Part shown: positions 1 through 42,733 of the stretch, piece by piece
How positions within the stretch are numbered: position 1 is the stretch's first letter
Layout of the letters: the number at the start of each line of letters is the position of its first letter
From: Gaiellales bacterium
Lineage (GTDB): Bacteria > Actinomycetota > Thermoleophilia > Gaiellales > JAICJC01
Reading direction: 5' to 3'
DNA: 42,733 bases
NCBI GenBank assembly: GCA_035456145.1
Contig: DATIDU010000104.1
Location: 1 to 42,733 of the forward strand
Made by a program: the position numbers and the translations under genes
The notes under the pieces: generated by a model
The model's input: only the letters and a program-made list of their open reading frames with translations
What the model was told of the DNA's origin: nothing
The model's database searches: none

Positions 1-1
1 C

Positions 2-1021
2 GCACGCACGCGCGACGCGCACGCGGCGCGCCTGCTCGACGAGGACGGGCGCGGGCTTGTCCTTCACCACGACCAGACCGCCGTGCCCCACGACGAGCTC
101 CGCACCGGTTCGGGCACGCCGTTTCTGCGCTACTCGGCATACGCCCGCGCCGCACGGCGGCGGATGGCCGAGCACCGGCCGGCTGACATCGACCTGCGCG
201 GACGGCTCGTGAAGACGGCGCGCGCGGAGATCCCGGAACCGAAGGACATCCGCGTGCGCGTGAGTGCGGCGAACGACCTGGAGGGTGGCGAGAGGGCTGC
301 CCGGGCCCGCCTGGACACCTGGGTGGCCGGTGGGCTCTCGGCCTACGGCGGGCGCCGCGACGAGATCGCCGACCCCGATGCCACCTCCAGGATCTCGGCC
401 GCGATGAAGCTCGGCATGCTCTCGCCGCGCCGGGTCGCGGCGGCCGCCGTCGAGGCGGACTCGGACGCGTGGCTCTCCGAGCTCCTGTGGCGCGACTGGT
501 TCAAGTATGTGCTGCACCACAACCCCGACCTGGCCGACCGCACGCTCGAGCCGAGCCTCGAGCGGCTCGAGTGGTCCGACGACGATCCGGCATTCAAAGC
601 CTGGACGCGCGGCGAGACCGGATTCGGGCTGGTCGACGCAGGCATGCGCCAGCTCGCCCAGACCGGCGAGCAGCCGAACCGCGTGCGGATGGTGTGCGCG
701 AGCTTCCTGACGAAGGACCTGCACGTCGACTGGCGCCGCGGCGAGCGCTGGTACCGCGAGCACCTGGTCGACGGCGACCTCTCGGCGAACGCCGGGAACT
801 GGCAGTGGGTCGCCGGCACCGGGATCGACGCCGCGCCGTGGTTTCGGGTGATGAGCCCGATCGTGCAGGAGAAGCGGTTCGACCCGGACGGGACCTACGT
901 CGAGCGCTGGGCGCCCGACCGGCCGGCGCGGATCGTCGACCACGCCGTCGAGCGCGAGCGAGCGCTCGACCGCTACCGCCGCGCGCGGGCGGCGCGGAAT
1001 CAATCGCCTACGCCGCGCTGA
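2..1021 (+). CDS. phr: Deoxyribodipyrimidine photolyase/cryptochrome family protein, C-terminal FAD-binding part (5' end outside the window)
   Basis: ORF 83..1021 stays open in the same frame back to base 2. Motifs WRDWF, GFGLVDAGMRQL, NRVRMVCASFLTKDL and GNWQWVAGTG are typical of the photolyase FAD-binding domain. Confidence 0.85.
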   Translation, partial: ARTRDAHAARLLDEDGRGLVLHHDQTAVPHDELRTGSGTPFLRYSAYARAARRRMAEHRPADIDLRGRLVKTARAEIPEPKDIRVRVSAANDLEGGERAARARLDTWVAGGLSAYGGRRDEIADPDATSRISAAMKLGMLSPRRVAAAAVEADSDAWLSELLWRDWFKYVLHHNPDLADRTLEPSLERLEWSDDDPAFKAWTRGETGFGLVDAGMRQLAQTGEQPNRVRMVCASFLTKDLHVDWRRGERWYREHLVDGDLSANAGNWQWVAGTGIDAAPWFRVMSPIVQEKRFDPDGTYVERWAPDRPARIVDHAVERERALDRYRRARAARNQSPTPR

Positions 1022-1958
1022 GCCGGTCGAGCTCCTCGGGGGCGAGCTCGAGCACTGCCATCGGCAGGAGCTCGGCGAGCTGCTCCGGCGTCCGGGCGCT
1101 CGCGATCGGTGCCGTCACGCCCGGCTGGGCGCGAAGCCAGGCGAGCGCGACCGCCGCGACCGTCGTTGAGTGGGCGGCGGCGGCCTCGTCGAGCGCCGCG
1201 AGCACGTGCGCGGCCCGGTCGAGGTGCTTGCGCGCCGACCCCGCCCGGGCGCTCTCAACCTCGGGGCCGTCCGGCCGGTACTTCCCGGTGAGAAAGCCAG
1301 ATGCGAGGGCGTAGTAGGGCATGCAGGCCAGCCCTTCGGCGATCGACAGCTTCTGGAGCTCGCCCTCGTACTCCGAGCGGCTCACCAGGTTGTACTCCGG
1401 CTGGAGGCCGACGTAGCGGACGAGGCCCTCGCGGTCGCTCACCCGCAGCGCCTCGGCCAGGCGCGGAGCCGAGTAGTTCGACGCCGCGACATGGAGCACC
1501 TTGCCGGCCCTGACCAGCGCGTCGAACGCCGCCATCGTCTCCTCGAGGGGCGTCTCGGGGTCGTCGGCGTGGGCGTAGTAGAGGTCGATGCGGTCGGTGC
1601 CGAGCCGCTCGAGCGACTCGTCGGCGCCGGTGCGGATCGTCTCCGCCGCGAGGCCGCGCATGCCCTGGGCGCGGCCGACCTTGGTCGCGATCACGAGCTC
1701 GTCACGGTTCCGGCGCGCGGCCATCCAGCGGCCGATGATCTGCTCCGACATCCCGCGCGGATTGCCCTCGACCCAGTTGCCGTAGCCGTCGGCTGTGTCG
1801 ACGAAGTTACCGCCCGCGGCCGTGTAGGCGTCGAGCACCGCCATCGACTCCTCCTCGTCCGCGGTCCAGCCGAAGACGTTGCCGCCCAGACAGAGCGGCG
1901 AGACGGCGATGCCGGTGGAGCCAAGCGGGACGGTGGGCAGCACGGAGGCCTCCTTCAC
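1008..1958 (-). CDS. Aldo/keto reductase family oxidoreductase
   Basis: 316-aa ORF with LGGNVFGW, FVDTADGYG and overall AKR-like sequence. The GTG start overlaps the stop of the upstream SDR (GTGA, 1955-1958). The 3' end overlaps the photolyase 3' end by 14 nt. Confidence 0.9.
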   Translation of the reverse strand: MKEASVLPTVPLGSTGIAVSPLCLGGNVFGWTADEEESMAVLDAYTAAGGNFVDTADGYGNWVEGNPRGMSEQIIGRWMAARRNRDELVIATKVGRAQGMRGLAAETIRTGADESLERLGTDRIDLYYAHADDPETPLEETMAAFDALVRAGKVLHVAASNYSAPRLAEALRVSDREGLVRYVGLQPEYNLVSRSEYEGELQKLSIAEGLACMPYYALASGFLTGKYRPDGPEVESARAGSARKHLDRAAHVLAALDEAAAAHSTTVAAVALAWLRAQPGVTAPIASARTPEQLAELLPMAVLELAPEELDRLSAA

Positions 1959-2737
1959 GGGTCGTCGAACGCGGCGGTCGAGAGGTCAACGGCGCTCGAT
2001 CCGCCGTCGACAGGGAGGACCGCGCCGGTGATTCCCGACGCGGCGGGCGACGCCAGGAAGACGCAGGCCGCCGCGACCTCCTCGGCGGTCACCGGCCGGC
2101 GAAGCGGGACGTGAGCGGAGCAGAGGGCGTAGGCGCCCTCCCGGTCGGTGCCGCGGCGGGCGCCGAGCCGGTCCATGCTCGCGTCGCCGATCGGCGTCCG
2201 CGTCCACGCGGGGCAGACGGCGTTCACCCGGACGCCGCGAGGGCCGTAGTCGCGCGCCAGGGACCGCGTGAGGCCGATCAGGGCGTGCTTTGCCGCGGTG
2301 TAGCCCGCGTCGTTGGGGATGGCGAAGAGGCCCGAGACCGACGACACCACGACGATCGCGCCCGAGCGCTCGACGATCGCAGGCAGTGCGGCCCGGGCCA
2401 GGACGAAGCAGCTCGTCAGATTCGACCGCATAACCGCGTCCCACATGCCGTCGTCGATGTCCAGCACGGCGGCCGAGCCCTCGCCGCCGGCGTTGGCGAC
2501 GAGCACGTCGAGGCCGCCGAAGGCGGCGGTGGTCTCCGCCACGGCTCGTTCGGCATCCTCGGCGACGGCCGAGTCGCCGATGCACGCCAGCCCGCCGATG
2601 CCGGCAGCCGCCTGCTCGACCGGCTCGCGCCGCCGGCCCATCACCGCGACCCGTGCGCCCGCGGCGGCGAGGCTGCGGGCCGTGGCCGCACCGATCCCGC
2701 TTCCGCCGCCGCTCACAAGCGCCACCGTCCCGTGCAC
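1955..2737 (-). CDS. Short-chain dehydrogenase/reductase (SDR)
   Basis: This is the last 260 codons of ORF 1955..3238. GTG at 2737 lies directly before the Rossmann motif VSGGGSGIG. NAG and the catalytic YTAAK (YxxxK) are present. The upstream part of the long ORF is low-complexity and antisense to the transporter gene. Confidence 0.85.
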   Translation of the reverse strand: MHGTVALVSGGGSGIGAATARSLAAAGARVAVMGRRREPVEQAAAGIGGLACIGDSAVAEDAERAVAETTAAFGGLDVLVANAGGEGSAAVLDIDDGMWDAVMRSNLTSCFVLARAALPAIVERSGAIVVVSSVSGLFAIPNDAGYTAAKHALIGLTRSLARDYGPRGVRVNAVCPAWTRTPIGDASMDRLGARRGTDREGAYALCSAHVPLRRPVTAEEVAAACVFLASPAASGITGAVLPVDGGSSAVDLSTAAFDDP

Positions 2738-2795
2738 CGGCCGATTGTCGCCGCTTCGGCCGCACGGCCGCGCCGCTTCGTATCCTTCGCGGGCA

Positions 2796-3860
2796 GTGTC
2801 CGGCCTCCCGCTCCCTGCGGTGCTCGCCGTCTTCGGCGTGGCGGCGCTCGCAGTCTGGTTCGCCGGGATCAGGCTCTCGGACACGACGGACGTGCTCGCC
2901 ACCCGCCTCGGGCTCGGGGAGGCGCTCGGCGGCCTCATCCTCCTCGCGATCGCAACCAATCTGCCCGAGATCGCGATCACCGTCAGCGCGGCCTTCGCCA
3001 ACAACCTCGGAATCGCCATCGGCAACATCCTCGGTGGCATCGCGATCCAGACCGTCGTCCTGGCGGTGATGGACGCCCTCGGCCTGGGCCGCGACGACGG
3101 CCTGACGTACCGCTCCGCATCGCTCTCGCTCGTGCTTGAGGCCATGGTCGTGATCGCGGTCCTGGTCATCGCGGTGATGGGGGCACAGCTGCCGCTCGGG
3201 ATCGCGAACGGCAGGCTCGAGCCCGCGGCGGTCTTCATCGTCGCCGCGTGGATCGCCGGTCTGTGGCTGGTCGACCGGGCCCGCCGCGGGCTGCCGTGGC
3301 ACGAGCTCGGAAACCCACCGGACGGCCAGGAGAAGCGCCGCGGGCACGCGCGCGAGAAGAGGGCCGAGCGGACCTATCGACGGCTCGGGACCCGCGCGGC
3401 GGTCGCCGTGTTTGCGGCCGCCGCGCTCGTCACGCTGGTCGCGGGTGTCGCGCTCGAGCAGAGCGGCGAGGTCATCGCGGGGCGCGCAGGGATGAGCGGG
3501 GTCGTGTTCGGTGCGACGATCCTGGCGGCCGCGACCGCGCTTCCCGAGGTGTCGACCGGACTCTCCTCGATCAAGCTCGGCGACTACCAGCTGGCCGTAA
3601 GCGACATCTTCGGCGGAAACGCGTTCCTCCCCGTCCTGTTCCTGCCCGCCGGGCTGATCTCCGGGCACGCCGTCCTGCCGCAGGCCCAGCCGACCGACAT
3701 CTACCTGACGGGGCTCGGTGCGCTCCTGACGGTGGTCTACGTGGTCGGCCTGATCTTCCGGCCACGGCGCCAGCTCTGGGTGATGGGCGCGGACTCCTGG
3801 GCGGTGGTCGTCCTGTACGCGCTCGGAGTGGCCGGACTGGCCGCGATCTCCCGCGGCTGA
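2796..3860 (+). CDS. Sodium/calcium exchanger (CaCA, YrbG-like) membrane protein
   Basis: This is the C-terminal ~354 codons of ORF 2313..3860. It is multi-TM with two alpha-repeat-like segments (ATNLPEIAITVSAA and ATALPEVSTGLSS). The in-frame GTG at 2796 is the first start after the divergent SDR; the exact start is uncertain. Confidence 0.8.
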   Translation: MSGLPLPAVLAVFGVAALAVWFAGIRLSDTTDVLATRLGLGEALGGLILLAIATNLPEIAITVSAAFANNLGIAIGNILGGIAIQTVVLAVMDALGLGRDDGLTYRSASLSLVLEAMVVIAVLVIAVMGAQLPLGIANGRLEPAAVFIVAAWIAGLWLVDRARRGLPWHELGNPPDGQEKRRGHAREKRAERTYRRLGTRAAVAVFAAAALVTLVAGVALEQSGEVIAGRAGMSGVVFGATILAAATALPEVSTGLSSIKLGDYQLAVSDIFGGNAFLPVLFLPAGLISGHAVLPQAQPTDIYLTGLGALLTVVYVVGLIFRPRRQLWVMGADSWAVVVLYALGVAGLAAISRG

Positions 3861-3863
3861 GGC

Positions 3864-6036
3864 TCAGACGTCGTCCGGCTGGTCGGACATCGCGGCTTGG
3901 CGGTCGGCACCGGCGAGCCAGGCCTCCAGCTCGGCGGCCGGAAGCGGCCGGCTGATGAAGTAGCCCTGGGCGACGTCGCAGCCGAGCCGCGCGAGCCGCT
4001 CCCACGTGTCGGCGCGCTCGACGCCCTCGGCGACCGTGGTGAGGCCCGGCTTGCGCGCCAGGGCGACGGTGGCCTCGACGATGCTGGTGTCGGTCTGGCT
4101 GCCCGTAAGGCCGTTCACGAACGAGCGGTCGATCTTGAGCTCGTCGACCGGCAGCTGCTGGAGGTAGGACAGCGACGAGTATCCGGTGCCAAAGTCGTCG
4201 AGCGAGATCCGCACGCCCATGTCGTGCAGGCGGGCCAGCACGTCGATGGCCCGGCTCGGGTCGAGGACGAGCATCGTCTCGGTGATTTCGAGCCTCAGGG
4301 AGCCCGCCTCGAGGCCGACTCGGTCGAGCTCGGCCGCCACCGAGCCGGGGAGGTCCGGATCGACAAGGTCGCGCACCGACAAGTTGACAGCCACGCAGAG
4401 CTCGATCCCGCGATCCCGCCACTCGCGGCACTGGGACAGGGCGATCCGCAGCACGCGACGCGTCAGCGGACGGATGAGGCCGGTGTGCTCGGCGAGGTGG
4501 ACGAAGTCGTTCCGGGGCGATTATCCCTCGCTCGGGGTGCTGCCAGCGCACGAGCGCCTCGAGGCTTCGGACGCGGCCGTCCCCCAGGCTGGCCTTCGGC
4601 TGGTAGTGGACAATGATCTCGCCGCGGTCGAGCGCGTGGCGCAACTCGCCGACAAGCGCCAGCCGCTCCGTCGAGTGGTCGTCGGTCGAGGGGTCGTAGA
4701 CCTGCATCGCGGTGCGCGTGTCCTTGGCGACGTACATCGCGATGTCCGCACGCTGCAGGAGAGCGTCAACCTGGTCGCCGTGGTCGGGGTAGACGGCGAT
4801 GCCGATGCTGACCCGGATATCGAGCGGGACGTCGTGAAGCACAAGCGGCACGGCGAGCGCCGTCCGGATTCGCGTAGCAAGGTGGGCCGCGGCGGGTTCC
4901 TCCATGACGCGCGGCATGAGGATCGCGAACTCGTCGCCTCCCAGCCGGGCGAGCGTGTCGCTAGCCCGTAGGACGCCGCGAAGACGCGCGGCCACGGCCG
5001 CGATCACGCGGTCGCCCCGGTGGTGCCCAAGGGTGTCGTTGATCTAGCGGAAGCCGTCGATGTCCATGAGCAGGACGGCCGTCCCGACGCCATCCCGGTT
5101 CGCTGCCGCAATCGCCTGTTCGGTACGGTCGCGAAAGAGCATCCGGTTGGGAAGGCCCGTAAGCTCGTCGTGCGTCAGCCGGTACGCGCTGCGCTCGGGT
5201 TCATGTGGACGTATGCAACCCGGCGCCCGCCGACATCGAAGAGCCCTGCCGACCGGCCGGTTCGCGTCACCTTGCGGACCTCGTGCAGATCGGGACCCGC
5301 GAGCGGCGTCGCAACGTCGCGCCCCTGTGCGTTCGTGAACAGAACCACGCCGGTACGGGCATCGACCACCGACATCTCGGCCCCCCGTGCCCGGAGCAAC
5401 GCCTCGCGCCGGAGCGAGTCGACGGGAACTTGAAGCTGGAGGATCACACGACCCCGAGACCGGTCGCCGCGGCCGTTGAGCTCGGGACGACCCACTCGCC
5501 CGTGTCTTCGGCGACATATGGGGCCGACTGATAGACCGTGCCCGGCGGCAGCGTCGTCGACGCCCAGAAGAACCGCTTCAGGGTCTCGTCCTCCGCCGGC
5601 CGCCTGCGTGACGCCCACCCGAGCGGCCGCGCCGTCGCCAACGCGTGCCCAGCGCCGTCGATCGCCTCGGCGGCTCCGGCCAGCCGGCGTCCGTAACCTG
5701 TCCGGAGAGCGACCAGCGCCTCGTCGGCGCGCCGCTGCACGCCGGGATCGGCTCCGGCCGGGCCGGACCGAGCCGCCAGGACACGGCGCCACACCGGGCT
5801 CACGGCCGTCGCCTGGAGGAGCGCCCGAGCGACTGGGTGAGGGCGGCGACCTCGCTGGACGCCGCTGTCTGGAGACGGGCGTCCTGCGTGGCCTGGGACT
5901 GGATCGCCGCTTCACGGACAAGGAGCACCGCCCCGAGCCCGAGCGGAACGAGGCCGGCCGCCATGACCAAGAACGCCCAGCGCGCGTGGTCGCGTAGGAG
6001 CACGCGCAGCGCGTGCCGGTCGAACGGTACGGCCAT
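3864..6036 (-). pseudogene. Decayed TM-sensor(Cache-like, tentative)-GGDEF-EAL c-di-GMP signalling gene
   Basis: Homology is spread over several minus-strand frames. ORF 5800..6036 carries the N-terminal TM helix. ORF 5444..5803 plus the C-terminus of 5175..6704 carry the sensor (SAPYVAEDTGEWVV / ILQLQVPVDSL). ORF 5044..5517 has LTGLPNR and DIDGFR, then an in-frame TAG at 5044-5046. ORF 3571..5007 has INDTLGH, RASD I-site, RLGGDEF and YQPK..EALVRW. ORF 3864..4454 has EITE, DDFGTGYSS, EGVE and QGY. Frame breaks lie near 5805-5835, 5445-5449, 5196-5199 and 4511-4517. Confidence 0.75.
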
Positions 6037-6147
6037 ATGTAGATGGTCGGAGCGCCGGGACGCTTCTTGAGAACCCGTGACCGGGGCCCTCGTATTGGAG
6101 TAGACGGACTACGCCGATCCGCGGTCAAACCGCTCCGCAAGGGGCAT

Positions 6148-6261
6148 TTGACGTGCCGGGACGACGACCAGTCCGCGCCCTTTCCGAAGGCCACCCGGGC
6201 CGCCTGCTCCAAGCCGCCGGCCGAGCTCCGCGATGACGGCCGCCTCGTCGGCCGGCGAGGG
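6148..6261 (-). pseudogene. Relic 3' fragment of a methyltransferase paralog (partial duplication of 6415..6528)
   Basis: Part of ORF 6109..6366 reads PSPADEAAVIAELGRRLGAGGPGGLRKGRGLVVVPARQ, versus LSPAEEWAVIGELGRRLGEGGPDGLRIDRALVVVTARQ at the end of the methyltransferase. The 114 nt align codon by codon with about 80% identity by eye, at a 267-bp offset. Confidence 0.5.
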
Positions 6262-6282
6262 GGCATGCACCGACCCAGGTGG

Positions 6283-6411
6283 GGGGACAGTCCCTGAACC
6301 TTCGGCGACAGGCTTCCGTGACGATGCCGCGACGATGGGCGGACAGGTCGGCCCGCGGTGTGCCACGAAGGCGCGGCGTATCGTCGCGACAACCGTTCAG
6401 GGACTGTCCCC
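6283..6411. repeat. 17-bp perfect inverted repeat (GGGGACAGTCCCTGAAC / GTTCAGGGACTGTCCCC) separated by 95 bp
   Basis: The arms are at 6283..6299 and 6395..6411. The right arm contains the methyltransferase stop codon (TCA on + at 6397-6399). The spacer contains a further pair, CGCGACGAT (6329-6337) / ATCGTCGCG (6380-6388). Confidence 0.7.
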
Positions 6412-7149
6412 GCGTTGGCGGGCGGTGACGACCACCAGGGCGCGGTCGATCCGAAGGCCGTCTGGGCCGCCTTCCCCCAGCCGCCGGCCGAGCTCCCCGA
6501 TGACGGCCCACTCCTCGGCCGGCGAGAGGGTCTCGGCCAGCCGGGTGAAGTGGCCGATGGTCGCGGTGAGGTCGTGCCAGTGCTCGGCCGCCGATTGCGG
6601 CGCGAGCTCGTCGCGCAGCACGACGCCGCCGGCATCGAGACCCGCGCGCCGGTGGGCGTCCACCAGCTCGTCGAGGTCGCCCAGGCGGCCGAAGACGCGG
6701 GCAAACGCCGCCCGCTCGTCTCCCAGCACCGCGGCCACAGCCGCGCGGGCTTCCCCGAACCACGGGTTCTCCTCGACCCGGGCCCAGACCGCGGTCACGA
6801 CCGGGGCGCCGGGCTCGACCACCCGCCCAGCCTCACGAAGGACCGCGACCGGATCGGGAGCGATCATCAGCGCGAGCCTGCTCACGGCCGCGGCGAACCC
6901 GGCGTCGGCGAACGGCAGCGGCTCGGTCATGTCGGCGTGCAGGAACCGGGCGTCGACGCGCGCCTCGGCTGCCCGCCTCCTGGCGGCGTCGAGGCGCGCA
7001 TCGCTCACGTCGATGCCGGTCACGTCGGCTCCCCGCCTGGCCAGCTCGACCGCGAGCCGGCCGCTGCCGCAGCCGACGTCGAGCACCGACGGGGCGCCGG
7101 CGACCGCACCCAGAATCTCCGGGAAGCCCGGCGGGCTTCCGCCGGTCAC
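6397..7149 (-). CDS. Class I SAM-dependent methyltransferase
   Basis: This is the last 250 codons of ORF 6397..7359, with SAM-binding motif VLDVGCGSGRLA and downstream DVTGIDVS. The GTG start at 7149 overlaps the stop of the XdhC-like gene (GTGA). Confidence 0.85.
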   Translation of the reverse strand: MTGGSPPGFPEILGAVAGAPSVLDVGCGSGRLAVELARRGADVTGIDVSDARLDAARRRAAEARVDARFLHADMTEPLPFADAGFAAAVSRLALMIAPDPVAVLREAGRVVEPGAPVVTAVWARVEENPWFGEARAAVAAVLGDERAAFARVFGRLGDLDELVDAHRRAGLDAGGVVLRDELAPQSAAEHWHDLTATIGHFTRLAETLSPAEEWAVIGELGRRLGEGGPDGLRIDRALVVVTARQRGDSP

Positions 7150-8048
7150 CGCGCCTTCACACCGCCAATGTAGCGGGCCGGGTCCGCCTCGAAGCGGGCC
7201 CGGCAGCCGGAGCAGCAGAAGTGGTAGGAGACGCCGTCTACCACTGTCATCTCCCCGACCGGGTCCGTGGGCACACGCATGCCGCACACCGGGTCGACGG
7301 CCTCCGAGACCGCGACGGCGTCGGCACTCCAGGCGTCCGCTGCGGCCGAGTGGCGCCACGCCACGAGCTCGGCCAGCACGGCGACCGCGATCTCCTCCTG
7401 GCGCAGGGGCCCAAGGTCGAGCCCAGCCGGGCTCCGCACCCGCGCCAGCGCCGCGTCGTCCACCCCACGATCGCGCAGGATCGCGAACACCGACGCCGCC
7501 CGCCGCGTGCTGGCGACGAGCCCGACGTAGCCGGCGCCGGAGCCGAGCGCCGCCTGGAGCGTGTCCTCGTCGCCGCGGCCCATCGCCGCGATCACGACCG
7601 CGTCGGGCGCGCCGGCCACCTCGCGGGTCACCCGCCAGCCGACGGCCGGGGCGAGCTGGCAGAGCGCCCGCGCGGCGGGGCTCTCGCCGACGACGGCCAG
7701 GAGCGGGCCGGCGACACAGGGCTCGAGCAGCACCTCGACCGTGCCCTCCGACGCGCAGGACGTCGCCACGACGACGTCGGCGCCGCCCGGGTCGTCGTCG
7801 CCCTCCGGGCCGATCCGCACGAGCCGCGGGTCGCCGGCCGCGAGCGCGCGCAGCGACTCGCGGATCACCACCGGCTCGGAGCAGGCGCCGCCCACCCAGC
7901 CCTCGATCGTGCCGTCGGCTCGGACGAGCGCCCGGTCGCCGGGCCGGGTCGACGCCGGGCGGCGCACGCGGACGACGGTTGCGAGCACATACGGCTCGCC
8001 GTCGGCCGCCAGCCGCCCGGCCAGCACGATGACGTCGTCGGGGGTCAT
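7146..8048 (-). CDS. XdhC/CoxI-family molybdoenzyme maturation protein with C-terminal YHS (TRASH-type) metal-binding domain
   Basis: This is the last 300 codons of ORF 7146..10397. It has an XdhC_CoxI-like N-terminus (YVLATVVRVRRPASTRPGDRALV..GWVGGACSE) and a Rossmann-like XdhC_C part (LLAVVGESPAARAL). The C-terminal motif DPVCGMRV..VSYHFCCSGCRARFEADPARY matches YHS. The ATG at 8048 overlaps the coxL stop (ATGA). Confidence 0.85.
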   Translation of the reverse strand: MTPDDVIVLAGRLAADGEPYVLATVVRVRRPASTRPGDRALVRADGTIEGWVGGACSEPVVIRESLRALAAGDPRLVRIGPEGDDDPGGADVVVATSCASEGTVEVLLEPCVAGPLLAVVGESPAARALCQLAPAVGWRVTREVAGAPDAVVIAAMGRGDEDTLQAALGSGAGYVGLVASTRRAASVFAILRDRGVDDAALARVRSPAGLDLGPLRQEEIAVAVLAELVAWRHSAAADAWSADAVAVSEAVDPVCGMRVPTDPVGEMTVVDGVSYHFCCSGCRARFEADPARYIGGVKAR

Positions 8049-10390
8049 TCCGCCAGTCCGACCTCCGTGAGCGCCTGCCACACCTTCGAGGGCGTGACCG
8101 GCATCTCGAGGTTGCGCACGCCGGCGTGCGCCAGCGCGTCGACCACCGCGTTCACGTAGGCGGCGGGCGAGCCCACCGTGGCCGACTCGCCGACGCCCTT
8201 CGCGCCGAACGGGTGGTGCGGCGAGGGCGTCACCGTCTCGTGCATCTCGAAGTCCGGCGTCTCCCAGGCCGTCGGCAGCAGGTAGTCCATGAAGCTTGAC
8301 CCGATGCAGTTGCCGTCGTCGTCGAACGTGATGAGCTCCATCGCCGCGATGGCGAAGCCCTCCGTCAGGCCGCCGGCGATCTGGCCTTCGACGATCATCG
8401 GGTTGATGCGGACGCCGCAGTCGTCGACCGCGACGACCTTGAGCACCTTCCACTGGCCGGTGCCGCGGTCGATCTCGACGACGGCCGCGTACGTCCCGAA
8501 CGGGAACGTCATGTTCGGCGGGTCGTAGTAGGTGACCCCCTCGAGCCCCGCCTCGAGCCCCTCGGGCAGGTTCGTGTAGGCGGCGAAGGCGCAGTCCTGG
8601 ATCGTCTTCGACTGGTCCGGGCTGCCCTTCACGTGGAAGGAGCCCCGCTCCCACTCGAGGTCGTCCTCGGACGCCTCCAGCAGGTGGGCGGCGATCGTGC
8701 GCGCCTTGTCGCGCAACTTGCGGGCGATCACCGCGGTCGCGGCGCCGCTGACCGGCGTCGACCGGCTGGCGTAGGTGCCGAGCCCGTACGGGGTCGTGTC
8801 GGTGTCGCCCTCCTCCACGAGGACGTCCTCGGCCGGAATGCCGAGCTCCTCGGCCACGATCTGGCCGTAGGTCGTCTCGTGGCCCTGGCCCTGGGACTTG
8901 GTGCCCAGCTTGAGGATCGCCTTCCCGGTCGGATGGATGCGAAGCTCGGCCGAGTCGAACATCCTGAGGCCGGCGATGTCGTAGATCCTCCCCGGCCCGG
9001 CACCGACGACCTCCGTGAACGAGGCGACGCCGATGCCGAGCAGGCGGCCCTCCTTCCGGGCCTCCTCCTGCTCCCGTCGCAGCTCTGCGTACCCGAGCTT
9101 CTCCAGGGCCAGGTCGTGGGCTTTCGTGTAGTCGCCCGAGTCGTACTCGAACCCGGTCGCCGACGTATACGGGAACTGCTCCGGCTTGATGAAGTTCTGG
9201 CGCCGGAAGTCGGCCGGGTCGACGCCGAGCTCGTACGCGGCGGTTTGCACGAGGCGCTCGATCAGATACGAGGCCTCGGTGACGCGGAACGAGCACCGGT
9301 AGGCGACCCCGCCGGGCGCCTTGTTTGTATATGCGCCGACCGCGCTGACATGGGCCGCGGGGATGTCGTAGGAGCCCGTGACGATGTGGAAGAGCCCCGC
9401 CTTGAAGCGGGTCGGCTGGGCGTCGGCGAAGAACGCGCCGTTGTCGGAGAGGAGCGAGGCGCGCAGCCCCGTCATCCGCCCGTCCTTGATCGCCAGCTCG
9501 CCGTGCATGTGGTAGTCGCGCGCGAAGCCGGTCGAGATCAGGTTGCCGAACCGGTCCTCGATCCACTTCACCGGCCGGCCGATCAGGAGCGACGCCGCGG
9601 CTGCAACGACGTAGCCGGGGTAGATCGGCACCTTGTTTCCGAAGCCGCCGCCGATGTCGGGTGAGACGATCCGGATCTGGTGCTCGGGGAGGCCGGCGAC
9701 GATGGCGAAGAGCGTCCGGTGAGCGTGCGGCGCCTGCGACGTCATGTAGATCGTCGCCTTGCCGGTGGCCGGGTTGACGTCGGCCACGCAGCCGCAGCAC
9801 TCCAGGGGTGCCGGATGGCAGCGGGGGTAGAAGGTATCGAGCGAGACCACCCGGTCGGCCTCGGCGAAGGCGCGGTCGGTGGCCTCCTTGTCGCCCGTCT
9901 CCCAGTCGTAGATGTGGTTTCCGGTCTGCCCCTCCTTGTCGTCGCGGATGACCGGAGCACCCTCGGCGAGCGCCTGCTGGGGCGAGGTGACCGCGGGCAG
10001 CATCTCGTAGTCGACGTCGATCAGATCCAGCGCGTCGCGGGCGATGTAGGCGTTCTCGGCGACGACGGCCGCGACCTCCTGGCCCTGGAAGCGCACCTTG
10101 TCCGTGGCGAGCACCGCCTGGGTGTCGCCCGAGAGCGTGGGCATCCACGCCAGGTTGTGCTGCGCCATGAGGTCGCCGGTGACGACGGCGACGACGCCCG
10201 GAAGCGCCGCGGCGCGGCTGGTGTCGATCGACTTGATCCGGGCATGCGCGACGGGGCTGCGCAGGAGCTCGAGGTGGAGCATGTTGGGCAGCACGATGTC
10301 GTCGACGTAGTTGCCGCGGCCGCGGATGAAGCGGGCGTCCTCGATGCGCTTCACCGAGTGCCCGAGGCCGCGTGGCTCGGTGGTGGCCAT
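8045..10390 (-). CDS. coxL: Aerobic carbon monoxide dehydrogenase large (molybdopterin) subunit, form I
   Basis: 781 codons. The ATG at 10390 is preceded by GAGG. The form I active-site signature VAYRCSFR is encoded at 9284..9307. The sequence is xanthine-dehydrogenase-family throughout. Confidence 0.95.
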   Translation of the reverse strand: MATTEPRGLGHSVKRIEDARFIRGRGNYVDDIVLPNMLHLELLRSPVAHARIKSIDTSRAAALPGVVAVVTGDLMAQHNLAWMPTLSGDTQAVLATDKVRFQGQEVAAVVAENAYIARDALDLIDVDYEMLPAVTSPQQALAEGAPVIRDDKEGQTGNHIYDWETGDKEATDRAFAEADRVVSLDTFYPRCHPAPLECCGCVADVNPATGKATIYMTSQAPHAHRTLFAIVAGLPEHQIRIVSPDIGGGFGNKVPIYPGYVVAAAASLLIGRPVKWIEDRFGNLISTGFARDYHMHGELAIKDGRMTGLRASLLSDNGAFFADAQPTRFKAGLFHIVTGSYDIPAAHVSAVGAYTNKAPGGVAYRCSFRVTEASYLIERLVQTAAYELGVDPADFRRQNFIKPEQFPYTSATGFEYDSGDYTKAHDLALEKLGYAELRREQEEARKEGRLLGIGVASFTEVVGAGPGRIYDIAGLRMFDSAELRIHPTGKAILKLGTKSQGQGHETTYGQIVAEELGIPAEDVLVEEGDTDTTPYGLGTYASRSTPVSGAATAVIARKLRDKARTIAAHLLEASEDDLEWERGSFHVKGSPDQSKTIQDCAFAAYTNLPEGLEAGLEGVTYYDPPNMTFPFGTYAAVVEIDRGTGQWKVLKVVAVDDCGVRINPMIVEGQIAGGLTEGFAIAAMELITFDDDGNCIGSSFMDYLLPTAWETPDFEMHETVTPSPHHPFGAKGVGESATVGSPAAYVNAVVDALAHAGVRNLEMPVTPSKVWQALTEVGLAE

Positions 10391-10902
10391 CACGCACCTC
10401 CCTCTGCCAGCGTGGCGGCCGCGTGCTTCACGGCCTTCACGATGTTCTGGTAGCCCGTGCACCGGCACACGTTGCCGGAGAGGGCCCAGCGGATCTCCTC
10501 GTCGGTCGGATTCGGGTTCTCGGCGAGGAACGCCACCGACGTCAGCATCATCCCCGGCGTGCAGAACCCGCACTGGAGCCCGTGCTCCTGGTGGAACCCG
10601 TCCTGGATGGCGTGCAGCTGGGCGCCCTGGGCGAGCCCCTCGACCGTCGTGATCGCACGGCCGTCCGCCTGCACCGCGAACATCGTGCACGACTTGGTCG
10701 GCACGCCGTCGACGAGGACGGTGCAGGCGCCGCAGCTTGTCGTGTCGCAGCCGATGTGGGTGCCGGTCAGGCCCAGCGTCTGGCGCAGGAAGTGAGCAAG
10801 CAGGAGCCGCGTCTCGACCTGCGCCGAGCGCTCCTGGCCGTTCACGGTGACGGTCACCTGCGAGGTGTGCGTGGAATCTCCGACGGTGGTGGCCATCGTC
10901 AT
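10390..10902 (-). CDS. coxS: CO dehydrogenase small (2Fe-2S) subunit
   Basis: This is the C-terminal 170 aa of ORF 10390..11445, with the two [2Fe-2S] Cys motifs ([11 protein letters not shown]; CGFCTPG..CRCTGY). The ATG at 10902 overlaps the coxM stop (ATGA). An alternative ATG at 10896 sits 6 nt after GGAGGG. The stop overlaps the coxL ATG (TGATG). Confidence 0.93.
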
Positions 10903-11783
10903 CCCTCCTGTCCGGCCTGGGCCTCGGCGACCGCCTGGCGCAGCCCGCGCTCGGTGTAGACGCGTACGACGCTTCGCTTGAAGTCCACAGTGCCGCGCAC
11001 GTCGTCGCGCGGCTCGGCGGCCTCCGCTGCCAGCTTCGCCGCCTCCCGGATCGCATCGTCGTCCGGCGCGCGGCCTGCCAGCGCCTCCTCGGCTGCCCGG
11101 GCGCGCATGTTGGTGGGGCCGACGCCGGTCAGGGCGATCCCCGCCCTCCCGATCGTCCCATTCGAGAGCGACACCTGAACGGCAACGCCGACCGTGGCGA
11201 AGTCGCCGATCTTGCGCTCGAGCTTCAGGTACGTGCCAGACGCGCGCGGCCCCGGGTCGGGCACGCGCACCTCGGTGATCAGCTCGTTCGGCTCGAGCGT
11301 CGTCATGAACGGCCCCGTGAGCAGATCGTCGATCGAGCTGGTGCGGCTCGCGCCGCCCGGGCCTCGGATCGTGGCCTCCGCCCCGGCCGCGAGGAGCACC
11401 GATGCCCAGTCGCCCTGCGGGTCGGCGTGCGCGAGCGAGCCACACAGCGTCCCGTGGTTTCTCACGATCGGATCCGAGATCTGGGGCGCCGCCCTGCCCA
11501 GCGCCGCGTAGCGTCCCTTCAGGTGCTCCGACCGCTCGCAGTCCCGGTGGCGGACGCGGGCTCCGATCACGACGCCGTCGTCGCCGGTCGCGATGGTGTC
11601 GCCGAGGTCGGCGACGTGGTTGATGTCGACGAGCACCGCCGGGGCCGCGAAGCGCAGTTTCATGAGCGGGATCAGGCTCTGGCCGCCGGCCAGCACCTTC
11701 CCGTCATCACCATGTGCGTCGAGGTGTGCGAAGGCGTCGTCGAGCGTCGTGGGTGCCACGTACTCGAAGCTCGCGGGGTACAC
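10899..11783 (-). CDS. coxM: CO dehydrogenase medium (FAD-binding) subunit
   Basis: This is the last 294 codons of ORF 10899..11978, with the FAD-binding motif [13 protein letters not shown] and a CO-dehydrogenase flavoprotein C-terminal region. The GTG at 11783 is preceded by GGAGGGAGGG at 5 nt. Confidence 0.9.
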
Positions 11784-11857
11784 GAGGTCCCTCCCTCCGG
11801 CGGGCGGCACCCGGCTTCCTCGGGCCGGGCCGGCCCGACGTTCGAAGATGCGGTGAG

Positions 11858-11883
11858 GATACCGGGTCTTGCACCCCCGGAAC
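11858..11883 (-). promoter_or_regulatory. Weak SigB/SigF-like promoter candidate upstream of coxM (GTTC-N16-GGTATC)
   Basis: The minus strand reads GTTC (11883-11880), a 16-nt spacer, then GGTATC (11863-11858), about 75 nt upstream of the coxM GTG. There is one mismatch in each half relative to GTTT/GGGTAT. Confidence 0.25.
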
Positions 11884-12112
11884 GGTGTCTCCAATTCCAG
11901 TCGAAAACGTGAATCGGAGCCCACCGGATGTCGGAGCCGACGCGGAGCGTGGGCCGGTGTGGACGGACATGACCACATGACATTCCGATCCGCCTACTGC
12001 ATTCCGAGGCCGATGGGTGCTCACCGTCGTCGGCGTTCCTCGTGGACCGTGATTGAGCGGCGTCTGGGCGCGCCGGTCAATCGCCGCCCGGTTTCGGCCG
12101 ATAACGCAGGGC

Positions 12113-14335
12113 ATGGGATTGCGCTTCGGGCGGCGACACTTCGCCATGCGCGCCCGCGTCCGCCGCGGGCTGTCCGGCGTTGCCCGTCGTAGCCGGCTCG
12201 CCTGGACCGGCGAGGAGCAGCTGCGGCTCGCGCTGGCCGCGGCCCGGATGGGGACGTTCGAATGGGACCTGCGCAGCCACCGGGGTACGATGTCGCCGGA
12301 GCTGGAGGCGATCCACGGCCTCGCGCCGGGCGAGTTCGACGGCAGCGCGGAGATGCTCATGGAGCTCGTGCACCCCGACGACCGCGACGTCCTGCTCTCG
12401 AGCTTTGCCGAGGCGGCCGCAGGCGGCGGAACCTACGAATCGGTGTTCCGGATCGTCCTGCCGAGCGGCGAGGTGCGGTGGCGGACAGCCGTCGCGACCA
12501 TCCTGACCGGCGCCGACGGCATGCCGTCGCGCATCGTCGGGGTCGGGCAGGACGTGACCGACCGGCGCAGGGCGGAGGAGACCCTCGCCGAGGCGCAGGC
12601 CCGGTACCGGCGGATGGTCGAGCAGCTGCCGCTCGTGACGTACGTCGAGAGCCTCGACGCCGAGAGCGCGCTCTACATCAGCCCGCAGATCGAGGAGCTC
12701 TGCGGTTACACCGCGGAGGAGTGGATGGCCGACCCCCAGTTCTTCGGCAAGGTGCTCCACCCCGACGACCGCGACCATGTGCTGGGCGAGTTCGCCAACA
12801 CCCACATGACGGGCGACATGTACGACGGCGAGTACCGGGTGGTCGCCAGGGACGGCCGGATCGTCTGGGTGCACGACGTCGCGGTCAGGGTGCGCGACGA
12901 CGACGGCAACCCGCTCTACTCGCAGGGCTACATGGTCGACGTGACCGCACGCCACGCGGCAGAGCAGGCGCTCGCCGAGAGCCGGGCGCAGCTCGAGCAG
13001 CGGATGCGCGAGATCGAGCATCAGGCCCTGCACGACGCGCTCACCGACCTGCCGAACCGCACGCTCTTCCACGACCGTGTCGAGCAGGCGCTTCGCACCG
13101 CGCGCCGCACGGGCGGCGGTGTGTGCGTCATGCTGATCGACCTCGACCGGTTCAAGGAGGTGAACGACACGCTCGGCCACGCGAGCGGCGACGTCCTCCT
13201 CCAGGAGGTGGCCCGCCGGCTGCGGGCGCCGGTGCGCGAGTGCGACACGGTCGCACGCCTCGGCGGCGATGAGTTCGGCGTGCTGGCGGCCGGCATCGCG
13301 ACGCCGGCCGACGCGATCGTCCTCGCCGAGAAGCTGCGCGAGGCGCTGACGGAGCCGATCGCCGTCGCCGGCCTGGCGCTTGAGGTCGAGTCGAGCATCG
13401 GGATCGCGCTCGCGCCGGATCACGGACTCGACGTCGAAACGCTCATCCGCCACGCCGACGTCGCGATGTACGTCAGCAAGGCCACGCACAACCCCGCCCT
13501 GTACTCGCCCGAGACCGACCACCATTCGCGTGTGCGCCTCACGCTGGTGGCCGACCTGCGCCGCGCGCTGGAGCGCGAGGAGCTCGTCGTCTACTACCAG
13601 CCGCAGGCCTGCGCGACGACCGGCGCCGTCCGCACCATGGAGGCGCTGGTGCGCTGGGAGCATCCCGTCCACGGCCTGCTCACGCCTGACCAGTTCGTGC
13701 CGGTGGCCGAGCAGACCGGGCTCATCCGGCCGCTCACCCTGTACATGCTGGACGCCGCCCTGCGCCAGTGCACGGAGTGGCGACGCTCCGGCTACGACGT
13801 CGCCGTCGCCGTGAACGTCACCGGGCGCGATCTCCTGGACCTGCGCTTCCCCGAGCAGGTCGCGGCGGCGATCGCGCGCGCCGGAGTCGCAGCGGAGGCG
13901 CTCGAGCTCGAGATCACCGAGAGCACGATCATGGCCGACGCCGCCCGCGCCCGCTCGGTACTCGTGCAGCTCTCCGAGCTTGGGGTGCGCCTCGCGATCG
14001 ACGACTTCGGCAGCGGCCACTCGTCGCTCGGCTATCTGAAGCGGCTGCCGATCGACGTCTTGAAGATCGACCGCTCCTTCGTCATGAACATGGCCGACGG
14101 GAGCGACGACGTGGTGATCGTCCGCTCGACGATCGACCTCGGCCACAACCTCGGCCTCCAGGTGGTCGCCGAGGGCGTCGAGACCCAGGAGGCGCTGGCG
14201 CAGCTCATGGAATTCGGCTGCGACTCGGTGCAGGGCTACTTCCTGAGCCGGCCCCAGCCGACCGATGCCGTCGAGTGGATCGTCCGCCGCCTGGCACGCC
14301 GCCTCCCGCCCGGCGACGTCTCGGCCACCGGCTGA
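12113..14335 (+). CDS. PAS-PAS-GGDEF-EAL bifunctional c-di-GMP signalling protein
   Basis: ORF 12053..14335. It has two PAS-like units (MGTFEWDL.., VHPDDRD; LYISPQIEELCGYTAEEW, LHPDDRD). The GGDEF domain has LTDLPNR, DLDRFKEVNDTLGH, an RECD I-site and RLGGDEF. The EAL domain has YQPQ..EALVRW, EITE, DDFGSGHSS, EGVE and QGY. The start is uncertain (TTG 12053, ATG 12113 or ATG 12146). Confidence 0.9.
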   Translation: MGLRFGRRHFAMRARVRRGLSGVARRSRLAWTGEEQLRLALAAARMGTFEWDLRSHRGTMSPELEAIHGLAPGEFDGSAEMLMELVHPDDRDVLLSSFAEAAAGGGTYESVFRIVLPSGEVRWRTAVATILTGADGMPSRIVGVGQDVTDRRRAEETLAEAQARYRRMVEQLPLVTYVESLDAESALYISPQIEELCGYTAEEWMADPQFFGKVLHPDDRDHVLGEFANTHMTGDMYDGEYRVVARDGRIVWVHDVAVRVRDDDGNPLYSQGYMVDVTARHAAEQALAESRAQLEQRMREIEHQALHDALTDLPNRTLFHDRVEQALRTARRTGGGVCVMLIDLDRFKEVNDTLGHASGDVLLQEVARRLRAPVRECDTVARLGGDEFGVLAAGIATPADAIVLAEKLREALTEPIAVAGLALEVESSIGIALAPDHGLDVETLIRHADVAMYVSKATHNPALYSPETDHHSRVRLTLVADLRRALEREELVVYYQPQACATTGAVRTMEALVRWEHPVHGLLTPDQFVPVAEQTGLIRPLTLYMLDAALRQCTEWRRSGYDVAVAVNVTGRDLLDLRFPEQVAAAIARAGVAAEALELEITESTIMADAARARSVLVQLSELGVRLAIDDFGSGHSSLGYLKRLPIDVLKIDRSFVMNMADGSDDVVIVRSTIDLGHNLGLQVVAEGVETQEALAQLMEFGCDSVQGYFLSRPQPTDAVEWIVRRLARRLPPGDVSATG

Positions 14336-14336
14336 C

Positions 14337-14361
14337 GTTTCGCGTCGCGCGTCGTGGGTAG
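14337..14361 (+). promoter_or_regulatory. SigB/SigF-type promoter candidate GTTT-N15-GGGTAG
   Basis: GTTT at 14337-14340, a 15-nt spacer, then GGGTAG at 14356-14361. It lies 31 nt upstream of ATG 14393, and the AGGAGG RBS lies in between. Confidence 0.45.
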
Positions 14362-14392
14362 TGAGCGGGTTCCCCACCCTTAGGAGGACCCG

Positions 14393-14686
14393 ATGATCAC
14401 GCTCACCCTTGAGGCGACCGACGCGATCCGCGATCTCGTGGGGAGCGCCGAGCTTCCGGCGACCGGCGGGCTGCGGCTCGACACGAACGATCCGGATCTG
14501 AACAGCGCGCCACCGAGCCTGGCCCTCACGCTCGTCGAGTCCCCCGCCGCGGGCGACGAGGTGATCGACGAGGGCGGCGTTCACGTGTACGTGTCACGGC
14601 AGGCCGCGCCGCTCCTCGACGGCAAGGAGATCGACGCCCGCACCGAGGCGGGCGGCGTCACCTTCCTCGTGAACGAACAGCGCTAA
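14393..14686 (+). CDS. HesB/IscA-like small protein (no conserved cysteines)
   Basis: 97-aa ORF with a strong RBS (TTAGGAGGACCCG ATG) and high GC3. The sequence pattern (ITLTLEATDAIRDL.., GGLRL.., VYVSRQAAPLLDGKEID) resembles the Fe-S biosynthesis HesB fold but lacks Cys residues. Confidence 0.65.
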   Translation: MITLTLEATDAIRDLVGSAELPATGGLRLDTNDPDLNSAPPSLALTLVESPAAGDEVIDEGGVHVYVSRQAAPLLDGKEIDARTEAGGVTFLVNEQR

Positions 14687-14697
14687 GGCGGACAACC

Positions 14698-14728
14698 GGG
14701 GTCAGGCCCCCGTACGGGGCCTGACCCC
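14698..14728. terminator. Bidirectional hairpin between convergent genes (13-bp perfect stem)
   Basis: GGGGTCAGGCCCC (14698-14710), loop CGTAC, then GGGGCCTGACCCC (14716-14728). It sits between the stop at 14686 (+) and the stop at 14743 (-). There is no clear U-tract. Confidence 0.7.
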
Positions 14729-14742
14729 ATGGGGTTCGGCGA

Positions 14743-16707
14743 CTACGGCGCGCCGTCCAGCGACTCGGCCAGAAGCGTGGCCACGTCCGCCACGCGCAGG
14801 TCGCGGCCTGACGTGCGAACGCCGTCGTCGAGCATGATCGTGCAGTAGGGGCAGGCGACCGCCAGCGTGCCGGCGCCGGTCTCGGCCGCCTCGCGCACAC
14901 GCTCCTCGTTGATCCCCCGCCCCCGCTCCTCCATCCACATGTGCGCGCCGCCCGCGCCGCAGCAGAAGGTCTTCTTGCCGCTTCGGGCCATCTCGACCGG
15001 CGTCCCGACCGCCGCCACCAGCTCGCGCGGCTCGGCGGCGACGTCGTTGTGGCGGGCCAGGTAGCAGGAGTCGTGGTAGGTGATCGGCTTCTCGCCGCCG
15101 CCGGGGGTGATCCGGCCCTCGCGCACCAGCTCGGCCAGGAGCTCCGAGTGGTGCACCACCTCGTAGCGTCCGCCGAAGTCCGGGTACTCGTTTGAGAGCG
15201 TGTTGAAGCAGTGCGGGCACGACGTGACGATCTTGCCGGCGCCGGCCTCGTTCAGGGTCTCGACGTTCTGCTCGGCGAACGCCTGGAAGACGTACTCGTT
15301 CCCCATCCGCCGGGCCGGGTCGCCTGTGCATGCCTCGCGCGGGCCGAGGATGGCGAAGTCGACTCCGGCGGCCTGGAGCAGCTTGGCGGTCGACTCGGCC
15401 GACGCCTTGGCGCGCTCGTCGAAGGACGCCGCGCAGCCCACCCAGTAGAGCACCTCCGGCGCCGGGTCGCCCGGCTCCAGCACGCGCACTCCGAGGCCCT
15501 CGGCCCAGGCCGCCCGCTCCGACTGGGCCTTGCCCCACGGGTTGGACGAGCGCTCGACGTCGCGCAGCATCGGGTCGGCCTCTGCCGGGAAGCGGGCCTC
15601 GACCATCACCAGGTGGCGACGCAGGTCGACGATGTGATCGATGTGCTCGATCGACACCGGGCAGACCTGGACACACGCCCCGCACGTGACGCAGTCCCAG
15701 ACGACGTCGTCCGTCACCGCGTTCGGCACGAGCGGGGTCGCCTCCCCGCCCGCCGCCGCGGCCGGCCCCTCGGCGAAGAGCTGGTCGCGCAGGCCCATGA
15801 TGAGGAGCTTCGGCGAGAGCGCCTTGCCGGTCGCCCACGCCGGGCAGGCGTCCTGGCAGCGGCCGCACTCCGTGCACGAGAAGGTGTCGATCACCTGCTT
15901 CCAGGTCATGTCGGAGACCGTGCCCGAGCCGAGCCGCATGTCCTCCTCGGGTCCCTCCTCGTCGAAGCGCAGAGATTCCAGCCGTCCTCGCGCATGCGTG
16001 CGCCCGAAGAAGACGTTCACGACGGCCGTCGCGATGTGCAGGTGCTTGGAGTGCGGCAGGTACGCGAGGAACCCGATGATGATGAGGACGTGCGCCCAGA
16101 CGAAGACGCGCTCGGCGTCCTCGGTGCGCGGCCCGCCGCCGAACAGGTTCGAGAGCGCCTTCGAGACCGGCGACCAGCCGGCCGGCCACTCGTTCAGGCC
16201 GAGCGCGATCCGGGTGGCGTGCCAGAGGAGAAGCGTCGTCACGATGCCCGCGATCAGCGCCAGGATCAGGTCGGCCTCGCCGATGTGGCTGCCCTCGAAC
16301 CGGGCCGGCCGCTGCACCTTGCGGATCACGAACGCCGTCACGACGCCAGCGAGGACAAGCACGGCGAAGACGTCCACAAGGAACGCGAACCAGCCCTGGC
16401 TCCCGAGCCACGGGATCGTCGAGTCCTTCGAGACCACCGCGATCAGCGCCATCACGATGGTCGGGAAGAGCACCAGGAAGCCCCAGAAGATGAAGGCGTG
16501 CATCAGCCCGGGCACGAGCCGCTGGAGCAGCTTCCGCTGCCCGAGCGCGATCACGACCTCGTTTCGCACCCGCGCCCCCAGCTCGCCCGAGCGGTCGGTG
16601 GGGCGAGCGGCGCGAACCAGGCGGACGAGCACCACCGCCCGCCGCGCGAACAGCCCTCCGCCGACCGCCAGGACCCCGAGCAGGACGAGGAGGGCGAGCG
16701 AGTCTAT
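14743..16707 (-). CDS. Membrane-bound (Fe-S)-binding oxidoreductase, EtfD/heterodisulfide-reductase-like (ETF:quinone link)
   Basis: This is the C-terminal ~654 codons of ORF 14743..17838. It has N-terminal TM helices, two 4Fe-4S motifs (CTECGRCQDACP and CVTCGACVQVCP) and cysteine-rich CCG-type regions (CPHCFN, CCGAGG, CPYC). The start is unresolved: homology begins at ATA 16707-16705, overlapping the etfA TAG. The next in-frame canonical starts are GTG 16881 (inside etfA) or a GTG about 24 codons downstream. Confidence 0.85.
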   Translation of the reverse strand: MDSLALLVLLGVLAVGGGLFARRAVVLVRLVRAARPTDRSGELGARVRNEVVIALGQRKLLQRLVPGLMHAFIFWGFLVLFPTIVMALIAVVSKDSTIPWLGSQGWFAFLVDVFAVLVLAGVVTAFVIRKVQRPARFEGSHIGEADLILALIAGIVTTLLLWHATRIALGLNEWPAGWSPVSKALSNLFGGGPRTEDAERVFVWAHVLIIIGFLAYLPHSKHLHIATAVVNVFFGRTHARGRLESLRFDEEGPEEDMRLGSGTVSDMTWKQVIDTFSCTECGRCQDACPAWATGKALSPKLLIMGLRDQLFAEGPAAAAGGEATPLVPNAVTDDVVWDCVTCGACVQVCPVSIEHIDHIVDLRRHLVMVEARFPAEADPMLRDVERSSNPWGKAQSERAAWAEGLGVRVLEPGDPAPEVLYWVGCAASFDERAKASAESTAKLLQAAGVDFAILGPREACTGDPARRMGNEYVFQAFAEQNVETLNEAGAGKIVTSCPHCFNTLSNEYPDFGGRYEVVHHSELLAELVREGRITPGGGEKPITYHDSCYLARHNDVAAEPRELVAAVGTPVEMARSGKKTFCCGAGGAHMWMEERGRGINEERVREAAETGAGTLAVACPYCTIMLDDGVRTSGRDLRVADVATLLAESLDGAP

Positions 16708-17684
16708 CCGCCCCTCGCCTTCAGGGCGGCCACGATCGCCGGCACGACCTCGTGCAGGTCGCCGATCACGGCGTAGTCGGCGTTCGCGATCATCGGAGCG
16801 TCGGGGTCGGTGTTGATGGCGAGGATGCGCTTGGCACCCTTGCAGCCGGCCATGTGCTGGGTGGCGCCGCTGATCCCGCACGGGATGTAGATCTCGGGAG
16901 CGATCTTGGTGCCGGTCTGGCCGACCTGGTCGGTGTGCGGGCGCCAGCCGGCGATCGTGACCGCCCGCGAGCAGCCGACCGCGCCGCCCAGGAGCCCCGC
17001 CAGCTCCTCGATGGCCGCGAACCCCTCGGCCGAGCCCGCGCCGCGGCCGCCGCTCACGACCACCTTTGCGTCGGCGAGCGAGATCCCGCCGCCGGTGTCG
17101 GTCTGGGCCCGCTCGACGACCCGGGCCGCCAGGTCGGCGTCGGCCAGCTCGGGCGTGAACGCCGCGACCTCGGTCTGGGCCGGCGCCGCTGCCGGCGTCG
17201 CCTCGACCGCGTGCGCGGCGACGGTCAGGAGCTTCGTCGCGCCGTGCAGGCGCGCCTCCTCTAGCAGGCTCCCGCCCCAGCGGACCCGGGTGACCGCAGC
17301 CGGGTCGCCGGGCGCCGCGGAGATGCAGTTGGCGGCGAACGGCAGATCGGCGATCGCCGCCGCGTGCGCCATCACCTCGGCGGCGCGTTCGCTCCCGGGC
17401 CCGACGACGGCGGCCGGCGCGAGCCGGCCGGCCAGCCCGGCGATCGTCCGTCCCCACGCCTGCGGGGCGAACTGCGAAAGGCCGTCGTGCTCGGCCACGT
17501 GGGCCTTCGCGACCCCGAGCTCGCCGAGACCGGCGGCCGCGTCGGCCGCGCCCGGGCCGATCAGGATGGCCTCGAGGCCGACTCCGGCCGCCTCGGCGTA
17601 CCCGCGGGCCAGCGTCGCAGCCTGGCGGGAGAGGTCGTCGGCGGCGGCGCCGTCGTGCTCGACCAGGACGAGGACCGAGCTCAA
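16704..17684 (-). CDS. etfA: Electron transfer flavoprotein alpha subunit
   Basis: 326-aa ORF, FixB/EtfA-like throughout (VLVLVEHDG..; C-terminal FAD-binding part PEIYIPCGISGATQHMAGC). The TTG start overlaps the etfB stop (TTGA). Confidence 0.92.
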   Translation of the reverse strand: MSSVLVLVEHDGAAADDLSRQAATLARGYAEAAGVGLEAILIGPGAADAAAGLGELGVAKAHVAEHDGLSQFAPQAWGRTIAGLAGRLAPAAVVGPGSERAAEVMAHAAAIADLPFAANCISAAPGDPAAVTRVRWGGSLLEEARLHGATKLLTVAAHAVEATPAAAPAQTEVAAFTPELADADLAARVVERAQTDTGGGISLADAKVVVSGGRGAGSAEGFAAIEELAGLLGGAVGCSRAVTIAGWRPHTDQVGQTGTKIAPEIYIPCGISGATQHMAGCKGAKRILAINTDPDAPMIANADYAVIGDLHEVVPAIVAALKARGG

Positions 17685-18451
17685 CCCGCCACTCCGATCC
17701 GCTCCAGGAGCTCGACCACGGCAGGGGCGGCCTCCGGGCCGCGGCCCAGCACCTCGGTCTGCGACCCCTCGTCGGCCGGTACCACGAGCCGCACCTTCTC
17801 GACGCCCTGACTGCCGCGCTCGGGCGTGCGCGCCTCAAGCGGCTTCTTCTTGGCGCGCAGGCGACCCGGGACCGACGGGTAGCGGGGCAGGTTCAGGCCC
17901 TCCTTCACGGTCACGACGGCCGGGAGCGTCACCCGGTAGACGTCGCGACCGCCCGGCACCTCCTGCTCGAGGCGCAGGCCGCCGTCCTCGAGCGCCACCG
18001 CCTTCACGCCCGTCACGCACGGCCGCCCGAGCGCGTGGGCCACCCGGATCCCGACCTGGAAGCCGCCGGCGTCGGCGGACTCGTTGCCGAAGAAGACGAT
18101 GTCGTACTCCGTGCCCGCGGCGCGCTCGGCCTCGATCGCCTCAACGATGGCCCGCGCCGTCGCCTGGCCGTCGAACTCGTCGCCGGCGACCAGGTGGATC
18201 GCCCGGTCGATGCCGAGCGCCATGCAGTCGCGCAGCTGCTCCTCGGCCTCGGCCGGGCCCAGCGCGAGGACGGTCGACGAGCCGCCGTTGGCCTCGATCA
18301 GGCGCACGGCCTCCTCCACTCCGCACTCCTCGTGCGGGCTGATCGTGAAGCCCAGGTGGCGGGTCTCGATCGCCTGCTCGTCGGCGGTGAGGACGATCCG
18401 GCCGCCGGTCATCGGGACGCGCTTCACGCAGCAGAGGATGTTGAGCGCCAC
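17681..18451 (-). CDS. etfB: Electron transfer flavoprotein beta subunit
   Basis: 256-aa ORF, FixA/EtfB-like (NILCCVKRVP.., GNESADAGGFQVG). The GTG start shares one base with the upstream TAG stop (TAGTG). Confidence 0.92.
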   Translation of the reverse strand: MALNILCCVKRVPMTGGRIVLTADEQAIETRHLGFTISPHEECGVEEAVRLIEANGGSSTVLALGPAEAEEQLRDCMALGIDRAIHLVAGDEFDGQATARAIVEAIEAERAAGTEYDIVFFGNESADAGGFQVGIRVAHALGRPCVTGVKAVALEDGGLRLEQEVPGGRDVYRVTLPAVVTVKEGLNLPRYPSVPGRLRAKKKPLEARTPERGSQGVEKVRLVVPADEGSQTEVLGRGPEAAPAVVELLERIGVAG

Positions 18452-20970
18452 TAGGAGCGGATCCTCGTGTTCTCGGGGTCGAAGATCGGGGTCGGCCCGG
18501 CGATGTCGACGGTGACGGGGTAGCGCTCGCCCAGGTAGAGCACCGAGAGCTCGGTGCCCACGACCGCCTGCTCCGGCGGCAGGTAGGCCATGAGGATGTG
18601 CTTTCCGATCGACGGCCCGGCGCCGGCGCTCGTCACGTACGACCGCCGCCCCTTCGCGTCGACGAGTGGCCCACCGGCGCGGGTCTGGATCGGCTCGCGG
18701 CCGAGCATGTAGCGCTTCGCGCCGCTCTGCGACGTGTGGTCATCCACCGTGAGCGTGCACAGGATCGCCGCGGGGTCCTCCTCGCGGTGGCGCATATGCG
18801 CGTCGCGGCCGACGAAGTCCTCGTCCTTCACCTTCGGGCCGGACATGCCCGCCTCGACCACGTTGTACTCGGTCTCGAGCTCGAAGCCGTAGGCCCGGTA
18901 GCACTTCTCGAGCCGGCCGGTGGTGCCGTAGACGCCGATCCCAACGGGCACGACGCCGTGGGCGCGGCCGGCCTCCCAGAGGATGTCCCACAGCCGCGCG
19001 CCCTGCTCCATCGGAACGTACAGCTCCCAGCCCAGGTCGCCGACGTAGGAAATCCGCGAGGCCAGGACGCGCAGCGTGTCGATCTCGATGTCGCGGCACG
19101 ACGCGAACCGGAAGCCCTCATGCGAGACGTCGTCGGAGGTGACCGACGCCAGGACGTCGCGGGCCCGCGGCCCCCACAGGCCGAGCGTCGTCCACCCGGT
19201 GGTGACATCGGAGAGCTGCGCGGTGCCGTCGGCCGGCAGGTGGTCGGTGAACCACTTCTTGTCGGCCGCGCCGTGGGCGCCGCCGGTGACGACGCGGAAG
19301 AGCTCCTCGCCGAGCCGCATGATCGTGAGGTCGGCCTTGAAGCCGCCGCCGGGCGAGAGGATCGGCGTGTAGACGACCCGCCCGATCGGGACATCCATCT
19401 GGCGCACCGACACGCCCTGCACGGCGTGAAGCGCGCCCGGCCCGGCGATATCGAAGATTGCGAACGCGCTCAGGTCGACCATGCCGGCCCGGTCGCGCAT
19501 CGCCAGGTGCTCGGCGTTGATGATGGGCGACCACCAGCGCGAGTCCCACTCCGCCTCCCGGCGCGTCACCCGGTCGCCGTACGCGTCGAGCAGCGCCGAG
19601 TTCGACTCGTACCAGTGCGGTCGCTCCCACCCGGCCGCCTCGAAGAAGACCGCGCCCAGCTCGCGCTCGCGGGCATGGAACGGGGGCAGGCGGACGTCGC
19701 GGTCAGACGCCCACTGCTCCCCGGGGTGGACGACGCCGTAGGTCTTGTTGAAGCCCTCGGCGGCACGCGCGCGCACGTGCGCGCGCGTCTTCTGGTGATC
19801 CCAGAACCGGGCGATGTCGGACGAGTGCAGGTCGATCTCCGACTCGCCGTGGGTCATCCACTCGGCGACGGCGGCGCCGATCCCGGGCCCCTCCTTCACC
19901 CAGACGGCGGCGCACGACCACAGCCCCTTCACCTCGGGCGTCTCGCCGAGGAGCGGCAGGCCGTCGGGCGTCAGCGAGAGCAGGCCGTTGATGGCGTACT
20001 TCACGCCGACGGACTCGTCGCCCACGATCTCGGGCATGAGCTCGAGCGCGTCCTCCATCTGCGGATCGAAGTCGGCCTGCGTGAAGGGCAGCTCGGTCGG
20101 CGACAGCGACGCCTGCTCGATCGAGGGGATCTCGTCGGGGTCGTGCAGGATCGCGCGATGGGCGTAGGAGCCGATCTCCAGGCCCGAGCCGTCCTGGCGC
20201 TCGTACATGTTGGTGTCCATGTCGCGCACGATCGGGTACTCGATGTGCGACTTCGACTCGGCGAAGTGCGGCACCGGCCCGACGTCGATCATCTGGTGGA
20301 CGGCCGGCGTGAGCGGAATCGTGGCGCCCGCCATCCGGGCGATGCGCGGGCTCCAGACGCCGCAGGCGATGACCACGACCTCGGCCTCGATGTCGCCGCG
20401 CGTCGTCCGCACCCGCCGCACCCGGCCGCGCTCGACGTCGATCCCGAGCACCTCGGTGAGCGGCGAGACCGTGAGCGCGCCCGCCTCCTGGGCCCGCTCG
20501 CGCATGATCGTGCCCGCCCGCAGCGAGTCGACCACGCCGACGCCAGGGGAGTAGAAGCCGCCGATGATCACCGACTCGTCGATGAACGGGACGAGCTCCT
20601 TGATCTCGGCCGGCGTCACCATCGACACCGGCTCGACGCCCCACGAGGCGGCCGAGGACATCCGTCGCTGGAGCTCCTGCATCCGCTCCTCCGTGCGTGC
20701 GACCTCGATGCCGCCGCTCTCGGTGAACACGCCCAGGTCCTTGTACTGGCGCACGCTCTCGAGGGTGAGCGCGGTCATTTCCTTGGAGTGGTCGACCGGG
20801 AAGATGAAGTTCGAGGCGTGGCCCGTGGACCCGCCGGGGTTGGGGAACGGCCCCTTGTCGAGCAGCACCAGGTCGCTCCAGCCCTGCCGCCACAGGTGGT
20901 GGGCCATGCTGTTTCCGACAATCCCTGCGCCGATGACGACGGCGCGGGCGCTTCCCGGCAGCGTGCTCAT
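18451..20970 (-). CDS. Dimethylglycine/sarcosine dehydrogenase-like protein (FAD oxidoreductase fused to GcvT-type folate-binding aminomethyltransferase domain)
   Basis: 839-aa ORF. The N-terminus has VVIGAGIVGNS (GxGxxG, DAO family). The C-terminal half is GcvT-like (SYVGDLGWELY..). The architecture matches ~830-aa dimethylglycine oxidase/dehydrogenase enzymes. RBS GAAGGAG lies upstream of ATG 20970. Confidence 0.88.
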   Translation of the reverse strand: MSTLPGSARAVVIGAGIVGNSMAHHLWRQGWSDLVLLDKGPFPNPGGSTGHASNFIFPVDHSKEMTALTLESVRQYKDLGVFTESGGIEVARTEERMQELQRRMSSAASWGVEPVSMVTPAEIKELVPFIDESVIIGGFYSPGVGVVDSLRAGTIMRERAQEAGALTVSPLTEVLGIDVERGRVRRVRTTRGDIEAEVVVIACGVWSPRIARMAGATIPLTPAVHQMIDVGPVPHFAESKSHIEYPIVRDMDTNMYERQDGSGLEIGSYAHRAILHDPDEIPSIEQASLSPTELPFTQADFDPQMEDALELMPEIVGDESVGVKYAINGLLSLTPDGLPLLGETPEVKGLWSCAAVWVKEGPGIGAAVAEWMTHGESEIDLHSSDIARFWDHQKTRAHVRARAAEGFNKTYGVVHPGEQWASDRDVRLPPFHARERELGAVFFEAAGWERPHWYESNSALLDAYGDRVTRREAEWDSRWWSPIINAEHLAMRDRAGMVDLSAFAIFDIAGPGALHAVQGVSVRQMDVPIGRVVYTPILSPGGGFKADLTIMRLGEELFRVVTGGAHGAADKKWFTDHLPADGTAQLSDVTTGWTTLGLWGPRARDVLASVTSDDVSHEGFRFASCRDIEIDTLRVLASRISYVGDLGWELYVPMEQGARLWDILWEAGRAHGVVPVGIGVYGTTGRLEKCYRAYGFELETEYNVVEAGMSGPKVKDEDFVGRDAHMRHREEDPAAILCTLTVDDHTSQSGAKRYMLGREPIQTRAGGPLVDAKGRRSYVTSAGAGPSIGKHILMAYLPPEQAVVGTELSVLYLGERYPVTVDIAGPTPIFDPENTRIRS

Positions 20971-21013
20971 GGGGTCTCCTTCGTTGCCACGGCCTCGCTC
21001 ATCTGGTAGACAA

Positions 21014-21025
21014 CTGATATATCAG
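21014..21025. promoter_or_regulatory. 12-bp perfect palindrome CTGATATATCAG in the divergent promoter region (candidate GntR operator and/or -10 region)
   Basis: It is the only AT-rich island in the 68-bp gap between the dehydrogenase operon (ATG 20970, -) and the GntR gene (ATG 21039, +). TGGTAGACA lies adjacent at 21004-21012. Confidence 0.4.
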
Positions 21026-21038
21026 AGCCTCCCGGCGT

Positions 21039-21698
21039 ATGCAAGAACCTAACCCAGCAACTCCCACACCCGCGAGCGGCCTGCTTTCAGACCGGGCCTA
21101 CGCGGTCCTGCGCGACCGGCTGATCTCGCTTCAGATCCCGTCGGGATCTCCGATCGACGAGGACGCGCTGACGCGCAACCTGGGAGTCGGGCGGACGCCG
21201 GTGCGCGAGGCGGTGCGGCGGCTCGCGCTCGAGGGGCTGGTCGTCGTCTACCCGCGGCGCGGCACGTTCGCGGCGAGCATCGACATCACGAGCCTCTCCG
21301 ACATCACCGACGTGCGCTGCCAGCTCGAGCCGCACGCCGCCGCGCGAGCCGCCGAGCTCGCCGACGCGGACGACCGGCGCGAGGCGGCCGCGCTCATGGC
21401 CGAGCTCGAGCACGCGGCGTCGAGCCAGCGGTCGCTGATCGAGCTCGACGCCCGCGTCCACCGGTTCGTGCACCGCTGCTCGCGCAACCCCTACCTGGCC
21501 CGCGACCTCGACCGCTACCTCAACATGTCGCTTCGGATCTGGCATCTCACCTTCGACCGCCTGCCCCCGCTCGACGACCCGGTCCGCGAGCACCGCGTGT
21601 TGCTCGAGGCGATCAGCCGGGGCGACCCGGAAGCGGCGCGGTCGATCGCGCTCGAGCACGTCCTCGGCTTCGCCCGCGAGATGCGCGCGGCGCTTTAA
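21039..21698 (+). CDS. GntR-family transcriptional regulator, FadR subfamily (FCD C-terminal domain)
   Basis: 219-aa ORF with a winged HTH (LTRNLGVGRTPVREAVRRLALEGLV) followed by an all-helical FCD-like domain. It is divergent from the dehydrogenase-ETF operon and ends in a TAA stop. Confidence 0.9.
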   Translation: MQEPNPATPTPASGLLSDRAYAVLRDRLISLQIPSGSPIDEDALTRNLGVGRTPVREAVRRLALEGLVVVYPRRGTFAASIDITSLSDITDVRCQLEPHAAARAAELADADDRREAAALMAELEHAASSQRSLIELDARVHRFVHRCSRNPYLARDLDRYLNMSLRIWHLTFDRLPPLDDPVREHRVLLEAISRGDPEAARSIALEHVLGFAREMRAAL

Positions 21699-21796
21699 AC
21701 ACGGGGGAACCCAGGGTTCCCCCGTGAGCCCCCTCCTTAAGGGGCTGGCGCGGCGTTGGGAGCGCGACGGCGAAGAACGCGGTCTTCGCCGTCGCC
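21696..21796 (+). repeat. Two-hairpin intergenic repeat element, copy A (second copy at 38810..38908)
   Basis: TAAACACGGGGGAACCCAGGGTTCCCCCGTGAGCCCCCTCCTTAA..GACGGCGAAGAACGCGGTCTTCGCCGTCGCC. Hairpin 1 is at 21700-21726 (13-bp perfect arms). The C-rich core GAGCCCCCTCCTTAA is at 21726-21740. Hairpin 2 is at 21766-21793 (11-13 bp stem). Confidence 0.75.
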
Positions 21797-21824
21797 ACGA
21801 GCGCGTGGTGCCTGTAACCCCGTG

Positions 21825-21852
21825 GGGTCTGGCCCCGGACGGCGCCAGACCC
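21825..21852. terminator. Hairpin 12 nt beyond the stop of the beta-propeller gene
   Basis: GGGTCTGGC (21825-21833) pairs with GCCAGACCC (21844-21852) around a 10-nt loop. There is no U-tract. Confidence 0.4.
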
Positions 21853-21863
21853 GGTGGTACGGC

Positions 21864-23054
21864 CTACTCGGTGAACGCTGCGTAGCCCTGCTGGGCGACG
21901 CCGCCGATCTTGGTGAAGTCGCCACCGGCCGCGATCCTCGTACCGGAGCCGGCCAGGGCGAAGATCCCAAGCGCGCTGTTGGCGTGCGGGTTCCATGACG
22001 TGAGCGCGCCCGTGCCCTCGGCGACCGCGAGCAGCTTGAGCCGCTGAACCGGGTTGGTGCACGTGTGCTGCCCACCCTGCGGCCCGCAGTAGTTCGTGTA
22101 GTGGCCGCCGACGTAGACCTCGCCGTCGAGGACCGCGATGGCCTGCACGTTACCGTCGGTGCCGCCCTGCCAGACGGCCGCTCCGGTCGACGGGTTCAGG
22201 TTGGCGAAGTTGCCGCCGCCGCCGGCACCCGCGACGAAGACGCCGGTTGAGTCGACGGCGAGGTCGACGACGCCGTACGGCAGGTGGTGGGTGAAGGTCG
22301 GCGACGGCGCGCCGGTCGCCGTCGACAGCGCGGCGATGTGGCTCTGGCTCCCGCCGTTGATCGTGGTGAAACCGCCGCCGACGTAGACGAGCCCGCCGCC
22401 CGGCGCCAGGCGCACCGTGGTGACGGTCGGCGTCGTCGAGGAGTTGCCACCCGCCGCCGGCGCCCACGTCGTCGACAGCGCGCCGGTGGATGCGTCGAAG
22501 GCCGCGAGCGATGCGCGAGCGACCCCGTTGGCCGTCGTGAAGGCTCCGCCCGCGTAGACCACGCCGCCGCCGACCGCCAGCGAGTTGACCGCGGCGTCGA
22601 GCTTCGGCTTGAACCCCGAGAGGACGGCGCCGGTTGTGGCGTCGACGGCACCGATCCGCGACCGGGTCGACGTGCCGAGCTTCGAGAACGACCCGCCGAC
22701 GTAGATCGTGTTGCCGGACCCCGCGAGGGCGAACACCGCTGCGCTTGTACCGGGGTTCCACGGGAGGAGCGCTCCGGTCGCCGGGTCGAACGCCGCCAGG
22801 TGGTTGCGCGCGACCTCGCCGGTCCCGGCGGGCGCCCCCGCCGGCCGGACCGACGTGAACTTGCCGCCGAGGTAGACGGTGCCGTTCAGGAAGAGGATCG
22901 CATTCACGCGCCCGTTCGTCTGATACGACGACACGGGCTTCGCCCCGACCACCGCCGCCTGCGCGGGCAGCGCGGACGCGCCTCCCAGGACTCCGAGCGC
23001 CACAGCCGCGCACCCGGCGCGCCGCAGCCGAACGACCGCTCCCCTCATGACCAT
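21864..23054 (-). CDS. Secreted beta-propeller repeat protein
   Basis: 396-aa ORF with an N-terminal signal peptide (..ALGVLGGASALPAQA|AVV). It has about 7 internal repeats of the pattern VYxGGxFTxxxGxxRxxLAAxDxxTGAL..W. ATG 23054 or 23048. Confidence 0.8.
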   Translation of the reverse strand: MVMRGAVVRLRRAGCAAVALGVLGGASALPAQAAVVGAKPVSSYQTNGRVNAILFLNGTVYLGGKFTSVRPAGAPAGTGEVARNHLAAFDPATGALLPWNPGTSAAVFALAGSGNTIYVGGSFSKLGTSTRSRIGAVDATTGAVLSGFKPKLDAAVNSLAVGGGVVYAGGAFTTANGVARASLAAFDASTGALSTTWAPAAGGNSSTTPTVTTVRLAPGGGLVYVGGGFTTINGGSQSHIAALSTATGAPSPTFTHHLPYGVVDLAVDSTGVFVAGAGGGGNFANLNPSTGAAVWQGGTDGNVQAIAVLDGEVYVGGHYTNYCGPQGGQHTCTNPVQRLKLLAVAEGTGALTSWNPHANSALGIFALAGSGTRIAAGGDFTKIGGVAQQGYAAFTE

Positions 23055-23117
23055 GCCCCCGTTATCGCGTGCCTTCCCCCCGACGAGTGTACATGGAGAA
23101 GCCGCGAATGCCGAGAG

Positions 23118-23528
23118 CTACGTGACGGTGGCGACCACCTTGGTGACGTCGGGGGAGCGCCCGACGAAAGGCACCTTCACCACCAGGACGTGTCGCCCGC
23201 CGGTGGTGACGATTGTCTGAAGCTGCCAGGCGGCGACCGCCTTGCACGAGCCGCCGTACGTGCAGACCTTCGCCGAGGCGTTCTGGATGCCGGCGCCGGA
23301 GCGCATGTGGAAGTTCCAGTCCACCTCGCCGACGTGCCCCTTCCCGCAGCGCACGACGACGTCGTGGCGGTGCATGTCGCGCGAGGCCGTACAGCCGACG
23401 GTCTTCGAGTGGAACTCGTCGCCGCGCTCCGTCGTCGTCTTCGCCGCGGCGGCGGACGCGGCGAGGCAGGTCGCGGCCACGCCGGCGGCTGCAGCGGCAA
23501 GCAGAGTGCGACCGGTGATCGACGGCAT
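23118..23528 (-). CDS. Small secreted hypothetical protein (4 Cys)
   Basis: This is the last 136 codons of ORF 23118..23951. ATG 23528 is followed by a signal-peptide-like segment (TLLAAAAAGVAATCLAASAAAA). GC3 is high. I recognise no family. Confidence 0.6.
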   Translation of the reverse strand: MPSITGRTLLAAAAAGVAATCLAASAAAAKTTTERGDEFHSKTVGCTASRDMHRHDVVVRCGKGHVGEVDWNFHMRSGAGIQNASAKVCTYGGSCKAVAAWQLQTIVTTGGRHVLVVKVPFVGRSPDVTKVVATVT

Positions 23529-23553
23529 GTCACACGAGTAGCGGATTGCGCGT

Positions 23554-24558
23554 ATGCCGGCATCCCCCAGAACGGCGAGGCAAATCGCCCCGCAGACTCC
23601 CCCGGTTAGGGGATGCGAGGAGCACCGAGGCAGGGATAGGTTGCAGGCGATGGGCGTCTCCCGGTTGGGGCAACGGACCGACGACATCGTGTGGGACGAG
23701 GGGCACGAGAACGACTTCTTCCGACGCATGCCGTCCGCGCTTTCGCTGGTGCTCGAGGCCACCGACCTCGAGTCGCTGGCCCATGCCACTGCGAAGGGTG
23801 CCGAGGTGCTGTGGGAGTGCGCCGCCGAGGTCGTTCTGCCGTCGGAGGGCGAGCTTCGGCGGAAGATCCAGGCGACGTCGCTGAACGGCAGGCGGAGGCC
23901 CGAGGGGTTCCGCCACGACCGGCGGGCCGCCGCACTGCGGATGCCGCTCATCGCCCACGACGCCCGCCTCGGCGAGCTCGTGCTGCGGCGGGAACGGCCC
24001 CTCGGCCGCCAGGAACACGGCCACGTCCAGTACTACGCCGAACTGTGCGCGCTCGCGGTGCACTCCTGCTTCATGCGCGAGCAGTTCCACCGCGCCGCCG
24101 TGACGGACTCGCTCACCGGCATCGCCAACCGCCACCGCCTGATGGAGGAGCTCGACCATCGGGCCGGTGCGCCGTACCGGCTCCTGATGCTCGACGCGGA
24201 CGGCTTGAAGCAGGTGAACGACTCGCTCGGGTACGAGGACGGCGATCTCCTGATCGTCGCTCTGGCCGATGCGCTCACCTCGGTCCTCGAGGCCGGCGAG
24301 GTGGCGGCCCGGCTCGGCGGCGACGAACTCGTGGCCGTCCTGAACCCCCTGTCGCCGGCCGACGCCTCGGCCCGCGTCCACCGGCTGCGCGTCCTCGTCG
24401 ACGACCTGCCGCTGCCGCGCCGCATCCGCGACATCTGCCAGGGGGCGAGCGTCGGCTGCGTCGCGTCGCGGCCCGGCGAGACGCCGCGTGAGACGCTGCG
24501 GCGGGCGGGCGCCGAGATGCAGCGGCACAAGCGGCGGCGGAAGTCCGACCGGCGGTGA
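23554..24558 (+). CDS. GAF-like sensor + GGDEF-domain protein with degenerate GGDEL motif
   Basis: 334-aa ORF with LTGIANR, DADGLKQVNDSLGY and RLGGDELVAV (F to L). There is no RxxD I-site 5 residues upstream. The start is uncertain (23554 or ATG 23650). Confidence 0.8.
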   Translation: MPASPRTARQIAPQTPPVRGCEEHRGRDRLQAMGVSRLGQRTDDIVWDEGHENDFFRRMPSALSLVLEATDLESLAHATAKGAEVLWECAAEVVLPSEGELRRKIQATSLNGRRRPEGFRHDRRAAALRMPLIAHDARLGELVLRRERPLGRQEHGHVQYYAELCALAVHSCFMREQFHRAAVTDSLTGIANRHRLMEELDHRAGAPYRLLMLDADGLKQVNDSLGYEDGDLLIVALADALTSVLEAGEVAARLGGDELVAVLNPLSPADASARVHRLRVLVDDLPLPRRIRDICQGASVGCVASRPGETPRETLRRAGAEMQRHKRRRKSDRR

Positions 24559-24608
24559 CCGGGCACCACCGCCGCCTGCCGTAGTAGAAGCCCACATGCC
24601 GGATGCGT

Positions 24609-24626
24609 GCCCGCACGGATGCGGGC
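24609..24626 (+). terminator. Small hairpin downstream of the GGDEL gene
   Basis: GCCCGCA, loop CGGA, TGCGGGC (7-bp stem), 50 nt after the stop at 24558. It is weak and has no U-tract. Confidence 0.3.
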
Positions 24627-24671
24627 GGCTCTCTGCCCGGGCATCCTAAGTCCGACGGGAAGGGAGTACGC

Positions 24672-25184
24672 ATGCGGGTGCTCGTCACCGCATCGAGCAA
24701 GCACGGAGCGACCGCCGACATCGCCGACGCGGTCGCCGGCGTGTTCGAGGCCCGCGGTCTCCACGTTACCGTGAGGGCGCCGGAGGATGTCCGCGACGTG
24801 CGCGGGTTCGACGCGTTCGTCGTCGGAAGCGCCGTCTACGCCGGCCGCTGGATGGGCGAGGCGCGCAGGTTCGTCGACCGCCATGCCGAGGCGCTCGCCT
24901 CACACCCCACCTGGCTCTTCTCGAGCGGCCCGATCGGCGACCCGCCGAAGCCTGAGGCCGGGGCGGCGGTCAAGCTGGACGACGTGATGGCCAAGACCGG
25001 CGCCCGCGAGCACCGGCTCTTCCCCGGACGGCTCGACCGCCGCCGGCTGGGCCTGGGCGAACGCACGGTGGTGCGGATGGTGAGAGCGGCGGACGGCGAC
25101 TACCGCGAGTGGAACGACGTCGCGGCATGGGCGGACACGATCAGCGAGGCGCTCCGGGCCGCTGAAGCCGAGGCCGTCCGATGA
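24672..25184 (+). CDS. Flavodoxin-like domain protein (HemG-like family)
   Basis: ATG 24672 follows GAAGGGAG. The sequence MRVLVTASSKHGATADIA..FDAFVVGSAVYAGRWM is typical of long flavodoxin-fold proteins. The stop overlaps the next ATG (ATGA). Confidence 0.8.
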   Translation: MRVLVTASSKHGATADIADAVAGVFEARGLHVTVRAPEDVRDVRGFDAFVVGSAVYAGRWMGEARRFVDRHAEALASHPTWLFSSGPIGDPPKPEAGAAVKLDDVMAKTGAREHRLFPGRLDRRRLGLGERTVVRMVRAADGDYREWNDVAAWADTISEALRAAEAEAVR

Positions 25185-26050
25185 CGGTGCTCGCCCATCC
25201 CGTATCGCATCCTCCCGCTGTGCAGCCCCGCCCCGAGGCGGATCGGGCGTCGGCGTGGCTCCTTCTGACCGTGCCGATCGTGGTGCTCGCCGTCGCCGGG
25301 AGCGCCGCGGCGCTCCTCGACGGAGGAAGCTACTCGCACGAGACGTCCAACTGGGCGGCGCAGGCCACGGGGCAGGACATCGCCAACCTCGTCGTCTTCC
25401 CGGTCATGGCGGTCGTGGCGGTGCTCGCGTGGAGGGGGTCGCTGCGGGCGCGCCTGGCATGGAACGGCTTCGCCGCGTATGGCGTGTACGCGTACGCGAT
25501 CTACTCCTTCGACGTCCACTGGAGCCGGCTCTTCCTGCTCGACGTGGCGGTGTTCGGTCTGTCGGTCTACGCCCTCGCCGGGGGGATCGCGTCGCTCCAC
25601 CTCGACGCCGTCCGCGCGCGGTTCTCGCCCGCCGCACCCGTCCGCTCGACCTCGCTGGCGCTGATCGGAATCGCGGTCGTCTTCTCGGCGCTCTGGCTCG
25701 CCATCGAGGTGCCCGCGGCCTTGAGCGGCACGCCCGCGGACGAGCTGCGCGACGTCGGGCTCTTCACGAACCCCGTCCACGTGCTCGATCTTGCCGTGGC
25801 CCTCCCGGCGACGGCGATCGCGGGCCTGCTCCTCCGCCTGCGCCGGCCGCTCGGCTACTGCCTGGCCCCGCTCATCCTGTCGATGCTCGCCGCGCTCACG
25901 GTCGGGATCGTCTCGTTGATGCTGGTCGCTGCCCACCGCGGCATCGATCCCCTGGGCCCCGGCATCGTCGTGACGAGCGCGCTCATGGTCGCCGAGCTCG
26001 TGCTACTCGGGCGCTTCCTCGGCTCGATCGACGAGCCCACCGCGGGCTGA
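25181..26050 (+). CDS. Integral membrane protein, unknown function (about 7-8 TM)
   Basis: 289-aa hydrophobic ORF translationally coupled to the flavodoxin-like gene. I recognise no family. Confidence 0.7.
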   Translation: MTVLAHPVSHPPAVQPRPEADRASAWLLLTVPIVVLAVAGSAAALLDGGSYSHETSNWAAQATGQDIANLVVFPVMAVVAVLAWRGSLRARLAWNGFAAYGVYAYAIYSFDVHWSRLFLLDVAVFGLSVYALAGGIASLHLDAVRARFSPAAPVRSTSLALIGIAVVFSALWLAIEVPAALSGTPADELRDVGLFTNPVHVLDLAVALPATAIAGLLLRLRRPLGYCLAPLILSMLAALTVGIVSLMLVAAHRGIDPLGPGIVVTSALMVAELVLLGRFLGSIDEPTAG

Positions 26051-26081
26051 CGGTCACCGGACTGCAACGGAACGGTCACGG

Positions 26082-26128
26082 GCGAGGGTGCGTAACCTGG
26101 TTACACCCCCGCCGCGGTCGGCCCTCGC
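26082..26128. terminator. Imperfect compound hairpin between convergent genes
   Basis: The outer stem is GCGAGGG (26082-26088) / CCCTCGC (26122-26128). The inner stem is GTG(C)GTAACC / GGTTACAC. Confidence 0.3.
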
Positions 26129-26133
26129 AGCGT

Positions 26134-26748
26134 TTACCGACCCTTCCATGGATCGACGTAGACGTCGTCGATTCGCCAGTCGCCGCCGTGCGGGGTGAAC
26201 CGAAGCTGAATCGACGCCGTCCCGTCGTTCACGATCGGAAGCGCCGTCAGGTTCGCCAGCAGGAGGAACACGGGTGTCGGCTGCCATGCATCGGTCCCGT
26301 CGACCCGGCCGACCGGAACGACGAGCGGGCCGAGCAGCGTGTGCACGATCACGCTGACCGAGAGCGAGCCGTTCGGGTCGCCATCGTTTCGAGCGAAGAA
26401 TCGCATCGTCGGCGAGTCGAGGCCGATGCAGACGTCGGCGCTCGTTGCCCGGCTCCCGTCAGGGAGCGCGAGCGACCACGAGTCGCCGGCGCCGCCGACC
26501 TGGAAGCTCTCGTTGCCGGCGACGACCGCGGCGCCGTCCTCGAGGCTCCAGACGCCCCCGCCCTGTTCGAAGCCGCCGTCGGGCGCGAGCACGTACCACG
26601 ACTGGTCGCCCCACGGCAGGAACGGCTGGACGGCATCGGCGCTCGGGCAGCCGTCGAGGAGCGAGGCGCTCGCCGACGGGACTGCGATCGCCAGAGCCGC
26701 GAGCGCGGCGGTGACGGTGACGGAAAGCCGGACGATAAACGGTCGCAT
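26134..26748 (-). CDS. Secreted hypothetical protein
   Basis: 204-aa ORF with a signal peptide (LSVTVTAALAALAIAVPSASA|S). GC3 is high. I recognise no family. Confidence 0.7.
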   Translation of the reverse strand: MRPFIVRLSVTVTAALAALAIAVPSASASLLDGCPSADAVQPFLPWGDQSWYVLAPDGGFEQGGGVWSLEDGAAVVAGNESFQVGGAGDSWSLALPDGSRATSADVCIGLDSPTMRFFARNDGDPNGSLSVSVIVHTLLGPLVVPVGRVDGTDAWQPTPVFLLLANLTALPIVNDGTASIQLRFTPHGGDWRIDDVYVDPWKGR

Positions 26749-26897
26749 CGGAACTCCTTCACGGTCGACGACCCGACCTACCTCGCCACGGGGGAGGGAG
26801 GCCTACCTCCCCTCTTTGCGGTATCCAGCATCCCTCCGCCGAGGGATTTGCACGGCCGCGCCCGGGGCTAGACTGGTGCGCGGTCCCGCCGGCAACG

Positions 26898-28184
26898 GTG
26901 GAGGTGATGGTGGACATCCTTGGCGGATCACCGGGCAGGGCCGCCGAGCTCGACTCGGCGATAGATGCACCGATCGCTGCGGCGCGCGCCCGCATGCCCG
27001 AGCGCCTCTCGCACCGCGACCGGGTCGTGAGCGGGCTCCTCTCGACGGCGTTCCTCGCGGTCGCCGTCCCGCTCGCCGTCGCCGCGCCCGACGGCGGCCG
27101 CCACCCGGGCATCGCCCTGGTCGCCGCGTTCACGGTGGCGTACGCCGTGTGCTCGTGCATCGAGTTCGAGGTGTCGAGCGGGACGGGCGTGCCGACGATG
27201 CTCGTGCTCGTCCCCATGCTCTTCGTGCTTCCGCCCGGCTGGGTGCCGCTGGTCGTCGCCGCGGGACTCCTCGGCGGCGGTGCCTGGGAATGGCGTCGCG
27301 GCGACCTGCACCCCGAGCGCGGGCTCGTGCTGACCTCGGGCGCCTGGCACGCCGTCGGCCCAGCCCTCGTCCTGTCGTTCGCGGGGGCGCCGCCGCCGCG
27401 GCTCTCCGACTGGCCCATCTACGCGGCCGCGCTCGCAGCACAGTTCGGCTTCGACTTCGCGAGCGCCGCGCTCCGCGAGCGGATCGCCTTCGGCGTCCCC
27501 GTCAGCGTGATGGCGCCGGCGATCGCACGCGTGTGGGTCATCGACCTGCTCCTCGCACCGCCCGCGTTCCTCGCGGCGCTCGCGACGGCCGGCGAGCCGT
27601 ACGCATGGCTGCTCGTGCTTCCGGCGGCCGCGCTCCTCGCCGACATGGCCCGCGACCGGCGCGCCCGCATCACCGAGGCGCTGCGGCTGGCGCACGCGTA
27701 TCGCACGGTCGACCACAAGGCCCATCGCGACCCCCTGACCGGCGTCGGGAACCGGCTGGCCTGGGACGAGGCCGTGGCGCTCGCCGACGCCCAAAGCGCC
27801 GGGCCGGTCAGCGTGATCATCGCCGACCTCGACGGCTTGAAGCGCGCGAACGATGAGCGCGGCCACGACGTGGGTGACGCGCTGATCTGTGCGGCCGCCG
27901 AGACGATCCGCCACCAGGTGCGGGAGTCCGACCTGGTCGCCCGGCTGGGCGGCGACGAGTTCGGCGTGCTGCTCTCCGGCGCGTCACCGGCACGGTGCCG
28001 GCTCACAGCCGAGCGGATCGCGAGCGCGGTCTCGGAGCACCCTCCCGTCCGGGGCATCCGGCTCTCGGTCTCACTCGGCTGGGCCGCCACTCCCGACGTC
28101 CCGTCGGTCTCGGAGGCCAAGCGGGTGGCCGACAAGCAGATGTACGCACAGAAGCAGTCTCACCTCGCTGCCCGGCCGGCATAG
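26898..28184 (+). CDS. Membrane-anchored diguanylate cyclase (multi-TM N-terminal domain + GGDEF)
   Basis: 428-aa ORF with an N-terminal ~6 TM region, then LTGVGNR, DLDGLKRANDERGH, an RESD I-site and RLGGDEF. The start is GTG 26898 or ATG 26907. Confidence 0.85.
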   Translation: MEVMVDILGGSPGRAAELDSAIDAPIAAARARMPERLSHRDRVVSGLLSTAFLAVAVPLAVAAPDGGRHPGIALVAAFTVAYAVCSCIEFEVSSGTGVPTMLVLVPMLFVLPPGWVPLVVAAGLLGGGAWEWRRGDLHPERGLVLTSGAWHAVGPALVLSFAGAPPPRLSDWPIYAAALAAQFGFDFASAALRERIAFGVPVSVMAPAIARVWVIDLLLAPPAFLAALATAGEPYAWLLVLPAAALLADMARDRRARITEALRLAHAYRTVDHKAHRDPLTGVGNRLAWDEAVALADAQSAGPVSVIIADLDGLKRANDERGHDVGDALICAAAETIRHQVRESDLVARLGGDEFGVLLSGASPARCRLTAERIASAVSEHPPVRGIRLSVSLGWAATPDVPSVSEAKRVADKQMYAQKQSHLAARPA

Positions 28185-28648
28185 GTCGATACGCTCCCGG
28201 CATCGCCGAGCAGTTCGTCATCGAGCACGTCTTCGCGGCGTCCCGGGAGCGCGTGTTCGAAGCCTGGGTCAACCCCGAGGTGCTGCGCCGCTGGTGGGGC
28301 GCCGGGCCCGACTGGACCTCGCCGTCCGTCGAGATCGACCCGCGTCCGGGCGGGAGCTACCGGCTCTCGATGCAGGATCCGGCGGGGACCGTCCGGACGG
28401 TCGGCGGCCGCTACGTCGAGGTGGACCCGCCCCGCCGGCTCGTGTACACATGGGCATGGGAGTCGGACGGGGCCGAGGATGATGACGCGACGCTCGTCAC
28501 CGTCGAGTTCCACGAGCCGCAGCCCGGCCGGACCCGCGTCGTCCTCACGCACTCCGGCTTCGCAGATGCCGCCCGCCGCGACATGCACCGCGAAGGCTGG
28601 GAGCTCTGCATCGCCAACCTGCGCTCGCGCGTGCTCGAGCCGGAGTGA
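28181..28648 (+). CDS. SRPBCC/AHSA1 (Aha1-like) domain protein
   Basis: This is the C-terminal part of ORF 27995..28648, with FVIEHVFAASRERVFEAWVNPEVLRRWWG..DPRPGGSYRL..PPRRLVYTW. The start is unresolved: homology begins within a few codons of ATA 28181, which overlaps the upstream TAG. The only canonical in-frame start is GTG 27995, 62 codons inside the cyclase gene. Confidence 0.75.
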   Translation: MGRYAPGIAEQFVIEHVFAASRERVFEAWVNPEVLRRWWGAGPDWTSPSVEIDPRPGGSYRLSMQDPAGTVRTVGGRYVEVDPPRRLVYTWAWESDGAEDDDATLVTVEFHEPQPGRTRVVLTHSGFADAARRDMHREGWELCIANLRSRVLEPE

Positions 28649-28654
28649 CGGTCC

Positions 28655-30370
28655 CTACGGCGGCAGCGTCGCGGCGCACTCCAGGACGAGCGCGTGCACG
28701 AACGCCTGGGGGAGGTTCCCCCGCAGCTGGCGCTGGGAGACGTCCCACTCTTCGGCGTGGATGCCCGGGCCGCCGCTCGCGCTTCGGGCCCGCTCGAACC
28801 AGCGCGTCGCGCGGAGCGGCTCGCCCTGTCCGTGCAGCGCGAGCGCCATCCACAGGCCGCAGATGAGAAACGCGCCCTCGGATTCGCCGAGCGGGCGATC
28901 GTCGAGCCGGTAGCGGTAGGCGAAGCCGTCCTCGGCCAGCTCGCGGTCGACCGCCTCGATCGTGGCCCGGGTGCGCGGGTCGCCCGGCGGGACGGCTCCC
29001 CGGATCCCGGCCGTGAGGAGCGATGCATCGACCCGCTCGTCACCGGCCGCGCGCTGCCAGCGCCCGGACGGATGCAGACCCCAGGCCGTCGCGTCGGCCA
29101 CGAGGGTGTCAGCCAGCGCGTCCCACTCGGGGAGGCCGGCGCCGGCAGCGCCGATCCGGCGCAGGCCCGCGGCGCAGATCAGCGTGCTGTGCGTCCAGCG
29201 GGCCGGGTCGAGCTCCCACACCCCGGAGTCCTGCTCGCGCCGGCGGGCGGCCACCGCGTCGGCGGCCACAGCCGCTGCGCGCCGCCCCTCGGCGTCGAGG
29301 CGGTCGCGCCGGGCGGCGGCCGCGAAGAGGAGCAGCGCCTCGCCGAAGCAGTCGAGCTGGAACTGGTCGGCGGCACTGTTGCCGACCACGTCGCAGCGCC
29401 CGGGGTAGCCGGGCAGGTCGAGGCTGCGCTCGCCGGGGACCTCGCCGCCGGCGGTCGTGTACACGGGCCGAAGCTGGGGCCCGTCGTCGATGAGGCGCGC
29501 CGAGACCGTGTGCACCGCGTCATCCAGGATCTCGTCGACGCCGGCGGCCGCAGCCGCCTGCCCGGCGTAGCACTGGTCGCGGATCCAGGCGTAGCGGTAG
29601 TCGTAGTTTCGCCCTTCGCGCGCCCGCTCCGGAAGCGAGGTGGTCGCCGCCGCGACCATCGCGCCGGACGAGGCGGTCAGCCCGCGCATGACCGCCACGG
29701 CGTGCCGAGCCTCGCGGGTCGCAACGGCGTCCTCGAGCTCGGGGACGCGATCGGCCCACGCCGCCTCCGTCTCTCGCCACGCCCGCTCTGCGGAGGGCGG
29801 CGGGGCGGGGTCGCCGGCGCGATCGAGGACGAGCACCAGGTCGTGGACATCGCCTTCGGCGAGATCGAGGTGCAGCTCCAGGAGCCCGTCGCGGCCCGGC
29901 CGCGCGGCGGCGGCCCCCGCCCAGAGCCCCGCCACCTCGCCGCTGCGAAGGCGCCAGAGGTCGCCGTCCAGGCGGGGCGGATCCAGGCCCGCCGCGCCGA
30001 ACCCGGCCCTGGGCGACAGCCGCACCGAGAGCGCCGCCCGGCCGGCCACGACGCCGATCCGCCGCAGGACGACCGCTCGGTCGGGGCGCGACGGGAGCGC
30101 GAGCGCCTCACGGCATTCGACGATCGCCTCGTCCGTCACCCAGCGGCTGCGCCAGATGAGCGACCCCCGCTCGTAGTAGCCGCCCCACACGTACCGGCCG
30201 CGCGGCCGCACCGCGTAGGTCCCTCCGCCGCCGATGATCTCCGAGAAGACCCCGTCGGAGTCCCAGCCGGGGAAGCACATCCAGGCGATGTCGCCGTCGG
30301 GGCCGACCAGCGCGCCGCGCTCGCCGTCGGCGATGAATGCGTAGTCGCGAAGGACGTGCGGCCGGGTCAC
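28655..30370 (-). CDS. Glycoside hydrolase family 15 (glucoamylase/trehalase-like)
   Basis: This is the last 571 codons of ORF 28655..32452, with LRDYAFIADGERGALVGPDGDIAWMCFP and NYDYRYAWIRDQCYA. The GTG at 30370 overlaps the upstream stop (GTGA). Confidence 0.9.
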   Translation of the reverse strand: MTRPHVLRDYAFIADGERGALVGPDGDIAWMCFPGWDSDGVFSEIIGGGGTYAVRPRGRYVWGGYYERGSLIWRSRWVTDEAIVECREALALPSRPDRAVVLRRIGVVAGRAALSVRLSPRAGFGAAGLDPPRLDGDLWRLRSGEVAGLWAGAAAARPGRDGLLELHLDLAEGDVHDLVLVLDRAGDPAPPPSAERAWRETEAAWADRVPELEDAVATREARHAVAVMRGLTASSGAMVAAATTSLPERAREGRNYDYRYAWIRDQCYAGQAAAAAGVDEILDDAVHTVSARLIDDGPQLRPVYTTAGGEVPGERSLDLPGYPGRCDVVGNSAADQFQLDCFGEALLLFAAAARRDRLDAEGRRAAAVAADAVAARRREQDSGVWELDPARWTHSTLICAAGLRRIGAAGAGLPEWDALADTLVADATAWGLHPSGRWQRAAGDERVDASLLTAGIRGAVPPGDPRTRATIEAVDRELAEDGFAYRYRLDDRPLGESEGAFLICGLWMALALHGQGEPLRATRWFERARSASGGPGIHAEEWDVSQRQLRGNLPQAFVHALVLECAATLPP

Positions 30371-31330
30371 CGTCGGAGCGACCGAGCCGCGAGCAGCGCA
30401 CCGCCGGCGGCGGCGAGCAGCGCGCCGCGGTGCGTGGCGAGCCAGAGCTCGAGGCTCTGAGAGGCCCCGTCCTCGACCGGCTCGAACAGGTTGTCGGGCC
30501 GGTCGCGGTCGACCGGCACGCCCTGCATCTGCTGGGCGTCGTAGCCGGTCCGGGCAAGGTAGCGGTCGGCGAGCCCGGGCGCGACCATCGACGCCGCGAT
30601 CGCCTTGAGCGCGCTCCCGCCCACGATCAGCTCGCGGCGGCGGTGCGTCGCCGCCCAGTACACGGCCTCGGCGGGCACGTCCGGGGTCGAAGATCGGCGG
30701 GACCGGTTGCGGATGATCCGGGAGCCGTGTGCGGCACCACGAGAACTGGGGCGTGTTCACGGCCGGGAGCTGCACCATCGTGATCCACACGCGGCTTCGG
30801 TCGTGCAGGAGCTCCGTGCGGACGGAGTCGGTGAAGCCGCGGACGGCGAACTTCGCGCCGCAGTACGCCGCCTGAAGCGGGATCGCGCGGTATGCGAGGG
30901 CCGAGCCGACCTGGACGACGACGCCGTGGTCGCGCGGAACCATCCGCCGCAGCGCGGCCATCGTGCCGTGCACGGTGCCCAGGTACGCCGCCTCGGTCGC
31001 CCGCCGGAACTCGTCGGGCGCCGTCTCGGCGAGCGGTGCGAACACGGTCGCCATCGCGTCGTTCACCCACACGTCGATCGGCCCCGCCTTCCGCTCGACG
31101 GCCTGCGCGGCCGCGTCCACCTCGTCGTGCTCGGCGACGTCGGCCGGGAGGACGAGCGCCGTCCCGCCCAGCGCGCGCACCTCCTCCGCCGCGGCCTCGA
31201 GGCCGGCCCGTCCCCGGGCGACGAGGCCGACCGTTGCGCCGCGGCGGGCGAAGGAGTGGGCGACCGCCCGCCCGACGCCCGCCGACGCGCCGGTGACCAC
31301 CACCACCTGGGGCGGCGGCGCGTCCCTCAC
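30367..31330 (-). pseudogene. SDR-family oxidoreductase interrupted by a single +1 frameshift (or sequencing error)
   Basis: The N-terminal ~213 codons (VVVVTGASAGVGRA.., NDA, YCGAKFAV, ..PVPPIFDP) are in one frame. The conserved C-terminus (VPAEAVYWAATHRRRELIVGG..DRYLARTGY, ORF 30367..30678) is in the +1 frame. The break is at TCCGGGG, 30680-30686. The GTG at 31330 overlaps the GMC stop (GTGA). Confidence 0.7.
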
Positions 31331-32931
31331 GCCGCCCACCTGCCGTTGGCCTCCACTCGCCGCGCGGCCAGCCGCTCGGCGAGCCGGGCCGCGAGGGCCA
31401 TGATCGTGAGTGCAGGGTTGGCGCTCCCCTGCGTGGGCATCACGCTCCCGTCGCAGACGAACAGGTTGCGAACGCCCCACACCCGGTGGTCCGCGTCGAC
31501 GACGCTCGTCTCGGGGTCTGTCCCCATCCGGCACCCGCCGACGAGGTGCGCGTACCGGTCGATCGTGAGAATGTCCTGGGCGCCGGCCGCCTCCCAGATG
31601 CGGTTGATCATGCGCTTGGCGTATGCGACGTTCGCGCGGTCGTTCTCGCACTGGGTGTAGCTGAACCGGGCGACCGGCATGCCGAACTGATCCGTCTCGC
31701 CGGCGAGCGTCACCCGGTTCTCGGCCCGCGGGAGGAGCTCGCACAGGGCGCCGAGCACGGCCCAGTGGTTGTAGTCGCGCATGTATTCGCGCAGGGCCGT
31801 GCCGTGGTGCCCGTCGGCGAGCACGTGCTCGGCCCAGCCGATCGGGAGCGGGCTCACGGTCTGGATCGAGAAGCCGCGGGCGAAGCAGCGCTCGGGATCC
31901 GTCTCGTAGAACTGCTCGGAGGAGACCTCCGGCGGCGGCGCCTTGTACATCCGCAGGAGCTCGGGGAAGCGGCCCGCGATCTGCGGAGCGCCCTGCACCA
32001 TCACGTAGCGGCCCACCTGGTCGTGCTCGTTCCCGACCCCGGAGTGCAGCAGGAGCCGGGGCGTCTCGATCGCGTAGCCGCACACCGCCACGGCGCGGGC
32101 ACGCTGCACGCGCTCGGTGCCGTCGCGGACGTAGCGGACGCCGGAGGCCGAGCCGCCGCCGTCCATCTCGATCCCGACGACCATCGCGTCGGCCCGGACC
32201 TCCGCCCCCTGGTCGAGGGCGTCGGGCACATGCGTGACGAGCGGGCTGGCCTTGGCGTTCACCTTGCAGCCCTGAAGGCAGAAGCCGCGGTAGATGCAGT
32301 GCGGCCGGTTCCCGAAGCGGCCGTTCGTGATCGCCACCGGGCCGACGCGCATCTCGATGCCGCAGGCCCGCGCGCCCTCCCAGGCCCGCTCGGCGGCGCC
32401 GCAGACCGGGTGCGGGCGGTGCGGATAGCCGTGCGGGTCGCCCCATGGCCACCGCTGCCCCGCGACGGGTAGCTCACGTTCCAGCACGCGGTAGTGGTCG
32501 CGCAGCTCGGCGTAGGTGATCGGCCAGTCGGCGCCGACACCGTCGACCGTGCGGGTGGCGAAGTCCGACGGGTGAAACCGAGGGGTGTAGCCGGCGAAGT
32601 GCACCATCGAGCCGCCGACGCCGAGACCGCTGTTGTTCTTGCCCATCTCGACGGGGTCCTCGCCCGCGATGATGCGGGTGTCGTTCCAGTAGAGGTGCGA
32701 CGAGCCGGCCTCGTCGGATACCCAGTCGCGGTCGGGATCCCAGAACGGCCCCCGCTCGAGGACGACGATCCTCCACCCGGCCCGTGCCAGCCGCTGGGCG
32801 AGCACGCCGCCACCCGCGCCGCAGCCGACGATCGCCATGTCAACCGCATCGTCGTCGCGAAAGCGGCGCATCCGATCGAGGCCGGGAACGCCGCGCCGGT
32901 GCGGGTGAAGCAGGAGGTGGGAGCGATTCAT
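31327..32931 (-). CDS. GMC-family FAD-dependent oxidoreductase
   Basis: The N-terminus has DMAIVGCGAGGGVLAQRLARAGWRIVVLERGP. The C-terminus has HLVGGCRMG..VCDGSVMPTQGSANPALTIMALA. The ATG at 32931 overlaps the upstream stop (ATGA); an alternative ATG is at 32871. Confidence 0.9.
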   Translation of the reverse strand: MNRSHLLLHPHRRGVPGLDRMRRFRDDDAVDMAIVGCGAGGGVLAQRLARAGWRIVVLERGPFWDPDRDWVSDEAGSSHLYWNDTRIIAGEDPVEMGKNNSGLGVGGSMVHFAGYTPRFHPSDFATRTVDGVGADWPITYAELRDHYRVLERELPVAGQRWPWGDPHGYPHRPHPVCGAAERAWEGARACGIEMRVGPVAITNGRFGNRPHCIYRGFCLQGCKVNAKASPLVTHVPDALDQGAEVRADAMVVGIEMDGGGSASGVRYVRDGTERVQRARAVAVCGYAIETPRLLLHSGVGNEHDQVGRYVMVQGAPQIAGRFPELLRMYKAPPPEVSSEQFYETDPERCFARGFSIQTVSPLPIGWAEHVLADGHHGTALREYMRDYNHWAVLGALCELLPRAENRVTLAGETDQFGMPVARFSYTQCENDRANVAYAKRMINRIWEAAGAQDILTIDRYAHLVGGCRMGTDPETSVVDADHRVWGVRNLFVCDGSVMPTQGSANPALTIMALAARLAERLAARRVEANGRWAA

Positions 32932-33599
32932 TCCAGACCGCGCTCCCGGACGTCGCGGACCGGGTCGACCTCGAACGCCTCGCGGCCCTCCCACGGCTCG
33001 TGGCGGTCGACGCCGAGCGCCTGGTACCCGCGCGGGTAAGCCGGTCCGCCGAACCCGATCTCGTTCCAGGCCCACGGATGGGAGTAGAACGCCTCGAGCA
33101 GGTCGCGCATGACGACGGCGTAGGCCCGCTTCACGTTCACGCCGTCCCAGGCACCGCCGGAGAGCCGGCCCGCGGCGAGCTCCTCCGCGATCCGCTCACG
33201 CGTCTCCGCCGGGGCGTTCGCGTACGGCTCCCCCGCCGCCTCGTCGAGCCCGCCCGCCACGGTCCGCCACGTCTCGCGGTCGTCGGGCATGTCCTCGTAG
33301 CGGTAGCCGTCGCCGCGGCCGCTCTCCAGCTTCGCGTCGACGAACGAGAGCGCCGGAACGCGCGGCTCGCGATCCTGGGCGAGCACGACGTCGCCGAAGG
33401 CCGTCAGCGTGGCGAACTCCTCCCGCGAGAAGAACCGGCGTTCGGGGGGCGACTCAACACGGGCCAGGATCAGCTCGCGCGTGCGCTCGTCCCAGTGGCC
33501 GAGCTCCTCCATGACGTCGAAGTCCGGGTAGCGGCCGCGCATCTGGGGGGTCGTGCCGCGCCGCTGCCGGGGGAGCCCCGCCGGCTCCGCAGAGCTCAT
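32928..33599 (-). CDS. Gluconate 2-dehydrogenase subunit 3-like protein
   Basis: This is the last 223 codons of ORF 32928..33878. RRFFSREEFATLTAFGDVVLAQD..ALSFVDAKL resembles the subunit-3 family that partners GMC dehydrogenases. No hydrophobic Tat/Sec signal follows the N-terminal RQRRG. The ATG at 33599 overlaps the upstream stop (ATGA). Confidence 0.75.
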   Translation of the reverse strand: MSSAEPAGLPRQRRGTTPQMRGRYPDFDVMEELGHWDERTRELILARVESPPERRFFSREEFATLTAFGDVVLAQDREPRVPALSFVDAKLESGRGDGYRYEDMPDDRETWRTVAGGLDEAAGEPYANAPAETRERIAEELAAGRLSGGAWDGVNVKRAYAVVMRDLLEAFYSHPWAWNEIGFGGPAYPRGYQALGVDRHEPWEGREAFEVDPVRDVRERGLE

Positions 33600-34015
33600 C
33601 GCTCCCGTTCCATGAGCGGCGCCAGGAGGCCGAGCGCGCCGACCGCCAGGAGTGCGCCCGGCGCCAGGAGCGGCGGCCCCATGACCAGGTTGTAGGCGGT
33701 CTCGCGGAAGCCGCCCGGCCGGCGATGGATGCCGCGGACGTGCGTCACGAGGCCCGCCACGCCGTCCAGCACGAAGAGCGCGGACACCGCCGGCAGCGCG
33801 GTCCGGGCCACCCGGGGCGAGAAGGCGGCGGCGACGCCCGCAACCGTCAGCGGCGGCGCGAGGACGATCGGCGTCCACATCCAGCGGTCGGCGAACGACC
33901 CCTTCTCGTGCTCGAGATAGATCTCAAACGCAAGCGGCGGCGCGGCCGCGGCGGCGGCCAGTCCCAGCGTCTTCTGCATGCGCCCGGCGCGGAGGTTGGC
34001 GAGCACGCGTCTCAT
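33596..34015 (-). CDS. Small integral membrane protein (about 4 TM), unknown function
   Basis: 139-aa ORF. ATG 34015 is preceded by GAGGAG. Hydrophobic segments are present. It is translationally coupled to the subunit-3-like gene. Confidence 0.6.
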   Translation of the reverse strand: MRRVLANLRAGRMQKTLGLAAAAAAPPLAFEIYLEHEKGSFADRWMWTPIVLAPPLTVAGVAAAFSPRVARTALPAVSALFVLDGVAGLVTHVRGIHRRPGGFRETAYNLVMGPPLLAPGALLAVGALGLLAPLMERER

Positions 34016-34025
34016 CGGACTCCTC

Positions 34026-35144
34026 TCATCGGATGGCGTACCGCTCGGCGTCGGGGTGCTTCAGGTCGTAGCCGGCACCGGGGCGGGACAGGTCGGGCCG
34101 CAGGCATCCGTGCTCCGGCTCGGCGGGGCCGTCGAGGAGCAGCGCCTCGGCGCGGACGTGGTCTGCGAAGTACTCGAGATGGCGCAGCCGGCCGGCGGCG
34201 CAGCAGGGATGCAGGTGCGCCGCGGGCGCGCAGTGGGCCGACAGGTCGAGGCAGTGGGCGGAGCACAGTGCGGCGACGCGCAGGAACCCGGTGATGCCGC
34301 GGCAGCGGGTGACGTCGGCCTGAAGACAGTCGACCGCGCCGGCTCCGAGGAGGCGTGCGAAGTCGACGTCAGCGAAGCCGTACTCGCCCGCGGCGAGGTC
34401 GATCCCGGCCGGCAACCGGTCACGCAGGAGCCGCAGGCCCGCCAGGTCGTCCGACGACACGGGCTCCTCGAACCAGACGACGCGGGCCGGCGCCAGCACG
34501 TCCTCGGCGAACGCCAGGGCCGCCTTGCGGGAGAGGGCGCCGTTGGCGTCGGCCATGAGCTCCGCGCGGGGGCCGATCGCGCTGCGGGCGAGCGCCACCC
34601 GGCCAGGGTCGGCGGCCGGATCGCGCCCGACCTTCATCTTGACACGCGGGATGCCCATCTCCACCCAGCCGCCGAGCTGGCGCTCCAGCTCGGCGTCAGT
34701 GAGCGACGTGAAGCCGCCGCTGCCGTAGACCGGCACCTCGTCCCGGGCCTCGTCGAGCAGCGTGACGAGTGGCAGGCCGAGCAGGCGCGCCTTCAGATCC
34801 CAGAGCGCGAGGTCGACCGCCGCGATCGCCATCGACGCCACGCCGACCGAGCCGGCGTTCCGGCAGGCGGCGACCATCCCCTCCCAGGCGACGGCTACGG
34901 CGAAGGCGTCACGGCCCACGACCACCGGCGCGAGGAGCTCGTCGACGACGCTGCGGCAGGCACGGGAGCCGTAGGTGTAGCCCACGCCGGTCTCGTCGCC
35001 GGCGTGCGCCTCGACGACGATCATGACGGTCGAGGCCCACCGCGCCGTCCCATCCGACTCAGGCGTCTCGAGCGGGATCTCGAACGCCCGCGCATCGAGG
35101 GCCGAGACGGCGGCCTCGGTGCCGGCGACGGTTACCTGGCTCAC
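34026..35144 (-). CDS. Enolase-superfamily enzyme (mandelate racemase/muconate lactonizing enzyme family, possibly a sugar-acid dehydratase)
   Basis: This is the last 372 codons of ORF 34026..35873, with KMKVG, ADANGA, FEEPV and DLAAGE metal/catalytic motifs. The GTG at 35144 overlaps the upstream stop (GTGA). Confidence 0.88.
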   Translation of the reverse strand: MSQVTVAGTEAAVSALDARAFEIPLETPESDGTARWASTVMIVVEAHAGDETGVGYTYGSRACRSVVDELLAPVVVGRDAFAVAVAWEGMVAACRNAGSVGVASMAIAAVDLALWDLKARLLGLPLVTLLDEARDEVPVYGSGGFTSLTDAELERQLGGWVEMGIPRVKMKVGRDPAADPGRVALARSAIGPRAELMADANGALSRKAALAFAEDVLAPARVVWFEEPVSSDDLAGLRLLRDRLPAGIDLAAGEYGFADVDFARLLGAGAVDCLQADVTRCRGITGFLRVAALCSAHCLDLSAHCAPAAHLHPCCAAGRLRHLEYFADHVRAEALLLDGPAEPEHGCLRPDLSRPGAGYDLKHPDAERYAIR

Positions 35145-36925
35145 CGCTCCGGGAGCAGCCCGGCGACCATCTGCCGAAGGGACTGCCGGATCATGCGGCC
35201 CCGGTCGGGATCCCCGCGGACGACCGCCTCGGCGAAGTGGCGGGCCTGCTCGAACGTGATGTGCGGCGGAAGCGGCGGCACCTCGGGATCCGTGACGGCC
35301 TCGAGCACGGCCGGGCGGCCTGCGGCAAGCGCCGCGTCCCAGGCGGCGCCGACGTCTTCGGGATCGTCCACCCGGATGCCGGCAAGCCCGATCATCTCCG
35401 CGAACCGCGCGTACGGGAAGTCGGGGATGTCCTGCGACGCCTCGTACTTCGGGTCGCCCTGCATGACACGCTGCTCCCAGGTGACCTGGTTCAGGTCGTG
35501 GTTGTTCAGCACCATCACCACCAGGCGCTGGTCGCGCCAGCGCTCGTGATACTTGGCGATCGTGATCAGCTCGGCCATGCCGTTCATCTGCATCGCGCCG
35601 TCGCCCACGAGCGCGATCACCGGGCGGGCGGGATGCGCGAACTTGGCGCCGATGGCGTACGGCACGCCCGCGCCCATGGTCGCCAGGTTGCCCGAAAGCG
35701 ACGCCATCATCCCGTCGCGCACCCTCACGTCGCGCGCGAACCAGTTCGCCGCCGAGCCGGAGTCGGAGGTGATGATCGCCCGGTCGGGCAGGCGGAGGGC
35801 GAGCTCGTGGAACACCCGCTGGGGGTTGATCGGGTCGGCCGGAGACAGCGCCCGCTCCTCGAGAACATGCCACCAGTCGCCGACGGAGCGTTCGATGCGC
35901 TCACGCCACGAGGCGTCGGTCTTCGGCTCGAGCAGCGGCAGGAGCGCCGCGAGCGTCGCGCGGGCATCGCCGACGAGCTGCACCTCCATCGGGTAGCGGA
36001 TGCCGAGCATGCGTCCGTCGACGTCGATCTGCACGCCGCGCGCCTGGCCCTCCTCGGGGAGGAACTCCGAGTAGGGGAAGCTCGACCCGACCATGAGCAG
36101 CGTGTCGCACTCGTCCATGAGCTCCCAGCTCGGCCGGGTGCCGAGCAGGCCGATCGAGCCCGTCACGAACGGCAGGTCGTCGGCGACGACGGCCTTGCCG
36201 AGGAGCGCCTTCGCGATCCCGGCGCCGAGCGTCTCGGCCGTCAGGATGACCTGGTCGCGTGCGCCCAGCGCGCCCTGGCCGACGAGCATCGCCACCCTCT
36301 CGCCGGCGTTCAGCACCTCGGCCGCCCGCTCGAGGTCGGCCCGCTGGGGCACGACAACGGGCCGCGAGTATCCCGGGGAGGAGTGGATCGTGCCGTGCGC
36401 GCGGCCCGGCTCCTCGGCCGGTCGCGCCGCAAGGTCGTTGGGGACGACGATGCAGGTGACCGTGCGCTGGTCGAGCGCGATGCGCGCCGCGCGGTCGACC
36501 AGGTGGCGCATCTGGGACGGGTCGGTCGCCATGTGCACGTACTCGTGGGCGACGTCCTTGAACAGGGTCGTCAGATCGACCTCCTGCTGGTAGGAGCCGC
36601 CCAGCGCGGGCATCGCCTGCTGCCCGACGATCGCGAGCACCGGCTGGTGGTCGAGCTTCGCGTCGTAGAGGCCGTTCAGGAGGTGGATCGCCCCGGGGCC
36701 CGACGTGGCCAGGCAGACGCCGAGCTGGCCGGTGAACTTGGCGTGCGCGCAGGCCATGAACGCCGCCATCTCCTCGTGCCGCGCCTGGATGAACTCCGGG
36801 TCGCCGTCCGCACGGTCGAACGCGCCCATGATGGCGTTGATCCCGTCGCCGGGATAGCCGTAGACGCGGTGGATCCCCCACTCGCGCAGGCGCGAGACGA
36901 GGAAGTCGGCGACGGACTCAGCCAT
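35141..36925 (-). CDS. Thiamine-pyrophosphate enzyme, pyruvate oxidase/pyruvate dehydrogenase (quinone) PoxB-like
   Basis: 594-aa ORF with RHEEMAAFMACAHAKFTG, ATSGPGAIHLLNGLYDA and the TPP motif GDGAMQMNG..NNHDLN. Confidence 0.9.
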   Translation of the reverse strand: MAESVADFLVSRLREWGIHRVYGYPGDGINAIMGAFDRADGDPEFIQARHEEMAAFMACAHAKFTGQLGVCLATSGPGAIHLLNGLYDAKLDHQPVLAIVGQQAMPALGGSYQQEVDLTTLFKDVAHEYVHMATDPSQMRHLVDRAARIALDQRTVTCIVVPNDLAARPAEEPGRAHGTIHSSPGYSRPVVVPQRADLERAAEVLNAGERVAMLVGQGALGARDQVILTAETLGAGIAKALLGKAVVADDLPFVTGSIGLLGTRPSWELMDECDTLLMVGSSFPYSEFLPEEGQARGVQIDVDGRMLGIRYPMEVQLVGDARATLAALLPLLEPKTDASWRERIERSVGDWWHVLEERALSPADPINPQRVFHELALRLPDRAIITSDSGSAANWFARDVRVRDGMMASLSGNLATMGAGVPYAIGAKFAHPARPVIALVGDGAMQMNGMAELITIAKYHERWRDQRLVVMVLNNHDLNQVTWEQRVMQGDPKYEASQDIPDFPYARFAEMIGLAGIRVDDPEDVGAAWDAALAAGRPAVLEAVTDPEVPPLPPHITFEQARHFAEAVVRGDPDRGRMIRQSLRQMVAGLLPER

Positions 36926-37502
36926 CGGAGCGCGATCCCGTAGCAGCGGTGCGCGAGCCGTGCGCGGCGAGCTGGTTCAGCATCTGCTCGCAGAACGCGG
37001 GCAGGTCGTCAGGCTTTCGGCTGCTCACAAGCATGCCGTCCACGTGGACCGTCTCCTCGACCCACGTCCCGCCGGCGTTTCGGATGTCGGTCTGAAGCGA
37101 CGGCCACGACGTGATGGTGCGGCCCTTCACCACGTCCGCCTCGACGAGCGTCCACGGGCCGTGGCAGATCACCGCCACCGGGCGCTCGTCGGTGAAGAAG
37201 GCCTTCACGAACCGCACCGCCCGCGGGTCGGTCCGCAGCATGTCGGGGTTCGCCACGCCGCCGGGCAGGACGAGCCCGTCATAGCGCGCCGGGTCGGCAT
37301 CATCGAGGCCCTGGTCGGCGTTGTAGGTCTTCGACTTGTCGAGGTGGTTGAACGCCTGGACGCTCCCGCCCTCCGGGGAGACAAGCTCCGGCTTTCCGCC
37401 GGCCTTCTGGACGGCCTTCCAGGGCTCGGTCATCTCGATCTCCTCGACGCCCTCGTCGGCGACGAGAAACGCGATGGTCTGTCCGTTCAGGTCTGGTGCC
37501 AT
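36918..37502 (-). CDS. DJ-1/PfpI family protein (type 1 glutamine amidotransferase-like, general-stress-protein-18-like)
   Basis: 194-aa ORF with the nucleophile elbow VAVICHGPW and LVLPGG. Its 3' end overlaps the next gene by 8 nt. Confidence 0.9.
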   Translation of the reverse strand: MAPDLNGQTIAFLVADEGVEEIEMTEPWKAVQKAGGKPELVSPEGGSVQAFNHLDKSKTYNADQGLDDADPARYDGLVLPGGVANPDMLRTDPRAVRFVKAFFTDERPVAVICHGPWTLVEADVVKGRTITSWPSLQTDIRNAGGTWVEETVHVDGMLVSSRKPDDLPAFCEQMLNQLAAHGSRTAATGSRSDG

Positions 37503-37511
37503 TGGGGGTCC

Positions 37512-37847
37512 CTACCGTTTCTTTGCATCGACGGCCCGCTGAAGCTGGGCCTTGTTCATGCTGGAGCGGCCCTGGATGCCGCGCTGCTTCGCCTCGTTGT
37601 ACAGCTGCGCCTTTGTGCGGCCCTTCGGCCGGTTCGTGCCAGACCGCTGTCCGCCGCGGCGCGACGAGGACATGTCCTGGGTCGAGCTCCGGGAGGCGGT
37701 CCGGGTCTGACCCTTCTGCGCCCGCTCCTTGTTGACCGTCCGCGCGGCGATCTCCTTGGCGCGCCGCGGGGATGCCCCCTGCTCGCGCTCGGAGTCGCGA
37801 ATGTGCTCGTACTTGCGTTCCTGTTTCCCGGTCCAGGTGCTGGGCAT
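37512..37847 (-). CDS. Small basic hydrophilic protein with C-terminal Rho_N/SAP-like motif
   Basis: ATG 37847 follows GGGAG at 8 nt. The 111 aa include KQERKYEHIRDSEREQG..AKEIAARTVNKERA and C-terminal TKAQLYNEAKQRGIQGRSSMNKAQLQRAV. Confidence 0.7.
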   Translation of the reverse strand: MPSTWTGKQERKYEHIRDSEREQGASPRRAKEIAARTVNKERAQKGQTRTASRSSTQDMSSSRRGGQRSGTNRPKGRTKAQLYNEAKQRGIQGRSSMNKAQLQRAVDAKKR

Positions 37848-37885
37848 GACTGGCTCCCAAGTCGAACGACGTGTACACCGCGCGG

Positions 37886-37911
37886 ATACCCGCACGTGCC
37901 GCCCGGCTAAC
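37886..37911 (-). promoter_or_regulatory. SigB/SigF-type promoter candidate GTTA-N16-GGGTAT
   Basis: The minus strand reads GTTA (37911-37908), a 16-nt spacer, then GGGTAT (37891-37886). It lies 38 nt upstream of ATG 37847, the first gene of the nine-gene operon. Confidence 0.45.
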
Positions 37912-37914
37912 GGG

Positions 37915-38103
37915 TCAGGAGTTGCGCTCGTGGTCAGGCGCGGGCGCCGCCGGCTTCGCCTCGTCGCGGTTCCGGCGGTCAGGCTTCGGCGCCTCGCGCT
38001 TGGTGCCGTAGCGGTCCTCCTCGGATTCCGGGCGGCCGGGGTCGGAGCCGCCCGGATACTCCTCGCCGTGCGAGCGGTCTTCGCCGGAGCTTGGGCGGCT
38101 CAT
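37915..38103 (-). CDS. Tiny hydrophilic, probably disordered protein (62 aa)
   Basis: The ORF is rich in E/D/R/P/G. Its ATG overlaps the stop of the upstream membrane-protein ORF (ATGA at 38100-38103). Confidence 0.5.
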   Translation of the reverse strand: MSRPSSGEDRSHGEEYPGGSDPGRPESEEDRYGTKREAPKPDRRNRDEAKPAAPAPDHERNS

Positions 38104-38375
38104 CCCTGCGTCCGGTCGCGCGACGCCGCGACGGTGTCACGGGTTTCGGTCTCGGGCGGTGACATCGCCTGGCCGACCGCCTCGCCGGGCTCCTGCTCCT
38201 CGACCCGGCGGCCGCCGCGGCTCGCGGCCGCGCCGCGAAGGGCGCCACCGACCAGGACGAGGGCCAGGATGATCACAAGCGGGATGGCCAGGAGAGCTGC
38301 GCCCGGCACGATCACGATCGAGACGAGGGCGAGCAGGAGCACGATCACGATCAGGATGGGGGTTGCTGCAATCAT
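38100..38375 (-). CDS. Small membrane protein (91 aa, two hydrophobic helices)
   Basis: This is the C-terminal part of ORF 38100..38744. ATG 38375 is followed by IAATPILIVIVLLLALVSIVIVPGAALLAIPLVIILALVLVGG. Confidence 0.6.
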   Translation of the reverse strand: MIAATPILIVIVLLLALVSIVIVPGAALLAIPLVIILALVLVGGALRGAAASRGGRRVEEQEPGEAVGQAMSPPETETRDTVAASRDRTQG

Positions 38376-38384
38376 GGCTCCGTG

Positions 38385-38409
38385 GTACCCGCACGCGAAG
38401 CGGCGCAAC
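38385..38409 (-). promoter_or_regulatory. Weaker SigB/SigF-type promoter candidate GTTG-N15-GGGTAC
   Basis: The minus strand reads GTTG (38409-38406), a 15-nt spacer, then GGGTAC (38390-38385). Only 9 nt separate the -10 from ATG 38375, so the transcript would be nearly leaderless. Confidence 0.3.
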
Positions 38410-38414
38410 CCTCC

Positions 38415-38440
38415 GTTTGGCCCGTTCGTCTGACGGGTAG
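38415..38440 (+). promoter_or_regulatory. SigB/SigF-type promoter candidate GTTT-N16-GGGTAG
   Basis: GTTT at 38415-38418, a 16-nt spacer, then GGGTAG at 38435-38440. It lies about 130 nt upstream of ATG 38573. Confidence 0.4.
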
Positions 38441-38572
38441 AACCGGGGCGACTCCGCTGGGAGAAACGTCCCCCGGTCCGGCGCCGGCGCCTACCGGCCC
38501 AACGCCCGTCGCAGGCTTCGTCGGGGGCCGGGTCCGGGGGCAACCGTATCCGCGAAGAGAGGGCATCTGGGC

Positions 38573-38812
38573 ATGGCGCAGGGCGCAGGGATCGACGCGA
38601 CGAGCAGCCTGACCGACGTCCAGGAGGCGTTCCGGGGCCAGGGCATGGAGCTCGTCGTCCGCCTGCGCGGAACGAGGTGGCAGGCGCTCGTGCGCGCCAT
38701 CCCCGGCAACGGCAGGCTGCACGCCGACGCGTGGGCCGCCTCACCCGACGAGGCCGCCCGGCGCGCGTGGCGGCGCCACATCGAGGAGCACGGCGGGACC
38801 GGGGCGAGCTAA
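38573..38812 (+). CDS. Hypothetical small protein (79 aa)
   Basis: The ORF has strongly GC-biased third positions and ends in a TAA stop that is the first triplet of repeat copy B. I recognise no family. Confidence 0.55.
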   Translation: MAQGAGIDATSSLTDVQEAFRGQGMELVVRLRGTRWQALVRAIPGNGRLHADAWAASPDEAARRAWRRHIEEHGGTGAS

Positions 38813-38908
38813 ACGCGGGGGAACCCAGGGTTCCCCGCGAGCCCCCTCCTTAACGGCCGGCGTCGCGTTTGCCGCACGACGGCGAAGAACGCGGTCTTCG
38901 CCGTCGCC
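38810..38908 (+). repeat. Two-hairpin intergenic repeat element, copy B
   Basis: TAAACGCGGGGGAACCCAGGGTTCCCCGCGAGCCCCCTCCTTAA..GACGGCGAAGAACGCGGTCTTCGCCGTCGCC. The first ~46 nt and last ~30 nt are near-identical to copy A, and the middle ~25 nt diverge. The stem change A:T (copy A) to G:C (copy B) is compensatory. Confidence 0.75.
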
Positions 38909-39038
38909 TCCCCCGTCAGTCGCTTGCTCCCGGACGTCCCGATTCGGTCCGGCGGCCGGCGATCGGGGTCACACCCCGCACCAGACGCGTCACACCCGTG
39001 TCACAGCCGCGATGCGGGTCTGACCCCAGGGTTCGACG

Positions 39039-40010
39039 TCAGGCGCGTTCGGTCGTGGCCGGCTGGAGGAAGACGTGCCGGATGGCCGGATCCCGGCTCC
39101 GCAGGTCGTCGATGATCCGGTCGGTGAGCTCCTCGATCTCGGGGACCGAGAGCTCGTCGCGAAACTCCACCCGGCCGGCGACGAGGACGTCGTCGGGGCC
39201 CACGTGCATCGTCCGTAGCTCCGGGACGGAGACGACCTCGGGGCGGCCCTCGATCTCGCGCTCGAGAAACTCGCGCGTCTCGGCCCGGGCCGATTCCCCG
39301 AGGAGGAGCCCCTTGGCGTGCGTGCCGACGCCGACCGCCGCTACCGCCAGGATGACGCCCACCCCGATCGAGGCGAGCGCGTCGAACGTCTCGCTCCCGG
39401 TAAGCACGCTCGCCCCGAGCCCGGCGGCAGCGACGAGCACGCCCGCGACAGCCGCAGTGTCCTCGAGCAGCACGACCCGGGGGACCGGGTCGCGCACCTC
39501 GCCGACGAAGCGCGTGAACGACACCCTTGAGCGCACGGCCCCCTGCCGCAGCTGGCGCGCGGCCCGGATCAGCGAGATGCCCTCGGCGACGAACGCCACG
39601 CTCAGAACCACGAACGACACGAGGGGATCCCCGATGGAGTGCCCGTCGCGCAGCGCCAGGACGCCCTGACCGATCGAGAAGACCGCGCCGGCGAAGAAGA
39701 TCCAGACGGCGGCAACGAACGCCCAGAAGAAGCGCTCCTTGCCGTGGCCGAACTGATGCTCCTCGTCGGCCGGCCGGCGGCCGAGGTGAAGCGAGGCGAG
39801 CAGGACGAGCTGGTCGACCGTGTCGGCGGTCGAGTGGGCAGCCTCGGCCAGCATCGCCGCCGAGCCGCTGGCGAGTCCGGCCAGGAGCTTGGCGAGCGCG
39901 ATCAGTGCGTTGGCCGCCAGCGCGACGAGGATCGTGAGCCGGCTCTCCCCCTCCTGCTCCCCACGCTCGGCGCCACCGGCGGGAGTCCGGCGCTTCGTCG
40001 CCTCGGCCAT
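39039..40010 (-). CDS. Cation diffusion facilitator (CDF) family metal efflux transporter
   Basis: 323-aa ORF with TM region motifs (SAAMLAEAAHSTADTVDQ, FGHGKERFFWAF) and a C-terminal cytoplasmic domain. It starts 5 nt after the MFS stop. Confidence 0.9.
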   Translation of the reverse strand: MAEATKRRTPAGGAERGEQEGESRLTILVALAANALIALAKLLAGLASGSAAMLAEAAHSTADTVDQLVLLASLHLGRRPADEEHQFGHGKERFFWAFVAAVWIFFAGAVFSIGQGVLALRDGHSIGDPLVSFVVLSVAFVAEGISLIRAARQLRQGAVRSRVSFTRFVGEVRDPVPRVVLLEDTAAVAGVLVAAAGLGASVLTGSETFDALASIGVGVILAVAAVGVGTHAKGLLLGESARAETREFLEREIEGRPEVVSVPELRTMHVGPDDVLVAGRVEFRDELSVPEIEELTDRIIDDLRSRDPAIRHVFLQPATTERA

Positions 40011-40015
40011 GCGCG

Positions 40016-41476
40016 TCAGGTGTCCGCGGTGAGCGGCTCGGCCACGTCCTCGAGCTGGCGCTGCTCAGCGTCCACACCGAGCCAGGCCTCGGTCAGGCCG
40101 CCGATGATCATGAGAATCGCACCGAGCAGGTACCCGAGGAACACCGTCATGCGGCTCCCCGACGCGATGTTGTGGCCGTAGAGCGCCGGGCCGATGATGC
40201 CGCCGATGCCCGTGGCGACGGCGTAGAAGAACGCGATCGCCATGGCGCGGGTCTCCATCGGGAAGATCTCGCTCACCGTCAGGTAGGCGGCGCTGGCGCC
40301 GGCGGACGCGAAGAAGAAGATCGCTGACCATCCGATCGTGAGCTGCGTCGCAGAGAGCACATCACGCTCGAAGAGCGCCCCAACCAGGATGAGCCCGGCG
40401 CCGGCGAGGACGTACGAGAGGGTGATCATGACCCGCCGGCCGACGGTGTCGAAGAGGCGGCCGAGCACAAGCGGGCCGACGAAATTGCCGAGCGCGAACG
40501 GCAGCAGGTACCACCCGATCGCATCGGCCGAGACGCCGTAGAAGTTGGTCAGGACGAGCGCGTAGGTGAAGAAGATCGCGTTGTAGAGGAACGCCTGCGT
40601 GACCATCAGCATGAAGCCGAGGAAGGACCGCCGCCGGTGATCGCCGAACACGGCCTTCACGACCGGGCCGAACCCGACGCTGCGCCGCTGCTCGACCTTG
40701 ATCGTGTCGTCGGGTTTCGAGAGCCGCTCGCCGGTGTCGTCGCGCACATCCTCCTCGATGTCCTGTACGACGTCCTCGGCCTCCTCGGCCTGGCCGTGCG
40801 TCATGAGCCAGCGCGGGCTCTCCGGCAGGAACTGGCGCAGGAGCAGGACGCCGACCGCGAGCGTCGCGCCGAGCCCGAAGCCGACCCGCCAGCCGACGTC
40901 CACCGCGAAGTAGGCCGGGTTCAGGAGGACGACCGAGGCGGCGGCGCCGACCGCCGTCCCGACCCAGTACGACCCGTTGATCGCCAGGTCGACGAAGCCG
41001 CGGACGCGGGCCGGGATGAGCTCGTCGATCGCCGAGTTGATGGCCGAATACTCCCCACCGATCCCGGCGCCCGTGAAGAACCGGGCGGCGGCGAACTCCC
41101 AGAAGTTCTGGGTGAAGGCCGTCGAGGTCGTGGCGATGAGGTACAGCGCCAGCGTGACCATGAAGAGCCGCTTCCGCCCGAAGCGGTCCGTGAGGTACCC
41201 GAAGCCGAGCGCGCCGACCACGGCGCCGGCGACGTAGATCGATCCCGCAAGGCCGATCTGCGACGGGCTGAGCGCAAGGGTGTCCTTCAGCTCGAGCTGG
41301 CCGGCGATCGCGCCGACGATCGTCACCTCGAGCCCGTCCAGGATCCACACGGCTCCCAGTGACAGGACGACGAGCCAGTGCCAGCGCGACCACGGCAGGC
41401 GGTCCATGCGCGCTGGAATGTCGGTCTCGACGACCTCCGGGCGGCGGGGGGTGAAGACTCCGGCAGTGCTGCTCAT
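40016..41476 (-). CDS. MFS transporter (metabolite:H+ symporter-like)
   Basis: ORF 40016..41485, 12-TM MFS with DRFGRKRLF and PESPRWL motifs. ATG 41476 sits 8 nt after GAGG. GTG 41485 is the alternative start. Confidence 0.9.
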   Translation of the reverse strand: MSSTAGVFTPRRPEVVETDIPARMDRLPWSRWHWLVVLSLGAVWILDGLEVTIVGAIAGQLELKDTLALSPSQIGLAGSIYVAGAVVGALGFGYLTDRFGRKRLFMVTLALYLIATTSTAFTQNFWEFAAARFFTGAGIGGEYSAINSAIDELIPARVRGFVDLAINGSYWVGTAVGAAASVVLLNPAYFAVDVGWRVGFGLGATLAVGVLLLRQFLPESPRWLMTHGQAEEAEDVVQDIEEDVRDDTGERLSKPDDTIKVEQRRSVGFGPVVKAVFGDHRRRSFLGFMLMVTQAFLYNAIFFTYALVLTNFYGVSADAIGWYLLPFALGNFVGPLVLGRLFDTVGRRVMITLSYVLAGAGLILVGALFERDVLSATQLTIGWSAIFFFASAGASAAYLTVSEIFPMETRAMAIAFFYAVATGIGGIIGPALYGHNIASGSRMTVFLGYLLGAILMIIGGLTEAWLGVDAEQRQLEDVAEPLTADT

Positions 41477-41511
41477 TGCGGTCACCTCGGTCGGGTGGGT
41501 CTGGCATCGAG

Positions 41512-41538
41512 ATGCCCGCCCGCGGAGGCCGCGAAACC
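41512..41538 (-). promoter_or_regulatory. SigB/SigF-type promoter candidate GGTTT-N16-GGGCAT
   Basis: The minus strand reads GGTTT (41538-41534), a 16-nt spacer, then GGGCAT (41517-41512, one mismatch to GGGTAT). It lies about 35 nt upstream of ATG 41476. Confidence 0.35.
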
Positions 41539-41552
41539 GCTGCGAGGCAGTG

Positions 41553-41578
41553 GTTTGCCGCGCGCGCGGGAGGGGTAG
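41553..41578 (+). promoter_or_regulatory. SigB/SigF-type promoter candidate (G)GTTT-N16-GGGTAG
   Basis: GTTT at 41553-41556 (preceded by G), a 16-nt spacer, then GGGTAG at 41573-41578. It lies 13 nt upstream of ATG 41592. Confidence 0.45.
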
Positions 41579-41591
41579 CCAGTTCGCGGAA

Positions 41592-41837
41592 ATGCGGCTC
41601 GCGAGCTACCACACCGCCTACGGCAGCCACCGGGGGGCGTGGTGCACGTTCCACGAGGTGCGCATGCTCGCGATGCGCGTGACCGAGGACGGCCCGCGAC
41701 TCATCGAGTCGCCCGAGGAGCTGACCGAGGGCACGATCCTCCACGCCCATGACGGACGCTACCTCGAGGTGTTCATCGTCGATTTCAAGGGCCGGTACTT
41801 CTGCGAGACCGTCGACGTCGGAGACACCGCGGCGTGA
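41592..41837 (+). CDS. Hypothetical small protein (81 aa)
   Basis: This is the in-frame ATG within ORF 41280..41837, after the divergent promoter region. The stop overlaps the next GTG (GTGA). I recognise no family, and the start is uncertain. Confidence 0.5.
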   Translation: MRLASYHTAYGSHRGAWCTFHEVRMLAMRVTEDGPRLIESPEELTEGTILHAHDGRYLEVFIVDFKGRYFCETVDVGDTAA

Positions 41838-42337
41838 CGGAGGCGGCTATCAACAAGGCTCGCCGCGCCGGGGCGGCGTACGCCCCGCCCGAGGCCGGTA
41901 TCCCGCTTCGGGGCTACGCGGGCGTCATCGCCACGTTCACGTCGGTGGGTTCGGTCGCGTTCGTGGCCGCGGCCCGCCGCGGGCTGCCGGAGCGGATCGG
42001 GCTCGGCGACCTGGCGCTGCTCTCGGTCGCCACGCACCACGCCGCCCGGCTCGTCACAAAGGACAAGGTGACGAGCGTCGCCCGGGCTCCGTTCACGGAG
42101 TACGAGGGCTCGGGAGATCCCGGCGAGGTCGAGGAGCATCCGCGCGGGCATGGGCTCCAGAAGGCGGTGGGCGAACTCGTGACCTGCCCGTACTGCATCG
42201 GGCAGTGGATCGCGCTCGCCGGGGTGACCGGGCTCATGCTGGCGCCGCGGACGACGCGCGCGATCGCATCGGTGCTGACGGTGTCGGCCGTGTCGGACTA
42301 TCTCCAGATCGTGCACCGCGCGGTCTCGCCGGAATGA
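41834..42337 (+). CDS. DUF1360-like membrane protein
   Basis: 167-aa ORF with LVTKDKVTSVARAPF.. and GELVTCPYCIGQWIA, typical of DUF1360. It is coupled on both sides by 4-nt overlaps. Confidence 0.8.
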   Translation: MTEAAINKARRAGAAYAPPEAGIPLRGYAGVIATFTSVGSVAFVAAARRGLPERIGLGDLALLSVATHHAARLVTKDKVTSVARAPFTEYEGSGDPGEVEEHPRGHGLQKAVGELVTCPYCIGQWIALAGVTGLMLAPRTTRAIASVLTVSAVSDYLQIVHRAVSPE

Positions 42338-42720
42338 GCGCGCGCGCCGGCTCACCTGGCCGCATCGCCCGGGTCGGCGGCCGCCTCGCAACTGCCGAGG
42401 CACGCCTCATCGGCGCCGAGCTGCGGCGGGCGATGCGGTGGACGGCCGCTGCGACCGCGCTCGCCGGTGCCGCCGCCACCGTGGGTGTCGGCGCGGCCGC
42501 CTGCCTCGTGGCCGCGGTGGTGCTGGGGTTGGCGACCGCGATGCCCGCCTGGCTCGCGGCGCTCGTCGCGGGCGCCGTCCTGCTCGTCGTCGCCGGGTTC
42601 CTGGCACTCCTGGCGCGCGAGGCGGCGAAGGACGCGGCGGGCGCCCTCCGGCAGACGACCGAACGAGCACAGGAGGAGGCCCGATGGATGGGGACGCTGA
42701 TCAGCTCGAACGGGAGGTAG
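42334..42720 (+). CDS. Holin-X/phage-holin-family-like small membrane protein
   Basis: ATG 42334 (ATGA overlap). The 128 aa have a charged N-terminus, two hydrophobic helices (TAAATALAGAAATVGVGAAACLVAAVVLGL; AWLAALVAGAVLLVVAGFLALL) and a charged C-terminus. Confidence 0.65.
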   Translation: MSARAGSPGRIARVGGRLATAEARLIGAELRRAMRWTAAATALAGAAATVGVGAAACLVAAVVLGLATAMPAWLAALVAGAVLLVVAGFLALLAREAAKDAAGALRQTTERAQEEARWMGTLISSNGR

Positions 42721-42733
42721 CCGACCGCAAGGC

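Follow-up and report, generated by a model that had tools for sequence, protein, structure and literature searches.

The window, the whole 42.7-kb stretch of DNA analysed here, comes from a Gaiellales-like actinobacterium and carries what appears to be a minimal form I operon for CO dehydrogenase (CODH), in the order coxM-coxS-coxL-coxF(YHS)-methyltransferase (Table 1). The large subunit, CoxL, scores 1213.6 bits against TIGR02416, for which the equivalog cutoff is 991.15, and the active-site loop that holds its AYRCSFR motif reads GGVAYRCSFRVTE. Successive genes overlap by a few nucleotides: the coxM stop with the coxS start (ATGA, 10899-10902), the coxS stop with the coxL start (TGATG), the coxL stop with the coxF start (ATGA, 8045-8048), and the coxF stop with the GTG start of the methyltransferase gene (GTGA, 7146-7149), which is the final gene of the apparent operon. 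The translational coupling of the maturation gene to an AYRCSFR form I coxL, which the first-pass annotation had pointed out, is borne out by the overlap at 8045-8048. For coxM we infer a GTG start, likely the one at 11783, which is preceded by GGAGGGAGGG. A scan of the operon region for sigma-70 promoters and terminators returned nothing usable.

Table 1. Genes and domain of the apparent cox operon, with positions in the window.
Feature	Position	Strand	Extent	Models and domains
coxM, FAD-binding medium subunit	10899..11783	(-)		Pfam FAD_binding_5 and CO_deh_flav_C
coxS, [2Fe-2S] small subunit	10390..10902	(-)		Pfam Fer2_2 and Fer2
coxL, form I Mo-Cu CO dehydrogenase large subunit	8045..10390	(-)	781 aa	TIGR02416; AYRCSFR loop
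coxF-type XdhC-family maturation factor	7146..8048	(-)	300 aa	XdhC_CoxI, XdhC_C Rossmann, linker, YHS
YHS/TRASH domain of the CoxF-like protein	7146..7301	(-)	residues 250-300 and stop codon	Pfam YHS
Class I SAM-dependent methyltransferase	6397..7149	(-)	250 aa	Pfam Methyltransf_25 and Methyltransf_11

In the product of the gene downstream of coxL, XdhC_CoxI (residues 14-80, 73.5 bits) and XdhC_C (residues 117-228, 77.2 bits) both exceed their Pfam cutoffs, and a linker of approximately 15-20 residues connects this XdhC body to the C-terminal module. Residues 250-300, up to and including the stop codon, read AVDPVCGMRVPTDPVGEMTVVDGVSYHFCCSGCRARFEADPARYIGGVKAR. The module matches YHS (PF04945) over residues 251-295 with 39.3 bits, above the gathering cutoff of 30.3 (E = 6.4e-10), and also TRASH_HVO_1752_C with 32.8 bits, where the cutoff is 27. 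Its putative metal ligands are D252, C255, C278 and C282, spaced D-x2-C-x22-C-x3-C, and all four are invariant in alignments A1 and A2 of the actinobacterial family (16 and 56 homologues, respectively). The fusion match is far beyond chance, since the same three-domain architecture, XdhC_CoxI + XdhC_C + YHS, is found in all of the best 120 database homologues (120/120). With Pfam scores above cutoff and invariant ligands, the earlier description of a YHS/TRASH domain at 7146-7301 fused to an XdhC-family maturation protein is upheld. The AF2 model of the protein (pLDDT 84.9) finds its best Foldseek matches in the XdhC structures 2WE8/2WE7 and 3ON5 (E = 1.6e-12 for 2WE8), while the nearest solved YHS-like stretches belong to phenol and toluene monooxygenase hydroxylases.

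The protein had been taken at first for a CoxI-like factor. However, in BLASTP it matches Oligotropha carboxidovorans CoxF with E = 1e-30 and CoxI with only E = 3e-6, over an alignment that spans no more than 87 aa, and on an HMM of the XdhC body, proteins of the coxF slot reach 164-230 bits and CoxI-like proteins 49-92 bits. The NCBIfam XdhC models fall far under their cutoffs on the window protein (TIGR02964, 22 versus 162; NF045664, 94 versus 350). Gene order gives the same answer: in both P. aromaticivorans pBN2 and AP019797.1 an orthologue fills the slot that follows coxD-coxE, which constitutes positional orthology, and orthologues sit after coxE at loci L083 and L166. BLASTP, HMM scores and gene order together rule out filing the protein as CoxI or as a generic XdhC; judged by its sequence and position, it is an orthologue of CoxF. 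It follows that coxF is present in the window. The statement that coxD, coxE and coxF are absent from the cluster was therefore right for the first two, and would have been right for coxG, as no CoxD, CoxE or CoxG homologue was found in the 42.7-kb window by tblastn (E <= 0.01) or Pfam scans, but it was wrong for coxF. In genome papers and annotation the gene goes by coxI or "XdhC family protein", a naming habit that the CoxF assignment corrects.

CoxF of Oligotropha (Afipia) carboxidovorans OM5 (pHCG3; WP_013913733.1), like that of the window, belongs to a form I cox cluster; it shares the XdhC_CoxI + XdhC_C body (32% identity over 265 aa) and scores 164 bits on the family HMM. However, it ends approximately 15 residues past the Rossmann domain and lacks the YHS module, and its gene follows coxD-coxE, whereas coxF in the window directly follows coxL. 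Two motifs noted in the O. carboxidovorans protein are poorly kept in the window: where the former has the suspected copper motif M107CPSHGTM, the latter has T-S-C98-A-S-E-G-T-V, with only the Cys, Ser and Gly retained, and the phytase-like RHGQRQS (signature RHGXRXP) is reduced to R232-H233-S (RHSAAAD). Both motifs are hypotheses built on one protein, not established family-defining features. A complementary distribution, with the internal M-C-x-x-H-x-x-M motif retained where the tail is missing, was considered and rejected, as the tail-less CoxF of Nonomuraea is also without the motif.

The XdhC + YHS fusion is spread over many phyla and turned up in at least 557 species genomes in one scan, and a CoxF with a C-terminal YHS/TRASH module is present in most of the non-alphaproteobacterial carboxydovores sampled. 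An AYRCSFR coxL accompanies it in 125 of 132 fusion loci with enough flank (approximately 95%). For the two locus sets with upstream sequence, this coxL lies within about 10 kb in 62/65 and 63/67 loci, and it is directly upstream of the fusion in 58 and 26, respectively. The remaining 7 of the 132 are mostly truncated contigs or have the SYRCSFR variant; locus L121 carries such a SYRCSFR coxL, and at loci L006, L046, L080 and L106 the flank available for the fusion contains no coxL. A search of 72,556 plasmids with the window protein gave just 20 records at E < 1e-10, of which 19 are exactly the form I coxL plasmids; five matches include the YHS part. When the sample was anchored on CoxE instead of CoxF, at least 44 of the 47 CoxF-type genes that were complete had the tail.

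CoxI-like paralogues are also encoded at loci of the YHS protein, always without the tail, which was found on none of the other XdhC/CoxI-like genes in the fetched loci (0/56 and 0/75). CoxI and XdhC proper (O. carboxidovorans CoxI, R. capsulatus-type XdhC, 2WE7/2WE8, 3ON5) have the two-domain XdhC fold in common with the window CoxF but are far more weakly related to it in sequence. The YHS-CoxF fusion is thus found almost exclusively at loci of Cu-containing form I CODH. These counts for loci and paralogues also support the proposed tie to AYRCSFR coxL, with the fusion not equally common beside non-CODH enzymes. Tail-less CoxF does occur in form I clusters, namely in O. carboxidovorans and other alphaproteobacteria, Nonomuraea and Natronorubrum, and because some of these clusters work with a tail-less CoxF, the YHS module is dispensable in principle.

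The first-pass annotation had further suggested that the fusion could be a compact route in place of coxD/E/F. In general this fails: YHS-CoxF stands alongside coxD and coxE in 13/36 and 27/38 fully flanked loci of two sets, and in Paraburkholderia, Deinococcus, Dormibacterota and many Gaiellaceae the fusion occupies the coxF slot adjoining both. Replacement of coxD/E by the YHS module, as a general rule, was ruled out by this co-occurrence in many loci. The arrangement in the window has a counterpart in Thermomicrobium roseum DSM 5159, which oxidizes CO (PMC2615216). Its megaplasmid encodes an XdhC + YHS protein (WP_143714800.1; 39.5% identity, E = 1e-68) whose gene is placed as in the window, coxM-coxS-coxL-xdhC(YHS), and has neither coxD nor coxE next to it; the T. 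roseum protein is longer (336 aa versus 300 aa) and its Rossmann domain contains an insertion. Accessory genes of T. roseum, including coxE, sit in a separate operon (PMC6776052). In a single-protein CoxE scan covering the best 80 of 125 relatives, CoxE was located on other contigs of the MAGs behind L015, L016, L033 and L037. The minimal-cluster MAGs behind L003, L004, L005, L008, L010 and L018, and likewise those behind L024, L026, L027, L029, L030 and L064, were not among these best 80 of 125 relatives.

YHS/TRASH domains occur at the N-termini of Cu P-type ATPases. In Mycobacterium phlei, a class III adenylyl cyclase has a YHS domain and is activated specifically by copper (PMC4626032). 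The ligands of that domain, D178/C181/C204/C208, have the D-x2-C-x22-C-x3-C spacing found in the window, and both domains fall into the same Pfam family. The roles differ: in M. phlei the domain regulates a cyclase and on the ATPases it is carried by a transporter, whereas in the window it is fused to a cofactor-maturation chaperone and its metal ligands are putative. Such domains are not copper-specific, as the TRASH domain of ribosomal L24e takes Cd/Zn-type ions through Cys4 and the YHS region of toluene-4-monooxygenase hydroxylase contained no metal in crystals (PMC4626032).

Evidence on the metal also comes from a variant CoxF. In one lineage, the cox cluster is canonical and its coxF slot encodes a protein in which an HMA domain containing GMSCAHC takes the place of YHS (CoxF-HMA P0236; AP019797.1 / GCA_009936275.1). 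This protein resembles the window CoxF in its CoxF-type body (230 bits), its cox cluster (coxMSL-G-D-E-F) with an AYRCSFR CoxL, and its C-terminal metal-binding appendage; the appendage itself is a ferredoxin-like HMA domain in place of YHS. HMA domains are typically carrier domains. The substitution of an MxCxxC domain at the YHS position points to Cu(I) as the metal, and it strengthens the case for a copper-handling role of the YHS tail, which we regard as plausible.

The matter at stake is how the Mo-S-Cu site, buried within aerobic CO dehydrogenase, receives its copper. CoxF has been proposed as the supplier or escort of copper to apo-CODH in the Oligotropha model, and coxE and coxF mutants of O. 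carboxidovorans produce CODH without copper; the genetic evidence that CoxF is needed for copper insertion comes from O. carboxidovorans only (PMC4240915). The comparative data lend independent support to CoxF as a copper-handling factor, because, in ten or more phylum-level lineages, a metal-binding module is found among XdhC paralogues on CoxF only, is YHS in most of the lineages and HMA in one, and tracks AYRCSFR CoxL. The role of CoxF as copper supplier is an earlier proposal; for the XdhC + YHS fusion, no paper describing it turned up in the open-access text searched.

Taken together, we favor, with a probability of roughly 60%, the reading in which the window gene serves as coxF in a minimal form I CODH operon and its tethered YHS module delivers Cu(I) to CoxL. 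In the role assigned to it by the Oligotropha model, CoxF would act with CoxE to load Cu(I) at the sulfurated Mo centre in folded apo-CODH. The Asp-Cys3 site of the YHS module could take up Cu(I), either supplied by a chaperone or drawn from the cytoplasmic pool, the XdhC body would dock on CoxL, and the tethered module would then pass Cu(I) to the Mo-SH/Cys388-equivalent site, which would complete the [CuSMoO2] cluster. In this mechanism, we infer both copper as the metal and the direction of transfer.

Alternatively, the tail might be a structural Zn (treble-clef-like) handle for docking or dimerization, for example with CoxL, CoxE or the membrane, and have no part in copper trafficking. Relatives in the TRASH/treble-clef group commonly bind Zn or Cd structurally, copper plays no part in the di-iron monooxygenase hydroxylases that contain the closest solved YHS-like segments, and the copy in Deinococcus sp. 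AJ005 keeps the domain with two of the four ligand positions lost. However, a structural handle leaves unexplained why only the paralogue linked to the family's sole Cu-containing enzyme has the tail and why one lineage has swapped it for an HMA MxCxxC domain, and the invariance of the three Cys and the Asp in the actinobacterial family also speaks against it; we consider it unlikely. Lower still in our estimation is a copper sensor that would turn the CoxF chaperone on only when copper is available and would not itself carry the metal. The HMA domain that substitutes for YHS in one lineage is typically a carrier, CoxF has no known enzymatic output to switch, and the CoxF model already requires a copper-escorting site, although in the literature searched the one YHS domain studied biochemically is a Cu-dependent switch on a fused catalytic domain (PMC4626032). 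We give very little credence to a Cys-rich tail that relays sulfur as persulfide or binds Mo/Moco and so aids sulfuration, not the copper step, in operons without coxD: XdhC-family proteins do handle sulfurated Moco (PMC4240915), the window is without coxD, and triple fusions that include a MocA-like cytidylyltransferase link this protein to the synthesis of Moco (MCD), but the fusion is equally common where coxD adjoins, the geometry of Asp-Cys3 matches a metal site, and the HMA substitution favors a metal ion.

Delivery of Cu(I) by the tethered YHS module can be framed more strongly for the minimal Gaiellales-type operon (coxM-S-L-coxF~YHS; coxD/E/G are absent within 42 kb), where YHS-CoxF alone would complete [CuSMoO2] and the tethered YHS or HMA domain would be the direct Cu(I) donor. 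This extension is doubtful; if true, a four-gene cassette would suffice for an active Mo-Cu CO dehydrogenase. The operon is a candidate minimal cassette for heterologous production of an enzyme that consumes atmospheric CO, and T. roseum, Paraburkholderia or the small 300-aa protein would make better experimental subjects than Oligotropha CoxF. The methyltransferase gene that ends the operon has homologues 3′ of coxF only in the closest relatives (loci L003, L004 and L064).

Five genes with overlapping start and stop codons lie on the minus strand of the window at 6397-11783, and their junctions, read from the sequence in order from coxM to the methyltransferase gene, are ATGA, TGATG, ATGA, and GTGA. 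Against the NCBIfam equivalog model of the large subunit of aerobic CO dehydrogenase, CoxL scored 1213.6 bits (cutoff 991); it also carries the AYRCSFR loop, the Cys of which is a Cu ligand.

Genes of the overlapping CO dehydrogenase (CODH) operon in the window
Gene	Position	Strand	Remarks
coxM	about 11783-10899	-	GTG start, GGAGGGAGGG just before
coxS	10902-10390	-	
coxL	10390-8045	-	TIGR/NCBIfam equivalog; AYRCSFR
XdhC-family gene, 300 aa	8048-7146	-	XdhC_CoxI, XdhC_C, YHS
Class I SAM-methyltransferase	7149-6397	-	Last of the five overlapping genes

Pfam domains of the XdhC-family protein are XdhC_CoxI (residues 14-80), XdhC_C (117-228), and YHS (251-295), the last scoring 39.3 bits (cutoff 30.3); the protein also passes a TRASH model. 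This confirms the YHS-type C-terminal domain that the first-pass annotation had placed at 7146-7301, which covers residues 250-300 together with the stop codon. The three-domain architecture was shared by all 120 best matches (61-95% identity; mostly from soil metagenomes and Gaiellaceae MAGs) in a 5.8-billion-protein collection. In alignments of 16 and 56 homologues, D252, P253, C255, G256, M257, F277, C278, and C282 were invariant and C279 was variable, and the spacing D252-x2-C255-x22-C278-x3-C282 is the exact YHS/TRASH ligand pattern. Cu P-type ATPases carry N-terminal YHS modules, and the YHS domain of an M. phlei adenylyl cyclase, with ligands D178/C181/C204/C208 in the same spacing, confers Cu-specific activation (PMC4626032). 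Judged from these alignments, the YHS domain of the window protein is conserved rather than incidental. An AlphaFold2 model (mean pLDDT 84.9) has a confident XdhC body, with 2WE8/2WE7 and 3ON5 as best PDB neighbours, and a small beta-rich C-terminal domain (pLDDT ~75-90) beyond a helical linker; among solved structures, phenol and toluene monooxygenase hydroxylases contain the nearest YHS-like segments.

The protein had been described as an XdhC/CoxI-like maturation factor in a cluster lacking coxD, coxE, and coxF. Its XdhC membership stands; CoxI identity is rejected on alignments, profile scores, and gene order. Plasmid pHCG3 of O. carboxidovorans encodes CoxF and CoxI, each of the XdhC family; in BLASTP-type alignments the window protein matched CoxF over 265 aa (32% identity, E = 1e-30) versus just 87 aa of CoxI (E = 3e-6). 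An HMM built on residues 1-235, and thus without a YHS contribution, gave 164-230 bits for proteins in the coxF slot (O. carboxidovorans CoxF, Paraburkholderia, Deinococcus, T. roseum, Nonomuraea, and AP019797.1) and 49-92 bits for CoxI-like paralogues. Gene order is coxM-S-L-G-D-E-[XdhC-YHS]-mocA-x-coxI on P. aromaticivorans pBN2 and coxMSL-G-x-[XdhC-YHS]-D-E in Deinococcus sp. AJ005. The premise that coxF is absent was therefore wrong, since the fused protein is itself CoxF, while coxD and coxE, along with coxG, were indeed not found within the 42.7-kb window. CoxF is an XdhC-motif protein whose loss, like that of CoxE, yields Cu-free CODH, and it has been proposed to escort copper to the active site (Pelzmann et al., PMC4240915).

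Co-occurrence of the fusion with AYRCSFR-type coxL, a check proposed in the first-pass annotation, was borne out. Among loci with at least 2.6 kb of upstream sequence, such a coxL was present in 62 of 65 found with the window family as lead and 63 of 67 found with the Paraburkholderia protein, directly upstream of the fusion in 58 and 26, respectively. The seven loci without it comprise L121, which has SYRCSFR; L100 and L105, whose contigs end within coxE or coxG-coxD-coxE; and the four exceptions L006, L046, L080, and L106, where the flank available holds no coxL. In a collection of 72,556 plasmids, only 20 records matched the protein at E < 1e-10, 19 of them being precisely the 19 plasmids with form I CoxL. 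The match included the YHS part in five (T. roseum, P. aromaticivorans, two Caballeronia, and Deinococcus); the other 14 form I plasmids belong to alphaproteobacteria, including O. carboxidovorans, plus Nonomuraea and Natronorubrum. Across the 160 CoxF-anchored loci, 56 CoxI-like paralogues were all free of a YHS-type tail. In 154 actinobacterial loci anchored on CoxE, among the CoxE matches listed and chosen by neither CoxF nor YHS, the tail was on at least 44 of 47 complete CoxF-type genes (those without it look like ORF-calling artefacts) and on 0 of 75 other XdhC-like genes. It is nearly certain that the window protein is an orthologue of CoxF, that its YHS/TRASH module is genuine and conserved, that the protein is co-translated with a form I CODH, and that the module is specific both for CoxF and for CODH clusters of the Cu type. 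Many Gaiellaceae loci (L015, L016, L022, L023, L031, L034, L039, and others) carry a form I cluster (divergent coxE-coxD, then coxMSL-coxF~YHS-coxI-like-coxG) and, immediately after it, one of form II (coxS-coxL with AYRGAGR, then coxM), which the window lacks.

The fusion is widespread. Scanning one genome per GTDB species recovered a relative in at least 557 genomes, with the best 80 loci in Gaiellales, Solirubrobacterales, Acidimicrobiia, Pseudonocardiaceae, Streptosporangiaceae, Dormibacterota, Armatimonadota, and others. The Paraburkholderia-led scan gave 80 further loci, every match via the YHS part, in Burkholderiaceae, Gammaproteobacteria, Acidobacteriota, many Chloroflexota classes, SAR324, Cytophagia, Gemmatimonadaceae, and Methylomirabilota. 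After clustering at 50%, 374 representatives matched at E < 1e-30; the Cys motif was present in 131 of the best 149, a fraction biased upward because full-length matches rank higher, and the remainder were mostly fragments. Cultured carriers include T. roseum DSM 5159, Trebonia kvetii, Kineosporia sp., Nocardioides mangrovi, Amycolatopsis sp., several Paraburkholderia, and Saccharospirillum impatiens. The XdhC+YHS architecture is already visible in precomputed Pfam annotations, NCBI names the protein 'XdhC family protein', and a Thermogemmatispora gene after coxL was labelled coxI in one paper (layout coxMSLIG). In the searchable open-access literature we found no paper linking YHS/TRASH or HMA with XdhC, CoxF, or CODH.

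A compact copper route replacing coxD and coxE did not hold as a general account: both genes lie within 9-10 kb of the fusion in 13 of 36 fully flanked window-led loci and 27 of 38 Paraburkholderia-led loci, and a general substitution is rejected. The minimal layout of the window is shared by a Gaiellales group (L003 and L064, with 90% and 91% protein identity, L004, L005, L008, L010, L018, L024, and others) and by T. roseum around its megaplasmid coxMSL. T. roseum oxidises CO (PMC2615216), and its CODH accessory genes, coxG and coxE among them, have been described as forming a separate operon (Islam et al.); its CODH locus tags are given as trd_1206-1215 (Islam et al., PMC6776052) versus megaplasmid trd_A0564-6 (Wu et al.). 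Minimal-cluster MAGs were absent from the best 80 of 125 relatives in a CoxE scan, at best a weak negative for CoxE elsewhere in the genome of the window organism. In Nonomuraea gerenzanensis (NZ_LT559118.1, 11.85 Mb, filed among plasmids and almost unannotated), a tail-less CoxF comes after form I coxL and neither coxD nor coxE lies within 9 kb, so minimal clusters also exist without a C-terminal metal module.

Variation at the CoxF C-terminus bears on the role of the module. Protein P0236 (8001-9038 of locus L166, closed genome AP019797.1, GCA_009936275.1), in the coxF slot of coxM-S-L(AYRCSFR)-G-D-E-F-mocA, carries, where YHS would stand behind the CoxF body, a GMSCAHC-containing HMA domain (40.9 bits, cutoff 24.8). 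HMA and YHS are the two module types at Cu P-type ATPase N-termini. Their interchange at one CoxF position gives the strongest present hint of Cu(I). Other CoxF relatives end in Cys/His-rich tails (GGGCCHHHE, HSCCQGS, GHSCH). The CoxF of Deinococcus sp. AJ005 (p380k, L084 8971-10032) has a YHS-like tail, SPVDGEEI...YYFTCANC, in which the first two ligand positions are lost; the tail has D for the first Cys and T for the second ligand Cys. By its sequence this is a degenerate YHS copy, and coxG, coxD, and coxE are present in its cluster as well. Three of the 50%-cluster representatives (P0146, P0184, P0194; 533-565 aa) are triple fusions in which a MobA/MocA-like NTP transferase (cytidylyltransferase) precedes XdhC_CoxI, XdhC_C, and YHS, and are predicted to join MCD-cofactor synthesis to the CoxF-YHS unit.

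We propose, at a probability of roughly 0.6, that the Asp-Cys3 site would bind Cu(I) and that, with the XdhC body docked on CoxL, the tethered module would pass this copper to the sulfurated Mo centre. Some proven carboxydotrophs have a tail-less CoxF, which shows that the module can be dispensed with. A structural Zn or docking role for the tail is unlikely, and a Cu sensor gating CoxF less likely again; a sulfur or Moco relay is highly improbable.

At the operon end, a GTGA junction couples translation of the methyltransferase gene to the end of coxF-YHS, and a homologue 3′ of coxF was seen in only the closest relatives (L003, L004, L064) and not in the other 157 loci. The 3′ end of the methyltransferase gene is duplicated just downstream as a 116-nt direct repeat (81% identity, 6148-6263/6415-6530), whose two copies flank a 17-nt perfect inverted repeat, GGGGACAGTCCCTGAAC/GTTCAGGGACTGTCCCC, at 6283-6299/6395-6411; together these look like a partial duplication or rearrangement scar. 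Genes for c-di-GMP signalling are unusually dense in the window (3864-4520(-), 12053-14335(+), 23542-24558(+), 26739-28184(+)), encoding an EAL-only protein, a PAS-GGDEF-EAL protein, and two more GGDEF proteins; the gene for the PAS-GGDEF-EAL protein adjoins coxM on its upstream side, in divergent orientation. A HesB-like Fe-S assembly protein is encoded at 14384-14686. A further cluster at 14743-21021 (-) encodes a CCG/4Fe-4S (heterodisulfide-reductase-like) protein, ETF alpha and beta, and a dimethylglycine-dehydrogenase-like DAO/GCV_T fusion, with a divergent GntR/FCD regulator gene at 21018-21698.

Follow-up and report, generated by a model that had tools for sequence, protein, structure and literature searches.

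Two copies of a composite element in the window

The window is the whole stretch of DNA that was analysed, 42,733 nt from a Gaiellales bacterium with a G+C content of 72.3%, and it contains two copies of a composite element, called copy A and copy B, both on the + strand and at the positions where an earlier note on this sequence had placed them. As that note observed, each copy begins at a TAA stop codon; copy A adjoins a GntR/FCD regulator gene, and copy B adjoins an ORF of 79 aa, which is a real gene, conserved in a related locus (L225) with mostly conservative changes. Both copies sit between convergent genes, with no ORF for their reverse strand to serve. The element had been described as about 100 nt long, and a semi-conserved tail 3′ of hairpin 2 extends it to about 120 nt (Table 1).

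Table 1. Features of the two element copies, in positions of the window.
Feature	Positions	Strand	Remarks
Copy A, full-length element	21696-21822	+	~120-nt composite family member
TAA stop of the GntR/FCD regulator gene (21039-21698)	21696-21698	+	Pfam
Copy A hairpin 1, CACGGGGGAACCC-A-GGGTTCCCCCGTG	21700-21726	+	27-nt perfect palindrome
Copy A C-rich tract, AGCCCCCTCCTTAA	21727-21740	+	contains CCTCCTT, the anti-Shine-Dalgarno (anti-SD) heptamer
Copy A spacer	21741-21763	+	poorly conserved
Copy A hairpin 2, 13-bp stem GCGACGGCGAAGA / TCTTCGCCGTCGC, loop ACGCGG	21764-21795	+	outer three pairs covary
Copy A tail, family consensus GCCACGACCGTYGGGTGCRTGTG	21796-21822	+	3′ limit of the covariance-model match
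Copy B, full-length element	38810-38934	+	~120-nt composite family member
TAA stop of the conserved 79-aa ORF (38573-38812)	38810-38812	+	
Copy B hairpin 1, CGCGGGGGAACCC-A-GGGTT-CCCCGCG	38814-38839	+	bulged 3′ arm
Copy B C-rich tract, AGCCCCCTCCTTAA	38840-38853	+	
Copy B spacer	38854-38876	+	
Copy B hairpin 2, 12-bp stem, loop as in copy A	38877-38906	+	
Copy B tail	38907-38934	+	leaves the family consensus immediately 3′ of GCC

In copy A, one A (21699) separates the stop codon from hairpin 1, which is laid out as CAC-GGGGGAACCC-A-GGGTTCCCCC-GTG, with a core that is identical in more than 116 loci and outer pairs that covary. The corresponding layout in copy B is CGC-GGGGGAACCC-A-GGGTTCCCC-GCG, where the 3′ arm is short of one C, creating the bulge. 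The A:T to G:C double change between the outer stems of the two copies is genuine and preserves pairing. A 32-nt block (CGACGGCGAAGAACGCGGTCTTCGCCGTCGCC) is identical in both copies, and the alignment of the two copies shows a diverged spacer between the hairpins, as previously described. Read on the reverse strand, the C-rich tract of copy A is AAGGAGGGGGCT; on the + strand, it is predicted to lie in the loop of a small hairpin specific to class A, the group of elements to which the window copies belong.

A chance likeness between the copies is excluded. The cores of hairpin 1 and hairpin 2 each match the window at the two copies only, with 0.00 matches expected from 100 shuffles, and a covariance model built from relatives scores the copies at 134 and 117 bits and finds no other match in the window. 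The predicted fold of copy A is well below that of its shuffles (z = -5.9), while copy B folds no better than shuffles (z = -1.45); copy B, whose hairpin 1 is bulged and whose tail diverges, may be in decay already.

The stop codons at which the copies begin are unusual for this DNA, as had been pointed out: of the ORFs called in the window, 3 of 41 end in TAA, as do 50 of 466 in related loci. The suggestion that the element itself supplied the stop codon is contradicted for copy A, where element-free GntR orthologues stop at the same residue, with TAA or TAG. At the copy B site, the sole element-free orthologue (L225) also stops at the same residue, with TGA.

A family of palindromic elements in Gaiellales

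The two copies are members of a family of composite palindromic elements that had not been described before and that is found in Gaiellales (class Thermoleophilia). The proposal of a dispersed, REP/MITE-like repeat family is borne out by many additional copies in relatives. The order of parts is a 27-nt palindrome (hairpin 1), the C-rich tract GAGCCCCCTCCTTAA, a loose spacer, a 13-bp hairpin 2 and a semi-conserved tail; the tract between the hairpins is conserved and includes the anti-SD heptamer. Module 1, which combines hairpin 1 with the tract GNGCCCCCTCCTT, is common to the whole order, whereas module 2 is lineage-specific and consists, in the window's class A, of hairpin 2 and the tail.

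The 20-nt core of hairpin 1 is unchanged in more than 116 listed loci, a lower bound, from about 90 species-level genomes that are nearly all Gaiellales. Its centre contains CCWGG, the inner 10-bp half-site is invariant across the order, and the outer stem triplet is usually CGC/GCG. A complete scan for the window-type hairpin 2 found 94 loci, mostly in about 11 related MAGs, each of which has at most about 19 exact class A copies, and about 90 of 100 distinct hairpin-2 matches have module 1 upstream at a fixed distance. Independently chosen loci totalling 160 kb contain no additional copy. Sequence on the 5′ side varies, with C-R-Y of the outer stem as the sole fixed part; the T/A-richness at positions -7 to -4 reflects stop codons. 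The element lacks terminal inverted repeats and a conserved 3′ terminus, and its two ends are unrelated.

Comparison of the whole window with Rfam gave no match at gathering thresholds, and a permissive search of the element gave chance-level likenesses only (E at least 0.3), among them a weak one to CcsR1 (E = 1.7). Plasmid, phage and viral-contig collections contain no match to the element, and a literature search on repeats in Gaiella or Thermoleophilia found no paper on such elements. A conserved small ORF inside the element was rejected by eye, as its candidate start (CGNNGCG) is not conserved. Integron attC sites were also rejected, since the copies do not form cassette arrays but are scattered downstream of housekeeping genes, as were the target or template repeats of diversity-generating retroelements (DGRs), with no reverse transcriptase present and differences that are not adenine-specific (L151).

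Position relative to stop codons, tRNA genes and start codons

Elements typically lie 0-5 nt past stop codons or 7-8 nt past tRNA genes, in sense orientation. In particular, the stop codon starts 5-12 nt 5′ of the GGGG core in 48 of 65 scorable copies, of which a few may be false, since the GC3-based ORF caller mis-assigned a sense-strand stop to one copy (L019) that is in fact antisense and 3′ of a TPP riboswitch. Four copies lie 7-8 nt 3′ of tRNA genes, in the same orientation. Where a downstream neighbour is called, it is convergent in about 70% of class A copies.

The association with TAA is statistically real. The stops adjoining 42 class A copies are TAA in 20, TAG in 17 and TGA in 5 cases, compared with 50 TAA, 186 TAG and 230 TGA among 466 background stops of related loci, making TAA about 4-fold enriched near elements. 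Recoding hairpins of the SECIS/PYLIS type were rejected, the stops being mainly TAA and TAG with no enrichment of TAG.

About 10% of copies are antisense and immediately 5′ of a start codon, so a pure 3′-end role does not cover every copy. For example, antisense copies precede a GTPase gene in three species, and others precede genes behind TPP riboswitches. Copies behind tRNA genes and antisense copies in 5′ UTRs do not figure in the earlier note, nor do the anti-SD-like tract, the order-wide conservation of hairpin 1 or the long flanking duplications.

Insertion at orthologous sites and flanking duplications

The element is inserted DNA: some orthologous sites contain it and others lack it. 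At the GntR site, it is found in the window and in one other locus (L144) only, and the sites of close relatives are empty; at the site of copy B, between the CDF gene and the small ORF, it is found in the window only. Direct repeats of local sequence whose ends lie 0-8 nt from hairpin 1 flank 22 of 173 copies (about 13%), compared with 1 of 519 controls. These flanking duplications range in length from 21 nt to over 100 nt; the junction at hairpin 1 is precise, whereas the position of the far end varies. At one locus (L008), an empty allele from a soil metagenome is exactly 71 nt shorter, which equals a 50-nt element plus a 21-nt duplication. Further, two loci (L084 and L223) show tandem amplification of the element. 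Around both window copies, no flanking duplications rise above background.

The copying process is of an unusual copy-and-paste kind, with footprints that match no standard bacterial transposition scheme. A tblastn search of 1.66 Mb around about 260 copies, using IS200 TnpA and E. coli RAYT queries that were approximate, found no RAYT/IS200-type gene near elements; the best match to these approximate transposase queries (E = 0.048) lies in an element-free locus.

Constraint and covariation

Once inserted, copies are vertically inherited, and 25 ortholog groups hold the element at the same site in different species. Across 48 orthologous pairs, identity is 0.94 in hairpin 1, 0.92 in the C-tract and 0.90 in hairpin 2, compared with 0.69 in the spacer, 0.68 in the tail and 0.59 beyond the element; the first, second and third codon positions of the upstream genes have identities of 0.93, 0.95 and 0.76. 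Both hairpins and the unpaired C-tract are therefore conserved like nonsynonymous codon positions, while the spacer decays.

The compensatory change seen between the window copies extends family-wide to both hairpins. In the family alignment, 96.4% of stem cells are paired, and 88 stem cells are changed on both sides, compared with 31.6 +/- 3.5 in shuffles (0 of 500 reach 88); the covariation collapses in slid controls. Variant stem states are inherited within ortholog groups and not homogenised. The stem mismatches have no sense-strand G-U bias (10 G-U versus 19 A-C in class A, 14 versus 13 family-wide), so the pairing constraint could act on DNA or on either strand.

A proposed RNA 3′-end function and its alternatives

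The explanation that we consider best is that the family consists of gene-end elements of a REP- or TRIT-like kind, mobile in origin and exapted as factor-dependent RNA 3′-end modules; as a whole, it has a somewhat better than even chance of being right. Taken alone, its account of the family, of the insertions and of the constraint is very probably correct, and the 3′-end function alone is tentative, with a chance slightly short of even. According to this explanation, the element would be transcribed as the 3′ trailer of the upstream gene, where hairpin 1 would form a very stable stem right after the stop codon, defining and protecting the RNA 3′ end by blocking 3′-5′ exonucleases, and possibly also acting as a pause or processing site. 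A clade-specific protein would read the invariant stem together with the adjoining C-tract, which would distinguish the element from a factor-independent terminator; a similar mode of action is assumed for REP elements and for the TRIT motif of mycobacteria. The preference for TAA could arise because the insertion target is A/T-rich, or because the strongest stop is selected for beside a stable hairpin.

It counts against this explanation, and leaves the earlier suggestion of a terminator cassette unsupported, that no U-tract comes after either of the hairpins, whichever strand is read (the sequence next to hairpin 1 is GAGCCCCC on the + strand and GUUUA on the - strand), and there is no terminator-like site around either copy. 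Actinobacterial (mycobacterial) RNA polymerase does not terminate in vitro at hairpins that lack a U-tract (PMC3993855). Consensus promoters are also absent around either copy. Module 1 occurs with many different flanks in contigs of four soil RNA-type runs, which may include DNA and are blind to 3′ ends; querying with just the element yielded no RNA run of use.

An alternative is purely selfish DNA, a palindrome and its flank that proliferate at the DNA level with no host function. Copying would be carried out either by a HUH/RAYT-like enzyme acting on the single-stranded hairpin or by palindrome-induced template switching or break repair, which would copy an ectopic element and re-copy 20-100 nt of the target, and the conservation of the hairpins would reflect the needs of mobility together with hairpin-templated correction. 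Compensatory changes in DNA palindromes can arise without selection, through hairpin-templated (quasi-palindrome) template switching. The filled and empty orthologous sites, the long variable duplications with their single precise junction and the empty allele, the tandem amplifications and the stem mismatches without strand bias all agree with such an origin, as does the preference for convergent intergenic regions, the least constrained places of a genome. What counts against it is the C-tract, which is unpaired and beyond hairpin-templated repair, yet is 92% identical between orthologues, compared with 69% for the spacer and 76% for third codon positions; immobile selfish relics should decay. 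Moreover, variant stem states are inherited without homogenisation, copy numbers are low, in the tens per genome, and the transposase search came back empty, a weak negative given its approximate queries. A purely selfish element is somewhat unlikely.

A more novel possibility, which we regard as unlikely, is a new bacterial mobile module, a transposase-less ‘gene-end cassette’ that the host has adopted through a Gaiellales-specific protein. Here, the perfect palindrome would bring about its own copying, by template switching, by break-repair capture or, possibly, via an RNA intermediate whose defined end lies at hairpin 1. The outcome would be a single precise junction, together with duplications of 20 to more than 100 nt of the target, and these duplications would rescue the interrupted gene, tRNA or riboswitch. 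The adopting protein would read the invariant stem and the anti-SD-like tract, so that one orientation would serve as an RNA 3′-end signal and the other as a ready-made leader composed of an SD, a hairpin and a start.

The remaining readings place the function elsewhere. It is improbable that the opposite strand is the functional one, as a portable translation-initiation cassette with an SD (AAGGAGGGGG), hairpin 1 and an outer-stem ATG or GTG, the copies behind stops, including both window copies, being by-products. The SD on the reverse strand is perfect, and real genes start in frame at a hairpin-foot ATG or GTG in about 10 of 120 copies, among them the GTPase (VAVVGFPNVGKS) in L011, L016 and L085 and other genes in L020, L081 and L106; a TPP riboswitch aptamer is separated from its gene by the antisense element in L019, L026 and L115. 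However, most copies face a gene or tRNA from its 3′ side, which would make their reverse strand antisense to that gene, the usual outer triplet CGC/GCG provides no start codon, and the window copies have no ORF to serve. Slightly less probable still is a 3′-UTR-derived sRNA or ‘sponge’ whose exposed CCUCCUU would pair with SD sequences in trans or in cis, tuning translation. The conserved tract holds this 16S rRNA anti-SD heptamer between two stable hairpins, and in copy A within a predicted loop, but the loop presentation is not conserved beyond class A, the Rfam searches gave no relative, the CcsR1 match being weak, and a dedicated regulator would not be expected to occur in tens of dispersed copies that follow unrelated housekeeping genes and tRNAs. 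The least probable reading treats hairpin 1 as a double-stranded DNA site for a dimeric protein, with a role in nucleoid organisation, replication or segregation, DNA uptake or restriction and methylation (considering its CCWGG centre), the position at gene ends being incidental. The perfect 27-bp palindrome, its order-wide invariant half-site and the unbiased mismatches would suit such a site, but the outer three base pairs are free to vary yet stay complementary, a pattern of an intrastrand hairpin and not of a duplex binding site. The asymmetric element is also tied in orientation to the adjacent gene or tRNA, and uptake or nucleoid sites would be expected at a higher density than the approximately one per 100 kb, or less, seen here.

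Canonical terminators are scarce in high-G+C actinobacteria. An invariant hairpin after stop codons and tRNA genes, throughout a nearly uncultured soil order, offers a testable candidate for a factor-dependent 3′-end signal, paralleling the TRIT motif of mycobacteria, and its insertion footprints hint at a possible route by which palindromes could spread with no dedicated transposase. The covariance model and the 20-mer GGGGGAACCCAGGGTTCCCC have practical uses, as they can mark gene ends in MAG annotation, flag Gaiellales DNA and account for assembly breaks at these repeats.

Comparison with known elements

The REP and BIME elements of Proteobacteria are similarly short, dispersed, extragenic palindromes enriched between convergent genes, and hairpin 1 (27 nt, intergenic) falls within their description as imperfect extragenic palindromes of 20-40 nt. 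REP elements stabilise upstream mRNA and attenuate transcription, and those near a stop codon can affect translation of the upstream gene. Unlike REPs, the Gaiellales element has no conserved 5′ GTAG/GTGG head, occurs as single copies and not as inverted pairs (REPIN/BIME), has a hairpin 2 unrelated to hairpin 1, and, within the limits of the approximate queries, has no RAYT (TnpA_REP) near its approximately 260 copies. Its copies number in the tens (the richest genome has about 19 exact ones of class A) and not in the hundreds, its core has been kept throughout an order, REPs being as a rule confined to one species, and it has long flanking duplications, which REPs do not.

The MITE-type repeats (Correia/CREE of Neisseria, ERIC, RUP and BOX) are also dispersed, non-coding sequences of about 100-150 nt with internal hairpins and presence/absence polymorphism, and they can affect neighbouring genes, but the Gaiellales element has neither inverted repeats at its termini nor a short target duplication of constant length, such as TA. 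Intrinsic terminators, and the hairpin clusters proposed as terminators (PMC8355165), likewise place one or two G+C-rich hairpins right after stop codons or tRNA genes; the Gaiellales element differs in having no U-tract and in its conserved sequence, which ordinary terminators do not share between unrelated genes. A further likeness is to PATE, a transposase-less derivative of IS200/IS605, which has two different subterminal hairpins about 100 nt apart and inserts in one orientation just downstream of a short motif containing A/T, a place often taken by TAA or TAG in the Gaiellales element. In contrast to PATE, anything from 0 to 5 nt separates the stop from the hairpin, no fixed motif or cleavage tetranucleotide is present, and neither TnpA nor TnpB was detected; IS200/IS605 insertions make no target duplication, whereas 13% of the Gaiellales elements have long ones.

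The closest parallel in kind is TRIT, the ‘tuberculosis Rho-independent terminator’ of Mycobacterium, with 147 copies in M. tuberculosis of a sequence-conserved palindromic hairpin at stop codons, for which its authors propose a binding factor (Gardner et al. 2011, PMC3152330). Both are sequence-conserved palindromic hairpins of high-G+C actinobacteria, with tens to about 150 copies per genome, a narrow position at stop codons, restriction to one clade and no canonical U-tract; the likeness is of kind only, between different host orders, and no sequence relationship is claimed. Unlike TRIT, the Gaiellales element is composite, with a C-rich anti-SD-like tract, a second hairpin and a tail, and it also occurs behind tRNA genes and antisense in 5′ UTRs, and shows insertion polymorphism and long flanking duplications. 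The two also differ in where they start, TRIT inside the coding sequence (at about -8) and the Gaiellales element 0-5 nt after the stop.

Two copies at gene ends in the window

The window contains two copies of the element on the + strand, each in a convergent intergenic region and each starting at a TAA stop codon (see table), and the positions, strand and stop codons that an earlier note had given for two look-alike stretches of about 100 nt are correct. Window matches to the hairpin 1 and hairpin 2 cores fall in these two places only, where shuffles expect 0.00, and a covariance model built from an alignment of 83 elements recovers the known two copies alone, with 134 and 117 bits. The A:T to G:C double change claimed for the outer stem of hairpin 1 is likewise present (CAC/GTG in copy A, CGC/GCG in copy B). 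The 3′ arm of hairpin 1 in copy B has lost one C, and in consequence the fold of copy B is no better than that of shuffles (z = -1.45), while that of copy A is far better (z = -5.9). TAA is, as had been remarked, rare among the stops of this 72.3% G+C window.

Of 65 scorable copies across the family, 48 have the stop codon of a co-directional ORF starting 5-12 nt ahead of the GGGG core, so that the stop either overlaps the stem or precedes it by 0-5 nt. Positions -10 to -6 of the 5′ flank are rich in T and positions -5 and -4 in A, with TAA frequency peaking directly against the stem. In particular, the stops beside 42 copies of class A (elements with the window's hairpin 2 type and tail) are 20 TAA, 17 TAG and 5 TGA, compared with 50, 186 and 230 in a background of 466 ORFs; the class A counts include orthologous, hence non-independent, sites, and the shift is large nonetheless. 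Four copies begin 7-8 nt beyond the 3′ end of a co-oriented tRNA gene, so what the position marks is the end of a gene and not translation itself. The downstream neighbour is convergent in about 70% of cases where one could be called.

The suggestion that the element supplied the stop codon fails for copy A. Among thirty orthologous GntR loci, only the window and L144 (L numbers denote related loci in other genomes or assemblies) have the element at this site, and L144 has a second, inverted copy that serves the convergent gene; close relatives without the element end after the same last residue with TAA (L120, L121, L123) or TAG (L117-L119, L122), and distant relatives end with TGA. The 79-aa ORF upstream of copy B is a real gene, as it is conserved in L225, where it stops after the same residue, with TGA as its stop codon and no element behind it; L224 and L226 lack both ORF and element. 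Copy B is thus a lineage-specific insertion, and its presence goes along with TAA in place of TGA, a stop codon that the element may have supplied here. The enrichment for TAA is genuine; an A/T-rich target could account for it, as could selection for a strong stop beside the hairpin.

Soil-metagenome contigs matching 21698-21864 show related populations with other forms of the GntR intergenic region: in one, 38 nt (CGCGGGGAACCCCGGGGCGGGCACACGCTCCCGGCGGC) with the look of a collapsed hairpin 1 replace 21699-21815, and in another, 96 other letters replace 21699-21863. This site turns over rapidly. Separately, L224, L225 and L226 share with the window a conserved, near-identical non-coding stretch (GACGTCCCCCGGTCCGGCGCCGGCGCCTACCGGCCCAACGCCCGTCGCAGGCTTCGTCGGGGGCCGGGTCCGGGGGCA, about 85 nt), with or without the 79-aa ORF after it; Rfam offers no match even at E = 1, and the stretch could be a leader, a promoter region or an uncharacterised RNA.

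Features of the window and of related loci
Feature	Sequence	Coordinates	Strand	Basis
Copy A start, TAA stop of GntR/FCD regulator gene	window	21696-21698	+	Pfam
Copy B start, TAA stop of 79-aa ORF	window	38810-38812	+
Secreted repeat protein gene, convergent to copy A	window	21864-23054	-
Cation-diffusion-facilitator gene, convergent to copy B	window	39039-40010	-
GGGGTCWGRCCCC palindrome sites	window	14698-14728; 21824-21836; 31513-31525; 38965-38977; 39015-39027
GACGTCCCCCGGTCCGGCGCCGGCGCCTACCGGCCCAACGCCCGTCGCAGGCTTCGTCGGGGGCCGGGTCCGGGGGCA block	window	38455-38545
GGDEF motif region, three stretches	window	13128-13294; 24182-24251; 27814-27980
Antisense element at TPP riboswitch	L019	469-680		Rfam RF00059
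Antisense element at TPP riboswitch	L026	907-1130		Rfam RF00059
Antisense element at TPP riboswitch	L115	10-230		Rfam RF00059
Element with flanking target duplications	L008	1057-1148
Array, two units of 184 nt	L084	about 4690-5060
Array, three units of ~166 nt	L223	4300-4800

A widespread, low-copy family retained in place

Further copies, for which the earlier note had proposed a search, are many. The 20-nt core of hairpin 1 (GGGGGAACCCAGGGTTCCCC) has exact matches in at least 116 stretches from about 90 assemblies when one genome per prokaryotic species is scanned, and the labels among the matches listed are, apart from a few stray ones, Gaiellales, Gaiellaceae, Thermoleophilia or uncultured Actinomycetes. 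Hairpin 1, whose loop base on the C-tract strand is A in 100 of 102 oriented copies, is followed 3′ by three further parts: the conserved tract G(A/G)GCCCCCTCCTT, a spacer that varies, and a second hairpin of at least two classes. The window's hairpin 2 type occurs in 94 stretches (complete scan), mostly from about 11 related MAGs, in which the closest GntR orthologues are also located; module 1 (hairpin 1 and C-tract) lies about 65 nt upstream in some 90 of 100 distinct hairpin 2 matches, and the class A consensus from the 83-element alignment, semi-conserved tail included, is about 120 nt long. With about 19 copies in the richest MAG, and with the GntR-site copies of L144 as the covariance model's sole matches across 160 kb of related loci chosen independently, the family is widespread yet low-copy, at tens per genome.

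The element is kept at 25 groups of orthologous sites, each spanning two to seven species; one lies behind a gene ending WILLYTVVYL, by eye probably cytochrome oxidase subunit III. Over 48 orthologous pairs, identity is 94% in hairpin 1, 92% in the C-tract and 90% in hairpin 2, but 69% in the spacer, 68% in the tail and 59% in the next 60 nt beyond; the upstream coding DNA is 88.5% identical, with 93%, 95% and 76% at codon positions 1, 2 and 3. The three modules have thus changed in place as little as nonsynonymous sites, and the intervening DNA has diverged further than synonymous sites. Stem variants, CAC/GTG for example, are passed down within ortholog groups, and some orthologues differ by compensatory changes in the stem. 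Together, these patterns argue for a host-level function over decaying selfish relics.

Standard pairs fill 96.4% of stem cells in the 83-sequence alignment, and the covariation that the earlier note had proposed testing in relatives is present: 88 cells are changed on both sides, compared with 31.6 ± 3.5 in shuffles (0 of 500 reach 88), and the signal is gone when partner columns are slid. The two-sided changes fall at five pairs, the two outermost varying ones of hairpin 1 and three outer ones of hairpin 2, while the inner 10 bp of hairpin 1 are nearly invariant, also in copies ascertained via hairpin 2. Hairpin-templated template switching in a DNA palindrome can also yield such compensatory changes, so covariation alone is no proof of RNA structure; the unpaired C-tract is beyond repair by any hairpin-templated process. 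Stem mismatches give no strand hint (10 G-U and 19 A-C in class A, 14 and 13 family-wide).

Candidate functions and known systems

No canonical terminator is present around either copy, and hairpins without a U-tract show no in vitro termination by mycobacterial RNA polymerase (PMC3993855). The nearest known thing is TRIT of Mycobacterium, a palindromic hairpin of conserved sequence that has 147 copies, is confined to one genus and is placed very narrowly at stop codons, for which its discoverers proposed a stem-binding factor (PMC3152330); REP elements are the other close parallel. On these grounds, a factor-read RNA 3′-end module is the favoured reading of hairpin 1. Forming the 3′ trailer on mRNAs and on the precursors of tRNAs, hairpin 1 would set and protect the RNA 3′ end directly behind the stop codon, and a clade-specific protein would read it together with the C-tract.

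One function may not cover all copies. The C-tract includes the anti-SD heptamer CCUCCUU, and the opposite strand therefore bears a perfect SD. About 10% of copies are antisense, directly before a start codon that is sometimes formed by the outer stem. In L011, L016, L085, L020, L081 and L106 the order is AAGGAGGGGG, hairpin, ATG or GTG from the outer stem, and a real ORF in frame; at L011, L016 and L085 the arrangement is conserved at a GTPase gene start in three species. Moreover, L019, L026 and L115 have the antisense element between a TPP riboswitch aptamer (64-67 bits) and its regulated gene. With sense copies behind genes, the module is used in both orientations.

The earlier label of 'REP/MITE-like' is broadly right for a dispersed repeat family, but the element fails the defining tests of REP/RAYT and MITE, as it does those of PATE and of an intrinsic terminator. 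The terminator and 3′-UTR sRNA readings of the earlier note remain hypothetical. Rfam and the searched literature hold no record of the family, and it is filed as a variant of conserved palindromic gene-end repeats not previously described in either.

Insertion footprint

Of 173 module-1 copies, 22 lie between direct repeats of neighbouring sequence, with lengths from 21 to more than 100 nt; among shuffled pairings the count is 1 of 519. On the upstream side the gap from repeat to hairpin 1 is always 0-8 nt (mode 3), and on the downstream side the repeat begins at a variable distance. The repeats contain gene starts (L008, L015, L066), 3′ ends of convergent genes (L151 and the orthologous sites L010, L192 and L223 in three species) or parts of tRNA genes (L074, L092), and the duplications restore the interrupted gene start, gene end or tRNA in all of these. 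At L026 and L115 they contain the 3′ part of the TPP riboswitch, duplicating the last 25-28 nt of the aptamer, and the repeat pairs are identical within each genome and different between genomes. An empty allele of L008 in soil-metagenome contigs is exactly 71 nt shorter, matching the 50-nt element plus one 21-nt repeat, which identifies the flanking repeats as insertion-associated target duplications.

Other sites are more complex. The L151 repeat copies are identical over 77 nt, but in the final 30 nt of the gene they differ by about 40%, largely at synonymous positions, which a single simple duplication does not explain; L084 and L223 are tandem arrays of element and adjacent flank, and the final 14 codons of a convergent gene for an 801-aa coiled-coil protein recur in every L223 unit. 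No Y1/HUH transposase was found with approximate query sequences in 1.66 Mb around about 260 copies, plasmid, phage and viral collections lack the element, and the length and variability of the duplications fit no standard transposase. That the hairpin 1 junction alone is exact could be due to template switching at the palindrome, or else to staggered breaks whose repair captured a copy of the element. The footprint is unexplained by standard schemes and potentially novel.

Neighbouring repeats

A second, shorter palindromic family, GGGGTCWGRCCCC, has six window sites (12 strand-matches) where 0.6 are expected, and related loci carry it often. Each element copy has one such site between itself and its convergent gene, so that hairpin repeats are stacked in both intergenic regions. 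The relatives L038, L119, L155, L172 and L186 share a related motif, GGGGACAGTCCCTGAAC...GCGTCACAC. The direct-repeat families D2 and D18 are three paralogous stretches encoding the GGDEF (diguanylate cyclase) motif region; they belong to ordinary paralogous genes, unrelated to the element.

Follow-up and report, generated by a model that had tools for sequence, protein, structure and literature searches.

A nine-gene Gaiellales block that may join a general-stress promoter to a quinone-linked, cytoplasm-facing oxidation module

Analysis of a 42,733-nucleotide stretch of DNA from a soil actinobacterium of the Gaiellales, referred to below as the window, revealed a minus-strand block of nine genes (A to I, running from 37847 to 28655) that we read, with moderate confidence as to the whole, as a general-stress operon carrying a quinone-linked oxidation module that faces the cytoplasm. 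If this is true, the cell would gain respiratory energy from internal carbohydrate or sugar acid, with no ATP spent, under stress or in dormancy. The membrane-linked oxidation enzyme set in question is widely conserved yet uncharacterised; the substrates and physiological role given below are those we infer.

The block opens with A (37512-37847, ATG start, 111 aa) and the DJ-1/PfpI gene B (36918-37502), followed by C (35141-36925), with three TPP-enzyme domains, and D (34026-35144, GTG start), with the MR_MLE N and C domains. Next come E (33596-34015), coding for 139 aa with four hydrophobic helices, F (32928-33599), of the Gluconate_2-dh3 type, and G (31327-32931), with the GMC N and C domains. 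The last two genes are H (30367-31330), an SDR gene lying in two frames (30641-31330 and 30367-30678), and I (28655-30370, GTG start), with TREH_N and GH15 domains. All nine lie on the minus strand, and in each the GC3 periodicity is strong (at least 0.9 in the coding frame). Their junctions are overlaps of 4-8 nt or gaps of 9-10 nt: a 9 nt gap at A/B, an 8 nt overlap at B/C (ATGGCTGA), a 4 nt overlap at C/D (GTGA), a 10 nt gap with GAGGAG inside at D/E, and 4 nt overlaps at E/F and F/G (ATGA) and at G/H and H/I (GTGA). This tight packing had been proposed as the architecture of one operon, and the gene limits and junctions all hold when re-derived, as do the Pfam and NCBIfam domain calls, save that Rho_N is found on A only below the cutoff. 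The block stops at the GH15 gene, since the neighbouring SRPBCC/AHSA1 gene is convergent and has its end at 28648.

Internal promoters or terminators, which the sequence-only reading had named as what would split the block into unrelated units, did not emerge: a scan limited to sigma-70-type promoters found no such site inside the block, no SigB/F-type motif occurs there on the minus strand, and the two terminator-like sites, against a shuffle mean of 1.7, represent no excess, the sole one on the operon strand being a weak 5-bp hairpin within E. One contig from a soil metatranscriptome crosses the A/B junction, with full identity to the window over 37481-37696, and RNA-library contigs near-identical to the window fall inside I, H, G and D, all at a depth of 2-8 and with DNA carry-over possible. 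The nine genes probably share a single transcript. It is unlikely that processing sites, or promoters for a different class of sigma factor that escaped detection, divide the block, for example into A-B, C-G and H-I. These three pieces do form separate units elsewhere, the only gaps (A/B and D/E) are without translational coupling, and the scope of the promoter scan would leave room for such sites. However, the piece boundaries B/C and G/H are overlaps and leave no space for a conventional promoter outside coding sequence, and the arrangement is kept in relatives whose DNA is about 80% identical, which speaks against a split together with the motif and terminator results. The transcript could even be longer than nine genes. 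Two further minus-strand genes without a Pfam family, coding for a 91-aa membrane protein (38100-38375) and a 62-aa hydrophilic protein (37915-38103), are kept 5' of A in relatives, and a second promoter-like site, GTTG-N17-GGGTA (38386-38409, minus strand), precedes this pair, close enough to the start codon for its predicted transcript to be near-leaderless; read-through into A could therefore give an eleven-gene unit.

With regard to regulation, the SigB/SigF-type promoter at 37886-37912 on the minus strand consists of a -35 element CGTTAGC, an N14 spacer and a -10 element GGGTAT, with a predicted transcription start near 37878, about 30 nt ahead of the ATG of A. The SigB/SigF-like box first noticed here proved to match the published consensus, namely GTTTaa, 13-15 nt, GGG(A/T)A(A/T) for B. 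subtilis SigB (PMC7824861) and GGWWT-N16-17-GGGTAY for mycobacteria (PMC7693655), these two serving as the reference; the -35 element reads GTTA, as against GTTT. Across five related loci both boxes are invariant and the spacer is variable. In the whole window, CGTT-N15-19-GGGTAT has the operon promoter as its single match, GTTT-N14-18-GGGTA occurs three further times, each ahead of a gene start (0.07 expected), and no sigma factor or partner-switching gene is present. In other Actinomycetota loci the motif lies 5' of 32 of 78 solitary A homologues (background 1.5%, p about 1e-37). It also precedes B in 8 of 11 cases and C in 7 of 64, all seven in Actinomycetota (background 1.5%), and was not found upstream of the internal genes D (0/79), F (0/36), G (0/32) and I (0/14). 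The separate presence of the motif on A, on the PfpI gene and on the TPP-led module elsewhere is independent evidence that all three belong to the regulon. The operon would be induced by stress.

The first gene product, A, is very basic (29 K+R, 10 D+E). It has no Pfam or NCBIfam match at E 0.01 or below, and its C-terminus carries a weak Rho_N/SAP-like motif (Pfam Rho_N E = 0.014, 15.8 bits, cutoff 24.9 bits). Its homologues, named 'plasmid stabilization protein' in NCBI annotation, number at least 8000, all 8000 scored candidates being significant and many of them 80-95% identical, and in most Actinomycetota the gene is solitary. B belongs to the DJ-1/PfpI/YhbO type, a family of deglycases, glyoxalases or proteases (Pfam DJ-1_PfpI, 4.8e-50; TIGR01382, 150.2 bits, cutoff 139), and shows the nucleophile elbow VAVICHGPW with a Cys-His motif. 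A and B are recent additions, the rest of the module being much older.

The putative dehydrogenase is encoded by E, F and G. The four-helix membrane protein E, with invariant His36 and His92, has no family in Pfam or NCBIfam; among the best 120 of its 2881 homologues, names, where given, read 'hypothetical protein' throughout, and Pfam domains are absent. Among 1.84 billion proteins, 744 cluster representatives are E-like, many of them with two repeats, and repeat alignment indicates that E is duplicated in other phyla, to about 285-340 aa. Its AlphaFold model is a confident four-helix bundle (pLDDT 89, pTM 0.81), for which no significant fold match was found in the PDB. Wherever detectable, E always adjoins F and G, and we propose that it anchors the F-G dehydrogenase in the membrane and serves as its electron outlet, its two invariant histidines making it a candidate haem-binding protein. 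F is a member of the Gluconate_2-dh3 family, of the gamma or 'hitchhiker' type (PF13618, 7.3e-12, 46.2 bits, cutoff 23.4). It contains no cysteine, and a twin-arginine signal with a hydrophobic region is absent from the N-termini of its homologues in every phylum examined, so the enzyme should stay cytoplasmic. G, the GMC protein (GMC_oxred_C 7.3e-32, GMC_oxred_N 4.9e-14), has as solved relatives the catalytic subunits of FAD-glucose and fructose dehydrogenases (6a2u_B, 1.1e-39; 7w2j_A, 7e-32). Residue-level alignment revealed that it retains the 3Fe-4S motif C212-x5-C218-x3-C222, corresponding to the published cluster ligands Cys212, Cys218 and Cys222 (PMC6719666). None of the nine block proteins harbours a CxxCH motif, and the block is without a cytochrome c. 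E, F and G would together form a complex.

C carries the GDG-N-NN TPP motif and falls in the NCBIfam family PRK08273 (NF006129, 1064 bits, cutoff 724); as a PoxB or pyruvate oxidase equivalog it scores below both cutoffs. Its best solved relatives are E. coli PoxB structures (3ey9, 2.6e-88), and FAD is assumed in C by analogy with that enzyme. The constant presence of an enolase-superfamily partner suggests that the 2-oxo acid of C is not pyruvate. This partner, D, belongs to the mandelate-racemase subgroup (MR_MLE_C 3.2e-53, MR_MLE_N 4.2e-14), with a KxK motif, D/E/E metal ligands and a candidate Asp-His dyad. Every equivalog for a named acid-sugar dehydratase scores far below cutoff on D, and its best solved relative, 3cyj (1.7e-119), was deposited without an assigned function.

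The product of H is a PRK07109-type SDR with a hydrophobic C-terminal tail (tail-anchored), the NF005495 match being divided between the two frames (positions 8-219 and 221-289). DNA alignment with three relatives that have an intact 331-aa gene traces the frameshift to a single surplus C within a C-run, at about 30683; a 33-nt in-frame deletion affects the tail as well. Further, F is 20 aa shorter at its N-terminus than its relatives owing to a 60-nt in-frame deletion, with the loss of a motif conserved in actinobacterial homologues. These three lesions suggest that the copy may be partly impaired, and they are what would favour a decaying operon, no longer functional as a whole in the source strain, which we regard as very unlikely. 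Against it, the remaining genes are intact, with 80-98% protein identity in a gene-by-gene comparison with a single relative (L093), the GC3 periodicity is strong, and the deletions are in frame. The extra C is present in a contig from X1, the run with 95% of the query words, and absent from near-identical contigs of two other samples (X5 and X18); the contig that carries it has a depth of only about 6, so that a rare variant or an error may account for it. I matches Glyco_hydro_15 (4.6e-39) and TREH_N (2.2e-14), and its best NCBIfam matches are trehalases.

An identical nine-gene order, with the SDR intact, was found in four related loci (L081, L082, L085 and L093). The synteny proposed as a check of the operon thus exists in relatives, but only in a shallow Gaiellales clade. 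The core is far older than this order: it consists of C and D, often then E, F and G, with the SDR and GH15 genes frequently near, in at least eight phyla. Around D in 80 loci from at least eight phyla, the region within 9 kb contains C in 61, E in 32, F in 34 and G in 32, and H and I in only 34 and 20, respectively, and these last two may hence serve a purpose apart from C-G; in 10 of the 15 loci holding both, they are adjacent. In Burkholderia multivorans a cytochrome c oxidase flanks the module on one side and a cytochrome bd oxidase on the other, and genes for Mn-catalase, ferritin-like and BON-domain proteins lie close by; further versions are the Deinococcus and Bradyrhizobium plasmid ones. 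On a Rhodococcus plasmid, a protein with the annotation FAD-binding and (Fe-S)-binding takes the place of E-F-G; we read it as GlcD/GlcF-like, of the 2-hydroxy-acid dehydrogenase type. This swap indicates a hydroxy-acid or sugar-acid substrate at least as much as glucose.

These distributions bear on the route first suggested, a possible but tentative one, in which the GH15 enzyme, as trehalase or glucoamylase, frees glucose from stored trehalose or glucan, E-F-G acts as a glucose (or gluconate) dehydrogenase, D dehydrates gluconate to 2-keto-3-deoxygluconate, and C decarboxylates the product. The closest solved relatives of G, the TREH_N domain and trehalase matches of I, the acid-sugar dehydratases that are the best named matches of D and the gluconate 2-dehydrogenase subunit 3 family of F all agree with it. 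However, all those matches are far below family cutoffs, GH15 is near D in a quarter of the loci, the Rhodococcus replacement is, in our reading, of the 2-hydroxy-acid dehydrogenase type, and the conserved core comes without a sugar transporter or kinase. Mobilisation of stored trehalose or glucan followed by oxidation is a plausible hypothesis.

Rather doubtful, in our view, is that C-D-E-F-G serves to oxidise a 2-hydroxy acid that is not a carbohydrate, or acts in the detoxification or repair of a damaged metabolite, in a truly mandelate-pathway-like manner, with GH15/SDR, PfpI and A as functionally unrelated stress genes sharing a promoter. The mandelate pathway comprises mandelate racemase, a membrane-associated mandelate dehydrogenase and benzoylformate decarboxylase, a logic that the present set, with its enolase-superfamily enzyme, putative membrane flavoprotein dehydrogenase and TPP enzyme, would fit. 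The Rhodococcus variant, the solitary state of A and B in most genomes and the H-I pairing point the same way, whereas H and I recur by the core in distant phyla (Burkholderia, Caballeronia, Acidimicrobiia and Rhodococcus), and G is nearest to sugar dehydrogenases.

The stress-operon reading that we prefer would work as follows. The group-3 (SigB/SigF-type) promoter would drive an operon that arose by fusion of three units, A, B and the old cross-phylum module C-G with H and I, each of which would be under the same promoter type separately in other Actinomycetota. E-F-G would be a membrane-anchored dehydrogenase on the cytoplasmic face, with G as the catalytic subunit with FAD and 3Fe-4S, akin to those of the FAD-glucose/fructose/gluconate dehydrogenases, F as the small subunit with no export signal, and E as a substitute for the periplasmic cytochrome c subunit, passing electrons to quinone, probably via haem b. 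C would oxidatively decarboxylate a 2-oxo acid, with its electrons also going to quinone, and D would dehydrate or epimerise a hydroxy acid or sugar acid, in an enzyme logic parallel to the mandelate pathway. The sugar substrate would come from, or be trimmed by, GH15 and the tail-anchored SDR, and PfpI would handle reactive carbonyl by-products.

Among known systems, the SigB regulon of Bacillus and the SigF/SigB regulons of Mycobacterium and Streptomyces share with the block the promoter architecture GTT(T/A)-N-GGGTA(T/C), of which several examples cluster in the window, and a typical content of PfpI-family and SDR proteins, a PoxB-like enzyme and small proteins that are hydrophilic or membrane-bound; in the model organisms, however, such genes are scattered, as opposed to one nine-gene operon here. 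The B. subtilis proteins YfkM, YdaP and YdaD, cited early on as SigB-dependent counterparts of B, C and H, are indeed listed in the published SigB regulon (as yfkM, ydaP and ydaD; PMC7824861). The families are shared, but the parallels are analogies at family level only, C being a PRK08273 protein and H a PRK07109-type SDR.

Like the FAD-GDH of Burkholderia cepacia, the FDH of Gluconobacter and gluconate 2-dehydrogenase, G retains, besides the three cluster cysteines, a His aligned to the FAD-linked His105 and the His/Asn catalytic pair (PMC6719666), and a Gluconate_2-dh3 small subunit is encoded immediately upstream of the GMC gene. Unlike in those complexes, F has neither Tat signal nor cysteine, the unannotated E stands in place of a multi-haem cytochrome c subunit, and Cys213 of the Burkholderia enzyme, which forms the inter-subunit disulphide, is replaced by Ile in G. 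With E. coli PoxB, a pyruvate:quinone oxidoreductase, C has in common the full three-domain TPP architecture, but it belongs to a separate NCBIfam family. The GH15 trehalases (TreH) of mycobacteria and archaea share the TREH_N and GH15 architecture of I, which nevertheless scores 182 bits against the 820-bit cutoff of archaeal TreH1 and, in sequence searches up to E = 10, matches no solved structure. Lastly, the mandelate pathway likewise co-encodes an MR-subgroup enzyme with a flavoprotein dehydrogenase linked to the membrane and a TPP-dependent enzyme acting on a 2-oxo acid. It differs in that its dehydrogenase uses FMN, as opposed to GMC/FAD with 3Fe-4S in the block, and in that the TPP enzyme of the block is PoxB-like (oxidative, presumably quinone-linked) and not a simple decarboxylase; mandelate racemase itself is distant from D (about 1e-22). 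The resemblance is one of possible working logic, not of family membership.

The nine minus-strand genes that the sequence-only reading proposed as one operon start with the ATG at 37847 and end with the stop at 28655, as borne out by the GC3 frame plot, the ORF list, the translations and the junction sequences. They encode, in order, a basic protein (A), a DJ-1/PfpI protein (B), a TPP enzyme (C), an enolase-superfamily enzyme (D), a 139-residue four-helix membrane protein (E), a Gluconate_2-dh3 small subunit (F), a GMC oxidoreductase (G), an SDR (H) and a GH15 enzyme (I). Their packing is tight: genes overlap by 4-8 nt at six junctions and are separated by 9-10 nt at the other two, namely, a 9 nt gap at A/B, an 8 nt overlap at B/C, a 4 nt overlap at C/D, a 10 nt gap containing GAGGAG at D/E, and 4 nt overlaps at E/F, F/G, G/H and H/I; the GTG start codons of D, H and I lie within GTGA overlaps. 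Inside the block, consensus scans revealed no sigma-70-like promoter and no terminator-like hairpins above shuffle expectation, nor was a SigB/F motif found there. With one strand, no intergenic room for promoters or terminators, and translational coupling, the block has the architecture of a single operon. An SRPBCC/AHSA1 gene (27995-28648, plus strand) is convergent and ends 6 nt from the GH15 stop, so the block ends at GH15. This gene sits between GH15 and a GGDEF gene, and is missing at that place in the related loci L081, L082 and L085.

Pfam and NCBIfam searches uphold the earlier domain assignments for B, C, D, F, G, H and I, but the Rho_N similarity of A reaches only E = 0.014, and neither A nor E falls in a family of these databases. 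B exceeds the TIGR01382 (DJ-1/PfpI) cutoff, and H is a PRK07109-type SDR. The window has a G+C content of 72%, its proteins have their nearest named relatives in Gaiellales and Thermoleophilia MAGs of soil origin, and its DNA is detected chiefly in soil and rhizosphere metagenomes. Nothing close to it was found in the genome collection searched, where the top match to D is only 64% identical, and C had no exact match among protein records. The rest of the window (8045-20970, 12053-28184) carries several unrelated functions: a molybdoenzyme of the CO-dehydrogenase/xanthine-dehydrogenase type; a dimethylglycine/sarcosine-dehydrogenase-like enzyme together with ETF alpha and beta subunits and an Fe-S/CCG oxidoreductase; and three GGDEF proteins, of which one also has EAL and PAS domains.

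With regard to transcription, a metatranscriptome contig identical to the window crosses the A/B junction, the sole junction crossed, at a depth of 2.6. A few near-identical contigs from an RNA library fall inside I, H, G and D, at depths too low to bear on co-transcription or induction, and most of the metatranscriptome contigs are 90-95% matches derived from homologues in other organisms. We infer that the nine genes form a single transcript.

The SigB/SigF-like box proposed upstream of A is present as CGTTAGC-N14-GGGTAT (37886-37912, minus strand), its -10 element lying 38 nt upstream of the A start codon. SigB/SigF-type promoters were defined here by a GTTT-like -35 and a GGG(T/A)A(T/C) -10 element, about 13-17 nt apart, just upstream of the first gene; the box has this form, deviating at position 4 of the -35 element, which is A instead of T. 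The box agrees with the B. subtilis SigB consensus, GTTTaa, 13-15 nt, GGG(A/T)A(A/T) (PMC7824861), and also with the mycobacterial SigF consensus (PMC7693655). In an alignment of five orthologous loci, both boxes are invariant and the spacer differs. The strict pattern GTTT-N14-18-GGGTA has three further sites in the window, against 0.07 expected, all on the plus strand: the first (14337-14360) precedes a HesB/IscA-like Fe-S biogenesis gene (14393-14686), the second (38415-38439) a 79-residue ORF (38573-38812) divergent from the operon, and the third (41553-41577) a small-ORF/DUF1360 gene group (41834-42337). An ORF with a Holin-X-like domain (41749-42720) overlaps this last group and extends past it. 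A GTTG-N17-GGGTA site (38386-38409, minus strand) lies before two same-strand genes of 91 and 62 residues, directly upstream of A and kept in relatives, from which read-through into A is possible. These four sites all stand just before gene starts, and this region of the window has the appearance of a stress-regulon island. The relaxed pattern GTT-N15-19-GGG(T/A)A shows no enrichment window-wide (6 found, 5.2 expected); what supports the promoter is the strict pattern, together with site positions and conservation. The genes for YfkM, YdaP and YdaD, which the sequence-only reading had named as SigB-dependent proteins of the PfpI, PoxB-like and SDR kinds, are confirmed members of the B. subtilis SigB regulon (PMC7824861).

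Synteny of the nine genes exists, but only among close relatives: the complete A-to-I order is found in L081, L082, L085 and L093, and partial copies occur where a contig breaks off. Homologues of A at 78 further Actinomycetota loci are nearly always solitary, and 32 of them carry the promoter motif within 220 nt upstream, compared with 1.5% of random windows (p about 1e-37). The motif also precedes 8 of 11 PfpI homologues and 7 of 64 TPP genes, all seven in Actinomycetota, and none of the internal genes (D, 0/79; F, 0/36; G, 0/32; I, 0/14). Since the units led by A, PfpI and the TPP gene each have this promoter class elsewhere, the block appears to consist of three units fused behind the promoter of A in one shallow clade. 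A itself (37512-37847, minus strand) is unusually conserved for a small basic protein, with many metagenomic homologues 80-95% identical; all 8000 candidates scored in its homology search were significant. It is named 'plasmid stabilization protein' at NCBI and 'ParE' at JGI, neither name having an evident basis.

The frameshift noted in the SDR gene is real in the assembled sequence, where the match to the H model changes frame between model positions 8-219 and 221-289. Aligned with three relatives whose 331-residue gene is intact, the window shows a C-run that is longer by a single C at about 30683. The contig from the sequencing run that holds 95% of the query words (X1) has the extra base at a depth of about 6, and near-identical contigs from two other samples are without it. 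Given this low depth and these contigs, the extra C is a strain-level lesion or a low-coverage error and not a feature of the operon; programmed frameshifting was rejected in view of the near-identical contigs that do without the base. In the window, the shifted SDR frame continues through about 100 Arg/Pro/Ala-rich codons into the GH15 frame (28655-31330, minus strand), giving a notional 891-residue SDR-GH15 fusion ORF, because alternative frames in G+C-rich DNA seldom hold stops. The SDR tail in the window also lacks 33 nt compared with relatives.

The description of C as PoxB-like holds in that its closest solved structure is E. coli PoxB, but the protein falls below the pyruvate-specific equivalog cutoffs (PRK09124, 393 bits vs 792; PRK08611, 470 vs 742). 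It is a three-domain TPP enzyme and belongs to PRK08273 (1064 bits, cutoff 724). D has the N- and C-terminal MR_MLE domains and belongs to the mandelate-racemase subgroup; a pattern search located the KxK motif (K169-x-K171), the carboxylate metal ligands D199 (DANG), E226 (EEP) and E253 (GEY), and D277 (QAD) for the Asp of the Asp-His dyad, with His297 and His304 as candidates for the catalytic His. The nearest structure is 3cyj, deposited without an assigned function. D scores below the equivalog cutoffs of the talarate/galactarate, rhamnonate, galactonate, gluconate, arabinonate and mannonate dehydratases, its best score being that for TalGalacDh (165 bits vs 500). As for the idea that the GH15 enzyme is a trehalase, it has the expected TREH_N and GH15 domains, but scores far below TreH1 (182 bits vs 820) and TreH2 (130 vs 1000); a sequence search for solved relatives gave none that were useful.

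E, F and G are predicted to form a dehydrogenase unit. In G, the motif C212-x5-C218-x3-C222 aligns with Cys212, Cys218 and Cys222 of 6a2u_B, the ligands of its 3Fe-4S cluster (PMC6719666), and G thus has the cysteines expected of a 3Fe-4S enzyme. In the known complex, a further cysteine forms a periplasmic inter-subunit disulphide (PMC6719666), whereas G has Ile at that position. F, by Pfam the matching small subunit, hits PF13618 at 46.2 bits (cutoff 23.4), and its gene overlaps that of G by 4 nt. Unlike the small subunits of the FAD-GDH, FDH and gluconate 2-DH type, which undergo Tat 'hitchhiker' export, F and its homologues from every phylum examined have no Tat signal (no twin-arginine with a hydrophobic region), and F contains zero cysteines. 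In the window, F has about 20 N-terminal residues fewer than all actinobacterial homologues: 60 nt are deleted in frame (region 33540-33599, minus strand, vs 14250-14330 of L081), and a conserved HLP(K/N)xxxG motif is lost with them. The third partner of the known complexes is a multi-haem cytochrome c subunit, whereas a CxxCH motif is absent from all nine proteins, and the conserved third partner here is the four-helix protein E. The E family, which comprises 744 cluster representatives, has no Pfam entry, annotation or recognisable solved fold. AlphaFold models E with confidence (pLDDT 89) as a bundle of four membrane helices, His36 and His92 are invariant, and in other phyla the protein is duplicated head-to-tail. 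Searching the PDB with this model returned generic four-helix bundles only (E = 0.2 or higher), and the haem of E is accordingly putative. Sequence searches for solved relatives of F and A gave nothing useful.

A genome search anchored on D, in which neighbours were counted within 9 kb, retrieved 80 loci from Planctomycetota, Chloroflexota, Acidobacteriota, Myxococcota, Pseudomonadota, Actinomycetota, Verrucomicrobiota, Nitrospirota and others. C was present in 61 of them, F and H in 34 each, E and G in 32 each, and I in 20. Plasmid pDEIPE01 of Deinococcus peraridilitoris carries genes for the TPP enzyme, the enolase-superfamily enzyme, a hypothetical protein, subunit 3 and GMC, with GH15 nearby, and a Bradyrhizobium japonicum plasmid has the same five with an SDR. 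On a Burkholderia multivorans plasmid, SDR-GH15 is followed by TPP and then by enolase-hypothetical-subunit 3-GMC. This cluster lies between a cytochrome c oxidase operon and genes for a cytochrome bd ubiquinol oxidase (L089 1220-7005 and 16803-19230), with BON-domain, ferritin-like and Mn-catalase genes nearby. On plasmid pWB1 of Rhodococcus sp. WB1, GH15 and SDR adjoin TPP and enolase, after which a single 983-residue protein annotated as FAD-binding and (Fe-S)-binding (L091 13187-16135) takes the place of E-F-G; an SRPBCC gene (16145-16618) and ctaD lie downstream. We read the 983-residue protein as GlcD/GlcF-like. The replacement suggests a functional substitution of the dehydrogenase step and favours a hydroxy acid or sugar acid as the substrate there. 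Upstream of the alphaproteobacterial versions, a scan for EcfG-type promoters (GGAAC-N-CGTT) had a single hit, an imperfect site that lies some 110 nt upstream of C in a MAG of Methylobacteriaceae.

The best-supported reading is that the block is a SigB/F-type stress operon built around an oxidation module that faces the cytoplasm, is anchored in the membrane and is linked to quinone. Stress induction, the assembly of E, F and G into a complex, the cofactor of that complex and all substrates are presumed. GH15 and the SDR may supply substrates, and PfpI may guard against reactive carbonyls. The route from trehalose or glucan to gluconate put forward in the sequence-only reading is one specific version of this module, plausible in itself, and neither favoured nor contradicted by the data. 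A more far-reaching proposal, which we consider unlikely, is that E-F-G is a new class of respiratory dehydrogenase, forming with the PRK08273 PoxB-like enzyme and the 3cyj-type enolase-superfamily enzyme a dormancy energy pathway in at least eight phyla. E-F-G would then face the cytoplasm as an FAD/3Fe-4S enzyme from the lineage of glucose/fructose/gluconate dehydrogenases, passing electrons to quinone through E, a hitherto undescribed four-helix (or duplicated eight-helix) di-histidine, probably haem-b, membrane subunit. Such an ATP-independent, quinone-linked pathway would burn internal sugar or sugar acid for maintenance energy, and would be common to soil bacteria of these phyla and wired into the local general stress regulon of each.

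How non-sporulating soil bacteria meet their maintenance energy in long dormancy is an open question. The oxidation module is a concrete, testable candidate energy source, placed in its Actinomycetota version under a general-stress promoter, and its hallmarks are respiratory: a PoxB-like enzyme, a putative FAD/3Fe-4S dehydrogenase that has a membrane subunit of its own and, in Burkholderia, terminal oxidases as neighbours. Direct-electron-transfer FAD dehydrogenases are of biotechnological importance in glucose sensors, and the E family may represent a missing electron-transfer partner of these enzymes. Since Burkholderia multivorans, Caballeronia, Deinococcus peraridilitoris, Bradyrhizobium and Rhodococcus carry the module and can be cultured, tests of the hypothesis need not rely on the Gaiellales host, which is uncultured.

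The sequence-only reading knew of no such combination characterised as an operon; likewise, in the literature on these enzyme families with general stress, the SigF regulon or desiccation, we found no description of it. The main text of the paper on the M. smegmatis SigF regulon has no entries for GMC, glucoamylase, PfpI, thiamine or mandelate. A literature match in Burkholderia cenocepacia was set aside, being a canonical gluconate 2-dehydrogenase with cytochrome c and different from the module. As an operon, the block is of a familiar type, a stress operon. The dehydrogenase unit is a variant within an established enzyme class, from which it differs in predicted topology and in having a new third subunit, and the logic of the core, combining an enolase-superfamily enzyme, a membrane flavoprotein dehydrogenase and a TPP enzyme, resembles that of the mandelate pathway.

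Follow-up and report, generated by a model that had tools for sequence, protein, structure and literature searches.

Introduction

The closest known counterparts of the promoters considered here are those of the general-stress sigma factors of Mycobacterium and Streptomyces. In M. smegmatis the SigF consensus is GTTT-N(14-19)-GGGTA and many of the sites lie 8-11 nt from the start codon (Table 1 of PMC4694148). GGGCA -10 boxes are found among the SigF-dependent promoters, and both GTTG-N15-GGGTA and GTTT-N16-GGGCA occur among the SigF-dependent genes (PMC4694148). Also, mapped, hypoxia-induced transcription starts of M. smegmatis carry the GGGTA -10 motif (PMC6448022). At the promoters of SigB homologues in S. 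coelicolor the sequence is GTTT..GGGTA(C/T/G) and transcription starts 8-10 nt past the hexamer; Streptomyces contains nine cross-recognising SigB homologues (PMC8346170).

Thermoleophilia (Gaiellales, Solirubrobacterales) are deep-branching, mostly uncultured and abundant in soil. Here we analyse a 42.7-kb stretch of DNA from a Gaiellales-type actinobacterium (the window, meaning the whole stretch), in which a first-pass annotation had pointed out a cluster of SigB/SigF-type promoter-like motifs around small genes. The consensus of these motifs equals the experimentally defined one for M. smegmatis SigF (PMC4694148) and for the SigB-homologue promoters of S. coelicolor (PMC8346170).

Results

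Motif sites in the window

Six sites were considered as candidate promoters, P1 to P6:

37886..37911, minus strand: P1, read 37911->37886 as GTTA-GCCGGGCGGCACGTGC-GGGTAT (N16), then 38 nt, then ATG 37847, which is preceded by a GGGAG ribosome-binding site
38385..38409, minus strand: P2, read 38409->38385 as GTTG-CGCCGCTTCGCGTGC-GGGTAC (N15), then nine nt between hexamer and ATG 38375
38415..38440, plus strand: P3, GTTT-GGCCCGTTCGTCTGAC-GGGTAG (N16)
41513..41537, minus strand: P4, variant GTTT-N16-GGGCA(T)
41553..41578, plus strand: P5, GTTT-N16-GGGTAG, thirteen nt between hexamer and ATG 41592
14337..14361, plus strand: P6, GTTT-N15-GGGTAG, 31 nt upstream of a HesB/IscA-like gene

P1, P2 and P3 had been described beforehand and were confirmed base for base. 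The exact form GTTT-N15/16-GGGTA was recounted at three copies (14337, 38415 and 41553), as first noted, and the earlier guess that well below one per window would arise by chance was correct, with 0.02 expected and none of 100 dinucleotide-preserving shuffles of the window reaching three. The looser form GTTN-N15/16-GGGTA is present five times, while 300 first-order Markov simulations of the window gave a mean of 0.26 and a maximum of 2. Both strands together hold 27 GGGTA pentamers, five of them with GTT at the right spacing. The exact copies and near matches had been said to be intergenic and correctly oriented, and indeed all five looser copies fall in the 4,497 nt (10.5%) outside gene calls, whose boundaries are the output of a crude codon-bias caller made for this analysis, each being aimed toward a gene start.

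In a position-weight scan of the whole window, only the five exact sites scored at least 12 bits. The sixth site, P4 (41537->41513), is a conserved GGGCAT variant that was added by a one-mismatch scan of the window. The same scan returned 11883->11860 and 38854->38831, which are one-mismatch matches only and were judged unconvincing as further sites. No sigma-70-type promoter was found by a promoter scan of 37400-39100, and a tRNA scan of the window gave no tRNA genes.

Spacing, position and orientation in related genomes

The comparison set consisted of 0.93 Mb of related-genome loci, here numbered with the prefix L. GTTN-N15/16-GGGTA has 73 matches in this set versus 10-14 at three control spacings, figures that describe the retrieved loci rather than whole genomes and in which many matches are orthologous copies and so non-independent events, because all the loci were retrieved via one gene family. 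A comparison of intergenic with coding DNA and of orientations had been proposed as a check of the promoter reading; 59 of the 73 matches lie in non-coding DNA, which makes up 14% of the sequence, and in tandem intergenic regions 32 motifs are co-oriented with the gene and only 2 anti-oriented, so that both comparisons favour the reading. The other intergenic motifs comprise 24 from divergent regions and a single one from a convergent region.

The distance from the box to the start codon is bimodal, with one mode at 11-15 nt and another at about 26-51 nt. Judged by this geometry, the first would be the leaderless class and the second would have a leader with a ribosome-binding site. In footprint alignments of orthologous loci (A2, A3, A5 and A6), the spacers drift between GTT and GGGTA boxes that do not change.

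P1, a nine-gene operon and the 111-aa family

P1 precedes an operon of nine genes, defined by gene calls and by Pfam and NCBIfam matches:

28655..37847, minus strand: P1 operon, nine genes
37512-37847, minus strand: first gene, 111-aa hydrophilic protein
36918-37502, minus strand: second gene, DJ-1/PfpI
35141-36925, minus strand: third gene, TPP enzyme resembling pyruvate oxidase
34026-35144, minus strand: fourth gene, MR/MLE enolase-superfamily protein
genes 5-8, minus strand: 139-aa protein, gluconate-2-dehydrogenase subunit-3-like protein, GMC oxidoreductase and SDR
28655-30370, minus strand: ninth gene, GH15/trehalase-like protein

Both the distance of 38 nt and the nine-gene operon had been proposed from the sequence, and both hold; the nine genes are likewise called in the syntenic locus L081. 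The SDR gene has an apparent frameshift near 30684.

Across 14 aligned P1-type upstream regions GTT and GGGTAT are invariant and the spacer is variable. GGGTA lies at most 130 nt upstream of the gene for the 111-aa homologue in 62 of 80 genome loci, and a GGGTA-anchored alignment of the upstream regions of 61 distinct homologues shows GTT(T) at -19..-16 and has GGGTA preceded by a C. Streptomyces homologues of the gene also have GGGTAC upstream. Pfam and NCBIfam offer no family for five small proteins of the window, the 111-aa protein giving only a sub-threshold Rho_N match. Its family is very abundant and misnamed, the annotation often being 'plasmid stabilization protein/ParE'.

The gene content of the window resembles that of known SigB/SigF regulons, with DJ-1/PfpI, pyruvate-oxidase-like, SDR and trehalase-like GH15 genes and small hydrophilic proteins. 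In B. subtilis, the DJ-1/PfpI-type YfkM and the pyruvate-oxidase-type YdaP are SigB-dependent.

P2 and P3, a back-to-back pair

P2 and P3 stand back to back, with 5 bp separating their -35 boxes, and are flanked by small genes:

38100..38375, minus strand: gene for a small membrane protein of 91 aa, at the head of the P2 unit
37915..38103, minus strand: 62-aa charged hydrophilic protein
38573..38812, plus strand: gene for a 79-aa protein, downstream of P3
38814..38839: hairpin (inverted repeats) immediately behind the 79-aa stop codon, between this gene and the CDF gene converging on it
38877-38906: second hairpin (inverted repeats)

For the site before ATG 38375, the motif and position claimed earlier stand, and the promoter type is corrected to a probable leaderless one: P2 belongs to the 11-15 nt distance class, common to 17 other motif-gene pairs, and its geometry is that of a leaderless-type promoter, the mRNA from ATG 38375 being presumably leaderless. 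GGGTTGC and GGGTA are invariant at P2 in an alignment of 4 lineages. The 91-aa gene is also called as 91 aa in L081, L082, L083 and L087, and its product is without a Pfam or NCBIfam family. The 91-aa and 62-aa genes share an ATGA, in which the stop of the first and the start of the second overlap. In L081 and L087 the 62-aa protein is conserved at 62-68% identity and shows in-frame indels.

At P3, AAAC and TACCC (as seen on the reverse strand) do not vary among 4 lineages. As proposed, P3 lies upstream of ORF 38573..38812, and the predicted leader to ATG 38573 is roughly 124 nt. The 79-aa protein is 71-73% identical to the products of 81-aa genes in L081 and L087; the ORF behind P3 is missing in L002. 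The hairpin at 38814..38839 may act as a terminator.

P4, P5 and P6

The genes related to these three sites are as follows:

40016-41476/41485: MFS transporter gene, downstream of P4
39039-40010: CDF gene, downstream of P4
41592..42720, plus strand: P5 unit, three genes each overlapping the next (gene calls, Pfam matches)
41592..41837, plus strand: previously missed, conserved 81-aa ORF, first gene of the P5 unit
41834-42337, plus strand: DUF1360, P5 unit
42334-42720, plus strand: Holin-X-like protein, P5 unit
14393-14686, plus strand: HesB/IscA-like gene (Pfam Fe-S_biosyn match)

In L081, L087 and L002, GTTTCG...GGGCAT of P4 is conserved with a variable spacer. P5 is conserved in L001, L002, L081 and L087, and the same three genes of its unit are called in L081 and L085-L088. 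The exact motif noted at 41553 was recovered; its predicted target is the missed 81-aa ORF at 41592..41837 and not DUF1360 directly. The predicted path from P5 to ATG 41592 fits a near-leaderless geometry. At P6, 5 lineages share an unchanged GTT and GGGTAG, irrespective of which neighbour lies upstream.

A conserved element in the predicted P3 leader

Within the predicted leader of P3 there is one further feature:

38465..38546, plus strand: conserved G+C-rich element of about 80 nt

The element shares 89-91% identity with L087 and L002, compared with 38-48% in the remainder of the leader, and in L002 element and promoter are kept despite the loss of the downstream ORF. In L081 and L082, exactly one predicted inner hairpin of the element is lost. 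Rfam gave no match at the gathering threshold in the whole window and none at E<=10 in 38380-38620. RNAalifold found 0 compensatory pairs, as did an analysis with an explicit Y-shaped structure, and the folding energies were no better than those of shuffles; therefore, an RNA structure is unsupported beyond sequence conservation. Four matches were obtained in a metagenome scan, of which L095 alone, almost identical to the window, is a genuine copy, and an 11-mer search in related loci returned mostly chance matches. Mycobacteria have stress-sigma-dependent small RNAs. The element could tentatively be taken for a new lineage-restricted regulatory RNA under stress-sigma control, either a cis-acting leader or a small RNA, a possibility that we consider rather doubtful, although the contrast in conservation, the persistence in L002, the hairpin loss in L081 and L082 and the lack of an Rfam match agree with it. 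It is the only item of the locus that is possibly new.

Sigma and partner-switching genes

A search for a SigB/SigF-like sigma factor with its partner-switching genes had been suggested, and such genes are present beside 111-aa homologues in relatives. No sigma, anti-sigma or antagonist gene was found in the 42.7-kb window, and thus we infer their presence in this genome from the relatives. A B. subtilis SigB sequence, used as a lead only, served as the probe, and its matches were then confirmed with NCBIfam. Sigma factors of the SigB/F/G family above the TIGR02980 cut-off are encoded beside the 111-aa homologue in two Thermoleophilia loci, L016 and L060, and in the Nocardia locus L073, where a weak UsfY match (75.5 bits versus a 100-bit cut-off) accompanies the SigF-like gene. 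The sigma genes found belong to Solirubrobacterales, Nocardia and unclassified lineages, and not to the closest (Gaiellales-like) relatives; searching for homologues of the L016 sigma yielded Solirubrobacteraceae names only and thus did not place the sigma factor in Gaiellales specifically.

In L091 and L005, the gene immediately upstream of the 111-aa homologue encodes an anti-sigma factor of the RsbA family (NF041045, 327 bits); in L004 and L089, related MEDS/HATPase_c_2 genes take this place. L017 and L019 carry genes for an RsbW-like kinase and a STAS antagonist next to the homologue. In 13 loci of relatives, no convincing autoregulatory motif was seen upstream of the sigma genes.

Discussion

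The spacing-specific, intergenic and gene-directed occurrence of the motif, the conservation of its boxes and the match to a published consensus support the SigB/SigF-type reading given at first. We propose, with a probability of about 0.85, that the motifs are promoters read by a holoenzyme with a group-3 alternative sigma factor (SigB/SigF/SigG family); which sigma factor acts in this organism, where transcription starts, whether mRNAs are leaderless or read through, and which conditions induce them are inferences from this reading. Region 4 of the sigma factor would contact GTTT at -35 and region 2 GGGTA at -10, and at least six promoters would make this end of the window, together with one distant gene, a general-stress gene set. 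By analogy, an RsbW- or RsbA-type anti-sigma factor would free the sigma factor under stress through partner switching.

P1 would then drive the nine-gene operon, with its 111-aa, DJ-1/PfpI, TPP enzyme, sugar-acid/sugar oxidoreductase and GH15 genes. At P2, transcription would begin at ATG 38375 or no more than a few nt from it, giving a leaderless mRNA for the 91-aa membrane and the 62-aa hydrophilic protein. As the 62-aa gene, the last of this unit, ends only 4 nt from the P1 -35 box, the P2 transcript probably continues into the P1 operon. In the opposite direction, P3 would produce the roughly 124-nt leader and the 79-aa gene. P4 and P5 would form a second back-to-back pair, P4 serving the MFS and CDF transporter genes and P5 the 81-aa ORF, DUF1360 and the Holin-X-like gene; P6 would serve the HesB-like gene.

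It is unlikely that the boxes are read by another factor, be it a different alternative sigma (ECF or other group-3) or a regulator with half-sites near promoters. ECF sigma factors recognise AAC at -35 and CGT at -10, a consensus that does not fit. With no sigma gene in the window, the pairing of sigma factor and promoter rests on analogy, and the nine cross-recognising homologues of Streptomyces mean that the exact paralogue cannot be named (PMC8346170). However, the fixed 15/16-nt spacing and the asymmetric, non-palindromic boxes are traits of promoters and not of operators, the gene-ward orientation is strict (32 versus 2), the 11-15 nt distance to the start codon is sharp, and the sequence equals an experimentally defined SigF/SigB consensus (PMC4694148, PMC8346170).

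We also give a low probability to a subset of real promoters (P1, P5 and P6), P2, P4 or P3 being weak, decayed or non-functional look-alikes. P2 does have a weaker -35 box (GTTG) and the lowest position-weight score (14.3 bits versus 17.5-21.9 for the others), the GGGCA of P4 departs from GGGTA, and P3 combines a long leader with an ORF that L002 lacks. Nevertheless, the boxes of all three are invariant in four lineages with differing spacers, P2 has the exact leaderless geometry of the 17 other pairs, and the forms GTTG-N15-GGGTA and GTTT-N16-GGGCA are known among SigF-dependent genes (PMC4694148). Chance clustering of words containing the rare T and A in less G+C-rich intergenic DNA, where GGGTA alone is in fact also enriched (284 of 704 copies non-coding in the 0.93 Mb), is very improbable, since the G+C content of 70.9% between genes versus 72.3% overall means that composition hardly differs, the control spacings already refute it, and the observed counts, with boxes conserved across lineages, were reached by no shuffle or simulation.

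The stress-sigma promoters of this locus are therefore of a known kind and well supported, and undescribed in this class as far as literature could be found. The GTTT-N15/16-GGGTA code appears to hold across Actinomycetota, in Mycobacterium, Streptomyces and now Thermoleophilia, and scanning metagenome-assembled genomes for this simple pattern could serve to predict which genes of Thermoleophilia belong to the general-stress regulon. Because many targets are predicted to be leaderless, such a scan could also correct start codons, and it could expose unannotated small genes, as was the case of the 81-aa ORF at 41592. Additionally, the 111-aa family becomes tied to the stress-sigma system, as a conserved target and as a genomic neighbour of sigma and anti-sigma genes.

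With B. subtilis SigB (GTTTAA-N12-14-GGG[A/T]A[A/T]), the locus shares both boxes and a set of small hydrophilic or membrane proteins and oxidoreductases, typical of that large regulon. B. subtilis differs in belonging to another phylum, with an A+T-rich genome and leadered mRNAs, and the definition of its SigB boxes uses longer hexamers and a nominal spacer that is shorter. In S. coelicolor, the promoters of the nine SigB homologues, with GTTT or GNNT at -35, have the same GGGTAC/T/G at -10, and the RsbA-family (MEDS and HATPase_c_2) genes near the 111-aa homologues of relatives recall the RsbA/RsbB partner switching of that organism; unlike the loose GNNT, the -35 box in the window is of the strong GTTT/GTTA type. 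In comparison with mycobacterial SigF, the host is an uncultured Thermoleophilia-like (Gaiellales-type) actinobacterium of another class, its promoters are predicted from sequence, and in relatives the sigma genes showed no autoregulatory site in front of them. SigF promoters in M. smegmatis and M. tuberculosis have identical -35 and -10 boxes and prefer the same 15/16-nt spacing, and here too sites about 10 nt from the start codon are frequent, as expected of leaderless genes, and GGGCA variants occur. Likewise, the mycobacterial SigF targets include small conserved hypotheticals, oxidoreductases, SDRs, trehalose-related enzymes and transporters (PMC4694148, PMC6448022), as do the genes behind the promoters proposed here.

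SigB/SigF-type promoter motifs in the window

We confirmed the promoter-like motifs noticed by the first-pass annotation: re-read from the window, the three sites within 37886-38440 have exactly the sequences reported for them. The exact form GTTT-N15/16-GGGTA occurs three times (14337, 38415 and 41553) against 0.02 expected from dinucleotide-preserving shuffles, in line with the rough estimate of well below one copy by chance. For the relaxed form GTTN-N15/16-GGGTA there are five copies, where 300 Markov simulations average 0.26 and never exceed 2. The window has a G+C content of 72.3% and only 27 GGGTA pentamers on both strands together, and all five GTTN-N15/16-GGGTA sites lie within the 10.5% of it outside gene calls, the coding/non-coding split being that of our own codon-bias calls. 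The six predicted promoters are:

P1, 37911 to 37886, minus: GTTA-N16-GGGTAT, hexamer 38 nt from ATG 37847
P2, 38409 to 38385, minus: GTTG-N15-GGGTAC, hexamer 9 nt from ATG 38375
P3, 38415 to 38440, plus: GTTT-N16-GGGTAG
P4, 41537 to 41513, minus: variant GTTT-N16-GGGCAT, before MFS and CDF transporter genes, back to back with P5
P5, from 41553, plus: GTTT-N15/16-GGGTA match, hexamer GGGTAG, 13 nt to ATG 41592
P6, from 14337, plus: GTTT-N15/16-GGGTA match, 31 nt before a HesB/IscA-like gene

In every alignment of orthologous promoter regions the spacer varies in sequence and both boxes are unchanged. For P1, G-T-T and GGGTAT are kept in 14 upstream regions, drawn from about 8 lineages. In the divergent P2/P3 region TACCC, AAAC, GGGTTGC, GGGTA and ATG are invariant in 4 lineages, and the gap between the two -35 boxes is 4-5 bp in all of them, while the P4/P5 gap varies. 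The P5 footprint GTTTG...GGGTAGCCAG is conserved. On the opposite strand, GTTTCG-N15/16-GGGCAT is conserved around a variable spacer (L081, L087 and L002, loci from related genomes), and for this reason P4 was recognised as a sixth promoter; the MFS homologue in L065 and L076 has a canonical GGGTA site. At P6, GTT and GGGTAG are invariant in 5 lineages, with either upstream neighbour, a PAS-GGDEF-EAL gene or a divergent CO-dehydrogenase flavoprotein gene.

Genes behind the predicted promoters

The gene map combines codon-bias calls, family searches and gene calls made independently on syntenic contigs. The nine genes mapped behind ATG 37847 correspond to the nine-gene operon of the first-pass annotation. 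Around P1-P3 the features are:

from ATG 38573, plus: 79-aa gene, downstream of P3
from ATG 38375, minus: 91-aa membrane protein, upstream of the P1 operon
ending at 37915, minus: 62-aa charged protein, its start overlapping the 91-aa gene stop (ATGA)
from ATG 37847, minus, P1 operon gene 1: 111-aa hydrophilic protein
gene 2, minus: DJ-1/PfpI
gene 3, minus: TPP enzyme, pyruvate oxidase-like
gene 4, minus: MR/MLE enolase-superfamily protein
gene 5, minus: 139-aa protein
gene 6, minus: gluconate-2-dehydrogenase subunit-3-like protein
gene 7, minus: GMC oxidoreductase
gene 8, 30370-31330, minus: SDR
gene 9, minus: GH15/trehalase-like enzyme

The 62-aa gene ends only 4 nt from the P1 -35 box, and the 62-aa and 79-aa ORFs show protein-level conservation with in-frame indels. 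Alignment with the L081 orthologue shows a change of frame in the SDR gene near 30684 (residues 1-216 versus 216-331), which is either a genuine frameshift, and hence a pseudogene, or an assembly error. Between the convergent 79-aa and CDF genes, hairpins at 38814-38839 and 38877-38906 are likely terminators, though they have no T-runs.

The motif at 41553 stands as a promoter-like site, but its predicted direct target is not DUF1360: it is an 81-aa ORF missed in the first pass (41592-41837, plus, MRLASYHTAYGSHRGAWC...), whose ATG lies 13 nt past the GGGTAG hexamer. This ORF matched no known family; it is conserved in L001, L002, L081 and L085-L088, where it was also called as a gene. The P5 unit runs from it into DUF1360 and then a Holin-X-like gene, each overlapping the next. 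Elsewhere in the window c-di-GMP turnover is represented by three genes, one of PAS-GGDEF-EAL and two of GGDEF type (12053-14335, 23650-24558 and 26898-28184), the first of which ends 2 nt ahead of the P6 -35 box. In 4454-6400 the coding signal is weak or ambiguous, with only short, low-scoring ORFs among the codon-bias calls.

The motif in related genomes

Scanning a genome collection with the 111-aa protein gave 80 loci, one per species (L001-L080), mostly from Thermoleophilia bins (Gaiellales, Solirubrobacterales, Thermoleophilaceae), others being from Streptomyces and Nocardia. In 62 of the 80 the 111-aa homologue has a GGGTA in the 130 nt ahead of it, and the 61 distinct upstream sequences, anchored on GGGTA, show GTT(T) at -19 to -16 and a C immediately 5' of it, that is cGTTT-N15-cGGGTA. 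Across 0.93 Mb of related loci (85.6% coding by our own calls) GTTN-N15/16-GGGTA occurs 73 times, while three control spacings of identical boxes gave 10, 11 and 14 matches; since every locus was reached by way of a single gene family and many matches are orthologous, these counts speak for the specificity of spacing, position and orientation and not for independent events. The first-pass annotation had suggested a check for intergenic enrichment and orientation towards genes, and both were found: 59 of the 73 matches are intergenic, with 32 in tandem gaps directed towards the downstream gene and 2 pointing away, 24 in divergent gaps and 1 in a convergent one. The other 14 fall within called genes, some of them where the gene caller over-extended the start codon.

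Measured from the A of GGGTA to the start codon, distances peak sharply at 11-15 nt (17 cases), with a second, broad peak at about 26-51 nt. P2 (11 nt) and P5 (15 nt) fall in the sharp peak, whose geometry is leaderless; P1 (40 nt) and P6 (33 nt) fall in the broad one, both with GGAG-type ribosome-binding sites. Among genes recurrent behind the motif in these relatives are DJ-1/PfpI with its own promoter, a HAD hydrolase and, with leaderless geometry, an acidic protein of about 138 aa, a membrane protein of about 175 aa and an MFS transporter. A further recurrent gene encodes what we take, from our reading of its sequence, to be an Fe/Mn superoxide-dismutase-like protein.

A conserved element in the predicted leader behind P3

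The predicted leader from P3 to ATG 38573 is about 124 nt long and contains a G+C-rich element of about 80 nt (38465-38546, plus) with 89-91% identity to L087 and L002, compared with 38-48% in the remaining leader and 76-86% in neighbouring coding DNA. In L002 both promoter and element are retained and the 79-aa ORF is missing, the convergent CDF gene ending about 25 nt further on. In L081 and L082 a clean 27-nt internal deletion removes exactly one predicted inner hairpin, and substitutions fall within predicted loops, bulges and linkers. No compensatory changes were found in the alignment, folding energies were no better than those of shuffles, Rfam gave no match, and a metagenome scan returned only one more copy, near-identical. 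Going so far by conservation alone, the element may be a lineage-restricted regulatory RNA, a minor lead beside the promoters.

Proposed mechanism

From the observed motifs and their properties we infer where transcription starts, its dependence on the sigma, read-through and the inducing signals, as follows. Stress would cause an RsbW- or RsbA-type anti-sigma to let go of a SigB/F/G-type sigma, which in holoenzyme would transcribe from P1-P6. P2 would give a leaderless bicistronic mRNA, probably reading on into the P1 operon. P2/P3 and P4/P5 would act as back-to-back divergent pairs, so that each intergenic region would control two units. The predicted products, namely small hydrophilic and membrane proteins, a DJ-1/PfpI deglycase, oxidoreductases, a trehalase-like GH15 enzyme, metal and solute transporters and a HesB-like Fe-S protein, plausibly form a general-stress or desiccation set.

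The probable recognising sigma factor and comparison with known systems

Sigma genes were found about 1-3 kb from the 111-aa homologue in 13 loci (L016, L023, L026, L030, L031, L034, L036, L046, L060, L077, L017, L019 and L073) by tblastn with a B. subtilis SigB probe, which served as a lead only, matches then being checked by NCBIfam. Against TIGR02980 (SigB/SigF/SigG; cut-off 234.35), L016 scores 244.8 bits and L060 243.4 bits; NCBI annotation places homologues of the L016 sigma, from Solirubrobacteraceae, in the SigB/SigF/SigG family. The sigma gene of the Nocardia locus L073 is also above the cut-off, and its neighbour has a weak, sub-cut-off UsfY match (75.5 bits, cut-off 100). L017 combines a sigma gene (below cut-off, its start truncated in the query) with a STAS antagonist and an RsbW-like HATPase_c_2 gene. 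Immediately upstream of the 111-aa homologue, L091 and L005 carry a MEDS+HATPase_c_2 gene, that of L091 scoring 327 bits on the RsbA-family anti-sigma model (cut-off 210), and L004 and L089 carry related MEDS/HATPase_c_2 genes. Since sigma, RsbA/RsbW and STAS genes lie beside 111-aa homologues, the class Thermoleophilia possesses this sigma together with the partner-switching proteins, and their genes habitually adjoin the first gene of the P1 operon. Members of the 111-aa family (more than 8000 homologues scored) often carry the annotation 'plasmid stabilization protein/ParE', and several Solirubrobacterales loci have a PF10057 (MpsC-domain) gene upstream of the sigma gene.

The 42.7-kb window itself holds no sigma or partner-switching gene, and the sigma-promoter pairing in this organism is therefore one that we infer. 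Our literature search found no paper connecting Gaiellales or Solirubrobacterales with SigB or SigF. These predicted promoters are of a known kind in a lineage for which we found no description, and their regulon has a clear conserved core and a strong component with leaderless geometry, of use for regulon prediction and for start-codon and small-ORF annotation in uncultured Thermoleophilia.

Spacing, position, orientation, footprints, consensus and the sigma genes of relatives all support the SigB/SigF-type interpretation originally put forward. The SigB homologues of S. coelicolor recognise GTTT..GGGTA(C/T/G), and transcription there begins 8-10 nt past the hexamer (PMC8346170). Mapped hypoxia-induced transcription starts of M. 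smegmatis show a GGGTA -10 motif (PMC6448022). The SigF consensus of M. smegmatis is GTTT-N(14-19)-GGGTA, its tabulated sites having mostly N15/N16 spacers, GGGCA and GGGAA variants and, in many cases, a distance of 8-11 nt from the start codon (Table 1 of PMC4694148). The consensus found here is the same as this published M. smegmatis SigF consensus.
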